Assembly: GCA_051362555.1 (NCBI GenBank)
Contig: CM120644.1
Coordinates: forward strand, 15,274,534 to 15,338,533
DNA from: Lingula anatina
Lineage: Eukaryota; Animalia; Brachiopoda
Length of the DNA: 64,000 nt
Direction: 5' to 3'
Both the position numbers and the translations under genes were made by a program. Shown here piece by piece: positions 1 through 64,000 of this stretch. How positions within the stretch are numbered: position 1 is the first letter of the stretch; every line of letters starts with the position of its first letter. The notes below the pieces were generated by a model that worked only from the letters and a program-made list of their open reading frames with translations, ran no database searches and was not told where the DNA came from.

Positions 1-109
1 ATTGCGATTTGACATAAAGTGAAACTAAAAATAGATATTAAAAATAACCATCCCTGCAGCCTAAGCCCTTGAAATGCATTCCTTTTTTAAGCCAATCGAG
101 TAGAACGCG

Positions 110-3100
110 ATGTCGATGCCAGCAGATTTCGAGTCCTTACAACCAGAAGGCAAAGCCTTCGTTCGAGACCGAATAGACAAACAGGTCAGGGGAGACGAAG
201 ATTGGCATGTTACCAGGAAAGAAACGTCAGAAGCGATTGCCGAGGCGACAAAAGAGGCCGCTTACGACTTCAAGGGGACGAGGGGAGAAATCACTATTCC
301 GTCACCGCACGTGAAAGGTATTTTATGGTCTGATACCAGTGTGACAAAAATAGTAGTCCTAGGAATGAAACCCCGGGTTTTCTTTATGATAAGTACAGGT
401 TAGGGTTAGTCTAAGTATTGGGATTAGTATATAGGACGAATGTCATCTGTCCAAAGTAATGGGGAACGGACCACGGTTCCTGACGGACTGCCTTACATGT
501 TGTATAGGAATAAAAACATAATTAAGTTTTCAGATTTATTCTTTATTTGTCTGGTCTAAACCTTGCTTGCAAAACCGAGCCCTGTATGGAAATATTGGCT
601 CACTGACGTGTGGTTTGGTGTAGGGGAAGTTGCTTAGAGGTACCACAATTCCCTGACTCATTGGCATCTAGGGTATATATTGCACACAGGGCCTGTGTCC
701 TTTGCGCCTCTTGAATTGGCCTCCACTGGGATGATTTGATAGGATATCATCACAGATTATGTTAATGAGGCCATTCCGAATAGGGGACTAACTAGTCCGA
801 GGGTCAAATATGGCCGACTCACTTGAATACTTTCCCACGGGATATCTATATTCAGTGTCTATTAGCGGATTAGACGGCAAACTTTGTACATGTAGTGGGT
901 CGCAATATTTGACCCTCAGACTACTTAGTCCCCTATTCTGAATGGGGCCTATGCTGATACTCGGGTGTTACTTGTCTAGATGAGTGCAATTCCAATACGT
1001 GACATACATTTGGATGCATTTGCCGTACTGTATTATAGGATAACCCTTGCCATACTATACGGTACACCTTTCACCAGTTACGCACATAGAAGAAGTTCCA
1101 TGTACTTATTAAGGCAATACGCCAAGAATAAGTCTCCATTGCCTTCAGGGAGATAGGCTTTACGTTTATGAGGTCTAGATAAAGATAAGTTCGCAAGTTA
1201 TAAACATTATGCAAACAAATAACGCTGTTTTCATCGGATAGGTTCATAAATATACCACACCAGACGTCATTTTGACCTAGAATATTGTCTTAAATATTAC
1301 ATGGGATCAAAAGCGATATATTATTCAATTAAGAATGGCAAGAATCGTTTGTACTCGTACAAATTTCAGAGGGCCTTCCAGCGTGGGTTTACACCCCAGC
1401 CAATTGCCCCAAGAATCCCCCAATCCTTGTATACTTCCATGGCGGAGGCTGGGTCATCTGCACTTTGAACGATGTGGATACCTTTGTGAAGATGCTTACT
1501 GAGTAAGTCCCTTTTAATTTATAGTTTCAATAAACACGGGAAAAAATCTTTTGAAAAGATGTTATTGAAAGATGCCTACTCTGTAAACCATTTTACATTT
1601 TGCTAACGATGGAAGTCTCTCTTAAAACATTTAAAAGATACTGACAGAATAAGTTTGTTTACAATATGTTAAACACAACAAAATCTTTCCTGAAAATGCT
1701 TTTGTGAAGATGCTGGCTGAGAACGCCTTTCGGTAAAATTCAACCAATTTAAACATTGATTTCATTTTTTATGAAGTCGGTCATTGATTTTTTTTACTTT
1801 TAGTACCGCCAAATGCATCATAGTGAGCGTGGATTACCGCCTGGCACCAGAGCACAAATATCCCGCCGCCATTGACGACGCCGAGACTGCCGCCAAATGG
1901 GTTCTGGAGAACAAGGAATCTGTCGGTAAATACATAATACAAATACTTTGTTGTTAACGATAATAAAAAACGCATTTTAAAAAAGATACGTACATGAAGA
2001 TTAAAAAATTAGATAAATTAACGGATTAATTCGGTAATTCATTTAAATAGAAGTAGAAAAGACATCTTAGTTTGTCAAAATTTCTCTGCACTAGGCGGCA
2101 GCACGCTCAGCAAGGTTGGTGTCATAGGTGACAGCGCGGGAGGACATCTATCGGCCTGTGTGTCACATGATGTCCCAGGATTGGCATTCCAGGTAAAATG
2201 TTGCTTTCACCTTTTTGTTACGAATATTTTTGTGGATTTTATTTCTGGATTTTTGGCCATAGGAAGTGTTTGAATAAATCTCAATAAAGAACACTAGGCA
2301 AACTTACAATAACTGAAAACTAAATTGTTTTCTAAAAGGCTCGTCTTCAATTAAAAGATTATTAAAAAGAAGAAAATGGAAACGGAAGTTCAAAAATACA
2401 CACTACAATGCAATTATTTCATTGTGTTTTCTGGTCTGACAAAATGAGAAACAAAGTACGTGTACAATGTCAAAATTTTACAGACTTCATTTGCATCCTG
2501 GATCACCTGTCAATCTAAGTTCAGTGGCTTAAAAATACTGGTACACCGCATTTCCATGTTCTATCCCAGGTGCTCATCTATCCGGTGACGGATATGCGGA
2601 TTGACACCCGGGAGTCGTACAAACGCTATGCTGATGGCTATGTTCTTACCACTGAGTCTATGTACTGGTTAGTACGAGCAGTAAACATAGGGTCCTAAAG
2701 CCCCCGTCACACTTATTCGGAATCAACAGAAATCTATGACTAAATGACTAAATTTAAAAATCCGTACTACATTCCGGAAGAAATTTCAAATTGACCTAAA
2801 TTCTTGTAAAAGTGCCGTTGGAATACACAGAATGCGCTTGAATCCGCCTGGAATGATTCGTGCACATTTCGGCTGTATTCTCAAGTGGAGCTCGAATGTA
2901 GTTGGAAAACTGGGAATATCAATAATGCTGTCAGAATGCAGTCGGAATATTTAAATTACACTTCTAATGCCGTACGAGTGTAGCTCGATTTCTGGCTGAA
3001 ATAGGATCGAGATGCAATCGAGTTGCATTCAGGCTCATTCTAGCAGGATTTGAAGTGTCTTGCCATTTCGGTTCTCCCTCGAATGTGATCAGAATGTTTC

Positions 3101-4806
3101 GAATGCTGTCGGAATGCCGTGAGAATATTTAGAATGCAGTCATAGTGCAGTTAGAATACTATTCAAATGCCATTCGGTAATTTTCCACTTGGAATGCACT
3201 TCGAAAGTTTTTAACACGAGCAAAACATTCCGGCCGGCCAACAAGAATGGGTAAAAATATTTGGAATGCACTCGAAATTTTAAGAATGCTCGTCGAATAT
3301 CCAGGAACGCACAAAGAATTGTCTTTCCGACGGCGTTCTTGCTCATACCGCCTCTAGTGTGACGGGGGTATAAAACTAGTGGCCAATGTAAAGTGACGAT
3401 GTATTTGTGCCTCATATGTATGGTATTCTTAAAATTTATCCCCGTATCCAGATTGTAGAGATGATCTTTAATATGTGCATCAGTCTCTAATGAATGATGT
3501 CCTTATGTACATGTACATAAGTCGCACTACATGTATAAAGCCTAGGTCCCAAATACGTTTTGGACGCACGGTTTTTAGGTTCCTTGCGTCTGGCTAGGAC
3601 GTAGATCGCAGGGGGAAAAAATCAAGTAATTGTTGAAAAGTTTCTACGTGCTGTTTGCGTCTTCCAAAAGTCGCACGATGGACGTGCTCCTCACGCACGA
3701 ACTCCCACGTTTTCCCCATTTCTTTGGTCGTAGGCCACAGGTAGCAGCCGTACGTTCGGTTGGGACCTATAGGCTTAACTTCGTACAGCCGCATCTAAAA
3801 TAGACATTCGGTTTACAGCGAACGAGTGCATATGTCAGTATTTATAGTACAATCCATAATGATAGCAGCTTCAAAGAGGGTCAACGTCTTCACCCTTCTT
3901 TCCTATATATCCATTGAACATTTTGATGTTTTCTCGTTTCCAAGGCTTGTAAATCACTTTCTCCACAATGAGGCTGAGAGGTTGGATCCACGTGCATCTC
4001 CAATTCTCCGGACAAAGTTTGGCCACCTTCCACCAGCCTTGTATGTTGCCGCCACACACGATGTCCTGTTTGACGAAGGGATGGGTACATTTTATTTACT
4101 TTCTTATTGATGAGTTAATTAATTTATTAATTCTATTTGTTGAAAGATTTGTTTTATTTAGCTTCGTATCTAGTTTTTTTAAATATTTTTTAGTAAGTTG
4201 ACTATTTAGATGTTTATTTAGTGATGAATCTGTCTGTGAATTTATTTTCATTTCTCTGTTCAATGTTATTTCAAAGGCTCATTGGGCATTTTGTTTCCGA
4301 TCGAAACTAAGATATTTAATTAAAATCAACAAATATGCTCAACGTTACATTTCATTTTACATAAGTTGCCAATTTATGTATCCACTTTTAAAACAATACC
4401 ACAGTTATGCCATATGTTTATGTTTTAGAATATGCCAAAAAACTGAAAGAAGCCGGTGTAACGATTGAAACCCTTATGTTAGAGGGCATCACCCACGGTG
4501 TGGTTAATTTCCCAAGTAAGTTATATTTTATTTTCCTAGTGTACACTTCAGTATAACATTTCAACATTTAGAACCACTTAGAATTTTGATAAAGATCAAT
4601 CCATAATTATTGTAATTATTATTTACATCGTTACTGTTAGTTTCCATAAGACACTTTGTTGTACTTTGTCTTGGACATAATAACGTCATTTTGTCCATGT
4701 ACTATGTCAAGCAGTGCATATTTGTTGTTTTTCAGATTACTACAAAGAGACGGTCGCCATGACATGCAAAAAGATTGCAGAGTTCGTACAAAAGCATTCT
4801 GAATAA
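110..4806 (+). CDS. HSL-family (Abhydrolase_3) carboxylesterase, tandem copy 1, 8 exons, 318 aa
   Basis: Exons 110-317, 1370-1502, 1804-1925, 2095-2192, 2570-2667, 3945-4084, 4429-4515, 4736-4806, all GT-AG and in phase (957 nt). Motifs: YFHGGGW oxyanion hole, [20 protein letters not shown] nucleophile, HDVLFDE acid, ITHG catalytic His. No N-terminal transmembrane segment or signal peptide. Confidence 0.93.
768..950. mobile_element. MITE with long imperfect TIRs in esterase copy 1 intron 1
   Basis: AGGCCATTCCGAATAGGGGACTAACTAGTCCGAGGGTCAAATAT pairs with ATATTTGACCCTCAGACTACTTAGTCCCCTATTCTGAATGGGGCCT. Flanked by a duplicated ATG. Absent at the homologous site of copy 2 (gttaatgctgg). Same family in reverse orientation at 31232-31406. 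Confidence 0.85.
2699..3370. mobile_element. Non-autonomous PIF/Harbinger-like DNA element
   Basis: TIR CCCCCGTCACACT ... AGTGTGACGGGGG with TAA on both flanks (2696-2698, 3371-3373). Interior is rich in degenerate GAATG/CATTC units. Absent from intron 5 of copies 2 and 3. Confidence 0.8.
3539..3775. mobile_element. Harbinger-like MITE
   Basis: TIR AGCCTAGGTCCCAA ... TTGGGACCTATAGGCT with TAA on both flanks; specific to copy 1. Confidence 0.75.
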
Positions 4807-7001
4807 ACGTTCGTCGTATCAGCATTAAAGGAATAATAACTCTTCGTTTCGGCCAAAAAATTAATTTTCCTGGAGTAAACAACAATTTTCCCATACTTAC
4901 CAATGATTAATGAATCCATTTTTACATTCAAAGTTAGTCCCTGGTTTTTTTCTAAAAAGTTTGGTTTTTTGTTAAAATCTCTTAAGAGATATTAACAGAG
5001 TATAGCCATCAATGGAGGTCACGTGGTCTAAAGACCAGCTCAGATATCAGAATAATAGCTATAACTACCGTTTTTGTGGTAAAACAGAATATATTATATT
5101 TCTATGAGTTATTCGCAATGTTTTTACTGTGAAATATAGATCTCATACGAAGAGTTATTATCCCTTTAACCACGAGAAGCAAGGCGCGCTCATATAGCTG
5201 AGTATTGACTGCAAGATACATGTAGGAAGCACTGGTAACTAACAGCGACGTCTATCGTTTGATTATAGTGGAGTATTACCCCTGGTAGTTATACATGCAT
5301 GTGCTTTCGACACCCAATATTTTAATTCGGCAACCTTATACCGATTAGTCCCTCGGGTTTATAGATTGTGATTTTCTCGATGGTTTTAGAAAAATATATA
5401 CTTTGGTAATTTTTTTAATCAAATTATGTAAAATTAACACGTTTGATGTTGCACGACCTTGTTTTCAATTCAGTTAGGTCAAGGTTAAGGTAAATGCCGT
5501 GAGGTCTTTCCTGATTTTGTTATAACTCCGTAATAAAGGCTAATACTTTCTTGGTCGGACAGGAAAAATCTTTTTTGTTTGCTTATTTGTTTATAAAAAC
5601 AGTGCAACAGGAAATACATACAGAGAAAATAAATGGGTGATATATCATAAAATGTTTTTAAATTACGGTTAATATGCATAATTCTACATAAGCTGTAGTG
5701 ATTCAACAGTTTATGATCAAGCAATTCAATATAATTTGATGTTTTCAGAATACAAACAATTATGCAAAATCATCAGGAAAAAATTGAATACGTGACATAT
5801 GCATCTCTGCAAGGGAAAACAACTGTGATCTGAATATGATAGATCAATCTTTTATGATCCATCAAGAAAATATAATATTTATAATGTATAATAAAGTAGT
5901 TGAGATGTGGTATGCATTGTAAAACCGGGTAGACCCCATTCCCATACCTAGATCGATCAAGCAGGATAGACCCATCTCCGAGGGGTTTCTCGCTAAGTTG
6001 CATTCAGCTTTAGCGGCTTAGATGCCTGACACGGTATGGGGTGGGAATTGGGCCTTTTGATCAGGGCGGGGGGGGGGGGGATTATGGCGGTTTGTGAAAC
6101 CAAACAACTAGCGTCACCCAATACCGTCCGCTGTCCTTATTAGCTCTTTACTGAAAATATGTTGACCCTTGAACTGGAATAATCGACCACCGATTAAAAA
6201 AAATCTTAGGAGTGCAATAAACATACAGTAATGGCCCTGATAACTGACCGGGTTTCGGTGACCACCAGACTACCAGTATATGACTAGACAGCGCCTTGCA
6301 TGGCCTTATTACCGGTGTAACTCAGGTAACGGCAGTCCAATCCCCAGCAATGTTAAACAGGCCATTCAAGGTAGGGTAACATCAAGGTTATTTTCATTCA
6401 GTTTATTTAAAGCAGTTAAGTTCCTTGTTTGTAACGAGTATAAAGGGGCCGTGTGACAGTTGCGTCTTAGAATTAACCGAACTAGATCAGTATCAGACGG
6501 GGAAAGGCAGTTTAGTTCCTTTTTGATAGTTCTGCGGCGCTCCTTTTTTAAGCAAATCAAGCATCCAGTAGAACGCGATGTCGATGCCTGCGGATTTTGA
6601 GTCCTTACAACCCGAAGCCCAAGCCTTCGTTCGAGACCGAATAGACAAACAGATCAGGGGAGACGAAGACTGGACGGTTACCAGGAAAGAAGCGTCAAAA
6701 GCAACTGCTGAGGCGACAAAAGAGGCCGCTTACGACTTCAAGGGAACGAGGAGAGAAATCGCTATTCCGTCACCGCACGTGAAAGGGTCTTATACCAGTG
6801 TGACAGGAATAGTAGTCCTAGGAATGAAAGTCCATGTGATTAGTACAGGTTAGGGTTAGTCGGAATATTGGGATTAGTTTGTAGGGCGTATGTCACCTGT
6901 GCAAAATATTGAGGAACGGACTACGGTTTCTAACGGACTACATTACAAGTTATGTAGCAATAACACATGCCTTGGTTTTAAAATTTATGCTTTATTTGTC
7001 C

Positions 7002-7110
<109 letters not shown>

Positions 7111-9910
7111 TGTGAAAAACCGAGCCCTGTTTGGAAATATTGACTCATGACGCGCGTTTTCACGAAGTTGTGTTAATGCTGGTACTCGGGCGTCCCGTGT
7201 CTAGACGAGTGCAACTCCCATACCTGGCAAAGGTGTATTTGCCGTACTATTTATGATAACACTTGCCGTAATATACAATATACTTTACCCTAGCTAATCA
7301 CTTATAGAAGAACAGGTTACATGTAACTTATTAAGAGTTATATGGTAAGGATAAATCCCAATTGCATGTAGAGAAATAGGCTTTTCGTTTATGAGGTCTA
7401 AGATACAAATAAATTCCCAAGTTATAACATTATGCAAACAAAAAAAACGCTTTTTTTTTCCATTGGATATATTCAGATATCCGCACGAGACATCTGTCTT
7501 AGAATAGTGTCCTATACATCGCGCAGGAACTAGAGCAATGTATTATTAATTTTTGAACCATTTAGCATAACATGAATAGAAACGATTTATGTCATGCTTA
7601 ATGGCTCTAAGTCGAATGAAGAATTTCTCATTCATTTTAGAACCATTAAGCATACCATGAATCGTTTGTATTCGTATTAATTTCAGAGGGCCTTAGAGCG
7701 TGGGTTTACACCCCGGCCAATTGCCCCAAGAACCCCCCAATCCTTGTGTACTTTCACGGCGGAGGCTGGGTCATCTGCACTTTGGACGATGTGGATACCT
7801 TTTTGAAGATGCTAACTGAGTAAGTCTTTTTTAATTTACAGTTATAAACACAATAAAAAGATCTTTTCAGATGTTTTTGAAGATGCGGACTCAGTTATTA
7901 CAATTTGCTAACGATGGAAGTATCTCCTGAAACATTTCGAAAGTACTGACAAAGTAAGTTCGTTTACAATGTGTTGAACACAAAAAAATCTCTCCTGAAA
8001 ATACTTTTGTAAAGGTGTTGTCTGAGTACGCCTTTTTGCAATTTCTTAAGCACAACAAACATCTTTTCTGAAATACTTTAGTGAGCTGCTGATGTCCCCT
8101 TTCCTTTGCTCAGCACAACAAAAGCCTCTCCTGAAATGGTATGCTTTAGTTATCATATAAATCACTTGGGCACTAAACTTATTATCAGTCAAATGTGTAT
8201 GGCAGAAAGAAAAAAAAACAGATAGTATTACAAACCATTCACAAATAAGTCTGTTGATGGTAGTAATAAAGCTCGGGTAATTTATGAATTCATGCATGCT
8301 CTTACTTTTCGATCTTTTAAATAGCGGTTGCACTGTCATTTTAAAACTCGGTTGTGATTGCTGCCCATTTACTAGGGTCTAAATGGCAACGCGGTCGACT
8401 TTATGTAGTGGGCTTTTCAGATTTTGCAGCTTAAGTAAATATTAACTAATTGTTAACACCGTTTTCTTTATTGTAAAGTCGGTCATTGAAGTTTTACTTC
8501 TAGTACCGCCAACTGCATCATAGTGAGCGTAGACTACCGCCTGGCACCAGAGCACAAATATCCTGCCGCCATTGACGACGCCGAGACTGCCGCCAAATGG
8601 GTTCTGTGGAACAAGGAATCTGTCGGTAAACATATTAATAGACATACGTTGTTGATAACGATAATGCAAACGCATTGGAAGAAAGTTACACACTGGTAGA
8701 TAAAAGACATGTTAGAAAAATTGATAAATTAATTTGGTAAATTAAGTCATCATATCAATTTACAGTATCGATAACATCAATCAATATTTACATAAAAACG
8801 TTTATGATAGATTTATCACAAAATTATTGTAGTTAATCATTGAAAAATATTGAAGGCTACTGACAATAAAACGCTTCCATTTGTTTTTGATCATTTAAAG
8901 AGAAGTTGAAATGGCGTCTTAGTTTGTCAAATTTTATATGCACTAGGCGGCAGCACGCTCAGCAAGGTTGGTGTCATAGGTGACAGCGCGGGAGGACATC
9001 TATCGGCCTGTGTGTCACATGATGTCCCAGGAATAGCATTCCAGGTAAAATGTTGCGTTCACCTTTTTTCTCTTGCAGCTATTTTTGTGAAAATTATTTC
9101 TGGATTTTTGACCATTGGAAGTGTTTGAATAAATTTCAATAAAAAAAAAAAAAATGGCAAACTCGTATACCTGGAAACAAAATGGTTTTCGAAAAAGCAC
9201 AGAAAAACGAAAGGGGGTCGTTTTTAATTAAAAAGAGACGAAGAAAGAAAGAAAGAAACTGGAGACGGAAGCTCTAAAATTCCCACTTCCTTTGCCATGA
9301 TATTAAGTAAAAAATATGCAATGCACACTACAATGTAATCATTTCATTGTGTTTTCTCGTCTAACAAAATGAGAAACAAACTACATCTTCAATGCCAAAA
9401 CTTTACAGACTTAATATGCGCCACGAATCGCCTGTCAGTCTCAGTTCAGTGGCTTTAAAAATACTTGTACACTGTATTTCCATGTTCTATCCCAGGTACT
9501 CATCTATCCGGTGACAGATATGCGGATTGACACCCGGGAGTCGTACAAACGCTATGCTGATGGCTATTTCCTAACCACTGAGGCTATGTACTGGTAAGTA
9601 CGAGCAATAAACTTGAATTCTAGCGTGAACTTAATACTGGTGGCCTATATTATGTGATGGTGTTTATGTGCCTCATATTTAGGGTAATTTTAATATCTGC
9701 CCACGGATCCAGATTGTAGATTTGTACATTTGTCTTATATTTAGGTTGTAGCATATTAAAGACATATATTGTACTTCAAATTCAAGAAGATACCCATGTC
9801 AAATAAAACAGGCTTCTACAGCGGTAGATGCGTTGCATGTTTACGTCGTACAGCCGCATGTAAAATCGACAATTGGTTTACAGAGGTTCAAAGCGTGTGA
9901 ATATTTACAG

Positions 9911-10204
9911 CAGTGGCGGATTTTGGCGAAGGTCAGGTGGGTCCTGACCCTCTTTGGTTTCTGGAAAAAAATCACACCAATAGTCCCTTCTTGAAATTAG
10001 AATTTTGACTAGCTGAATCATAGTTCTCAACCTTACCAACTGGCACCATTCGTCCTCTAAATTAAACACCAAAAATTTCCAAGGCCCACGCCAAAGGGGG
10101 CGAGGGTTGGCTTCCCATCCAAGACCTGTCATTCCTAAAAAGAAAGAAAGAAAAAAAATGGACCCCTCCTTCAAAAAATTTTTGGCCCGCCCTTAATCTA
10201 CCTG
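9911..10204. mobile_element. CAGTGGCGGAT-type MITE in copy 2 intron 5
   Basis: Starts CAGTGGCGGATT and ends with a degenerate AATCTACCTG. Absent from copies 1 and 3. Related termini at 49741-50007 and ~60080. Confidence 0.6.
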
Positions 10205-12188
10205 TAGCAGGTTCAAAGTCTTCGCGGTTCATTCCTTGACATGTTCCTGTATATCCATTGAACATTTTGTTATGTTCTCGTTTTCAAGGTATGTAAATCA
10301 CTTCCTCCACAACGAGGCTGAGAGGTCGGATCCACGTGCCTCTCCAATTCTCCGGACTAAGTTCGACCACCTTCCACCGGCTTTGTACGTGGCTGCCACC
10401 CACGATGTCCTGTTTGACGAAGGGATGGATAATTTTATCTATTAACCTATTGATGAGTTTATTAATTTATTAACTTGCTTTGTTAGAATATTATTTTTCA
10501 TTTAGATTTATATTTAGTTGGTTAATTTTTTAGTAAGTTGACCACATGCCCTGGGATTGAAATGCTTATTTAGTGGTGAATCTATCTGTGATTTTATCTT
10601 TATTTTTCTGTTCCATGTTATTTTAAAGGTTCATAAGGCTTCTTGTGTCCGACCGAACCTAAGATATCTAAATAAAATCATCAAAGATGTACAGGTACAT
10701 CTGAATTTACTGAAAATGTCAAATTACGTATCCACTTATTAATTAATACCACAGTTACGCCATGTGTTTGTCTTTTAGAATATGCCCAAAAACTGAAAGA
10801 AGCTGGCGTAACGATTGAAACCCTTATGTTAGAGGGCATTACCCACTGTACGATTAATTTTCCAAGTAAGTTATATTTATTTTCCTAATATAAATTTCAG
10901 TATAGCATTTCAGCATTTAAATACACTTAGTATATTGTAATAGATATCAATTCATAATGATAATATTTATTATAATTATTATTTCTATGTATTTATTTAT
11001 TTATTTACAGTACAGCCTTCGGAATGCACATACCACTACATCTTGTTGTATTATGTCAAGCAGTGCATATTTGTTGTTTTTCAGATTATTACAAAGAGAC
11101 GGACGCCATGACATGCAGGAAGATTGCAGAGTTCGTAAAAAAGCATTCTGAGTAAACATCCGCCGTATCAGCATTAAACATGAGAAGCAAGGCGTGCTCA
11201 TATAGCTGAGTATTAACTGCAAATTAGAATGCACTGGTAATTAATAAACAGCGCCATCTATCGTTTGGTTATAGCGGGGTATTAATTATACATGCATATT
11301 ATTCAATAATCATATACCGATTAGTCCGTAGGGTTTATATTTTGCGATGATTTCAATGGTTTTAGGTAAGGAATGCATTGGCAATTTTTGTATCAAATTA
11401 AACAAAGTTAGCACGTTCGATGTAACACGAGTTTGTTTTCAATTCAGTTCAGGCAAAGTTTAGGTAAATGCCGTGAGGTAACAAGGGCTCAGACATTCCT
11501 AGTTGGACAGGAAAATGTTTTTTGTTTGTCAGTAACTGTGTTTGTTTGTTTGTTTTGAAAAACAATGCAGCTAATCTTCATGTGTAGACAATACACATAG
11601 AGAAAATAAATGAGTGATATATCATCAACTGTTTTAAAATTACGGTTACTACATGGGCTGTAGTGACTAACGAAATGGGATGAAGTAATTCAATATAATT
11701 TGATGTTTTGTTTCCAAAATACAAAGACTTATGCAAAATCATGACGATAAAGTGAATACGTGGCATGTATACATGTGTTATATATCTCTACAAGGGAAAA
11801 CAACTTTGATCTGATTATGAGTAGGTTAATCGTTTATGATCCAATAAAAAATGATAATAATAATGTTCAAATAAAATGAAAAGATGACACAAACCACCAA
11901 ATAAACAAGCTGTCGATAGTTGAAAATGCTTTGAGTGCATAATAATGATTCTCCAGCTCCAAGATTAGCATACATTATATTAATACAAAATATTTCAGTC
12001 CCTTAGCAAATAGCAAAAATCTGGGCCGTCCGCAATTGTCCAACGAGGCATGGATAATATTTTGCAAACATGTCGCAGACTTAAATGATGCGACAATGCA
12101 ACATTTCTTTGCAAGCCCCTGAAAACGTCTAAAGAATGTTCGCCGCAAACTAAAAAGTTTCCATTTGCTATGGATGCCAAAACGTTGA

Positions 12189-12665
12189 TAAAAGCCTAGG
12201 GTTTGTTGCACTCTTCCTTCGAAATTCCTGCCCTGGAATCCACTTGTTGCACACTGAAAAAGCAACGATCAGTTGTTGGTCAACGCCGCCGTCTGTGCTT
12301 ACTCAAAGACAACTCGGTGTCAATAACTTCAAGCTTTGACACAAAATAATGACAAAAAATAGACATCTGTTCTTTATGACTTTGTCTGATGGTGAAATAA
12401 CGTTTCATTAATGAAGTAAATGCAGAATACCATAAGCTCCGTAAATGTATAGAAAAAATGTTTCATCAGAATTACACAATCGCAAGACATCAATTTCTTG
12501 ATTTTCAGCCTAAAAGCTGCACCGTCTTGAGTGCGTCTATGTATAGATAGTTCATGTGATGCACATACCCCATTTTGATCACGATAACACTGAGCATGCC
12601 GCGTGCCTCGTGCGGTAATCTCCAATACTGCTCTGTCTGAGATTGTACCAGAAAACAGCAGACGC
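12189..12665 (-). pseudogene. Duplicated, decayed last two exons of the prolyl 4-hydroxylase alpha gene
   Basis: 12569-12665 copies exon 19003-19099 (ASAVFWYNLRQS..DYRTRHAAC) with a GGA>TGA stop at 12579-12581. 12189-12253 copies the terminal exon with a 6-nt deletion and a lost stop codon. Confidence 0.9.
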
Positions 12666-13325
12666 CTGAACAATTTTGAAGTAGAAATACTTTTACTTCA
12701 TGTTATAAAATTACCGCCTCGCTGTTTTAGGCCTTACAGATATTACAAATTCAACAATTTACCCAGACAGCGCCGTGGCCCAATTATTACTATTATTATA
12801 AATCAGGTAACGGCAGCCCAATCTTCAGCTGTGTAAAATAGGCCATTCAAGGTTAGGTAACGTCAAGGTTATTTTCATACGGTTTTAGTATCTAGTTCCT
12901 TGACAATTTTGCAGCAGTGGTGAGTATATAGTGATAAGCAAACACTGTGCAACGAGTATAAGTGGCCGTGTGACAGTTGCGTCTTGAAATAAACCGGACT
13001 CGATTAGTATCAGCCGGGAAAAGGCGAACTCCATTCACTGTTGAAAGAAGTCTAGTGCTTAGACATTTTACAACGTACGTGATCATGCGTGACCTAAATC
13101 TAAACGAATATCACAAACCCCGCAGCTACAACGTAAGCTTATATAAGTGAATCAGAGAGCATTTACTTAGCAATCCATACTGCATGAAAGCTGTGTTTTC
13201 CTCGGATTGATTGCATTTTGAAAGAGATTGAGGCTAAAATTAATATTGAAAATAACCATCCCTGCAGCGTATGGGCCTTGAAATGTATTCCTTTTTTAAG
13301 CCAATCGAGCATCCAGTAGAACGCG

Positions 13326-16300
13326 ATGTCGATGCCAGCGGATTTCGAGTCCTTACAGCCTGAAGGTCAAGCCTTCGTTCGAGACCTAATTGACAAACAG
13401 ATCAGGGGAGACGAAGACTGGACGGTTACCAGGAAGGACGTGTCAGAAGTGATTGCCGAGGCGACAAAAGAGACCGCTTACGACTTCAAGGGAACAAGAG
13501 GAGAGATCATTATTCCGTCACCGCACGTGAAAGGTACGTTTAATGGTGTGATGCTGGCTTTGGCTTTTGGGGCCTGTCTCTCTCTCAAAAAAAAAAAAAA
13601 AAAAAAAAAAAGATTAAGATAAGGATTTAGTGCTCATTTTAAACCAAACTTGCTGTGCATTTTGACCCAGGATAGATCTGTGTAGTTATCTTGTTTAATT
13701 AAACATTGCGTTGAATGTTATAAGATAAAACTTTTCACAATTTTTAATCAGAAAATTGCGCCCGTTGTGTAACAACAAAAGCGTAACTAAACTTTCAGAT
13801 TTATTCTTTATTTTGTAAAAACTTACGTCCGGGCTTAAGTTTTGCAAATCGAGCCCTGTTCGGAAACATTGGCACATTGTCGAGCGTTTTAGTGCAGGAC
13901 GAGGAGCTGACAGATAACACAATTCACTGACTTATTAGCATCTAGGGTATTACACAGGGCCTGTGTCCTCGGCACCCCATAAATGGACCTCCACTGAGAT
14001 GTTTTGATAGGATTTTTTCACGAATTTGTGTATTTGCTGATAACCGGCGCCCCGTGCCTAGACGGGTGCAATTCCAATACCTGACAAAGTTGCCGTACTA
14101 CTGTATATAGGATAACCCTTGCCGTGCTATACGATTTAACTTACAACATAAAATTACAGGTAACGTGCACCTTATTAAGAGCATTACACTTAGGATAAAT
14201 CCCCATTGTCTGCAGAGAAATAGGCTTCACGTTCATGAGGTCTAACGTAAAGATAAAGTTATAAACACTATGCAAACAAAATAACGCTGTTTTCGTCGGA
14301 TAGATTCATATATATTCCACACCAGACGTCATTTTGACCTAGAATATTGTCTTAGACATTACATGGGATCAAAAGCGATATTTTATTCAAGTAAGAATGG
14401 CAAGAATCGTTTGTACTGGTATAAACTTCATAGGGCCTTCCAGCATGGATATAGTCAGATATGCATCACACCAGACATCTCAGCCCCAAAACAGTACTCT
14501 ATACATTGTGCATCGCTAATGAACTAGTGCAATGTCTTATTCAATTTTGAACCTTTACGTCTATAACATGAATCGCTAGTATCGTGTTAATTTCAGAGGG
14601 CCTTCCAGCGTGGGTTTACACCCCGGCCATTTGTCCCAAGAACCCTCCAATCCTAGTGTTTTTTCACGGCGGAGGCTGGGTCATCGGTTCCTTGATCGAT
14701 GCGGATACTTTCGTGAAGATGCTAACTGAGTAAGTCCTTTTTTTTATTTATAGTTTCTATAAACACAGGGCAAATCTATCAAACGATGTTTCTGAAGACG
14801 TCCTTTTTTACAATTTGCTTACTATGAAAGTGTCCCCTTGAAACATGTCTAGGTTACAAAGTAAGTTCGTTTACAATGTGTTATACACAACAAAATCTCT
14901 CCTGAAAATACTTTCGTGAAGATGGTGGCTGAGTTCATCTTTCATAAATTTTTAACTTGGCAAAAAATATTTTCTGAAAATAGTTTAGTGAAGTCCCCGT
15001 ACCTGTACAGAAGCATCTCCCGAAAACGTCTGCATTCGATATCATATAAATTCATTGAGTACTAAATTTATTGTCAGTTACATTTGCTGACACTTTGTTC
15101 TGCATAAACTGTCAAATGTGCATGGCAGGAATAAATAGAACGTTTAGTATTACAAAGCATTCACGAATAATTATGTTGATGGTCATAGTATATCTCGAGT
15201 AATATATGAATTGATACATGATCTCACTTTTCGATCTTTTAAATAGGGATTATACTTATTTTCTGATTTTTTTAAACCTAGTTGTAATTGCAGCCCATTT
15301 ATAAATGGCTGTATGGTCGTCTACCGGTATATGTATAGTTGGCTATTTAACTATAGTAGTACAATTATCTAAGTAAATATCAACTAGTTTTTAAAATCAC
15401 TTTCTTTTAATGAAGTTGGTCAATGATGTTTTACTTCTAGTACCGCCAACTGCATCATAGTGAGCGTAGACTACCGCCTGGCACCAGAGCACAAATATCC
15501 CGCCGCCATTGACGACGCCGAGACTGCCGCTAAATGGATTCTGGGGAACAAGGAATCTGTCGGTAAACAGTTATATGTTGTTGTTAACGATAATGACATT
15601 GGAAACAAGTTACATACTGATAGATGAAAGAATATTAGACACATTGATAGATTAATTCGGTAAATTAAATCATCAAATCTATATGCAATATCGATATCAT
15701 TAACAAAAGATAATAAATATTTATATATAAAAATACGTTTATGGTAGACTTATTACAAAATTATTGCAGTAAATTAGTGAGAAATATTAGTCTACAGATT
15801 ATAAAACGATTCCATGTGTTTTTAAGCATTTAAAGAGAAGTAAAAAAGACGTCTTAGTTTGTCAAAATTTTTCTGCTATAGGCGGCAGCACGGTCAGTAA
15901 GGTTGGTGTCATAGGTGACAGCGCGGGAGGACATCTATCGGCCTGTGTGTCACATGATGTCCCAGGAATAGCATTTCAGGTAAAATGATGTTTTCAACTT
16001 ATATAATATATTCAATATATATTGAATTGTATTTCTGGTATTTTGACCATTGGAAGTGTTTGAATAAACCTCAATTAAAAAACTAGACACATTTACCGGT
16101 ATATGCCTGAAAACTAAATTGTTTTCTAAAAAGCATAGAAAACAAAGGGGGCTCGTCTTTAATTAAAAGATTAAAAGATTACGAAAAAATAAATAAAGAA
16201 AGAAAATGAAAAAAAATCCTACTTCCTTGAATTCAAGTACAAATATGCAATATACACAACAACGCAGGCATTTCATCGTGTTTTCTCGTCTGACAAAATG

Positions 16301-17553
16301 TGAAACAAACTACATGTACAATATCGAAGTTTTACTGACTTAATTTGCTTCACGAATCGCCTGACAGTCTCAGTTTTAAGGCTTTAAAGATACTGGGACA
16401 CTGTATTTACATGTCCTATCCCAGGTGCTCATCTATCCGGTGACGGATATGCGGATTGACACCCGGGAGTCGTACAAACGCTATGCGGAGGGCTATGTTC
16501 TTACCACTGAGTCTATGTACTGGTAAGTACGAGCAGTAAACTTAAACTCTAGGGTTAACTGATACCTGAGGCAGTTCCATCGAGCTACAGCGTCTTTGCG
16601 GTTCCTTTCTTTATATCCACTGAGCCTTTTGTTTTGGTCTTGTTTTCAAGGTTTGTAAATCACTTCCTCCACAACGAGGCTGAGAGGTCGGATCCACGTG
16701 CATCTCCAGTTCTCCGGTCAAAGTTTGACCATCTTCCACCAGCCTTGTACGTCGCCGCTACCCATGATGTCTTGTTTGACGAAGGGATGGGTAAATTTTA
16801 TCCACTTTCTAATTAATTATTTAATAAATATATTAATTAATTCGCTTTGTTGAAATATTCATTTTTATTTAGCTTTATATCTACCGTAGTTATTTTTAAT
16901 TAAAATTCTTAGGTAAGTTGAGTATTTTGATGCTTATTTAGTGATGCATCTATCTTTGATTTTATCTTTATTTTTCTGTTCCATGTTATTTTAAAGGCAC
17001 AAAGGGCATTTTCTTTCCGATCGAAGCCAAGATATTTAAATAAACTCTACGAAGATGCTGAACATTACATTTGAATTTACAGAAGCTGCCAATTAACGTA
17101 TCTATTTTTATATAATACCGAAGTAACGCCATATCTTTGTCTTTTAGAATATGCCCAAAAACTGAAAGAAGCGGGTGTTACGATTGAAACCCTTATGTTA
17201 GAGGGCATTACCCACTGTTCAATAAATTTCCCAAGTAAGTTATTTTTATGTCCCTATACTCTTCAGTACTCTTTAGTATGGCATTTCAGCATTTAAATTC
17301 ACTTAGAATTGTGATAGACACCAATCCATTATGATAACCTTTATCATTCTTATTGCTATTATTGTTAACTTCGTTATTGTTAGTTTCCATTAGATATTTA
17401 ATCCTCACCCGTCCAGACTTTCGGATGCACACGCCTCTATATCTTGTACTACGTCTTACAGTGCCTATTTCTTGTTTTTCAGATTATTACAAAGAGACGG
17501 ATGCCATGACATGCAGGAAGATCGCAGAGTTCGTAAGAAAGCATTCTGAATAA
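13326..17553 (+). CDS. HSL-family carboxylesterase, tandem copy 3, 8 exons, 318 aa
   Basis: Exons 13326-13533, 14597-14729, 15441-15562, 15882-15979, 16425-16522, 16651-16790, 17148-17234, 17483-17553. All GT-AG with the same lengths as copy 1. Motifs [26 protein letters not shown]. Confidence 0.93.
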
Positions 17554-18600
17554 ACATCCGCCGTTCCAGGATAAATCATGAGAAGCAAGGTGTGGTCATA
17601 TATGAGTATTTACTGCAAGATAGGATACACTGGTAACTAACAGCGACGTATATCGTTTGATTATAGTGGAGTATTAGTTATACATGCATATGCCTTCGAT
17701 ACCCAATATTTAAATCCGGCAACATTATGCCGATTAGTCCGTAGGGTTTATAGATTGTGATTTTCTGAATGGTTTTAGAAAAAGTTTTACTTTGGTGATT
17801 TTTAATCAAATTATGTAAAATTAACACGTTTGATGTAACACGACTTTGTTTTCAATTCAGTTCAGGCAAGGTTTAGGTATGTTCCCTGAGGTCTTTCCTT
17901 ATTTTGTAATTATTCAGTATCAAGGGCTTAAACTTTCTTGGTCGGACTGGAAAATATTTGTTTGTTTGTTTATAAAAGCAATGTGGCTAATCTTCATGTG
18001 TAGACAATGCACATAGAAAAAAATTATGAGTGATATATCAACTGTTTTTAAATTACGGTTAATATGCAGTTTACATGAGCTGTAGAGATATAACAATATA
18101 CGATGAAGTGATTCAATTCAAATTAATTTTTTTCAAAATACAAATAATTATGCAAACTCATCAGGAAGATGTGACATATGTATCTCTACAGGTGAAAACA
18201 ACTTTGATCTGCTTATGATAGATTTTAAAATATTTAATTATCCATCTAGAAAATACTGTTCAAATAAAATGAAAAGATGACACATGACAAACCACCAAAT
18301 AAACAAGCTGTCGGTAGTTGATAATGCTTTGAATGCATAGTAATGACTTCCCAGTTCCACAGTTAGCATACATTATATCAATACGAAATGATTTAGTTCC
18401 TCAGCAAATAGCAAAAATGAAGGCCTGCCGCAAGTGTCCAGGAATTTTATCGTGCAAACGCGAACAAGTTGCTAACTTCTGATGCTCCTGTAAATATGCA
18501 ACAATGCAGCGTTTCTTTGCAAGCCCCTGAAAACATCTTTTAAAAGAATGTTCGCCGCAAACTAAATAGTTTCCATTTGCCACGGATGTCAAAACGTTGC

Positions 18601-21600
18601 TCAAAGCTTAGGGTTTGTTGCGCACTTCCTTCGAAATTCCTGCCCTGCAGAGTGAATCCACTTGTTGCACACTGAAAAAGCAACGGTCAGTTATTGATCA
18701 ACTGCTTCGTCTATGCTTACACAATGACAACACGGTGTCAAATAACTTCAAGCGCTGTGATATTGAAACTCAATCATAAAAAAGACAACGTTTCTCTGTG
18801 ACTTTATCTGATAGTGAAATGAAGAATGCATTTATCATTTTATATTTCCGTAAGTGTACAAAAATACATTAAATCAAAATCGGAATTAATAAAATACGCA
18901 AGTGCATGTAATCGATTAAAAGAAGGTGCGCCCCTTTTTTTATCAGAAATGCACACCGTCAGGAGTACGTCTATGTATAGATAGTTCATGTTATGCACAT
19001 ACCCCATTTTGATCCCGATAACACTGGGCATGCTGCGTGCCTCGTGCGGTAATCTCCAATACCGCTTTGTCTGAGGTTGTACCAGAACACAGCGGAAGCC
19101 TGAAAATACAATAACACGTCATACATTTATGAAGTTAAAATACTTTGACTGGCGCTGTCTTCGTCCCGATCGTCAATTATAGAATAACCGCCTCGCTGAC
19201 TATGGTTTTACTGTCATTACATTTCGGATTTTAAAATGTCTTTCAAAAAAGATCTTACCTTTTCCGGTAACACTTGAACCCCAAGTCTTGTGAATACCGT
19301 CGCTCCTCCTGCTTCGACATCTGACATCTAAATACAATGATTATTTTAATATTTATTATATAGATCATTACATTAAAATAAAGGAACACTATTTTTAGGA
19401 AAACATCCATCGATATTGCCCACTAAGAAATCAGTTACAGCGTTAATCATTATGAACTTTTTAAAAAAGTGAAATCCAATGTTAGGCAAATGCGCCCAAG
19501 TCAATTGAACTTACGTAAATCAGCACGGTGGCTATTCTATTCCCCATCTCCCCGAAGATATCTGGTTCGCTTTTCTGAAATAAAAAAGAATCTGTCTGCA
19601 TTAAAAAAAATCATTTTGTACATTAGGTGTAAGCATTTTCTTCAAATCTCACATATTTAAAAAGCACTAAAGCCTAAAGCTCTAATTATTATCCAATACA
19701 TGATATAATATGGTCTTTTAAGGACGCCCTCTCATATTTCAGATTTCATATTTCTGCCCTAGCGATTTTGATTAAAATTGTAAGACAAAATCTTCTAACC
19801 ATATGAGTAAAAAATATGAAAAAAAAAATTGGGGGTCCCCACGCTCGTTTTCCAGAGGTGGCGTCCCGAAAAACGCTACGTTTATTACATTGCGTTATAT
19901 GGGGATTTTGCCAAAATGCCCTTAATTTTGCTGAAAAATGCAAAAATAAAAAATTCTGCCCTAGCGATTTTAATTTTATGTGGATATGTTATAGATCTTG
20001 GTAGACCTCAAAGAAATTTACAAAAAAATATGTACCACACCACGCTTGTTTTTGAGCCAGGGCTGCTTGAGCATCGATTTTTTATCAAATTTACATAGGA
20101 ATCAATGGGAATTTACTAGCAAATTAAGATAAATATATTTGTATCATTAGTTTTATAACTCATACACTTATTATGTTTCCATGAAAATTATATTTATACT
20201 TCTCTGCATCAGTTAACCAAATTTCATAAAATTTGCATATCCCATTCATAATAAATAGATAATCAAATGTTGAAAGTATCAGTTGGATTTCAGTATGCCT
20301 CATGGAATGCCGCCATATTGGATTTTTCATAGGCAGATTGACCAAAAGCATATTATATCAATCTCATGTGACTTATTTTCTTATTCCTTTTTATTTTTAT
20401 TTCTTTTGTTTCTTTATTTTTCTTACTCAGCACTAAAATATGCACTTTATGGTGAGATAACTGGATAAATTGTTTCCTTTGTATATTAACAATGTATCAA
20501 TTTCTTACTATGGTAAGTTAGTCATATTTCTTCTCTATACATATGGAAGATGGTGACAAAAATATTCATCTACAGACATCTTTGATTATCAGTTTATTTC
20601 TGTTTCATATTATGTTTACAACATGTAATCAAATACATATCAATAGCATATAAATATGCATATTAATTTTAAAATTAAAAAAATCATACAATTTTTATTA
20701 CTTTTATGCATTTTGTTACTCGTGGTTTTTTTGTGTTTGGATTGATTTCACTGAGAAGAAAATAAAGACCATCTAGACTTTCTCTTTGAAGAGCAATTAC
20801 TAATTCTGATATGTTAACCCTTACAGCTTTATCTTTTTTCCTACACATGGAGAAATTATTTTTTTACAAACAAGGTTTTCTACAGAATTTGGTAAAGGTT
20901 TCACACAGGATTGAGTCAGTTGACTGGGATAAAATAAAAAAATCAGAAAAAAAGGATTTTCTTCACTTTCATCATTGCAAAAATTTACTAAGTTTTGTAA
21001 CTCAAGACTATCTTCTAATGCATTATGGGCGGAATAATTTCTGTGAAGTAATAAATTTACAAACTAAAGTCGATCAGCTAGATCTCTTGTTTATGATTGG
21101 GTAAATTAGGATAAAGTTGGAATAAAGTACACTTTATCTTCTAAAATATACTGTTTATTTTCCTAGCATCAAAAAAGTATCACATGTATCTGCATAAAAA
21201 CCCTTGGTCCTCTGTTGTGTGTTTTATGGTTTTGTCCATTTGCACTTTAACAAAACCATTACAAGAATGACGTCGCAGCACGCCAGGCGGGTGCACACCT
21301 GTTGCATCTTTCCTGGAGAGCTGAAAATCGCACTGTTTGCAGGTCATATTGTTCAATAACATACTTAAATCAACAACAAAACGCCATGCGTCTAATTATT
21401 TTAACTTATTGTGAAAGAAGATAATTGTTTTCAGCATACAAATCACGGTAACTTGGCCCTGGGTGATCGGAAACCAATGCTGAAGAAGACAATGTCTTGT
21501 TGCACACATCGTAACCATGTGACAAATCACCACAATACACTTTGTGGTTAAAATGCAAACCATTGTGATTACTTTCCGTGAGATAAGATCTTGTCACTGC

Positions 21601-23696
21601 TATACAAGCCTTACTAAAACGCTCTTTTCCATCCCGTCTTCACGTAATTTCTTACATTGCGGCATTTGTAAACAAAGTCGCAAGTGGGTACTTTACGTCG
21701 TAAAAGACCAAGCGTTCACAGATACGCAACGCATTGTTGACACATTCGTAGCGCTTCGACCAAAATAACATCAAAGATTTCATACTGATTTCTTAAAAGG
21801 GTGAATTACGTATTTTATTGCATGTTATATGTTTATCATTAGCCACTATCGCAAAAAACTACTCATGCGCGAAATCTGCGCAGATCGCAAAAAAAGCTAA
21901 TATGAGAGGACGTCCTTAAATAAATTGATTACCCATTTTTCAAGGGTCAACGGTAAAACTGTCCATCAAATGATATGGGCGGTTATATATTTGACTCTCA
22001 AACATGAAAAGTAATACTGTGCTATTATTACTACTGTACATAAAAATGATTTATAAATGGATCTAGAAGATTGCAGTAATCACTTACCCTGCCGAAATCG
22101 TAATGTGGTTCATACTGCCCTCCCATGCCGTAGTTATTGACCTGTGTATAAATTGGAAAATTTTTGATGCACGAAGAGTTAGGAATTTTTACTTTTAGTA
22201 GAGAAAGCATACTTATAAGTTATGAGATGGTTATTTAGAAGATCGTAGCCCACTGCTATAAAGGGTTTTATAAGTTTTATATATATAATCCTTTTTTATG
22301 TGTCTTATTGATAAGTAATTATTTTAAAGAACTTTTATGAATTTTAAATGTAGAATCACAGGTTTTAGCCTTCAATAACCCTTTGTTAGGTTGCTTTATT
22401 TTTATAAACGTGAGACGTTAACAGAATTTTAATAATTATTATTATTGCTATAAATGTGTTAGGTGTGACGATAAGCATTCATTGTGACAGTTGTGACACA
22501 CGCTAAAACTTACCTGAAGCTGTTCAGCAAGCGTCATATCTAGACCACTGACGTCCGCAATACGCCTGTCAATACGCGCCAAGACGGGGTCGAGGGAGCC
22601 ATCGAGGAAAACGCTGCCATTATATCAGGAATATAGAAGAAATCAAAAAATCAAATCATCTACATGTAAGTGGTGTTACGGGAAAACTGCCTTATCATCT
22701 GTGCGATGCACTCAGTAATTACACCAGCTGTGATATGCACTCCGTCACAATTTAACAATCTAACGATTCAACGACCTGCTTTTATATAAAAAAGAGAGAG
22801 GGACAGTCAAATTAAATCAGTAGGACTGTATCTAGTAATACATCAATTAGTACCAAGGCCATGCGACAAATAAGGATAAATTAGATTTGTAAGTTGTGAC
22901 AAGCTCAGTATTTTTCCAGTGAAATTGACCTTAATCGGGAACATGTCAGAATATACATGTAGTATGCATTACTAGGTTTTATTTATGTATTTAATAATTA
23001 TATTGGCATTCTGTCTACGTACCTTTTGCTGACCCTGTACTCGACATACTCGTGTTCCCCCGTCACTGGGTTGTGAACTGTCGCTCTGTTAAGCTTGAAA
23101 AACATTATGTACGTGTTATTTAAAATACATGTCTTTCTGAAATCTACTAGTATGTTTGATTTTCAAAATGATTTTCTTAATTTCTTTACAAAAGAAGCAT
23201 AACAACTCCACGCTCAGTTTAATTATCTTTTTATTCTATTTTATGTAGGCTTGTACTTACCCTTGGCGTTGCGATTTCTTTCACTCTCTCAGTCTCAAAC
23301 TCCGTCATAATGTCATGCCACTTGACAATCAAGGGTTTCAGATTTAAGACCTCCAGTTTGATGGGTCTGAGGAGAAGATTGGCATTCTTGTTGTCCTCGT
23401 ATCTACATGTCAACTTTCTGGCGCTTTTTGAACGCTGTAATATGATGACATGGAGTTTAGTGGTTTGAATATCTTTTATCAGTTACAGTAAATGGGCGTG
23501 AGTGCGTGCTTTTATGAGTAAAGGAGTGAGCACTGAGCAAGTAAACGGTTTATTTGTTTATTTATTTTTTATTTATTTATTTAGTGGTCAGAACCAGAGG
23601 TTGAGCGGGTTTATCTCAGAACGCACCATAGTTGTATTGAATAGAACTGCTAAAGACACCGGACTACATACATCGTTACTTGAAAGCTTTTAGTAT

Positions 23697-23742
<46 letters not shown>

Positions 23743-24303
23743 GTCTAATATGCACTCTCTCACTTACTGGTTTCGTTTCCTCTCCTCTGCACAGCTTCTC
23801 GTAGGCATCGTACTCCTCGTCGCGATATCCCCTTATCGGCCTCTTATTGTCAATGCCCTTCGCCTTCTCACCGTCCACGTCTTCGGCCAGTTTTCTTATT
23901 AGGAACTGGTGGTTGTTCTTTACTTTCTCGTCATTTGGGTCTGAAAAGAGTACAATATCATATCACTGGGTACGCGCATGCAATGTGATTTCGTATATCT
24001 ATGCTTTGCCGTGGATAATTATACGTGTTTGGATATTTCAGGACAGATCGACCGAAGGCAACAAAGTGATATAATTAAAACTGTATATACAGAGACATAT
24101 GCAGGAAATTTGAAGCAGATAGCCATAGGCTAATGTACTGTACGTAGGGCCTAATGATTAAATCGTTGCACATGTAATTTTCACTTACCGATCTCTAGCA
24201 TTTCCTTGGTGATATTAAAAGCATGTTGGACATTGCCTTGCTGAAATTAGATTATTTACAGCTTTAGTACAGTTTCATCCTCTCTCTCATTCTCTCTCTC
24301 TCG

Positions 24304-24373
<70 letters not shown>

Positions 24374-26364
24374 TTCCAGTCGGTACATCTAATAATTTTA
24401 GTTTTCATTTTTCACAAAAACGGATAGGTGTGTCTACTTTTTGGGGTGCAGTTAACCCAAGCCCCTCAAACGAATCGAGTTAAGATTTAAGTTTTATAAG
24501 GAATATTATTATAACATTCAGAATGGTTTTTGTGCCAGATAACCACTGAATCTACCTTCAACACACAACACTCATGTTTTCACTTACATTATATGTTGCG
24601 AAAGCTAAATAATCCAATACGAGGTAACGAGACACGGATGAGTTGTTTTCTTTCTCCAGACGTCGGAGAGCCTCCTGCATCCAGAGAAGGCAGTGGTAAT
24701 TGTCGCCCTCGTCGTACGCGTACTTGCCCAAATTGAAACAATCCGTTGCTATGAATGGGAGCATACATATTTTGTTGTTAGGAAAACAAATATTTAATCA
24801 GAGAATTGGAGTATAAGTAAAGTATTTGCCCTGCCTAGTAATGACTTAAGTATTTTAAAAATTACTATTCATAATACATTTTTTTTTCAAATGAACAGTT
24901 TCGTCTCCCCCTTAAAATCGTGCTCTAAACAGCGCCACTGATTAAAATTAGGTCATTTCAATTTAATAGATAAAACATAATCAAATTCTACCTGTAAGTC
25001 CAGGAGACCTTTTCACGCCATGCAGAACCCCGTCTGCAATGTCTGATGTATTGAGCTGGTACGTGTCTTGTAGCCTCAGGAGGGCAGCTGCGGCGCCTTC
25101 GAGGTCGGACACCTTTGGGAGCCGACCCTCTTCTCGAACTTGTTCGAATTTGGACATCAGAGTTTTTACTGTAAAACATCAGTTCATGTATATACTTAGA
25201 GGTGATAGAGGGTAAATATGGGTAGGTACATGAATGAGTAATCAATTTATGTGCATATAAATAAATATACATACAAATACCGGTAGGCCTACATGAAAAT
25301 AAAGACAAAAAGAAATGAAACAACAAATAAATATAGGAGCAAACAAACGAAGAAAAAGTACCTGGGACTTAACGTATAATATACCACCGTAAACAAATGG
25401 TTTTGTTTTGTTCAGATTTATGGGTTACCAACGTTCCAATTGTAATTTTAAAAAAGCACTTTAAAGTGTGTCAAATTGAGGGGGGAAACTTCTAGTTAAA
25501 TGAAAAGACTTCCATTAGACATGCCTATAAGGACAACTCAAAGTCCATAATATAACAACGAGCAGGGAAAAACTTCATAAACGCTCGTCCACATGCCACT
25601 GAACAATGGAGATATACGCATAAGCGGTAATTGGTGACACACACGCACATATAAATGAATTATTACGTGTAGACTACATTGTAATTCATCAAGGATGCCA
25701 TTTTCAAAGAAAGCATTCTAATTTTCATCTGTAAACAACTTAAAGAGACATTGTTTTTAAATTTGTGATTGTTTTTACCATTTATTTTAATACTTCAACA
25801 ACGTATCGTGCATTGCATAAATATACATATGGTTGTCGAGCTCATTTCTTACGTCTACGGAAAGTCAAAACAAACTTCAAACGTTTCATGGTCTTTTTCA
25901 CGAACATGACAACAATATAATGCTTAAAGGTGCTAATTGCAAAAATTCATAGTCTTGTGACACTTTTCATATATCAGAATGTATTGCATATTCCTGATTA
26001 TTCTAAATTGATATCTTTCATAATTTTTCTTAAATTTTACCTTTGACATATTGACATTCACTTACCGGGAACCATCTTTCATATAGCCGAAAGGTTTAAA
26101 TACAAATTATTATTCAACTTTAAAATATTTATCAATATTTATCAAAAATTATTCAGTGAACTGTACCTTCGCTGTTTTCATTTTCTAGGGACGCCCTTAA
26201 ACCGTCCCAGTCTACCGTGAAGCGTTTCATGAAGAGGTAAGCGTTCACAGGGTTCCCCATAAACTTCTCGCTATTTGCCAGGGCCTCCTCACTGTGCTTT
26301 TCATATTCATCAGCGACTCTAAAATAAATAAATGAACAGATAAATAAGTAAATAAATGAACAGA

Positions 26365-26404
<40 letters not shown>

Positions 26405-28000
26405 GTTCAAGGACTCAACTTAATAGTGGTAAAATGTTTACTGGAATTAGGTCAAAAATGTTATTAAAGCTATCACGTCCAACCTGTATTTAAGAGGCTA
26501 AACACGCTACTGACTTTTCTGTGACTAGTGCTACTTCTAAGATTTATGATGATGATATCTTAATGCATAATCTTGAATTGTCTTTATTTTCTACCGACCT
26601 GGCATAAAGCTACATGTATGAATGACACTTGGTATAGGATAAAAGCAATGATTAGTTGTCATTTATTTTAAAGCAGTAGATAGTCTATTACCTCATTCAA
26701 AACCTGTCGCATTAGGAAAAATTCATTAGGTAAAATTTTATTGCATGGAAAAAACAATTATTTTCTTAAACTGGATTACGATTGGCTTTGAAACCGCCAA
26801 ATAAACATAAAGAAACGAGTCCATTATTTATTCGAAATACACTTGAACACGTACATGTATAGCCATGCGCCATTCTGCCCAGGACCATGATTACTAGAAT
26901 AATCTGATCCTTGACCCCCACCCACCCCACCTCCACCCCCATGCGGTGTATGATCCTTGCTCTTACTCCTGACCTTTGGAAATTTAACTTTGGTCCTTTG
27001 TATATACCTATTTTGGTCCTACAGTACTATAAATTATTTGATCTCCATTTGAGATAACGAGTCATCATGGTAAGTAATGTTGCTAATCATGTTATTGACA
27101 AATAAATAATACAAGAAAAACAAAAATTTGGCAAAGACATTGTGAAAATGTAGGATAAACAGGCCCGTAGCCGGGGGGGGGGGGGGGGGGGGGGTTCGGG
27201 GTGTTTGAAAGAACCACCCCTTTTGCTGGGAAAAGGCCTACTCTGGGTAAAATTTGATCTAGGTACATAAAGTTTTTATGGAAAAGGTTCCACCTTTTCA
27301 GAAAAAGAACCACCCTTTTAAAATTGCTGGCTACGGGCCTGATAAATGATATTGTGTTTGCCAATTTTCTTCCCTAAATTACACTCTACACGTATTGTTT
27401 TATTTGCGGAGCCATTATATTTGTGGGTACGTTGACCTCATTGTACTGTGAATACATGTAACTGTAGACTACAGAGATTTGGAATATACAGTCTGAAATG
27501 TAGGCCTACATACGGCGCATATGCCCACGTGCAATGTTGTACATGTTAGGTTAAAGTCAATATACTTTCAAGAGGGGTGTGAACATTTTGTTAACATGTT
27601 GTTGTACTTCATAAATCCATTTCAGTGAGGTAGATTTGGAATATTAGGTCAAAGGTCAAAAAACATTTATTTGTTTGGACTTTTGTCGCGTTGTCTTCCA
27701 ATTGACAAAAATCATCCCCTAAGAACCTCGTTATAAATTAATTCACATTAGTGTAATGTCGACAAGAACGAGGCTCTTCTTTTAGAGCCACGTTGATACC
27801 TTTTTTATCGACACTCACCTGGAGAGTGCATCCAACATTGTCTTTTGATTCTGAACATAGTTCCTTATATCGCCCGCCAGCTCCTTCTCCGCAAGGAGAG
27901 ATCTCTCAAGATGGATAATCGATGAATAAACTTCGCCCCGTACGGAAGAAATGGCGAATACCGAGAGAAAGATCCCGAAGCAGAATGCTACCTTCTCCAT
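18601..28000 (-). CDS. P4HA: Collagen prolyl 4-hydroxylase alpha subunit, 14 exons, ~530 aa
   Basis: Exons 28000-27819, 26318-26167, 25168-24992, 24748-24588, 24240-24189, 23940-23768, 23434-23261, 23093-23023, 22613-22514, 22141-22088, 19574-19515, 19327-19259, 19099-19003, 18671-18601 (1593 nt, in phase). Signal peptide, then motifs NPVNAY, GAAAALLRLQDTY, YEKLCRGE, YEPHYD (HxD), GNRIAT, MSDVEAGGATVF, TRHAACPV, KWVCNKWIH. Paralog number is not assignable. Confidence 0.96.
19722..21915. mobile_element. ~2.2 kb TIR DNA transposon with TTAA target duplication (Kolobok-like), non-autonomous or decayed
   Basis: TTAA-GGACGCCCTCTCATATT ... AATATGAGAGGACGTCC-TTAA inside P4HA intron 10. RR..YY termini with TTAA fit Kolobok rather than the CCY termini of piggyBac. 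No intact transposase ORF. Confidence 0.75.
24280..24370. repeat. Compound (CT)n(CA)n microsatellite
   Basis: Directly visible in a P4HA intron. Confidence 0.9.
27160..27341. mobile_element. MITE with perfect 13-bp TIR and 5-bp TSD
   Basis: ATAAA-CAGGCCCGTAGCC ... GGCTACGGGCCTG-ATAAA, with an internal poly-G run. Confidence 0.85.
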
Positions 28001-30857
28001 GGCGGTGCTGTAACGCGTGTAAGCACAGTGTCGGGCAAAACCGTCATGAACGATTAATGAGATATATTTGAGTATAAAAGCCAATTGTTTTCCGTGAACA
28101 ACCACCATACACAGGTGTCACGTAGCGCTTTTACCTGAACAGCACAAACCAGTCCCTCCCGTCGCGTAGGCGGAGACGATTAAAACTTCTTCTTGATACT
28201 TTCAACGATTAAAAACTTTGGGGTTGAAATGGCCCTTTTTAATGGTCTTGTTATGTTGGGTGACTATCGTGATTTTCTAGTGTTGAAATTGAAATGTGTA
28301 ACCCATCGAAACGAGTTTTTTATATCAGCGATATCAGCATGGCGTGCGAGGGCCCATTATTAAGATTATAATGGGCATGCTGTAGCTTACTTGAATGCAG
28401 TTAACATAGGGGCAAAGAAGTATGGAAGCGCTTCATAGTTTTTCATCACGCCAATGATGCCCCCCGTGGCACGAGTGTAACATCTGCTTTTGTTGGCGAG
28501 ACATTAAATTTGTATAGTATGGAAATAGAAAAGATGGCTTATCTCAAACGATGGAATAGATTTGAAGTAATGTGTAGCTCGTATTCCTTAACTCATCATC
28601 ATTATTATGCCTAATATAAATTGCGGTAATTTGCATCGTGTGGTTGTTCATATTCTACATGTGATTATTATTTCACATGATGTAAACTAACATGGATGTT
28701 TTTGATACTGTGTCTATAAGTGTAGCATCGGTGTGTACCTGTAAAATAAATTAATGCATCATGTCTTTTTATTTGGACATGTATCCTTTATTAGTTTTTG
28801 TGATTAAGAATTTCCTGCTGTAGAAATTGTCAGTGAATTACTCCTCTCATATAGAGGACGTGGTTGGAATAATTAGGTGGTATCCAATAACATAGCCACG
28901 TGGGGTGTTCTACATGTACTTAAAGCTCTGAAAACGCGTGCACTGTGCAGGCGTCAGCGCGTGCCCGCACGCGCTTGTGTGTGTACTATATTAATTGTCG
29001 TAGGGTGGACGCTCTAGTTTGTGCGCGCATGCTCTTGTTTGTATTCCGTGTCCTCACGAGCACGACAGTGAGAATGCATAAAGTTTGGAAGTCTTGAGAG
29101 GATGCTATAGGTGTGCAAGTGTTTACATGTAGGCCTAGGAGTTGTGTATAAAATAATGCAGTAGTGGTGACAGCATCTAATGTGATAGTGTTATCAGTCT
29201 TGGATCCGAGTTTTTGCGTAATTTATAACGACGTATACATCTTGCCATTTTACTACATGGTAACGGACAGTCCAAAACAGTTTTTTTTTCTTTCTTTTGA
29301 AATGCGCACACACCTTGTGAGTGATGTGTCATTACGCGATAAAAAAAGGAGCAGGTTTGAAAACAAACAAAATGTTAATCAGGAGGATTTTGGAGAAAAA
29401 AGTCGGTAGACCGCAAGTACAATTACATGGCTGTTATGATAGATTACGACTCCAGGACCGCTTTTTGTATCCGTGAACACCTGGGAGAGTTCGTGAGCAC
29501 ATTGTGCAATTCGGCCAGCTGTGTACACATGTATAAGCAAGGTCAGGACTGACTTCTCAAACAATTCAATAAATAAGATTAGCCAGAATTGTGTTTTACT
29601 AAGATAGTAAATAATATTAGTCAATCAGGACGTTCCGTTCACCAAACGTCGTGTTTGACTGATGTTACTTTGTCTCTTATTAAAAAACAACTCCCTTTTT
29701 ACGTAATTTTGCTTACGGAAACAAGAACATAGCCGTCTTGGCGGCAGTAATTAATGATGTGAAATTAATAACATATATTTTTAAATGCTCTTCCTAGACT
29801 TCATGAATTTTAATAGTACCTACTATAATTCAAAGGCTGTTCACATTAGGCCCCTTGTTATAATTATAGTCGCCAAATGCGAGAAAGTATGTAAGTAACC
29901 AACGCTGATTTTGCGCCATAAATTAAGGGTCTATCTTTTTTTTTTTTTATCTGAACCAAATACACTGCCTGGTTTCTTCTCATTTCTGCTACTCACGTGA
30001 TATTTAGATGCATGGCTTTCCAAGACGACCTTCACAGGAATTGCACGACTTTAATTAATTTCCAATAAACGGTACTTTATAAGGAAAGAATTTTCTTTGA
30101 AAATAGCTGTTGGAAAATTACGTTTAGCGTGATATTAATTAAAATTACAAGGATTTGGTTTTTGAGATGTCATTTTAATTAAATGGCTTTATTTTATGGT
30201 GAAATATAACTGAGGATGCGCTTCTAGTCACGTCGTCATAATTACGTACGATAAAAAGAGCTGTCTTTAAGAGACCGTAGCATTATCGGCACAAGACAGA
30301 AGGATACTGCCAGCAGAGAGAACAAGGTAAGGTCTTTATTCGGGGATGACAGTTGACCGGTGATCCACAGGCGGGGTTGATTCTAGAAAGTTAGCCTTTA
30401 TTGACACCTTGGTAAGCGACATAGAAATTCAGCAAACTAGGTGCAGTGTTGCTGGATTTTGCTGTTTGGGGAGAATGCGCCATGAAAAAAAAAAAACTTG
30501 TCCACCCCTCTAGCCGAATAATAATGATGATGATATATCGACAAAGTGGTAACTTATTGAGTTAAATTTCATTTGTGTTTTTGTCAGTGACGTTTTCGTA
30601 AACTCATATCTCATACATGTAGGTACGCGTGTGCACCAGGAATCTTATGGTACGCTTTTGGCTAATAATATTACAAACATTTCGATAGAGGATACAGGCC
30701 TTTCGCAGTTAGATTATTAGATGCCCACTTTTGTTTACTGGAGAGCAAGCTATTCAGTAAAGAAAAATGTCAAAATTTAATCATCTAGCTGCAAAAGGAC
30801 CTTTGTGCTGCAATGCTGGACATAAGGCATAGTACCTACACTGCAAATATCATACCA

Positions 30858-31063
30858 ACTGATTATTTTGCCTGCATACCTCTGCCGTTTCTATAGATCA
30901 ATCCATAGTCTTTTTTGGACTTTCTGAAAGTTAATATAATGTAATTACAAAAAGAGTTAACTGATTATTTTGCCTGCATACCTCTGCCGTTTCTATAGAT
31001 CAATCCATAGTCTTTTTGGACTTTATGAGATTTAATATAATATAATTACAAAAAGAGTTAACT
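30858..31063. repeat. Tandem duplication of a ~102-bp unit
   Basis: AACTGATTATTTTGCCTGCATACCTCTGCCG...AAAAAGAGTT occurs twice, just upstream of the acceptor of the signal-peptide exon. Confidence 0.9.
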
Positions 31064-31094
31064 GTATCTTTATTTTCAATAGATATACGTAGAA

Positions 31095-32356
31095 ATGAAC
31101 TCAACCACTGGTGTGATAATCTGGCTTCTTTTCGGCTCGATTCTGAGTGCCCTTGCTTTAGGTATGTATAGTCGCACAGTGTGTATGTACGCGGATGAGA
31201 ATGTTTAGTGCTAGTAGATTTTATAGGCTAAGGCTGCATTCGGAACAGTGGACTAACTAGCCAGTGGGGCAAATATGGCGAACCACTAAAAAGCTTGCCG
31301 TCTAATCCGCTAATGGACACTTCGTAGATTCTCCGTGTTGAAGTATTCAAGTGGGTCGGCCATATTTGACCCGTGGACAAGTTAGTCCGCTGCTCTGAAT
31401 GCGGTCTAAGTGAATGCTACTGTCTTACGTCACCACCATGCCCTGAAGCAACGTAACGCCCTTTTTAGAAATACTGGATATATTGGGCATGATTTTACAG
31501 TATAGGAATATCACAGTTGAGAACTTTTAATTTTCAACAATCAAACGACCCATATCAAACAGGATCAAGCCGTTCCCGCAGCCTATGTCAAACGGTTGCA
31601 AATAGCTTCACCTAGGAAAATGAACATTTTAATAATTGTTTTCACAACAGCAAACATCATGTTGATAACAGATATATCAAATGCGTATATAATGATGATG
31701 ATGATTATGGCCGCGTTCACAACCAGTTGATCAAATATGGCGCACTTGACAATGGATACCCCGACTCGCACACACACACAATTAAATCTCGCCACTCTTT
31801 CAAGGGGGACGCGCCATATTTAATCCGCGGACTAGTTAGGGGTTGTGAATGCGACCTAATTCACAAATTCGCTTGTTTTACATTAGAGCCAATAGAGATA
31901 CGCCTAAGAGGAGGGTTTTACGAAAGTGAGGGAAGAGTGGAGGTAAGGAGGAGAGGAGGACTGTGGGGGACCGTATGTGATGACAACTGGGGGATGGAAG
32001 AGACAAGAGTTGCCTGCAGAATGCTGGGGTACAGGTGAGTTTAAGAATGAATAGATGAATATGTAGATCGATTCCTAATACATGTAGATATGTTAAATGC
32101 ATATACATCTACCAATTGAACTAGATAACGGGTACGGATAGGGTGATAAGATTATCCACACTCATTAGAAATATTTTAAGTGGATCTGTTAAGGAAAAGA
32201 TTTTTTCCTCTCTTACAGATTACAGGGACCCAAATGTCGAATTGTTCATGTCAAAGAAAGGAATTGTGGACCAAAAATTCTAAGACCGATATCTCAAAGT
32301 CGATTCTGTGTGGTAGATTGTCCGATTTTTCTATCTGTAGCCAAAGAATTGCAGCA

Positions 32357-32407
<51 letters not shown>

Positions 32408-34925
32408 TATGATCTAGATATGTTGTATTTTTTCATTGTAGGCGCTTTGAGACGGCCTTCATGGACGAAGATTATTACCCTAGGGCGCACTTTGGGAAAG
32501 GAACGGGGCCTATCTGGATGGACGACTTGGTCTGTGCGGGCCAGGAGAGTTCCCTCACCGAGTGTCGTCACCGAGATTGGGGTCAAAGCGATTGTAGCCA
32601 CAGGGAGGATGTTGGGATCAAATGTGATGGTGAGGCCAAATTCTACATTTCTTTTTATTTTCTTTTTCGTTTCCTTATTATTTTTTTTTCTTTGTCAAAT
32701 TCTTATAGTGTATTATTATAGTGCTAACTTTACCATCGACGACAGTAAATGTTCGCTTCTTGATAACGTTCTAAGGACTTTTACTTGCTTCCACTAGGAA
32801 GTGTATATGTGCAAATGTACTTGCGTCTGTATCTTGAAAACGCTCCGAAAAGTGATTTTCTTTTCACAGATTATTCATGTTAACAGCACTAGTTTTCATG
32901 GTTAACTATTATTGTTGCAAACGTCACTTAAAGCTTTGCATAGTGCATGGAACTCTTGTGAGACTCGTATTTGAAATCCAAACAGTGTTGGCGATGAAGG
33001 AAAGTGATACAGCGTATCAGGAAGGTGAGGGTGCCAGTAAACAAGAGTACCTCCGATGCTCTGACGGACATGTGTCCAACCCCCCCCCCCCCCCCCCCCC
33101 CGAACCTTGAATCCGCCATAGATCAGTTTTTGAGCCCTTTCAGGATAGAAGGTCCGAGGATCTTCTGATCCACGGAGCAGATGTGGCGGACCCTACATGA
33201 AAGAAGAGCTGACTAATCCGCTGATGGTCTCCTTGCCGCCACACGCGCCGTGCTTGCAGGGGTCTAGCAATTAAACATTGGAGCTGTGATTTAATCCGTT
33301 AAATGGCGCGTGCGGAGGCGGGGAGACCATCAGCGGCTTAGTCGGCCCTTCTTTTACGTAGGGTCCGCCATATTTGATCGCAGAAGATCCTCGGATCTTC
33401 TGTTCTGAATGAGCTCTTTTACGTTACAGCGATCACAGCAGCGCTACGGTAGCTGCCAAGACAGTCCGCATTCAAGTCTGAAAATCATACTACATATGTG
33501 TATTATCAGAACAAACTGCCTCCACTTTTGCTCAATTACAATGAACATTCCATCTTCTCTAGTGCCATGTCCAGACATTATCTATCAGCGTGAGTGGGGA
33601 GGAAGAAGTCCCGCTCTGGCAAGCCGTCATCAGATGAGTGGCCCGGGCCCGTACGTCATCATTATCCACACCGGAACACGTGGCTGCAACACCGAGCAAG
33701 CCTGTAAATCTCTCGTGAGAGAGATCCAGAATCATCACATGGATAAGAAACGTGAGTATCATATGCATTTATACATTTTAAATTTATCTGTATGTGTGTT
33801 TATAAGGGGATTAAGACCATCAAGATGATGCAAGTGTACACCCTCTTTTTGATTAAGATCATCAAGATTATCTCTGCGTTTTAAGTAAGATAAGCAAAGT
33901 GCCAAATAATATTTTTCTCTTTTATTTTCACGTTTTTATCATTGATTTGCATTAATGACTGATATACACAATAGTGTAATCTAGAAACATATGTAGTCTA
34001 TGGCAGTACTCTGTCGTCAGTATGACGTCACTGTGCTCAAACGACGACATGTATGACGTCATGTTGCTCTTACTAGTAGGTATTTTAAAACAGTGAAATA
34101 TACCATTTCCAGACTGGGCGGACATAGGATACAACTTTTTGATCGGCGAGGACGGTAACGTGTATGCTGGGAGAGGGTATGGCAAAGTTGGAGCCCACAG
34201 CGGGAGCGCAGTTAACCGCAAGTCTTTGGGTAGGTTTAACTGTAGCCCTGCATGGGTAATTCTTTATCATTATTTTCTATTTATTTATTTTCTTAGTTTT
34301 TTATGCAACTGTGGGTTTATTGCTTTGGCCGACCATTTACCTATTTATTTATTTGAAAAAGAAAAATGCTTTATTTTGTATATATAAAAACCAATTTACA
34401 TATATATTGACAGAGTAAATTGATAATGTTGTTGATATAAACGTTTAGCCTGATGCCTCATCTGATTCAGATTACATTGGTATTTATTTTATTCATATTT
34501 TTCATATTTTCAAATATAGTCATAATTATGAAACTTCTGAATGTATTGCTATTGTTAACCGGAGCGTTTACCTACATAGGGTACATGCTTATTTGCTTCA
34601 GTAATATAATTGCTACAGTAATATAATTACGGTTGGGGTACATCCTCATGTAAATATGGAAAGAAAAAAGGCAATCATCAGGTTTTCGATCATTTCAGGC
34701 ATTGCCGTGATGGGCGATTTCAGAGCCAGAGTCCCAAACGCCGCAGCACTAGATGCAATTAAAAATCTCATCGCCTGTGGAGTGAAATATAAAATGATAC
34801 CACGTGACTACATACTTAAAGGACACCGTGACGTCATCAGTACACAATCCCCCGGGGACGCTCTGTACAGAGCCTTGCAGAGTTGGCCACATTATGATGC
34901 GCATCGCTTAGTTAATACTAAGTGA
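31095..34925 (+). CDS. Secreted SRCR-PGRP fusion protein (signal peptide + group A SRCR + peptidoglycan recognition domain)
   Basis: Coding exons 31095-31161 ([22 protein letters not shown]), 31887-32034 and 32442-32629 ([53 protein letters not shown]), then 33563-33751, 34113-34229, 34699-34925 ([54 protein letters not shown]). All junctions are in phase. A likely non-coding first exon ends at about 30326 (AAG|gtaagg). Confidence 0.9.
31232..31406. mobile_element. MITE, same family as 768-950, opposite orientation
   Basis: TAA on both flanks, imperfect TIRs, interior matches the reverse complement of 768-950. Confidence 0.8.
31709..31856. mobile_element. MITE related to the 768/31232/43572 family
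   Basis: GGCCGCGTTCACAACC ... GGTTGTGAATGCGACC TIR; shares the CAAATATGG and GGACTAGTTAG motifs. Confidence 0.7.
33132..33416. mobile_element. Near fully palindromic foldback MITE in the intron between the SRCR and PGRP exons
   Basis: Left arm GAGCCCTTTCAGGATAGAAGGTCCGAGGATCTTCTG...GCGGACCCTAC...CCGCTGATGGTCTCC pairs with right arm GGAGACCATCAGCGG...GTAGGGTCCGC...CAGAAGATCCTCGGATCTTCTGTTCTGAATGAGCTC. Confidence 0.85.
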
Positions 34926-37900
34926 TGAACAATAACTTGAACTGATTCTTTCACATAATTAGTTGTAGTCTGAATTTCCAAATTTCTAAAATAAAAAAAA
35001 ATTTCTAAAATTGCTAAAATATGAAACTGAATGTTACTTTAAGCGATTTTATAAAATAACGCGCCGGACATTTTCTTTCTGAATTTCCAAAACAAGAAAG
35101 GCTTGATATAATGCAGATATAGACCAGTCCTTTAAATTAAGTCATTTAGCTCTGTTTTAATATGTGTGTTTTGTTAGTGCATATAGAATTTAATTATCTT
35201 AAGTTTAAACTTAGGCCCTACATATGTGAAATTTCTCATGAGTGTACGATACAAGACAATTCAATAAACGTCTGAAAAATATCACTCTCTTTTGAATGGG
35301 TCCATCTATGTTTTAAATATTTCAAAAATGACAAGATTATGAGTAAATGAATAAATAAATAAATGAATAAATAAGTGAACCAATTAATGAATAAATAACA
35401 TTATGGTAACGATGTACAGGTTGTGTACTGGATACAAATGCATCCTGTCCTCTCTAACACAATCCCGCCCCTGTTCTTTCATTTATTCGTCCTATGGAAG
35501 CCAATCTCTATGTCTGACCATATATGTAGTCTGAGAAAATGATTTTTGTTTTCTTTTTGTGTGTGTCAGTATGAATTTATCAACCCCTTGTTCTCTTTAC
35601 GACATGGAGATTTATTGTGCCTTCTCACACATCGGGCTAAAATTCAAAGCGTTCAAACCGAGGCGTCCGCACGGAAAGTATGTGACCTATCATCATATGA
35701 GTCAGGTGACCCTTTTGATGAGAGGTGTTCAGGTAGAACCTGGGTCAGTAGAAGATGGAGAAGAAAGATGTCCCATGCCATATTACTTCTATATCCACGT
35801 GTAGACCGAAAGGATGGCATTGAAACCAACAGCAGTTATTCCGTAAGTTCCGTACAGATGATAAAAATGTATTGTAGCATTTCTTAGTTTTGCATTGACG
35901 ATATTATCCCGAAATGGTGCATGTCGCACTCTAGGCATATTGAACACTGGTATATCTTACTGACGTGAAGGACACTTTCTCTTAGCTTTTCCTCAGTGCC
36001 TTTTCGACACCCATTTGTTTCTCATACTACAAGGTTTTCTCGTTGTTCAAGAAGGAAGTGAGGTTTCAATATGAATACAGTATATATCTGTATAATTTTA
36101 ACGTTTAACAGCCACTTCTTTATCATAACGCAAAGTATACTGACACGGATAGCTGTAGTGAACATATACTGCTTTATCAGATAAGTAGACATCGTTTCCC
36201 GAATAACAATTTATACCTTTATTTCCAGTTCCTGTAACTACTGTTTACAAAGACACCAGAAGCGTCCTACTCAAAGACATACGTGCAGGTTTCGTGGTCG
36301 ACATACACGTGATACAGCGCCGCACCCATGCCAAGATTGCCTTTTTTGTCGATGTTTGTCTAATAGTTAATTTGCAGGGACGACATTTAGTGTGGAATGT
36401 AATGTTTGAATTTGGTTATAAAATTCTGCGCCAAAAATGATATCAGATGAAGTGTCATAATAATGAGCTTTTTCTTCTTGAAATTTCTGTCAAATAGTTA
36501 ATCAGCACTAAGCGTCCGTCCTCTGTCTTCGCAAAGCAATATATGTGTTTGGAGGTATGTACCAGTCAGTTTTCTAACCTGAAATTTTTTAAATTAATAC
36601 TATCAGTGTAAAAAGAAAAAACACCTTGCTTAAGTGAAGTATAAAAACAAAATTTATAAAGTGTGTTACAAAATTATTTTAAAGCAATGTCAAGGTAGAA
36701 AACTGTACTGGTACAAAAATCCATCTATTTTTCATTGAAGTTATTGACAAGGGCAAATCTGCAATTTAAAACCTCCCTATGAATTTGTGATGCTTTTTAT
36801 TCATTTCACTTGAATTCCAATTTTTATACTATGAAGTTAACACTTCTAGAAAAGAAAAACATTGCAACCCCCATTTTGAAAAATGAATATTGCAGACCAT
36901 TGAGAACATATCGTGTATTCCGCCAAAACGCATGAAAATTTTAATCTAAAAAAACATTAAATTATTATTGTTTGAAAACCAGAACATTATGTAACAGACA
37001 AATTGTACCTACAGAATTGCAGAATTACCCACATTTACTGAAAAGATCTTTCAACAATTGTGATTATGGTAATGTGATTGTGAATAAACTTCTTTGGTTC
37101 TCGGTGTTTTCCGTGCTAGGCGGGATCAAATTTTTGTTTTCTGAAACAAAATTAAACTAGGGAGTGGGGTAGAGATCATTTTCCAAAATTAATATGCATT
37201 TTTATTGCAGTAGTAGAGTATAGAAATTTGTTGCGCACATGATGAGAAAACTGTTCATATAGTTGGCTGTGAAAAATCTCCAAAATTGGGGTCATTTAAA
37301 TGTTGTTTAGGACTTTATCCAATATTAGAAAACAAATGGCAAAAAGCAAAAAAAAAAAAAAAAAAAAAAAAAAACAGTAAAATTAAAATTGTTCTTTAAA
37401 ATGTATTTGTAGGACTGACATTTATCATAGCCTTTTCCATTTTATATTTTTTGAAATCACATGATCTATAGCAAGGCTCAATTTCACGGGGGGAGGGAAT
37501 GAGCATTCTGAAAGGATTCAATGAATTTTTAGATCGTCTACTTTATCAATCTCTCTATTTTTTTTTTTTTTCAAAAAAAGTAAAATTATAGGGGTTATTA
37601 TTCCGCCTGTAAGAGTAAAGTCGCCTTCTACATATACGTCAATTATTAAGAAATTACCGAATTATAATCTTAAATCTTAAATTATTTTCCTCTAAATCCT
37701 TACGTCTCTATTTTGCCGAAGTGTAAAAAAAACCAACACATAGTTTGTTTTGAATTTTTAAAGTTAAAAACGTGCCTAAATTTGGCAGTTGAGCGTTATA
37801 ATTGAAGTGGATCTGTCTTATACATTCTAATTTTCCTTTCGGAAGCAAGAGCAGATTTAGAAAAAAAGGCTTGGCTAGGTGTCAGTCCTGCGCGTCATGT

Positions 37901-40900
37901 TGGCTTCTCTGTGCTTCGTTTCACTTGTTCGTTGAACACCGGGGACCAGGGTTATTTTAAAGTAAATATGTAAAGTCTCTTCAAGTACACTGATTTTTGC
38001 GTAACCCTTTCAGTTTTGTTTGTATATATGTATCTGAATTTGTCTAAGACACTTATAATCTTGTACACAGACCATGTCTTTATGTCGCTCCTGATTCTCC
38101 CGCTTTGCAAATGTAAATTCTCATCCACAATTACGCCATGCATAAAATCTATTTTGGATTTGAATGAGTGGAAAACAAAATTTTAAAAAAATGTTTATCA
38201 GCAAAACGTTCAGGAACTCAACAAACATGAATAATTTTGGCTACTGTTCTGTTTTATGTGTAAACATCAGCGAGGCGACATAGGATACGGTGTGCTTGCA
38301 TGCGACTGTGAGTTCCTAACAGCAGATTATATGCATTTTGAAAATTGTTCCAACTGAATCCTCTGAATTTGAACGGAAATGTTTTTCGATTGAACTTGAC
38401 GGCCGAGACAAGCCACTATTGTCAACTTTGACAAAAATTGCTTAGTACAATTAGTTTAAAAAACCCAACTTTTTTATTATCAACTCAAAGTCTCACGAGC
38501 TGGAACTTGTGTTTTTTTTATAAATCAAGGGATTCTGTCTTTTGCTAGCAGTGTTCAAAATGCATAGAATCTTCAACATCTTTTATTTGGAGATGTTGTA
38601 ATTTTCTCTTTGTTAGATTAAAATTCTATATATGTACATCAAAAATTTTGTATTCATTATTTTTTGTAAATAATTTAATGCTGTAAATAATTCATTTTGA
38701 CAATAATAAACATATAATGTATTCTCTGTTCAGATTTTGCAAAAATAATTTTGTTTTCCCTTAGTACATCTCGAACCCTCCACCTTTTGTTTACTGTTCA
38801 GGCGTCTTACCTACTGAGCCACCGTCGCAGCTTACTTTTTCTCAGTTGTAAAACCCTTTTATCGGAGTTTAAACTTCTCGTTTTGATATTTTTTGCAAAA
38901 GGTAATTTGCTGGGACCTAGAAGCGCCAGGTTTTGAACCTGGTGTTGCTGTGTCCGAGTCTCGCGTGCTGTCCACTCCTCTAAGTGTTCCCGCCCACCCA
39001 CCCCTGGTAGACTTTTCTTTTATAGTAACCAACCGGAAATTCAAAAAGGCCTTCTTGAAAGATATCTAGTTATTTCCAAACACCCGACCCAAGAATCGAA
39101 CCCCAACCCTTAGAATTTTACTAAGCCACTGAAAACACTAAGTCTTTGTGCATAGAATTGTAATTTTTTATTAAGAAAAAAATAAACTGACAATGATGTA
39201 TCTACATATTTTCAAACATCTACTTGTTAAAATAGAAATTTTAAATAAGTCAATCACTACAATTTTTGAATATTAATATATGTTAAATAAAAATATTGAT
39301 ATCTGCATTAGCACTCGCTCAAGTTTGATTTGATAAATAAACTATCAAATGAACTAACTGACTGAGAGTTGATCTTATGATAATGTGTAACAAATTATTT
39401 CAGAAAAAAAGGACAATCACATTATTTTATTCCATTTTAAACAAAACCAACGGCAGATATAGTATCCTTGTCACCCTTAATAACCCCAGGAAATATCGTG
39501 AATAAAAATTTCTCTGATATATCATAATTTCAAAAGACATAAAAATACTGCAAATTGCCAAGAATTTTAAAATGTTACACCCTCTTAAAATATGTATCTT
39601 CCATCGACTTTGTTTCCTTTTAACCGTAAGGTGCTGCAATTTTTTTCATTATTTGGCTATTTCCACTTTAAATGTGACATAAAAGTGCGAGACACTTATT
39701 GCTTGGAAAGAAAAATACGCTTTTACTATGTTTTGTCAAAAATTGTCACTAGCCGTTTGTGAAATAATTCCCAACATCTAACATCAACTAATGCGTTCAA
39801 TTACATTACAAAATCTACATTTCAAAGGAGAATGAGAAAAAATAATCACCGACGGATATTGATTATAGAGATAATATTTTGCTGTTCTACGATTATCAAA
39901 CATTGGTAAATTGAAGGGAAAAGTCATGATACAACTACATCACTTTGCATTTATTTTAAAGTCCAAAAATAGTATAACAAATGGTTTGTAGCTTTCTGAA
40001 CACGAATTATGCTCTCACATGAGGATATAAACATTTCTGCGTATAATGTAGATGCTGCCGAGATAAAATAGCAAAAAATAGCAGAGTTTTGAAAATGGGA
40101 AAACTTTGGATCCCATGATTTTTCCCTCCATCTTCACTCATAAATTAGATATGCCCCACAAGTAAATGCCGCAAATGCAAGAAAAATGGGTATGATTCTG
40201 TTTACAATCCAAATGAGCAAAGTTGAATAAATATTAAAAAATCGCAAAACCTATCCATGTTCCTTTTACGCACGATTTAAAAGGTAAACTTGTATTGGCC
40301 GAATCAGTTTAAAACTTCATGAAAATTTCGAAAAATTGAGACTAAAATGTGCGAACTCTCTATACTACATTTATAAAAAAAAGTTCAATTGCGGTCCGTA
40401 AAAATGACACCTTTCACTCAGCAAGACAGCAAGTTTACAAGCTTCAAAAGATTGTACAGATACGCGTTTTAGGTGACTAGATTTTCAGTCACCTTCGCTG
40501 TGGACATCGAGACTAATGAATTTTACTGTTGGTGATATAACTTGAAAAATTTGGAAACCAACCACAGACCGTAGTTTTCGTAACGAATTTTGTACAAAGT
40601 ATGCATAGAGAGAAAATTTCTGAAATTTTTCTTTTTTTTTGTTTTTGTTATATAAAGGTGTTACCGTCAATGTGTGCATTAAAATTAAGATTTCTAGGTT
40701 CTGGGTAACGAGAAAAATGCTTTTAAAAACAAAAATCAACATTAGAAAAAATTACTAGTTTGATGTTTTTCAACCAACAGGAATTCGTTGAATTAATTAT
40801 GCATTATTCGTAAGATCAATAGATTAAGGCTACAGCTATATCAGTACAGCGTTTTTTTTTTCTTCAAAACATCGTAACGTGAAAAAGTAACTCTTATCGG

Positions 40901-43571
40901 GGAAAAACGCGAACGAAGTTTTTAGCGTCACTATTTTTTTGATAAACTGGCAGATTCAGAATATTATTTCTAGATGCTCATTTTTATATTATGAATTGAC
41001 CACGTTTTTCCGCGAACACGGTGTTTAACACGGACCTTTTTTTCTTTTTCTTTCTTTTCTTTTTCTTTTCTTTTTTTGAACGTTTTATTAGCATTTAATA
41101 AAAATAACGTCACCACCTGCTGCCTTGCTGGGAAATACCGCAACTAGTTTTACAAACATCACGGAGGCAAAGCCGGACTCACAATTATAGTAAAAAACCC
41201 GTTTAAAGGCATAAGGAGCGGTTATTCTTTGGCAAAATAAAACAAGTTTTGAATATGCTGTTTTTCACATCTTTGATTTATTTTTATAAAGACAATTTTG
41301 AAAGAAAAAAATGAAAAACCCCTTTAGACTTAGCATATTAATTACACAACGCGATATTGACATAAGTTGTATATATGAGACATATCAAAAGAACGCTCCA
41401 AGCATTATTATTGCAAATAAGCACAAGCAATTCGCCCCCTATGCCTTGAACTAGGTCACCTACATCAATGGATCGCAATGTTACACATTATGATGTTATT
41501 TGTGAAATCATGTCAAAATTACAAATGGCGATATATCACTAAACCTTTTCCTATTGTTTACTTTCGAATGTGACTATTTTGCTGTATTATTATTATGACA
41601 CGTAATTTTACTAACAACCACTCATTAAATTTCAACAGGTAAAAATTTAAAAGTGCCATTCCTCAGAATTTTCCCCACCTTAACTATTTCACATGTAAAG
41701 CTTTGCTGCCATTACAAATCCAACCGGTGTATTTTGACTTTCATGTGCTACGTGGTATAATTAAGAAAACATGGAGGACATAAAACGTCACGTGGTGAAA
41801 ATATTGAGGGACGGCAAAACCTAGTTATAAACAGGCAGAAGTCAAGTCGTTTTTTTAAAAATGAATCAAAGATAAGTTTACAACAAATACCTAAAACCGA
41901 TGTCTTAGAACTTTACGCTGAATCGGTTAAAATCGAAATATCCATATGCTTGGTATCCTGACTGCCTCATGTCCACTCCCTGGCCACTCAAAACTAAAGA
42001 AGAAGTGACATCTCTTTCAAGGGTCCAGATTAAACATGATCCAAGGGGGTAGTAGGAAGGTTGAGCGAGGTGACCTCCCTTTAATTTTTACCATTTACCA
42101 TTACCATTATTTGACAGACAAATTTTGATTAACAATCTATTAAAATGGTAATGCACAGGAAGCTTTTTGTGTAGTGCATATATCAAAATACACTAGATTA
42201 AAATAAGTCTCAGACCCTTACACACCCCAAGGTAAAATGGCATTATGTAGGTCACTGACTATCCTTGTATGGTCTACCGCATGCTGGAATCTGAGCAGTT
42301 TTTACACCGTTGGCATGCCAGACCGTACAATAGCGCCATCTGGAGGGGAACAGAAATGATCTTCTCTGCTGCAATCGGTAGTTTAGCTGATTGTTTTAGT
42401 GTGCGTGTGTGTGTGTGTGTGTGTGCGCACACCTGTGTGCTTAATCTTCAGCGCCGCAGAAATGACTGTAGCATGCAACTGGCATATATACAAACTTACA
42501 TATATACGAAAAAATAAAAGCCATTTATGAGAATAACTACACGCGTATCATCTCTGGTCCCGGTTAGTTGTCATTTTGATCTATTAATTGCATGAATCCA
42601 ATATCCATGCAAAACGACCTTAAGAACGTCACCAGTCTACAATTATTTTAAAAAAGTGATGACAAGTGAAAGTAAATTTATTATTAAATTTTAATTGAAG
42701 CGATGAAATATAACATGTAAACTATCCCAATTGGTCAAGTATTTTAACCGAACTGAAAAGAAAAAAACATGCATTCTCAATATTGATATATTTTCATCAT
42801 GGCAACTTCAAAAATTGAAACAAAACTCTCCCGCTAGGCTATGCGATATATAGCGACAACGCTCGTGTGACGCTTTTACGGTGACTAACATGTATAAAGC
42901 GATGGGAGCACTTGTTTTTTGGGGCGGAATTAACCCTTTGAAAGGTCCTTTCCTATTTCAAGAAGATTGTACCTTTTGGGGCAACTATGGCTTGATTTCT
43001 AAGCATAGCATATGCGGCTCAACACATTGTTTTAACATGTTCATAACAGAAAAGAAAACAATCGCATAAACGAATTTTTGATTTATTAGAGGTATAAATA
43101 TATCTTGTCAATTTTCACTTCGATGCAAAAATAACAAAAATTAAACTCATTTGAAAAAATCCACATTGCGGTTTAAAGTGACTATAAATGTAAATTACCA
43201 CATTTTTAAATGCTAATTATTAAATTAAATCTACCAGTATATATAAAAAGACAAATAAAATTACTAAGTGGCTGACCCACCTACCATATCGCTAAGAGGT
43301 ACATAGCAATGAACACAAGAACGGTTAATCTTCTGCAATTAAAAACACATAACAAAATCCCACAATTAACAAAACATACCACAACAAAAAGAACGTGATG
43401 CCCGTATTTTGAAAAACCCGTAGAAAATATCCACCAAAACTACGTCCCCACTGCAAAATGCTAATAGTATCTATATGCAGAAACAGTTTCGACATTATAA
43501 ATTTTCCGAAAAGGTTTCAAATAAAATGCTGTAAATACCGTATCCCAAGTTATTGTAAATGTGTGTTTGAA

Positions 43572-43741
43572 AGCACTCACAACCGGATCAAATATGGTTA
43601 ACCCATTTGAAAGCTTGCGTGAATAATCCCCGCGGGGAATCTATCCAGTGTGTTGGACGATAATGCGGCAAACTTTCAAGTTGGTCAGACGTGTTCGATC
43701 CGTGGACTAGTTAGTCCGCGAATCAACTGGTTGTGAATGCT
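43572..43741. mobile_element. MITE related to 31709-31856
   Basis: AGCACTCACAACC ... GGTTGTGAATGCT TIR, with internal TCAAATATGG and GGACTAGTTAGTCC. Confidence 0.65.
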
Positions 43742-43974
43742 CTCTATGACACTTTTCCATTGTTCCTACCCACGGCCAGGTCCTATGTCCAATTTTCTTG
43801 AAAACATCCCCTACATCTAAATTTACCTATAAAACGCGTGTAAAATAATCGTCGACCAAAATTTCCTACGTATAACCCTTGGCAGGAATACCGGAATGTT
43901 TAGAAGTATTATTCAAATACTGATATCACACAAAGAAGAGAATGCATCTTTATAAACAGAATATTAGCAGTTTT

Positions 43975-46900
43975 CTATTTCCAGTAGCCTGACCCATGCT
44001 TTTGGTACCATTGAATCGTCTGTTTCAAACCTTCTTCCCAGCTTGTCTTGGGTTTCCACCCCAGTAGATGGAGCTTTGACGAGTCGATGACGTAGCGGAT
44101 GTCGTTATACGGACGGTCTTTCACGTGCTCAATATTCAGCGGTTTTCCCAAAAGTCCATGCAGCTTTTTGGCTATGGCCATCACGGAATGCTCGTTGTTC
44201 ACGCCAATGTTGTAGATATTGCCCACCGTTCCCTTGTGTAGGAGCAGATCAAACGCTTCAACGGCATCATTCACGTAGAGGAAGTTTCGTTCGTTTTGGC
44301 CATGGCCATAAATTGGACAAACTTTGTCTTCAATAATGCTAAGTAGGAAAACTGGAATGACCTGAAATAATAAATGTCGAAAATGCGACTCATCGCATGC
44401 AAAGAACACGAAGGGCATTCTATCTCAATACGTAGGTGGGTTCTTAACGTCTCGCCTACTTTATACAATTTTTATCTCTCTCATATATAACGCATAACCA
44501 CAGGCGATGCAAGCCAGTTTCCTCCTTCTCACTGTTTTACGTCAAAGAAAAACACGCCCAGAATAAGTAAGTCCACATTTTGTGGGCAAGAACCATTTAT
44601 CGTTAAGAAAGGGTTTTCGTTCTAGGAGACTTTGAAATACCAGTGTCTCGCTTTTCATTAATCAAATCTCTTTCTTTAGTCTATAGTTACCTGTTTCAAT
44701 TGCTTTTTTTAAATATTAATACGTATTCTGATTTTTTTTCTTTAATTTCGTTATAACCGTTTATCGAATATCTGATTACTTTTTTTATTTATCTGAACCA
44801 GCCTACCTTCTCCGGGTACTGACACGGCCCGTACACGTTGTTGCTGCGTGTGATGATGACGGGGACATGGAAGGAGTGATGGTAAGACTGGACCAACATC
44901 TCAGCCGCCGCCTTGGACGCCGAGTACGGGTTGGTCGGGGTCAGGGTGGCGGTTTCTTTGCGCGGAATCCCGTCTAAGGCTTCGCCATAGACCTGCCACG
45001 AGGAGAAAAAAAAACAGTATTGTTGAAAATAAAGGAGATTGTGGAGGCAGTCTGATAGTGTGTATTGGGTAAAAACACATTTGTTAAACCAACGACTTTC
45101 TAACTTTTTCTGTAATTGAGCATTTTGGATAAATAATTATTTTAATAGTTATTATAATTCATTTATAATATTTGATTGTATTTACACTATACATAAAAAA
45201 CAACCCATATTGACTGTAATTTTCTTAAAAAGTTTTCATTAAAAGAATGAAAACAAGTATCTAAAAAATAGCAATAACGAGTACAGTATATTCAGAAAAA
45301 CCAAATACCAAAGTATAGTTAAACTAATAACAATAATGATAATGAAAACAATAGAACACATTTTCAAAGAAATAAATAGACCGATGCTCCATTTTACACC
45401 TCCCAAAAGATCAGGAAACTACAGGAAAGAAAAATTTATCAGTATTAGCTTGGACCCACCATACATGTATAATGAATCCAAAGTTTTAGATAAAACATAC
45501 CTCGTCAGTGCTCACATGGAGGAAAAGATTCACGCCAAAAAACTTGGCGCAGTGCAGGAGAGTATGAGTCCCGATGACATTGGAGTTGGTAAAGTCGTTG
45601 GATTTACTGAACGAGTTGTCAACCAGAGTTTCCGCGGCAAAATGCATCACTGTGTCGATCTGATAAGTCTCGAAGATTTCCTTCATCTTTTCAATGTCGG
45701 AGACGTCAGCTGAAACAGAGATGCTGGGGTCGTAAAATCAGTGGCGTAAACTATTGAAGTTGTTTCTAATTTTTTTCTATTACTTTTTCTTTTGTGAAAG
45801 TGCTTTTCCGAAGTTTTGAACTTGGACTTCAGGAGCTCAATTTTTTCTTGGAATAGATAATTTCAGAGACACTTCAAAATTTTCCCTTTTATGATTTTTG
45901 CATCTGACCTTTCGCGTCAACGCTATGTAGGTTTAACAGTTGACACCAAATCATTGTAATATGTATGACTACGCATTTACAATAGTGTAACACAAGCACA
46001 ACAACTGCAATTCCCATTCAGTATAGTAAGTGACACACAGTGTATCATACCTCTGATGAAAACAAAAATGGATTTTCCAACCATAACTATTAAAAAACCC
46101 AGTGAGTATAACCAATACAAAGTGACATACCGTACCTTTGATGAAAACAAAATTTGACTTTCCTTTCGAAGCATCGAGATTTTTCTCATTAGCGCAGTAC
46201 GTCATCTTATCCACGACCACAACATTGTAGTATCGATACCGTTCCACGAGATAATTGGCCACGTGGGACCCAATGAACCCAGCGCCACCTGTGAGCAAGA
46301 TATTTTTCCGGATGTTCTTCTTCATTCGTTCAAAAACACCCTGAATGGCGACGCTGATGTGGGGAATCTCATGGTTTGGGAGAGCTGCTTCGAGTTTAGT
46401 GGTGTCAAGGCAGTTATTTGAGCGGCCTGCCTTCACCAGGGTTTTCAGTTCTTCAGGGTCCACCAGCTCGTACTTGTGGTCGGGGTCGATGTTGCTCTTG
46501 TACAGGGCTAAGATCTCGGAGTGGCTGATCACACCAGGGTTGACAAAGTTGTAGACACCTAAAATAATCACGTCCGTTGTTAATTTACCTACTGGTACGC
46601 ACCCCACTTAATTCAGCGTCAATAGGTTATTTCTTGTTTACCAAAAAAACTTTAGCCCGAGCACTTACGGAAAATATTAGAACCAATGTTCCGTCTGGTG
46701 CATGTTTCAACCTTAGATAAAATTTTAAGTGAAATTATGCGCCCGTATCATAACAAATATGACATGGTTTATGTTTTAGGTACCGGCAAAACAATTATGT
46801 ATTGCACGATCCGGTCTAAGTTAAGGTCCAATAGTGAAATAGAAAGTTTTTTCACGTCTGAAGATAAATGAACAGTAGATGATATCTCATAATTTTGGGG

Positions 46901-48037
46901 ACAATCCCCAATAGAACGATGCGTCTGTACGCACAGCTCCTGGAGACGGTTTAAAAACCGAATTTCCGTCAAATCGATCGAAACATTAAGACAAAAAATG
47001 AAGACTCATGAAATTAAACAACTGTACCGTTAGAAGGGAAATTTCTTCTGGAAATAATGTTTTGATTTTCTTGTATCCGAAACGAATTAGATGTTACACG
47101 TAATTGTACCTGTGATTCCCTTTTCCATCATCACAAATGAAAGAGGAAGAAGATCGTGTAAAACGCTCATAGCGTTTGGGATGTCGCAAATCTTTGGGTA
47201 GTTGGTGATCTTTGTGATGAAGTTCCTTGGGTGAAGGTCGTCTGAGATGGGCATGCGCACACGGAGAGTCAAAACATTGGTGTAAGAATGCAGCAACCTA
47301 AAATGAGAAAGTAACAATATAGAACTTGGAGAAATATTGTAATATTGAAATATTAACATGAAAGAGAGAGAGTGATGTGCTCAGCATTTGGTACCTGTAC
47401 TGGTACAGTGCATGAGCAAAAATTAGAACATTAGATTCCATCGTTTCTTTTAAAGTATTTTCATTGGTTGAGTTTAAATGTATACATATTATATCAGTGA
47501 TGTTTTTTCCTCATGCTTTTTTTTCACCATCTCTGGCTGGCAGATGAATTAAAACATATCACCTGGTGTCTGCAATGCTAACACACTCGATGTTGGTGAC
47601 ACGTATGAGAAGCGTATTTTCACAGGTTAAAAAAACTGACATCACTGACCTTTCTGCCATGGCCTTAGTCTTAGAATAAAACGACCCTTCAAAATTAGGA
47701 ACATCTTCCTCCGTAAACCCCCTTCCCCCGATAGGGTGTTTCTCGTCGTACTCATAAATACAGCCAGTGCCGAAGTATGTCACGTGGATCCCTCTAGCGG
47801 CGCACAGATCAACTACAGTCAGCAGACCCGTGACATTGGAGCGGATGGTCTCTTCTTGGTGGTTTTCGCACCAATCGACGTTGGGTCGTCCTGTTACCCC
47901 TAGAACATGTGAGATACAGAATAGTATCGCGTCCATAGTGTTTAATATGTATTTATATAAGGCACAAAATGAAACTTACAGTATCGGTCTCGCCGTTATA
48001 CAGGGAAAAGTTCTGAATTTTCTATGATGACCAAGGA

Positions 48038-48079
<42 letters not shown>

Positions 48080-49319
48080 GTTGTTTTAATATTGACAAAA
48101 CATGCGTAAAACATATTTTCGAGTGCTTTATTTCTAAATTTTACAGCCACGAAGGTGAATGCGGTAATTAAATGAGTGCATAAATGTGTGCAAAAAAGTC
48201 GTTAAAATATATCGTGATTGTGCTTTTGTACCAGTCGTTAATGCAATAATATAACTTCAATGACCTCATTCTCTCATCGGCACGACAAAGATGGCCCTTT
48301 TTACTAGTTTACGGGAAGTAAATAAAATACGACAGAACATATTGAAGAGAGCACGGTGAAATTTTGCCTTTTTCTGGCAACGTACTGACAATCGACGTTT
48401 CAAACCACGGTAGAAAAAATAGTAAAGAATTTTTATAAATACAGGTGGAGTACATGTATTTCACTCGATTCAAAGTGTTTTATCGTGATATGCATTGACG
48501 ATCTGTAGAACACTCAACAAAGGCTACTATCTCTGATATTCATATCGAAAGAAACTAATGTTACATTTGAAGCCCCTTTTCACATGTTGCAATATATTCA
48601 TCTGTATTGAAATATTTTACTGGCCCGAACACGTTATTGCACTACAGAAAAAAAATCGGGGGTGTTCCCTTTCATCTTTTCGCTTCCAACTCTGTGTGGA
48701 ATCAAAATTAATCTAGTGAACTCCCCGTGGAAGCGGCGGGGGGGGGGGGGGGGGGGGGGTCCGGTTAGAGGACCACTTTAGGATATCGTCAGGATATTGA
48801 GCTGTCGATACCATGCAGATATGTTGCTCTCTTACCGCAGGGTGCGCAAGTTACAAAATAATGTTGTGCTCATGCTTAAATTATGCACACTTTTCAAAAG
48901 ATTTTGATTTCAAAAGGTAAAGGTAAGTATACTGCACGATGCACAGCGTACATGTAGCCCATATTCTTATTCATCTAGGATCAAAGCATTTCGCTTTTTA
49001 TCAAAATTTCCACTGCTACTGTAATCATATCGTTCTAGCTGAGCTCTATAATCAAAATTAATCAGGCTTTCACTATAGAAAGTAATATATGTTAAACCGT
49101 GACTACTTGAATGGAAACACGCCTGAAAGTGTGCATACCTGCAGCTATGATGACATATTTTGGTTGAACTGCATCCAGTTCTCGTTGAACCTGTTCTCGT
49201 TCTTCCATGCGAGAGTTGGAGCACGTGACTTGGTAGAGTTTCTCCGCCATCAGGTGCAGTAGCTTCCCGCCTATCCATCCCGTACTCCCAAATAGATGTA
49301 CCTTCACCGGAGATGACAT
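43975..49319 (-). CDS. Putative trifunctional NDP-L-rhamnose synthase: N-terminal 3,5-epimerase/4-reductase (UER1/NRS-ER type) + C-terminal NDP-glucose 4,6-dehydratase (RmlB/RHM-N type), 7 exons, ~607 aa
   Basis: Exons 49319-49139, 47899-47650, 47297-47110, 46558-46136, 45709-45501, 44992-44807, 44361-43975 (1824 nt, GT-AG, in phase). Domain 1: GSTGWIGG, GVTGRPNVDWCE, GTGCIYEYD, PNFEGSFYSKTKAM, LRVRMPIS, PRNFITKI, YNFVNPGVISH.EIL, RSNN.LDTTKL. Domain 2: NILLTGGAGFIGSH, HFAAET.VDNSF, HVSTDEVYG, PTNPYSASKAAAE, TRSNNVYGP.QYPEKVIP, DRPYND.RY, LGWKP. Confidence 0.93.
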
Positions 49320-49740
49320 CGTGTTTTAGACAGCTGCGGCCGACAACGGTGTTCTGACAAAGATCTTAATTGAGCCTATCCCTAGAACACAGATGTACAC
49401 GATATAATGCGAATTAATACATTTTGTAAATTAAGAACCCGCGTGTTAGAAAGCATATTCATAGAACCTATCAGCTGAATCGTGAGTCATTTCTTATACT
49501 ATATAGCAGTTTCTATCATGTATGTGAGACCTTTGGCCCTATTAAAATAATCAGATCTCTATCATTTATGAATATGTTGCGTTAGTAAACCTTCCAGCTT
49601 TATTTCCAAAGGTATTTTCCTCTTATTTCTGCATTTATTAAAACAACGTTCTTAAACGTTTCTCAAAATGTTGATATTTTTACCCTCATCAGGATGAGAT
49701 GATAAAAATTTTATAAGAACTCAAGTAACTTTCGGAGATA

Positions 49741-50007
49741 CAGGGGCGGATCCAGGATTATTTGAAGGGGGTGTCCAGTTTTTTTTCCTTTTTTTTTAAG
49801 AATGACAGGCCTCGGATGCGAAGCCGACGCTTATCCCCTTAGTGTTTGATGTTTTGGAGGCCAAACGGTTCCATTTGGTGCAGTAAAGACTTATGATTCA
49901 GGTCTTCAAAATTCTAATATCAAGAGGGAAATATTGGTGTGATTTTCCCCCCAGAAACCGAAGGGGGGGGGTCAGGACCCCCCTGACGCCCCCTAAAGCC
50001 GCCACTG
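49741..50007. mobile_element. CAG(G/T)GGCGG-type MITE upstream of the rhamnose synthase gene
   Basis: CAGGGGCGGATCCAGG ... CTAAAGCCGCCACTG imperfect TIR with G/C-run subterminal blocks. Confidence 0.65.
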
Positions 50008-51136
50008 CGAGATCCTGCAGCCTTCGACCCTGATATCACTGTATGATGCAATGAGAGAAGCAGCGAATAGTTATTATTAATTTTTATTCTCACAAAACAA
50101 GATATGTCTATGACCTTGATTAATGAATTATTAAAATACGCATGTGTGATCAAGCAAGAAAGCTAAAAAATGCGGGAGGAAACCAATATATATTAAAACA
50201 ACCAAATAAAAATGTCTGGATGCGATAAGTAGATTGTGCCATAAATGTTCAGCTTACTGGCCATTCGGACCACCAGTTTCCTAAAATCTACTGGTCCGAA
50301 TTAATAACCACTGGTTCAAATAAATATTTTAATCAGACAGGATATTTATCACTATTACAAATTAATATTAGTAATCACAAGACCCTGATTTTGCCATATC
50401 TTTTTTGGAACACCTTCACCCATGGACACGCACTCAAAAATATTTGCAGAAAAATAATGTGGAAAATGGTTAGTTTTTTAATGAAAAAAAAAACTACTAG
50501 ACATGTCAGGCCGCTTAATCGACACATTTTGAAAAATCTACTGGTCAGCACGAAATTATACTGACCATGAGCGTCGGTCCAGCGGCTAACGTGACAGGCT
50601 TGTTAAGATACTGTAATTTACTTGAAAACATAAATTTAAGTTTCCATTAAAACTGTTAAGAGTCATAAAATAAAATCCCTTTGATGGGGTATTTCCGGCA
50701 AATAATTCACCCTCTGTGTCATTAATCAAAGTTGGCATGTCAAAACCAAGGTGTAAAAACTAGCCGGTATTTTATATACAGTAGAGCATTGCAACACAAT
50801 ACTGCCTTTGTCCTCAAACATCCCTCTGATTTATACACAATGGCCGTCATATTTAAATGAATTATGGATGGCCAAAGGGGACTAATTCTTTCCCTTATCA
50901 CTGCGAAAAATAAAGAATAAAGAAATAAGTCATATATATATATATATTTATATGTATAGATAATAGCATTGGTTAAAACAACAATTAAACATCCATTGTT
51001 ACAGACGTCACATTTTAACCTTCATGACATCACCTAGTAACAAATAAACAAAAAACCCTGAAGAAAGAATGAAACCGGTCTGTTTTTTTTTTATTATTAT
51101 GTATAATATATACTCGTACAGGAAGAACAATTTTAC

Positions 51137-51141
<5 letters not shown>

Positions 51142-51220
<79 letters not shown>
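51142..51220. repeat. (AT)n microsatellite
   Basis: Directly visible. Confidence 0.95.
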
Positions 51221-51222
<2 letters not shown>

Positions 51223-53152
51223 CAGTTAAGTGCATGCCTGCAGAGAAAGGCGTTGTTTGCACGTTGCAGTTTGGTTGAAATTTGGTTCATGTGTCCGTCG
51301 CATAAGAGTCATTGTCAATTCAGCTTTGACAAGGCAACATCGAAAATCTGGCCTTGATGTTGATCTGCTGTTGCATAATGGAATTCCTAATTTCATGCAC
51401 CTTTGAACATCGAACCCTCTTTTATCTTCTTTTATCAAATAAAGAATCTCAATTTAAGAAGTAAATTTTAATAACTTTGGATGGGGGGCATGTTTTCTGT
51501 CGTTTAATGCCAAGGTTGTATTATTAGATTTTCATAATATAATTTTAAAATGTTGATTGAATCATTGTGTCTCTGCTGGACTGCGAAATCATTGTTTTGC
51601 TGGGAGCTGGCGGATGGGGAGGGGGGGGCAAGGGGGGGGCACAAGAATTAACGAAAATTGATCTCAGGGAATAATTATACTGTAATACGACTAATACAGG
51701 TTGTACTGTGGTACGTTGAGCAAAGAACCGCCTCGTTTTGCTTATTTATTGTTTTTTTTTCTTTTTTAGGGGGTGGAGAAATAAGAGATTTCTCTTACGC
51801 TTGGAAAGGGGAGGAAGGGGGAGAAAGCGTGGAAAGAGGGCAAGGACACGTGGCCCACAGAAATAACACGTGACTTAATAATAACCCTCCGGCCCCGCTG
51901 GCGGGTTTTTTTATGAGATAAGACTAATAGTTTCTCAACATCACATGAGAATCAAATTAGGAGAAGGATAGGGAGTTATTGAGTGTGAGTTAAATTTCTT
52001 TAAGAGTCATAAAGTGTAGAAATTGTTTTCGTGGTAGAAAAAGTCATATATAGTTCGATTTGATTGGTTAATTTCTCAGCACATTTGCAAGTTTTTAACA
52101 CGTATTAAACACATGCAAACTAAGGATGGATGTGGTCCAAGCATGGGTAATTCAAATAATATTCTAAATATATTTTTAATTGAAAACAAGTCTCTTATTA
52201 ATTACCTAAAAAGGAAATGTTGAATGGTGGTTTGCAAAATGAGAATGGAAAATTCCTTGTAATCACCACAAAGACAATGGAAAGTAAACAAGTAAATGCA
52301 TTATTAGTAGGGAGAAATTACCCTCTACCAGGGCGACAGATTGATTTTCCACACATGTATTCACAGATATGTCTATAGATAAATAGACAGTCATTTTGGT
52401 TCTCATTGACTCGATTCAGCAAAAAATGTCCACAATAATAAATGCGGCCCTGGTAGAGGGTAGTGAAAAATAGAGTTTAAGTACTAGTGAACAGTTTGAA
52501 AAGAGAGTCGGTGAATAAACGCTCGAATGCTCCAGTCCGTCGTTTTTTGTCACTTTAACATAACAAATCCCTAATTTATAGTATACACTGTAGCTATACC
52601 GCAATATTTGCCCAAAAAGAGAACTTTTCGAATATTTTTTTCGGTATGTCCGTGAATTCAAGAGGTACACAACTAAAACAAGTACATGTATAAACATTTT
52701 GCCCCATGTTATATCTTACAGTAATATTCAAAAGGAAATTTAAAATATCTAATCACATAATTAGCATAGAAAACGTTTTCATATCTGGGAATTTGAGGTA
52801 AAAAACTGTTAAACAAAAGGAGTATCCTACATTTACATACACCTGCGAGTCCATAACAGTTGGCGATTCAAGACTTTTTCACACTGGCAAGTTACCAAAA
52901 AGAGCAAACTATAATTAAATTCACGAAGCCTCATACACATTTAACATGTTAACCTTGGACCTAACTAGAGAAGGACAAGTAACGCGGAGAAAGATCAAAG
53001 GATAATCGGCTTAGCGCGAGCTCTTCGCGAAACGATGTGCGTTCGGATCACGTGACCTCCCGTACAGGTAGCGAGCATATCGCGGCTGTTGATGACTTTT
53101 TGTGTCATTTGGACAGGTAGCTGGTGATAACGCGAGGAAAACGTTCGGGTGG

Positions 53153-54762
53153 ATGAGTCAAGACACTTATAGAGATAAAATGTAAGTACAATTTCTTTTG
53201 CTATTTTGGATGCTAGATGAGAATAAGGTATGTTTGTTCATGGAGGAATTCAAAATGCCCAATATGGTGAAGGCAATCGCGTTTGTTGCCGTAAAATGAG
53301 TGTTTAAAATTGTACAACTGCAGTGTCGAATACTTGTCTTTAGCTATGATCCGATAGAAAAATATTTCTAGTCTCGAAATTTTACCTCTATGTAAAGGAT
53401 TAGCCTTAGATGCGGCAATAATTTAACCTCAAATCGTGTTTTGAATTAAAATGACGCAATTCCTCTCCGATTTATTCGACTCGCCGACATCGTTTTAGGT
53501 CTGGTATTTTTTTACCTACGGTTTAGATAAAGGTGGCATCAACACCGCTGTGTACTATATGTATAGGTTTATGTTACTTGCTTAAGTGAGCCCGAATTAT
53601 TGAATGATAATTAATATTTTTAACTGTTAATATGGGCTCTCGTTGCAACATGACACCACACATGCAATTGTGACACACAAAAACGCACCTGTGATCCTTT
53701 TAATATCGTTTTATCAAAGTTGACATTAACACTGCTCTGAAGTATATATATATTTACACATTACCGGCTACAGTCAGCTCCGGTCTGAGAATGATAATTA
53801 TTATTTTTCTAACTCTAAATATGGGCTCTCGTTGCAACATGACACCACACATGCAATTGTGACACACAAAAACGCACCTGTGATCCTTTTAATATCCTTT
53901 TATCAATGTTGACATTAACACTGCTTTAAAGTATATATATATTTACACATTACCGGCTCCAGTCAGCTCCAGTCTGAGAATGATAATTATTATTTTTTTA
54001 ACTCTTAATATGGGCTACCATTGCAATATGGCACCACCCATGCAATTGCGACATACAAAAACGTACCTGTGGGCCTTTTAATATCCTTTTATCAAAGTTG
54101 ACATTAACACTACTCTGAAGTATATATGTATATTCACATGACCGGCTAAAGTCTGCTCCAGTTTGAGAATGATAATTAATAGTTTTTCATTTTTAAATTG
54201 GATTCCCTAAACAGAATAAAGACGACTGACAAACACCCTCATTGGTCTTATAGTGAAAGTGTATATGTGGACATGTACACATGCAAAGTGCATGATTATA
54301 TTTACTTGGGTAATGGTCATAAAAGTAGATCTTGATCACATTTTTGATAAGAGTCTCACCTCTGAAATTGCCTTGCTACATTGCATTATCTTGTTATCAG
54401 GTGCTTGAAATCTTTGAAATAATCCTGAGACATGCCTTTGGATAACACCTAGCTGGCTTTATCAAATCATCAAAGGGCCTGACGGTGTAGTTACCTGGCT
54501 GATAATGATCTAGAAAATCCATGCCTTACAAGGGAAGTAAATTTAACTAGAGGGAAAATCTACCTGACAGGTAGAATCTTGAGATGCATTTGATAAGGCT
54601 TACCTGTGGCTCAAATGTCCAAGTAGAAGTAAAAAAGGCAATTGTCATTTATAGTAGTTTGTGATAAAAACATTCTTATTCTCTTCCAGATTCTCTCCAC
54701 AAGATGCCGGAAAGTTAAAATTGGACAATGCACCATTGCCCAAGAGGAGACGCACTAATTAA
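53153..54762 (+). other. Candidate two-exon small gene (33-aa ORF MSQDTYRDKIFSPQDAGKLKLDNAPLPKRRRTN) or spliced ncRNA
   Basis: CpG-rich patch with a TCACGTGA E-box at ~53048. Strong donor AT|gtaagt at 53182, strong acceptor ttctcttccag at 54689. The join is in frame and AATAAA lies downstream (~54965). Confidence 0.4.
53602..54180. repeat. Tandem repeat, three copies of a ~188-bp unit
   Basis: GAATGATAATTA..ATATGGGCT..GCAATTG..GTTGACATTAACACT recurs at about 53602, 53789 and 53978. Confidence 0.92.
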
Positions 54763-57176
54763 ACATTTAGACAATAATTCACATAGGTCAATAAGAAATT
54801 AGTTTATACCTTTTATAAATAAGTTAATACTACTCGTGCTACAAATAGGAAAGAACTCCAACATGACTTTCACAAAAAGAGACAAGACAAGAAAACTGCA
54901 CATGTATTGTATATTCAGCATCACTAGCTTTGTAACAAGCATTTTTAATGTTTACTTTTTTAATAATAAATATTGGAATGTACTCAAGTTGTTTTATATT
55001 TGCTATCTTATAATGAAAAAAAAAAATGAAATGTAAAAAACATGGATTATATGTTTAGACAGTTTTTTTCTTGCTTGATTGAAATTGCATATTCAATTAC
55101 CTCAGAATACACTAACTACAGGTTTAAAAAATCTGATCCTGATAAAATTCATACTCACATTTGACTTTGACCGTCTTGCAGTGATATGCGTCTTATTTGT
55201 CAAATCTTTTATTATTATAATATATTAAGTTGTGTAAAAAAAAAGGAAGTGAAAAGAAATAAAAAGAAGATTTTTTATGTCAAATATATGCATTTTTTAT
55301 AACCATAAGATCAGTATTGGTGAAATTAATCTTATATTGTAAACGGGTAACTTTTAATGAAAAATAAAACGAAATATAAATGAAAGATAGTTGCTGACTG
55401 AAAAACCAAATATTATGAATACTTATAGTAAGTTCTTGAATTATGACTGCTTTTCAGTTACTGAAAACAGAAAGCCATATTTTGGTACCTGGTGTATTAT
55501 TTTCTACCAAACTAATACAACAAATCTGACTTTTAAATAACTAATTAAAATTAATGTAAACCTAGATGAAATTTCTAATTAAGATCTTAATTGCTAAGTG
55601 AAAAAACCCAAATGTTATAAATGCACAAGATCATACTGTCTGTTTGTTGAAAATCTAGGTAATAATTCAAGCTGTAATTCTACTCTTCCTTTTGAGAGAC
55701 TTTCTCAATCCTTTTTCTTTCGTAGATGCAGACACAGATTCTTGGTACTTTTCTTTAAGCTGTCTGCGAAATGAGTGGCCCCTAATGGTAATATATAATT
55801 TCACAAACATGCTAAAAAGGTCCATTTTTAATTTGTCTGATTCACCAGCAGTCAGTTCTTGTGTAAATTTGATTGATCTTCCGGGGTGTCACAGCTACTG
55901 GTACATGTAGGAATGAGATTTCCGGTCGTTGGGTGCGTATTTCTGTCCTGTCAGAGACTACCTCACGGGCAGAAAAAGACAGCAGGTATTGAAGACAAAC
56001 TTCACACCCCGTTTTTATGAGGTAACGGGGAAAATGCCGAAAACCCCTCAATAAATTTCCACGTGTTGACGGAAACCTGTGTGCTCGCAACTGCAAAATG
56101 GCGGCAATGCTGTATCATAGTAACCACGAGGGACTGCGAGAATTTGCGTTATCAATGCAGAGAAACAATAGAAATGCACTGAAGCACAGCGCGCGCTACC
56201 TTGATAATAAGCTGTTCAGACGCCCGTGGAGCTATCAAAACAGATTATGTGAGACAATAGGCGAATGTTTACCCGAACGCACATAGCTTCAAAGGAAGAT
56301 GCCGCGTTACTTGTCCTTCTCTATTTAGGTCCATGTGTTAACCAAGGCGCATCATTGTGAATATCTGTTAATATTGGTAAATTACAGGATGGGTTCGTTC
56401 AACACTAATAAGAGCAGTTTAGTCGAGGCAGTGACGCATAAATTTTGTGCAGTATTTCCATTACAGTTTACACCGCTTTTTAATTGCTGCTTACTTTCGC
56501 CCATCAGGAGTATACTATAGTGTAATTAAGAAAATACCAAATCAAGTCAAAACTAAGCAGATTTTATACGCAAAATGTGTGCACCGCTGACGTGTCTGAG
56601 ATATTCATGATCAGTTCTGTGGGACGATTTACATACAGATTCACATTGCATATATGTTCATTGCATGTCAGCTTAAGTGTTTGGATTCTAAATTTAAAAA
56701 ACAGACCACGCCAAATGGGTTGAGTCGACAACTTTGTACAAATGATTCGAGCTCACAATGCAGAGAAACAATACGGAATATAAGTAAATAAACGTGTTAA
56801 CTACTCACCTTGTTTCCGCTCTGTGCAGCCTGCGCTTATCTCTCCCTTTCTCTCTCCACGTCATCAACTAGATAGCCTATCTCCCCATTCAGCAGGATCA
56901 GACGTAGCCGCAAGCAAACTAGTAGTCACACGGCAGTTACAGATTTATTACCACCGAATAACTGACACTGCCACAACCTGTATCATCCACCTTCAAAAAA
57001 TAATTCAACATGCGCTATAGGTTTCATATTCCACAGTTTTACTTCATGTATGACCCGTATATCTACGTGTTTCGTAATGGAGGGTAATAAGCATGTATGT
57101 GCAATAATTATGAGCACATATATTGACATTTTGGCTGATCCTCGAGGCATCCTCTTGGTAATAATGTGAATGGCTG

Positions 57177-57177
57177 G

Positions 57178-57218
<41 letters not shown>

Positions 57219-57244
57219 TGTGTGTGTGTGTGAGAGAGAGAGAG
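57177..57244. repeat. (GA)n/(GT)n compound microsatellite
   Basis: Directly visible. Confidence 0.9.
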
Positions 57245-58634
57245 GCAAGCTTATGCTATTACATTCTATACATAGTAAACCATCACATTCTTTCGTCCGT
57301 TTCACTACTGGTCGCTATGGTCAGCTACGAAGCGGACAGAGTAATGCCATCTTACATTTGCAATAAAGCTTTATTACCCTTGCGCAGACCAAGAAGTTGT
57401 AATGAGAAGGAGTAGAAACAAGGGGTTTCCTTTCATCCTATCCTCGTAACGGGCTTAATCCTAATAATTACCCAGCTTGTGGTCTTAGGGAGAGCTTGTG
57501 CCTAATACATATTCAAAAGACCATTCACGTGGGTTGCTTCAGCCAATTGGGATAAAGCCTCGCGAAGTCTCTAATAATCTCACAGAGAAAACATGGTGGG
57601 ATTACAGAAAGGTGTAGAGAGAGATTTCAAGCCTGGACGCAACCATTTCGGGAAATAAAACTCAAATTATGCGAGATAACCTTCATTTGATCTAGAGCCG
57701 ATCAGTTATACAAAATTTAGTTTCACATCAAGAATGTATGAGAACAATTTCACAAACCCACCTTCAACGCTAAAATTTGCACCTGTAGAAGTCTCATATT
57801 TATTTTAAATTATTTTTGTCGTGTAAAGGCGTGTAAAGGAAATTTACCTTCATCTAGGAATGACACATTCAATTCACAGCCGTGTACACAAAACAGTAGT
57901 ACTTGCAATTTCCGTATGCCAGCCTCGTTTCTTTCTTTTTTGGCACATTATTGCTTATATACCAGGTATAGAGCTTAAACAGGAAAATTGGGGAAATGTA
58001 AATAAGTTATTGCACTTAGTATGATTCTAAATAAAATTTCACTAATACATATTTTTGTTTATATCTTTGTCCATTACATGAGGCCAACTAATAGTAGACT
58101 GATAGTTTAAATTCATTAGAAGAAAAAAACAAAGAAATATTTTTATTGATTGATATTGCTTTATTTCAACATTCGACCAACTTGTATAATATCAATATTG
58201 TTACACCCAACAGTGATTAAAGCAATACAAAAATGGTTAGTTTTTATTTTGATGTGGTGATTATTTTATTTTATACTTTAGACAATTAGCCAGTGAACAC
58301 TAAATTCCCTTTTAAAACTTGGACCACTAAATTCCCTTTTAAAACTTGGACCTCTTGTGCACTATAGTTTAATATTAGTGGTGGTAAGAAAACAGAGCCT
58401 TGTGCCTCATCAAGTTGCTGCTGGAAACAATCATTTTGACTGTTCAATTATGGCTACATGTACATCTGCCAGCAAAACTAAAGATCTTTCACCTGCATTC
58501 TCTTCAACCTGAAATGAGTAAGTGCGGAATTCATTACAAAATATAACTCTATATCCTAAACGAAACTCTGCAAACATCATATTGCAATGAAAAATTGAAA
58601 AAAAATTCCGAGAGTTCCCTGTCATCAAATTTTG

Positions 58635-59000
58635 GACCCACCATTTTGAAAAAGTCCCATGAAAAGTTGTTTATTTGAAATGATGTTTTTCATCTAAAGG
58701 ATTGATTCATTTAATATCACAATGTTATATTGTAATGGTGCACGTGCTTAACTAACCAGAAAAACATAAATTATCTGCATACACCACGTTAAAATTACCA
58801 AAAATTGTCCCAAACTGTCACCCAACTGTCTCTAACCAATTTAGGGACCCGCCATTTTGAAAAAGTCGGATGAAAAGTTGTCTATTTGAAACGATGTTTT
58901 TCATCTAAAGGATTGACTCATTTAATACCAAGGGGATGTATTGTAATGATGCACGTGCTTAACTAACCAGAAAAACATAAATTATGTGCATACATCACGC
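58635..59000. repeat. Tandem duplication, period ~212 bp
   Basis: GGACCC(A/G)CCATTTTGAAAAAGTC..TTTCATCTAAAGGATTGA..GCACGTGCTTAACTAACCAGAAAAACATAAATTAT occurs twice. Confidence 0.88.
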
Positions 59001-62000
59001 ACTTAAGAAGAAAAAAGTCCTAAACATGGAGGTCCCGCTGAATCGGCCTCAGATCTTCGAGCTAACGCTGCTTTCTGCACTGACAAATTTGACTGACAGC
59101 CACCGTATGAACATAAAACAATGCTCAAAGCAGAATATCAACTCCCACTCACCTTTATATCGCTCGACTTGGCGTTTTTCTAAGTATAACTTCCAAATAT
59201 TCGCATTAAACATGAATAAATCAAGACGTATACGCACTGGTTCAGCTTCGCCGTCTTGAGTCACGCGGAGGCGAGCGGAGGATTAGACCAGTTACGAGGA
59301 TCGAATTTCAAAGGACGCCGCTTTGAAAAGAATGCTGCGATCTGATTGGACGAGAGAGATAATTGATGTCCCGTTTCTACTCCTTCTCATTATAACTTCT
59401 TGCGCAGACCAAAGGGCACTTGAAATAAGAGGTGTGACCTTTATGACAGAAGAATGTGCTTGGCAGAAACCTGCGTGGGTCAGTGTCACGGTCTGTTAAG
59501 TTTTGATCACGGCTAACGGTACATTTAACTGGACATGTACACCTTGAGATATTAAAGGGATAAAAACTCTTCGTATGAGATCCATATTTCACAATTAATA
59601 CATTGGTAACAACTCTCAGAAATATGATAAATTTTATTTAAACGGTGGTTATCGCAATTATTCTGGAATCTGTATGTACTTGCCGTGGACGACGTGACCT
59701 CCACAGATGGCTATCATAAATCTCCTAAGAGATAATTAAAATATTTTAGAAAAAAAAAAAACAAAAAAACAGGGACTTCCTTCGAATGTTGGAACAGATT
59801 CACTGACCATTGGTGAGTATGAGCAAATTGTTGTTTACCCAAGGAAAATCCATTTTTTAACCAAAACAAACAGTTGATATCCCTTGGAACTAAACAGCAG
59901 AGAGCAACCTTGTTAAGAACTCGTGACAAAGAGGAAAACAATCTGTGAAGGAATTACATTTACGGCCGCTCACAATGGATCGGTCCAGTTGTGCAAGAAG
60001 TTATAAATATCTCTTATAACTTCTTGAGTTGTGTAAACCACTGGTTATGAAAATCCCTTAATTACAGAGTCATATGACACAGTGGCGGATTTAGAGGGGG
60101 GTCACGGGGGGGGGGGTAGCCGTTATTGGAGGCGATTTGCAAAGTTGAGGGCAACATTTCTGTTTTATTACACGATGGCGCATATTCTATATCCTGAAAT
60201 GATAAAAAAAATTCGAAAATGATATATGTAATAAGGGAAACCCAAATAAACATGTTTACACCCACGTGTCTTGCTATACGACGATGTCACAAAGAAAGAA
60301 AACATGATTTCATGTGCAATTACCCCTTTAAATTATGATCGTCGCCGCTGGGCAGGGTAAAGAATTCAATTATAAATTCTCTCGTGATTTTATATAGTTC
60401 TTAACAGAATACGCTAGAGCAGTGAGTAGTTTGAACAGTGCCCCTCTCTGTCTGTAAATGCACTCTTAATTAGGGATAAAAAAAGAATCAATTTCTTTCG
60501 TTGAAACATTAATGAACGGTTGACACAAACTTCTTAAATAGGAGACTTAAAGTAGAACAGGTATTATTTGCTGATGAGCCGTTTGCGTACCTTAACTGTA
60601 GCTTCTTTTCAACAGTTTGACGTAAACTATGCGCACATGTCACGGTCTAGAAATTGGAAAGAGAGCAACGGTCAACCGATTCTTTTGTCTTAGAGAACTG
60701 CGCTTTGTAAATACTCATAGAATATTAACCTGTCAGAAAATAAATAGGCACGAGAGAGTTAACGCGCATAATAATAATAATAATGGAAAAAATTTCCCCG
60801 CTACCTCTCTCAAAGAAAAGAGGGGCATTCTTGTCTTACGGATTAACGGTAGATATATTGGTTACCCTGTAATTATTAATTATCAATGGGATAACACATG
60901 AAACAATTATAATTGGGACTGAAAAATGCATAGTTTATGCATGTTTTTGTAATGAGGAACGTTAACTTTATGGTAAATACATACATGTATACACGTTCAT
61001 TTAGGAAAATTTCACTCACCTGCTCTATCGCTTTCTTTCCCTTCCCAATGAGGGTGATACAAATGAAGATGTGAAAAGCAACCAAAATGTCAGTATCAAT
61101 AATATGCTCTTTTTCATTCTTTTAAGGAAATAACGACTTGTACGTTGCACAGTGTCTGTATTTGGCCTCTTCTGACTTTTATTTATCAGACGCCTCGTTT
61201 ACCAAAAAGCAACGCGTCTGTGAGACATATTCTCACCCGCATCTCGCCCTCTTGTGGAATGAAAATGCAATGATATTAATTCTTAAGGCCTTTGAAAGTT
61301 TTATTTACATTGTCTTGAAAAAAAAAATTATAAAAGTTGTACGAACAGGATAGTATTACGCCTCCAGAATTAACGCTCTGTTAAATAGCAAGTTCAGGGT
61401 ATTGTGATGCGCATGACTGAGGTAGAATACATTGTACAACATGACATCAACAGATGTATGAGAAAAAACTAATAATTTCAGAATGAATGACAAAAGAAGA
61501 GACTGGTGGGCTTGATGTGCAGTGTATTGACTATTACATTCATTGTGTTATTATAATTTGATGTCGGGTGGGGTCGATTGAAAAATCGCTTTACGCATCC
61601 AACCGCTAGGATGAAAAATATTTTTAAAAAATCACAGCTAGCCAAGTTGGGCACGGATTTAAAAATTATCGTTATAAATTAAAGGACAGTCCGGTATAAA
61701 AAACCCACTTACGTCATACTCCAAATTCACATATTAATCATTTGATAAGTGTACTACGTCGGGGTGGTGGGGTTGTTGGGTGGGGTAGGGGTAGGGGTGG
61801 ACACCCCGGGGTATCTCACTTTGCTGAACGGTAAATTTCATTGAATACTTCAAGAAGGATTTTGGCATCCAGAAACTCGAGTCGTTGTTGCGAGAGAAAA
61901 GAAAAGGGGAGGGGGCTTGGCGGTGAAATATAAGAGGCTGGAATTGAATGTGTGTGGAGAGCCCTGGTTGTCTGGCCTTGCTGTACGGTGAATTATGTCT

Positions 62001-62698
62001 AATTGCTTTCTGGAATTAACCGAAATAACTTTCTGAAATATTTTACAGATCATCGTTTTGCCTGCTTACATACAGTAAACATTTATTGGGGAATGGGGCT
62101 ATGATGGGCGAGATTACATATCGCCCCCTAATGGGCCCCTTCAATAAAGAACCCCCTTTCCCTTTCTGTAAACAGGAACGAACGTACATTTTTATGTCTC
62201 ATTTTATCACCTCACGTTGTTAACGACGTCGCATGCATAATTCGTGTGTTATTATAATATCTGTCCAAGGTTGAGAGACAATGGGGAAAGTCCAATGGCT
62301 TAATAGCTATTCTCTAATCCAATCAAAAACATCCAGCTTTGAAGTCAGTGTAGATTTATTTGAAAATAAGAACACGTGCACTCTAAATTCTATGGCGCTG
62401 TTAAAAAATTAACAAGTCTGCGAATAATATTCAGCTATATTGTATAGTTGATTTGGGATATATTTCTTCAATTATTATCATTCTATGTCTGTGTCACTCT
62501 ATTTCATCCCGACCTGCCCATCACCGTCTTAAAACCAATTCATATTATGTATCAGTATTCTTCCTTCCATTCCCTACTTTGCATTTTGTTAAATAATCAT
62601 GATCGCTTCTGGTCCACGTTATCTGTGATCCCCGCCACAAGCCTAATCCTAGCTTTTGTGACGCCACCCAGTCCATGACGTCACTTCTATCAGTGACG

Positions 62699-62922
62699 TC
62701 ATTCCATGCAGTATCCGCGGTCGTGCTCTTTACAGAAGCGCATGCCCAAGGGTCTCGACAGGAAGCTGCTTCGCGGACCGTTATACGTCCCGCGGGGACA
62801 GGCCCACAGAAAGGATGAACGCATTGAACAACGGATGAAAGTACATTGCGGATCGCCCAGTGTCGGGTCCAGGTTGAAGTAATCCCCATCCGGCAAGTTT
62901 TGGCATAGGTCTGAACCTAGTA
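62699..62922 (-). CDS. Terminal exon of a small Cys-rich protein with a chitin-binding type-2 (CBM14/peritrophin-A)-like domain; 5' exon(s) not located
   Basis: Acceptor tattttag, then LGSDLCQNLPDGDYFNLDPTLGDPQCTFIRCSMRSSFLWACPRGTYNGPRSSFLSRPLGMRFCKEHDRGYCME*. Six Cys in a C..LPDG.Y...C.F..C......CP.GT...C...C pattern. GC-rich relative to the flanks. Confidence 0.65.
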
Positions 62923-63146
62923 CTAAAATAAAAAAATGGGGAAACTCTGTATTAGGTTGTTTCTTTCTTTCTTATTTGTTTATTTATTTTCATGAAATGG
63001 ATAACAATGTGTACCAGAAGATGCTGATGATATTTCCATTACGGATGTTCATAGAAATATAACGTTTTTAAACAGAATTTGATGATGATCAAGTTTCATG
63101 TAACTTTGTGTTTGCAGTCTTGTTTAAGATTATGTGCGTGCATGTG

Positions 63147-63190
<44 letters not shown>

Positions 63191-64000
63191 GTGTGTCAAC
63201 AACAAAACATGAAGAAAAGAAAGTTTTGAGACAGAATATTTTACACTCATCCTTACAAGTGAAGGGGACGAAACAGTTAGATACGAAACTTCAAGCTGTG
63301 CTATTGTTTCGGTCGTCGAAAAAGCTATAAACCAAAGATGAAAGGACCAAAGCTTGTCATTGATGAAGAGATACATATTTCATATAGCGTTATGCCCGTG
63401 GGCAGGAACTAATAAAAAGAACGCAGGTGAAAATTTTGAACATGCAACACAAAATAAATGCGTTTTTGAAACCAAGTCTACTGTTACACGATAAAAAGAT
63501 ATAAATTATTATATAACATACAGGGTGGTCCATACATTCCATCTCAATTTTGATATACATGCAAAGAAGATATTTCCAACTTTCTTTCATCAAATTGTTC
63601 CATAAGGATGACCATTTTATCTTTGCAAATTCTGCAGAAATTGAAACCTTTTAAGTAGTCGAATTCTAATAATAATTCTAAAAAGTACAGCCCCCCCCTC
63701 CCCTCCCCAAAGTGGAAGGTACCCCAAAAGAGAGAAATCTGACGAAATGGGTGATCTGGCGAGAAGGGTGGCCAAGAAAATTCCGTGCGACGTGAGATTA
63801 AAATTTGACTACCTAAAAGGTAGTCTTTGGCAACAATATATTTCCAAATTTCAGAGGAAAATAGAAAGGTGAACTGGGACCATCTGAAATCGGCCAAAGT
63901 CTCGCGGCTAAGCGTAAAATTAAGTGGGATTTCCCGGGATTTAGAGTGGATGACAGTGTCGAAAAAAATAAAGACAGAGCAGCAAGTGCAATGCTGAAAC

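What the first reader, a model, noticed from the sequence alone, without database searches (positions are those of the whole stretch)
43975..49319. Single-polypeptide NDP-rhamnose synthase in an animal genome, with domain order reversed relative to plant RHM
Seen: an intact, spliced 607-aa ORF carrying two complete SDR domains, each with its GxxGxxG and YxxxK motifs (GSTGWIG/YSKTK and GGAGFIG/YSASK plus the TDE catalytic residues). It sits among unambiguous animal genes and shares its intron style and nearby MITE families with them. Established: plant RHM1-3 are dehydratase-then-epimerase/reductase fusions. Fungi and giant viruses use two separate enzymes, nematodes use separate RmlA-D-like proteins, and vertebrates have only the dehydratase homolog TGDS. 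The N-terminal domain here matches plant UER1/NRS-ER motifs closely (GVTGRPNVDWCE, GSFYSKTKAM, LRVRMPIS, PRNFITKI). Inference: this animal can make UDP- or dTDP-L-rhamnose via an independently fused, inverted trifunctional enzyme, which implies undescribed rhamnosylated glycans and a rhamnosyltransferase. I cannot exclude that homologs are already annotated in other invertebrates.
Basis: partly seen in the sequence, partly recalled or inferred. Interest (0 to 1): 0.92.

Follow-up and report, generated by a model that had tools for sequence, protein, structure and literature searches.

The report
Brachiopod's one-gene rhamnose-making enzyme
A spliced, transcribed gene in a likely brachiopod genome joins the two enzymes for making activated rhamnose in the reverse of the plant order, so this animal likely makes a sugar that nematodes alone among animals are reported to make, probably with a gene borrowed from a microbe or giant virus.

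Summary
The gene is real. It has seven coding exons, six GT-AG introns and 607 codons, and the domain junction lies inside exon 4. All six splice joints occur in RNA reads, and read variants are mostly silent (24 of 29). The N-terminal domain is NRS/ER-like and keeps the epimerase Cys/Lys. The C-terminal domain is a 4,6-dehydratase with TDE and YxxxK. It likely turns NDP-glucose into NDP-L-rhamnose; this is untested. Two pocket changes (Tyr497, Leu376) leave UDP versus dTDP open.

It is not unique. Lingula anatina has an 84% identical 607-aa orthologue, auto-annotated RHM1-like and listed without comment in a 2023 supplement. The reversed order also occurs in chytrid fungi and in 17 of 97 viral loci, so "independently fused" is unsupported. 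The epimerase domain groups with uncultured reversed fusions in most trees, but no AU test rejected any alternative origin, including the animal's own TGDS for the dehydratase half.

I found no other named non-nematode animal with the epimerase domain and no paper discussing this gene. If active, it contradicts the published claim that nematodes alone among animals make rhamnose.

The parts
56809..56830 (-). Likely non-coding first exon (3' part only; start unknown), donor AG|GTGAGT at 56808
   Evidence: Loose ends of 4 X1 reads at 49383 match 56811-56823 exactly, the only match in the window with up to 2 mismatches; inferred, not seen as a joint
49139..49381 (-). Coding exon 1 (ATG at 49319; aa 1-60, Rossmann motif GSTGWIG) with 5' UTR from the likely acceptor at 49382
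47650..47899 (-). Exon 2 (aa 61-143): Thr105, Cys107 (= L780 Cys108), Tyr135, Lys139
47110..47297 (-). Exon 3 (aa 144-206): Lys173 (= L780 Lys175)
46136..46558 (-). Exon 4 (aa 207-347): end of the epimerase/reductase, near-zero linker, start of the dehydratase (GGAGFIG)
45501..45709 (-). Exon 5 (aa 348-417): Leu376 in place of the usual His; catalytic Thr415-Asp416-Glu417
44807..44992 (-). Exon 6 (aa 418-479): Tyr440, Lys444, Asn469
43975..44361 (-). Exon 7 coding part (aa 480-607, stop): Tyr497 at the nucleotide-selecting site, Arg504
43359..43974 (-). 3' UTR, holding a short dispersed repeat at 43675-43719
   Evidence: stranded read depth and a read-end cluster at 43359

Best explanation
This spliced, transcribed gene of a likely lingulid brachiopod encodes an epimerase/reductase domain followed by a 4,6-dehydratase domain and likely converts NDP-glucose to NDP-L-rhamnose in one chain, a gene probably acquired horizontally. 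Predicted steps: the C-terminal domain uses bound NAD+ (Thr415/Tyr440/Lys444, Asp416/Glu417) to make NDP-4-keto-6-deoxyglucose; the N-terminal domain inverts C3 and C5 (Cys107, Lys173) and reduces C4 with NADPH (Thr105/Tyr135/Lys139). UDP is the family default (my estimate about 55%), but Tyr497 points to dTDP use or tolerance (about 35%). The likely origin is one transfer of an already fused, reversed gene from a giant virus or microbial eukaryote into a lingulid ancestor, followed by intron gain (about 50%). Shown: gene structure, splicing, motifs, orthologue, spread of the architecture. Inferred: activity, nucleotide, origin, and any rhamnosylated glycan.
For: Model and splicing. 24 of 29 read variants in the CDS are silent against 22% expected (p 8e-12). 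84% identity over 606 aa to Lingula anatina XP_013399968.1. Best solved relatives of the Lingula protein are Arabidopsis NRS/ER 4QQR (1e-91) and mimivirus L780 7JID for the N-half, and mimivirus R141 6VLO (5e-83) for the C-half. Its model (pLDDT 87.7) matches these folds, target-normalised TM 0.88-0.95. Cys107 and Lys173 align with L780 Cys108 and Lys175, confirmed by mutagenesis according to PMC9614988 section 28. Catalytic columns are near-invariant across 399 E and 468 D domains and kept here. Reversed single-ORF fusions occur in 17 of 97 viral loci, 11 of them GVMAG records. The E domain is sister to uncultured reversed fusions in three trees (SH 99; 92/77; 98/94). The D domain is sister to another uncultured reversed fusion, P0377 (SH 93; 94/86). 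Lingula is the only non-nematode animal among the tip labels of Fig. S6 of PMC10473587.
Against: No assay exists. Leu376 replaces a His found in 447 of 468 dehydratase domains, and Tyr497 occurs in only 31 of 468, so the pocket is atypical. The two halves have different best sisters. No AU test rejected an alternative: D with animal TGDS p 0.50, D with the E-sister group p 0.44, D with bacterial-like RmlB p 0.52, where the constrained tree scored 0.47 higher, and E with chytrid fusions p 0.35. Two quick mixture-model trees left the E sister unresolved. The sister proteins are unnamed and were not found in viral or prokaryote collections. No rhamnosyltransferase gene was recognised among 83 nearby ORFs.
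Confidence: 0.72

Rival explanations
1. Same chemistry, but the fusion arose in the animal: a foreign epimerase/reductase was joined to a copy of the animal's own TGDS-type dehydratase.
For: AU test does not reject the lingulid D domain with eel and Styela TGDS (0.89 log-likelihood units, p 0.50). The two halves have different best sisters. The linker is shorter than in the chytrid fusions. Both domain orders occur among viral loci (17 reversed, 4 plant order of 97), so fusion happens repeatedly.
Against: Free trees put TGDS in a separate clade. The nearest relatives of each half are themselves reversed fusions. The named TGDS row whose pocket residue I could read (eel) has Gln, not Tyr.
Confidence: 0.2
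2. Same chemistry, inherited vertically from an opisthokont ancestor that had the reversed fusion (kept in chytrids) and lost in nearly all other animals.
For: Reversed order in Blyttiomyces and Borealophlyctis, and partly in Rhizophlyctis. E with chytrids is not rejected (p 0.35). Sphaeroforma has an RML-4 homologue in Fig. S6 of PMC10473587.
Against: Lingulids never grouped with chytrids in the free trees. Many independent losses would be needed. The intron near the YPEK motif in 8 fungal-type loci lies two bases from the lingulid one, not at the same site.
Confidence: 0.2
3. The product is another 6-deoxyhexose (for example NDP-quinovose) because the N-terminal domain only reduces, as reported for Trichomonas TvRED and C. 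elegans RML-4.
For: RmlD-like domains without epimerase activity exist (PMC9741107 section 10).
Against: Cys107 and Lys173 are kept, and the best solved match of this domain is NRS/ER 4QQR.
Confidence: 0.08
4. The dehydratase half is weak or dead (His376Leu) and serves as a scaffold, like nematode RML-5, with TGDS supplying the keto-sugar.
For: Leu at 376 is in only 4 of 468 rows, three of them lingulid. That this His contacts the substrate diphosphate is recalled, not checked.
Against: TDE, YxxxK, Asn469 and Arg504 are intact. The D half is as conserved as the E half between the two species (84.5% against 83.6%).
Confidence: 0.07
5. Contamination or misassembly: a protist or fungal gene placed in an animal scaffold.
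For: All close non-lingulid relatives are microbial or viral; no whole genome or long reads were available.
Against: Orthologue in Lingula on a 1.14-Mb contig, spliced stranded reads from runs of the same species label, host-like GC3 and shared repeats.
Confidence: 0.02

Closest known systems
Lingula anatina XP_013399968.1 (also XP_013421209.1 and partial XP_013407717.1), RefSeq 'trifunctional ... RHM1-like'
   Same: 607 aa, same domain order, 84% identity, same Leu376 and Tyr497
   Different: A different species or lineage; automatic name only, no experiment or discussion found
Plant RHM1-3 (trifunctional UDP-L-rhamnose synthase)
   Same: Both activities in one chain; about 50-51% identity per domain between the Lingula protein and an Arabidopsis RHM
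   Different: Order reversed, almost no linker, Tyr instead of His at the UDP-selecting site
Arabidopsis NRS/ER (4QQR) and mimivirus L780 (7JID)
   Same: Fold and catalytic Cys, Lys and YxxxK of the N-terminal domain
   Different: Stand-alone proteins
Mimivirus R141, fungal and Trichomonas UGD, animal TGDS, bacterial RmlB
   Same: Fold and TDE/YxxxK of the C-terminal domain
   Different: Stand-alone; eukaryotic and viral ones have His or Gln where this has the RmlB-type Tyr
Reversed epimerase-dehydratase fusions of chytrid fungi and giant viruses (RKO91246.1, KAJ3274874.1, GVMAG loci L018-L042)
   Same: Same order in one ORF; 39-52% identity to the Lingula protein over nearly its whole length
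   Different: Uncharacterised; not shown to share one origin with the lingulid gene
C. elegans RML-1 to RML-5 dTDP-rhamnose pathway
   Same: Animal rhamnose synthesis; RML-4 and RML-5 hold related domains
   Different: Separate proteins with a bacterial RmlC (RML-3); RML-5 has plant order and lacks catalytic residues

Membership tests
Plant RHM | Dehydratase and epimerase/reductase in one polypeptide | tested here: met
   Junction inside exon 4
Plant RHM | Dehydratase N-terminal, epimerase/reductase C-terminal | tested here: not met
   Reversed; works like RHM but is not filed as a member
Plant RHM | His at the UDP-selecting position | tested here: not met
   Tyr497 aligns with R141 Gln206, equivalent to TvUGD His214
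Plant RHM | Converts UDP-glucose to UDP-L-rhamnose | not testable with these tools
   Needs an assay
NRS/ER (UGER) domain | SDR fold with GxxGxxG, Thr, YxxxK | tested here: met
NRS/ER (UGER) domain | Epimerase Cys and Lys | tested here: met
   Cys107/Lys173 = L780 Cys108/Lys175
NDP-glucose 4,6-dehydratase (RmlB/UGD) | GxxGxxG, Thr-Asp-Glu, YxxxK, fold | tested here: met
NDP-glucose 4,6-dehydratase (RmlB/UGD) | Conserved His of the AA[EQ][ST]HV motif | tested here: not met
   Leu376; His in 447 of 468 rows; not a catalytic residue as far as recalled
Animal TGDS orthologue (dehydratase half) | Groups with animal TGDS | tested here: inconclusive
   Separate in free trees but not rejected
Animal TGDS orthologue (dehydratase half) | Shared intron positions | not testable with these tools
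   No animal TGDS locus could be fetched
Nematode RML pathway | Separate RmlC-type epimerase and reductase proteins | tested here: not met
   No cupin domain in any exon; one fused chain
Horizontally acquired gene | Nested in a non-animal clade with the vertical alternative rejected | tested here: inconclusive
   Non-animal sisters in free trees; AU tests not significant

The most novel reading that the evidence does not exclude
Lingulid brachiopods are a second animal lineage that makes L-rhamnose, using a one-gene synthase captured from a giant virus and retuned to dTDP-glucose (Tyr497, Leu376), converging on the nematode nucleotide, to build an undescribed rhamnose glycan for shell, cuticle or mucus.
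Probability: 0.2. Interest if true: 0.85.

Novelty: new variant of a known kind. Interest (0 to 1): 0.6.

Why it matters
PMC10473587 (2023) states that nematodes are unique among known metazoans in encoding an L-rhamnose pathway, while its own supplement lists the Lingula protein without comment. An intact, expressed, selected synthase in two lingulid-like genomes makes that claim testable with one recombinant enzyme and one sugar analysis. A positive result would point to an unknown animal rhamnosyltransferase and glycan. The reversed one-chain architecture is also common in giant viruses and chytrids, where the papers I read describe only separate enzymes, so the animal enzyme would be a first characterised example. 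It is a natural test of the proposed His/Tyr rule for UDP versus dTDP choice.

Tried and rejected
No whole genome was held, so copy number, TGDS, sugar transporters and rhamnosyltransferases could not be sought. No RNA holder was listed by the index; runs came by species label. X4 gave no reads, and X5 almost none on the gene. Scans for the nearest unnamed relatives found no close locus: P0051 and P0023 in viral contigs, P0377 in viral and prokaryote contigs. Bacterial source for the whole gene rejected: among 80 GTDB loci none had the reversed fusion, and the dehydratases beside the Chlamydiae/Dependentiae genes were only 32-39% identical. An intron shared with fungi was rejected: two bases apart in 8 of 8 loci. 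Four AU tests were uninformative; D with chytrids was not tested. Tree sampling: E trees used 93, 65, 44 and 51 rows of about 400-500 domains, D trees 175 and 52 of 468; eight long-branch E rows were dropped. A shared intron with human TGDS at the YPEK motif is recalled only and could not be verified (one search gave exon counts, a listing), so it is given no weight. Pfam on 83 further ORFs gave nothing useful. Earlier findings: none returned. Paper searches with no paper on this gene or on reversed fusions.
Full report
Observation. The N-terminal epimerase/reductase (E, about 1-287) and the C-terminal dehydratase (D, about 290-607) meet inside exon 4, whose translation holds the end of one and the Rossmann motif of the other. 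RNA runs X1 and X2 show all six joints (7-52 and 5-28 reads), strand-specific, with depth over exons and almost none in introns; X7 gave 14 reads and X4 none. In a second lay X3 showed four of the joints among those listed (23 joints not shown), X8 and X9 a few joint reads, X5 almost nothing. Of 29 listed read variants in the coding sequence 24 are silent, against 22% expected. Loose read ends point to a non-coding first exon ending at 56809 with a consensus donor (inferred from 4 reads). Neighbours are prolyl 4-hydroxylase, SRCR and amidase exons, and hydrolases. GC3 matches them and two repeats are shared with other parts of the window.

What it is. The best hit is Lingula anatina: XP_013399968.1, 607 aa, 84% identical with no gaps, same order, named RHM1-like by RefSeq, on a 1.14-Mb contig. 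The host is therefore likely a lingulid brachiopod (inference). The closest solved relatives of the Lingula protein are Arabidopsis NRS/ER and mimivirus L780 for E, and mimivirus R141 and bacterial RmlB for D. Its AlphaFold model (pLDDT 87.7) has two SDR domains with almost no linker and matches those folds. Cys107 and Lys173 align with L780 Cys108 and Lys175, which PMC9614988 (section 28 read whole) reports as catalytic by mutagenesis. The dehydratase triads are intact. Two pocket residues are unusual and shared by both lingulids. Tyr497 sits where PMC9741107 (passages and section 10) reports His or Gln in UDP-preferring enzymes and Tyr in dTDP-preferring bacterial ones; Tyr is in 31 of 468 rows. 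Leu376 replaces a His present in 447 of 468.

How widespread. Among 249 proteins held, 101 had the reversed order, 112 the plant order and 9 D-E-E; the query spanned the junction, so the sample is enriched for the reversed form. Named reversed proteins are the Lingula one and chytrid ones (Blyttiomyces, Borealophlyctis, partly Rhizophlyctis). Of 97 viral loci, 17 carry the reversed fusion in one ORF (11 GVMAG records), 4 the plant order and 20 both genes separately. The nearest ESM Atlas clusters of about 600 aa are 83-100% viral, mostly Nucleocytoviricota. None of 80 prokaryote loci had the reversed fusion. No other named animal protein with an E domain appeared in the listed rows (120 of 324; 120 of 7998; 120 of 3095); most rows are unnamed, so absence is not shown. 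In Fig. S6 of PMC10473587, Lingula is the only non-nematode animal among the tip labels (table part 57 of 73 read).

Origin. E grouped with three uncultured reversed fusions (SH 99; 92/77; 98/94); searches left this unresolved. D grouped with another uncultured reversed fusion, P0377, apart from eel and Styela TGDS (named) and from chytrids. The sisters of the two halves differ, and AU tests rejected nothing: D with TGDS p 0.50, D with the E-sister group 0.44, D with bacterial-like rows 0.52, E with chytrids 0.35. The sisters could not be tied to viral or bacterial records. Transfer of a ready-fused gene is my preferred reading (about 50%) because the nearest relatives of both halves are reversed fusions and the gene seems confined to lingulids. 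Fusion with the host TGDS (about 20%) and ancient inheritance (about 20%) stay open.

Mechanism. Inferred from the characterised homologues: D oxidises and dehydrates NDP-glucose with bound NAD+; E epimerises C3 and C5 and reduces C4 with NADPH to NDP-beta-L-rhamnose. L780 and R141 accept both nucleotides. I put UDP at about 55% and dTDP at about 35%. A use in an extracellular glycan is a guess by analogy with the nematode cuticle; no transferase was found nearby.

Literature. PMC10473587 (passages, discussion, supplements) calls nematodes unique among known metazoans and notes that RML-4 homologues are patchy and possibly virus-spread. PMC3220709 (passages) found two-domain RHM only in plants and nematodes. 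PMC8092308 (passages) found the NRS/ER clade Dikarya-specific, which the chytrid fusions may explain. PMC13080230 and PMC12488480 (passages) show that vertebrate TGDS makes UDP-4-keto-6-deoxyglucose, with no rhamnose pathway described. PMC6556577 and PMC7540406 (passages) did not mention this gene in what I saw; the supplement of PMC9741107 lacks Lingula. Ten searches found no paper on the brachiopod gene or on reversed fusions; subscription journals are largely outside the library, and the RML-4 tree file was cut.

Verdict. A real, expressed, conserved gene. It works like a plant RHM but fails two RHM features (order, His). It is a new variant of a known kind: already in databases by automatic name, not unique in architecture, but apparently undiscussed and at odds with a published claim about animals. 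Interest 0.6.

Noticed in passing
window 1-17000: Tandem array of alpha/beta hydrolase (Abhydrolase_3) genes; similar exons at 104, 6572 and 13320 and at 3799, 10197 and 16559
   Followed up: no
window 23200-28120 (-): Prolyl 4-hydroxylase alpha subunit gene
   Followed up: partly
window 31600-34930 (+): SRCR exons followed by amidase (PGRP-like) exons, possibly one SRCR-PGRP gene; little read depth on its exons in the runs laid
   Followed up: partly
window 35170-36500 (+): Spliced transcript in X3 (joint 35842-36229, GT..AG) with no Pfam match
   Followed up: no
window 33175-33379: MITE-like element with 75-nt inverted arms
   Followed up: no
window 53614-54180: Three tandem 189-nt copies inside the likely 5' UTR intron
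   Followed up: no
window 62699-62971 (-): Cysteine-rich exon resembling a chitin-binding module (label recalled; no Pfam hit)
   Followed up: no
L193-L243: Chlamydiae and Dependentiae/Babeliales genomes carry plant-type NRS/ER genes (46-60% to this E domain), often beside an RmlB-like gene
   Followed up: partly
P0146, P0147, P0017: Chytrid fungi have the reversed fusion, which may explain why PMC8092308 found no early-branching fungi in its NRS/ER clade
   Followed up: partly
P0002-P0007, P0011, P0015, P0020, P0056, L036: Other architectures: D-E-E in Cymbomonas and similar proteins, RmlC-domain + E + D, and E + D + 2OG-oxygenase
   Followed up: no
Lingula anatina records: At least three annotated copies or haplotypes: XP_013399968.1, XP_013421209.1, partial XP_013407717.1
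   Followed up: no
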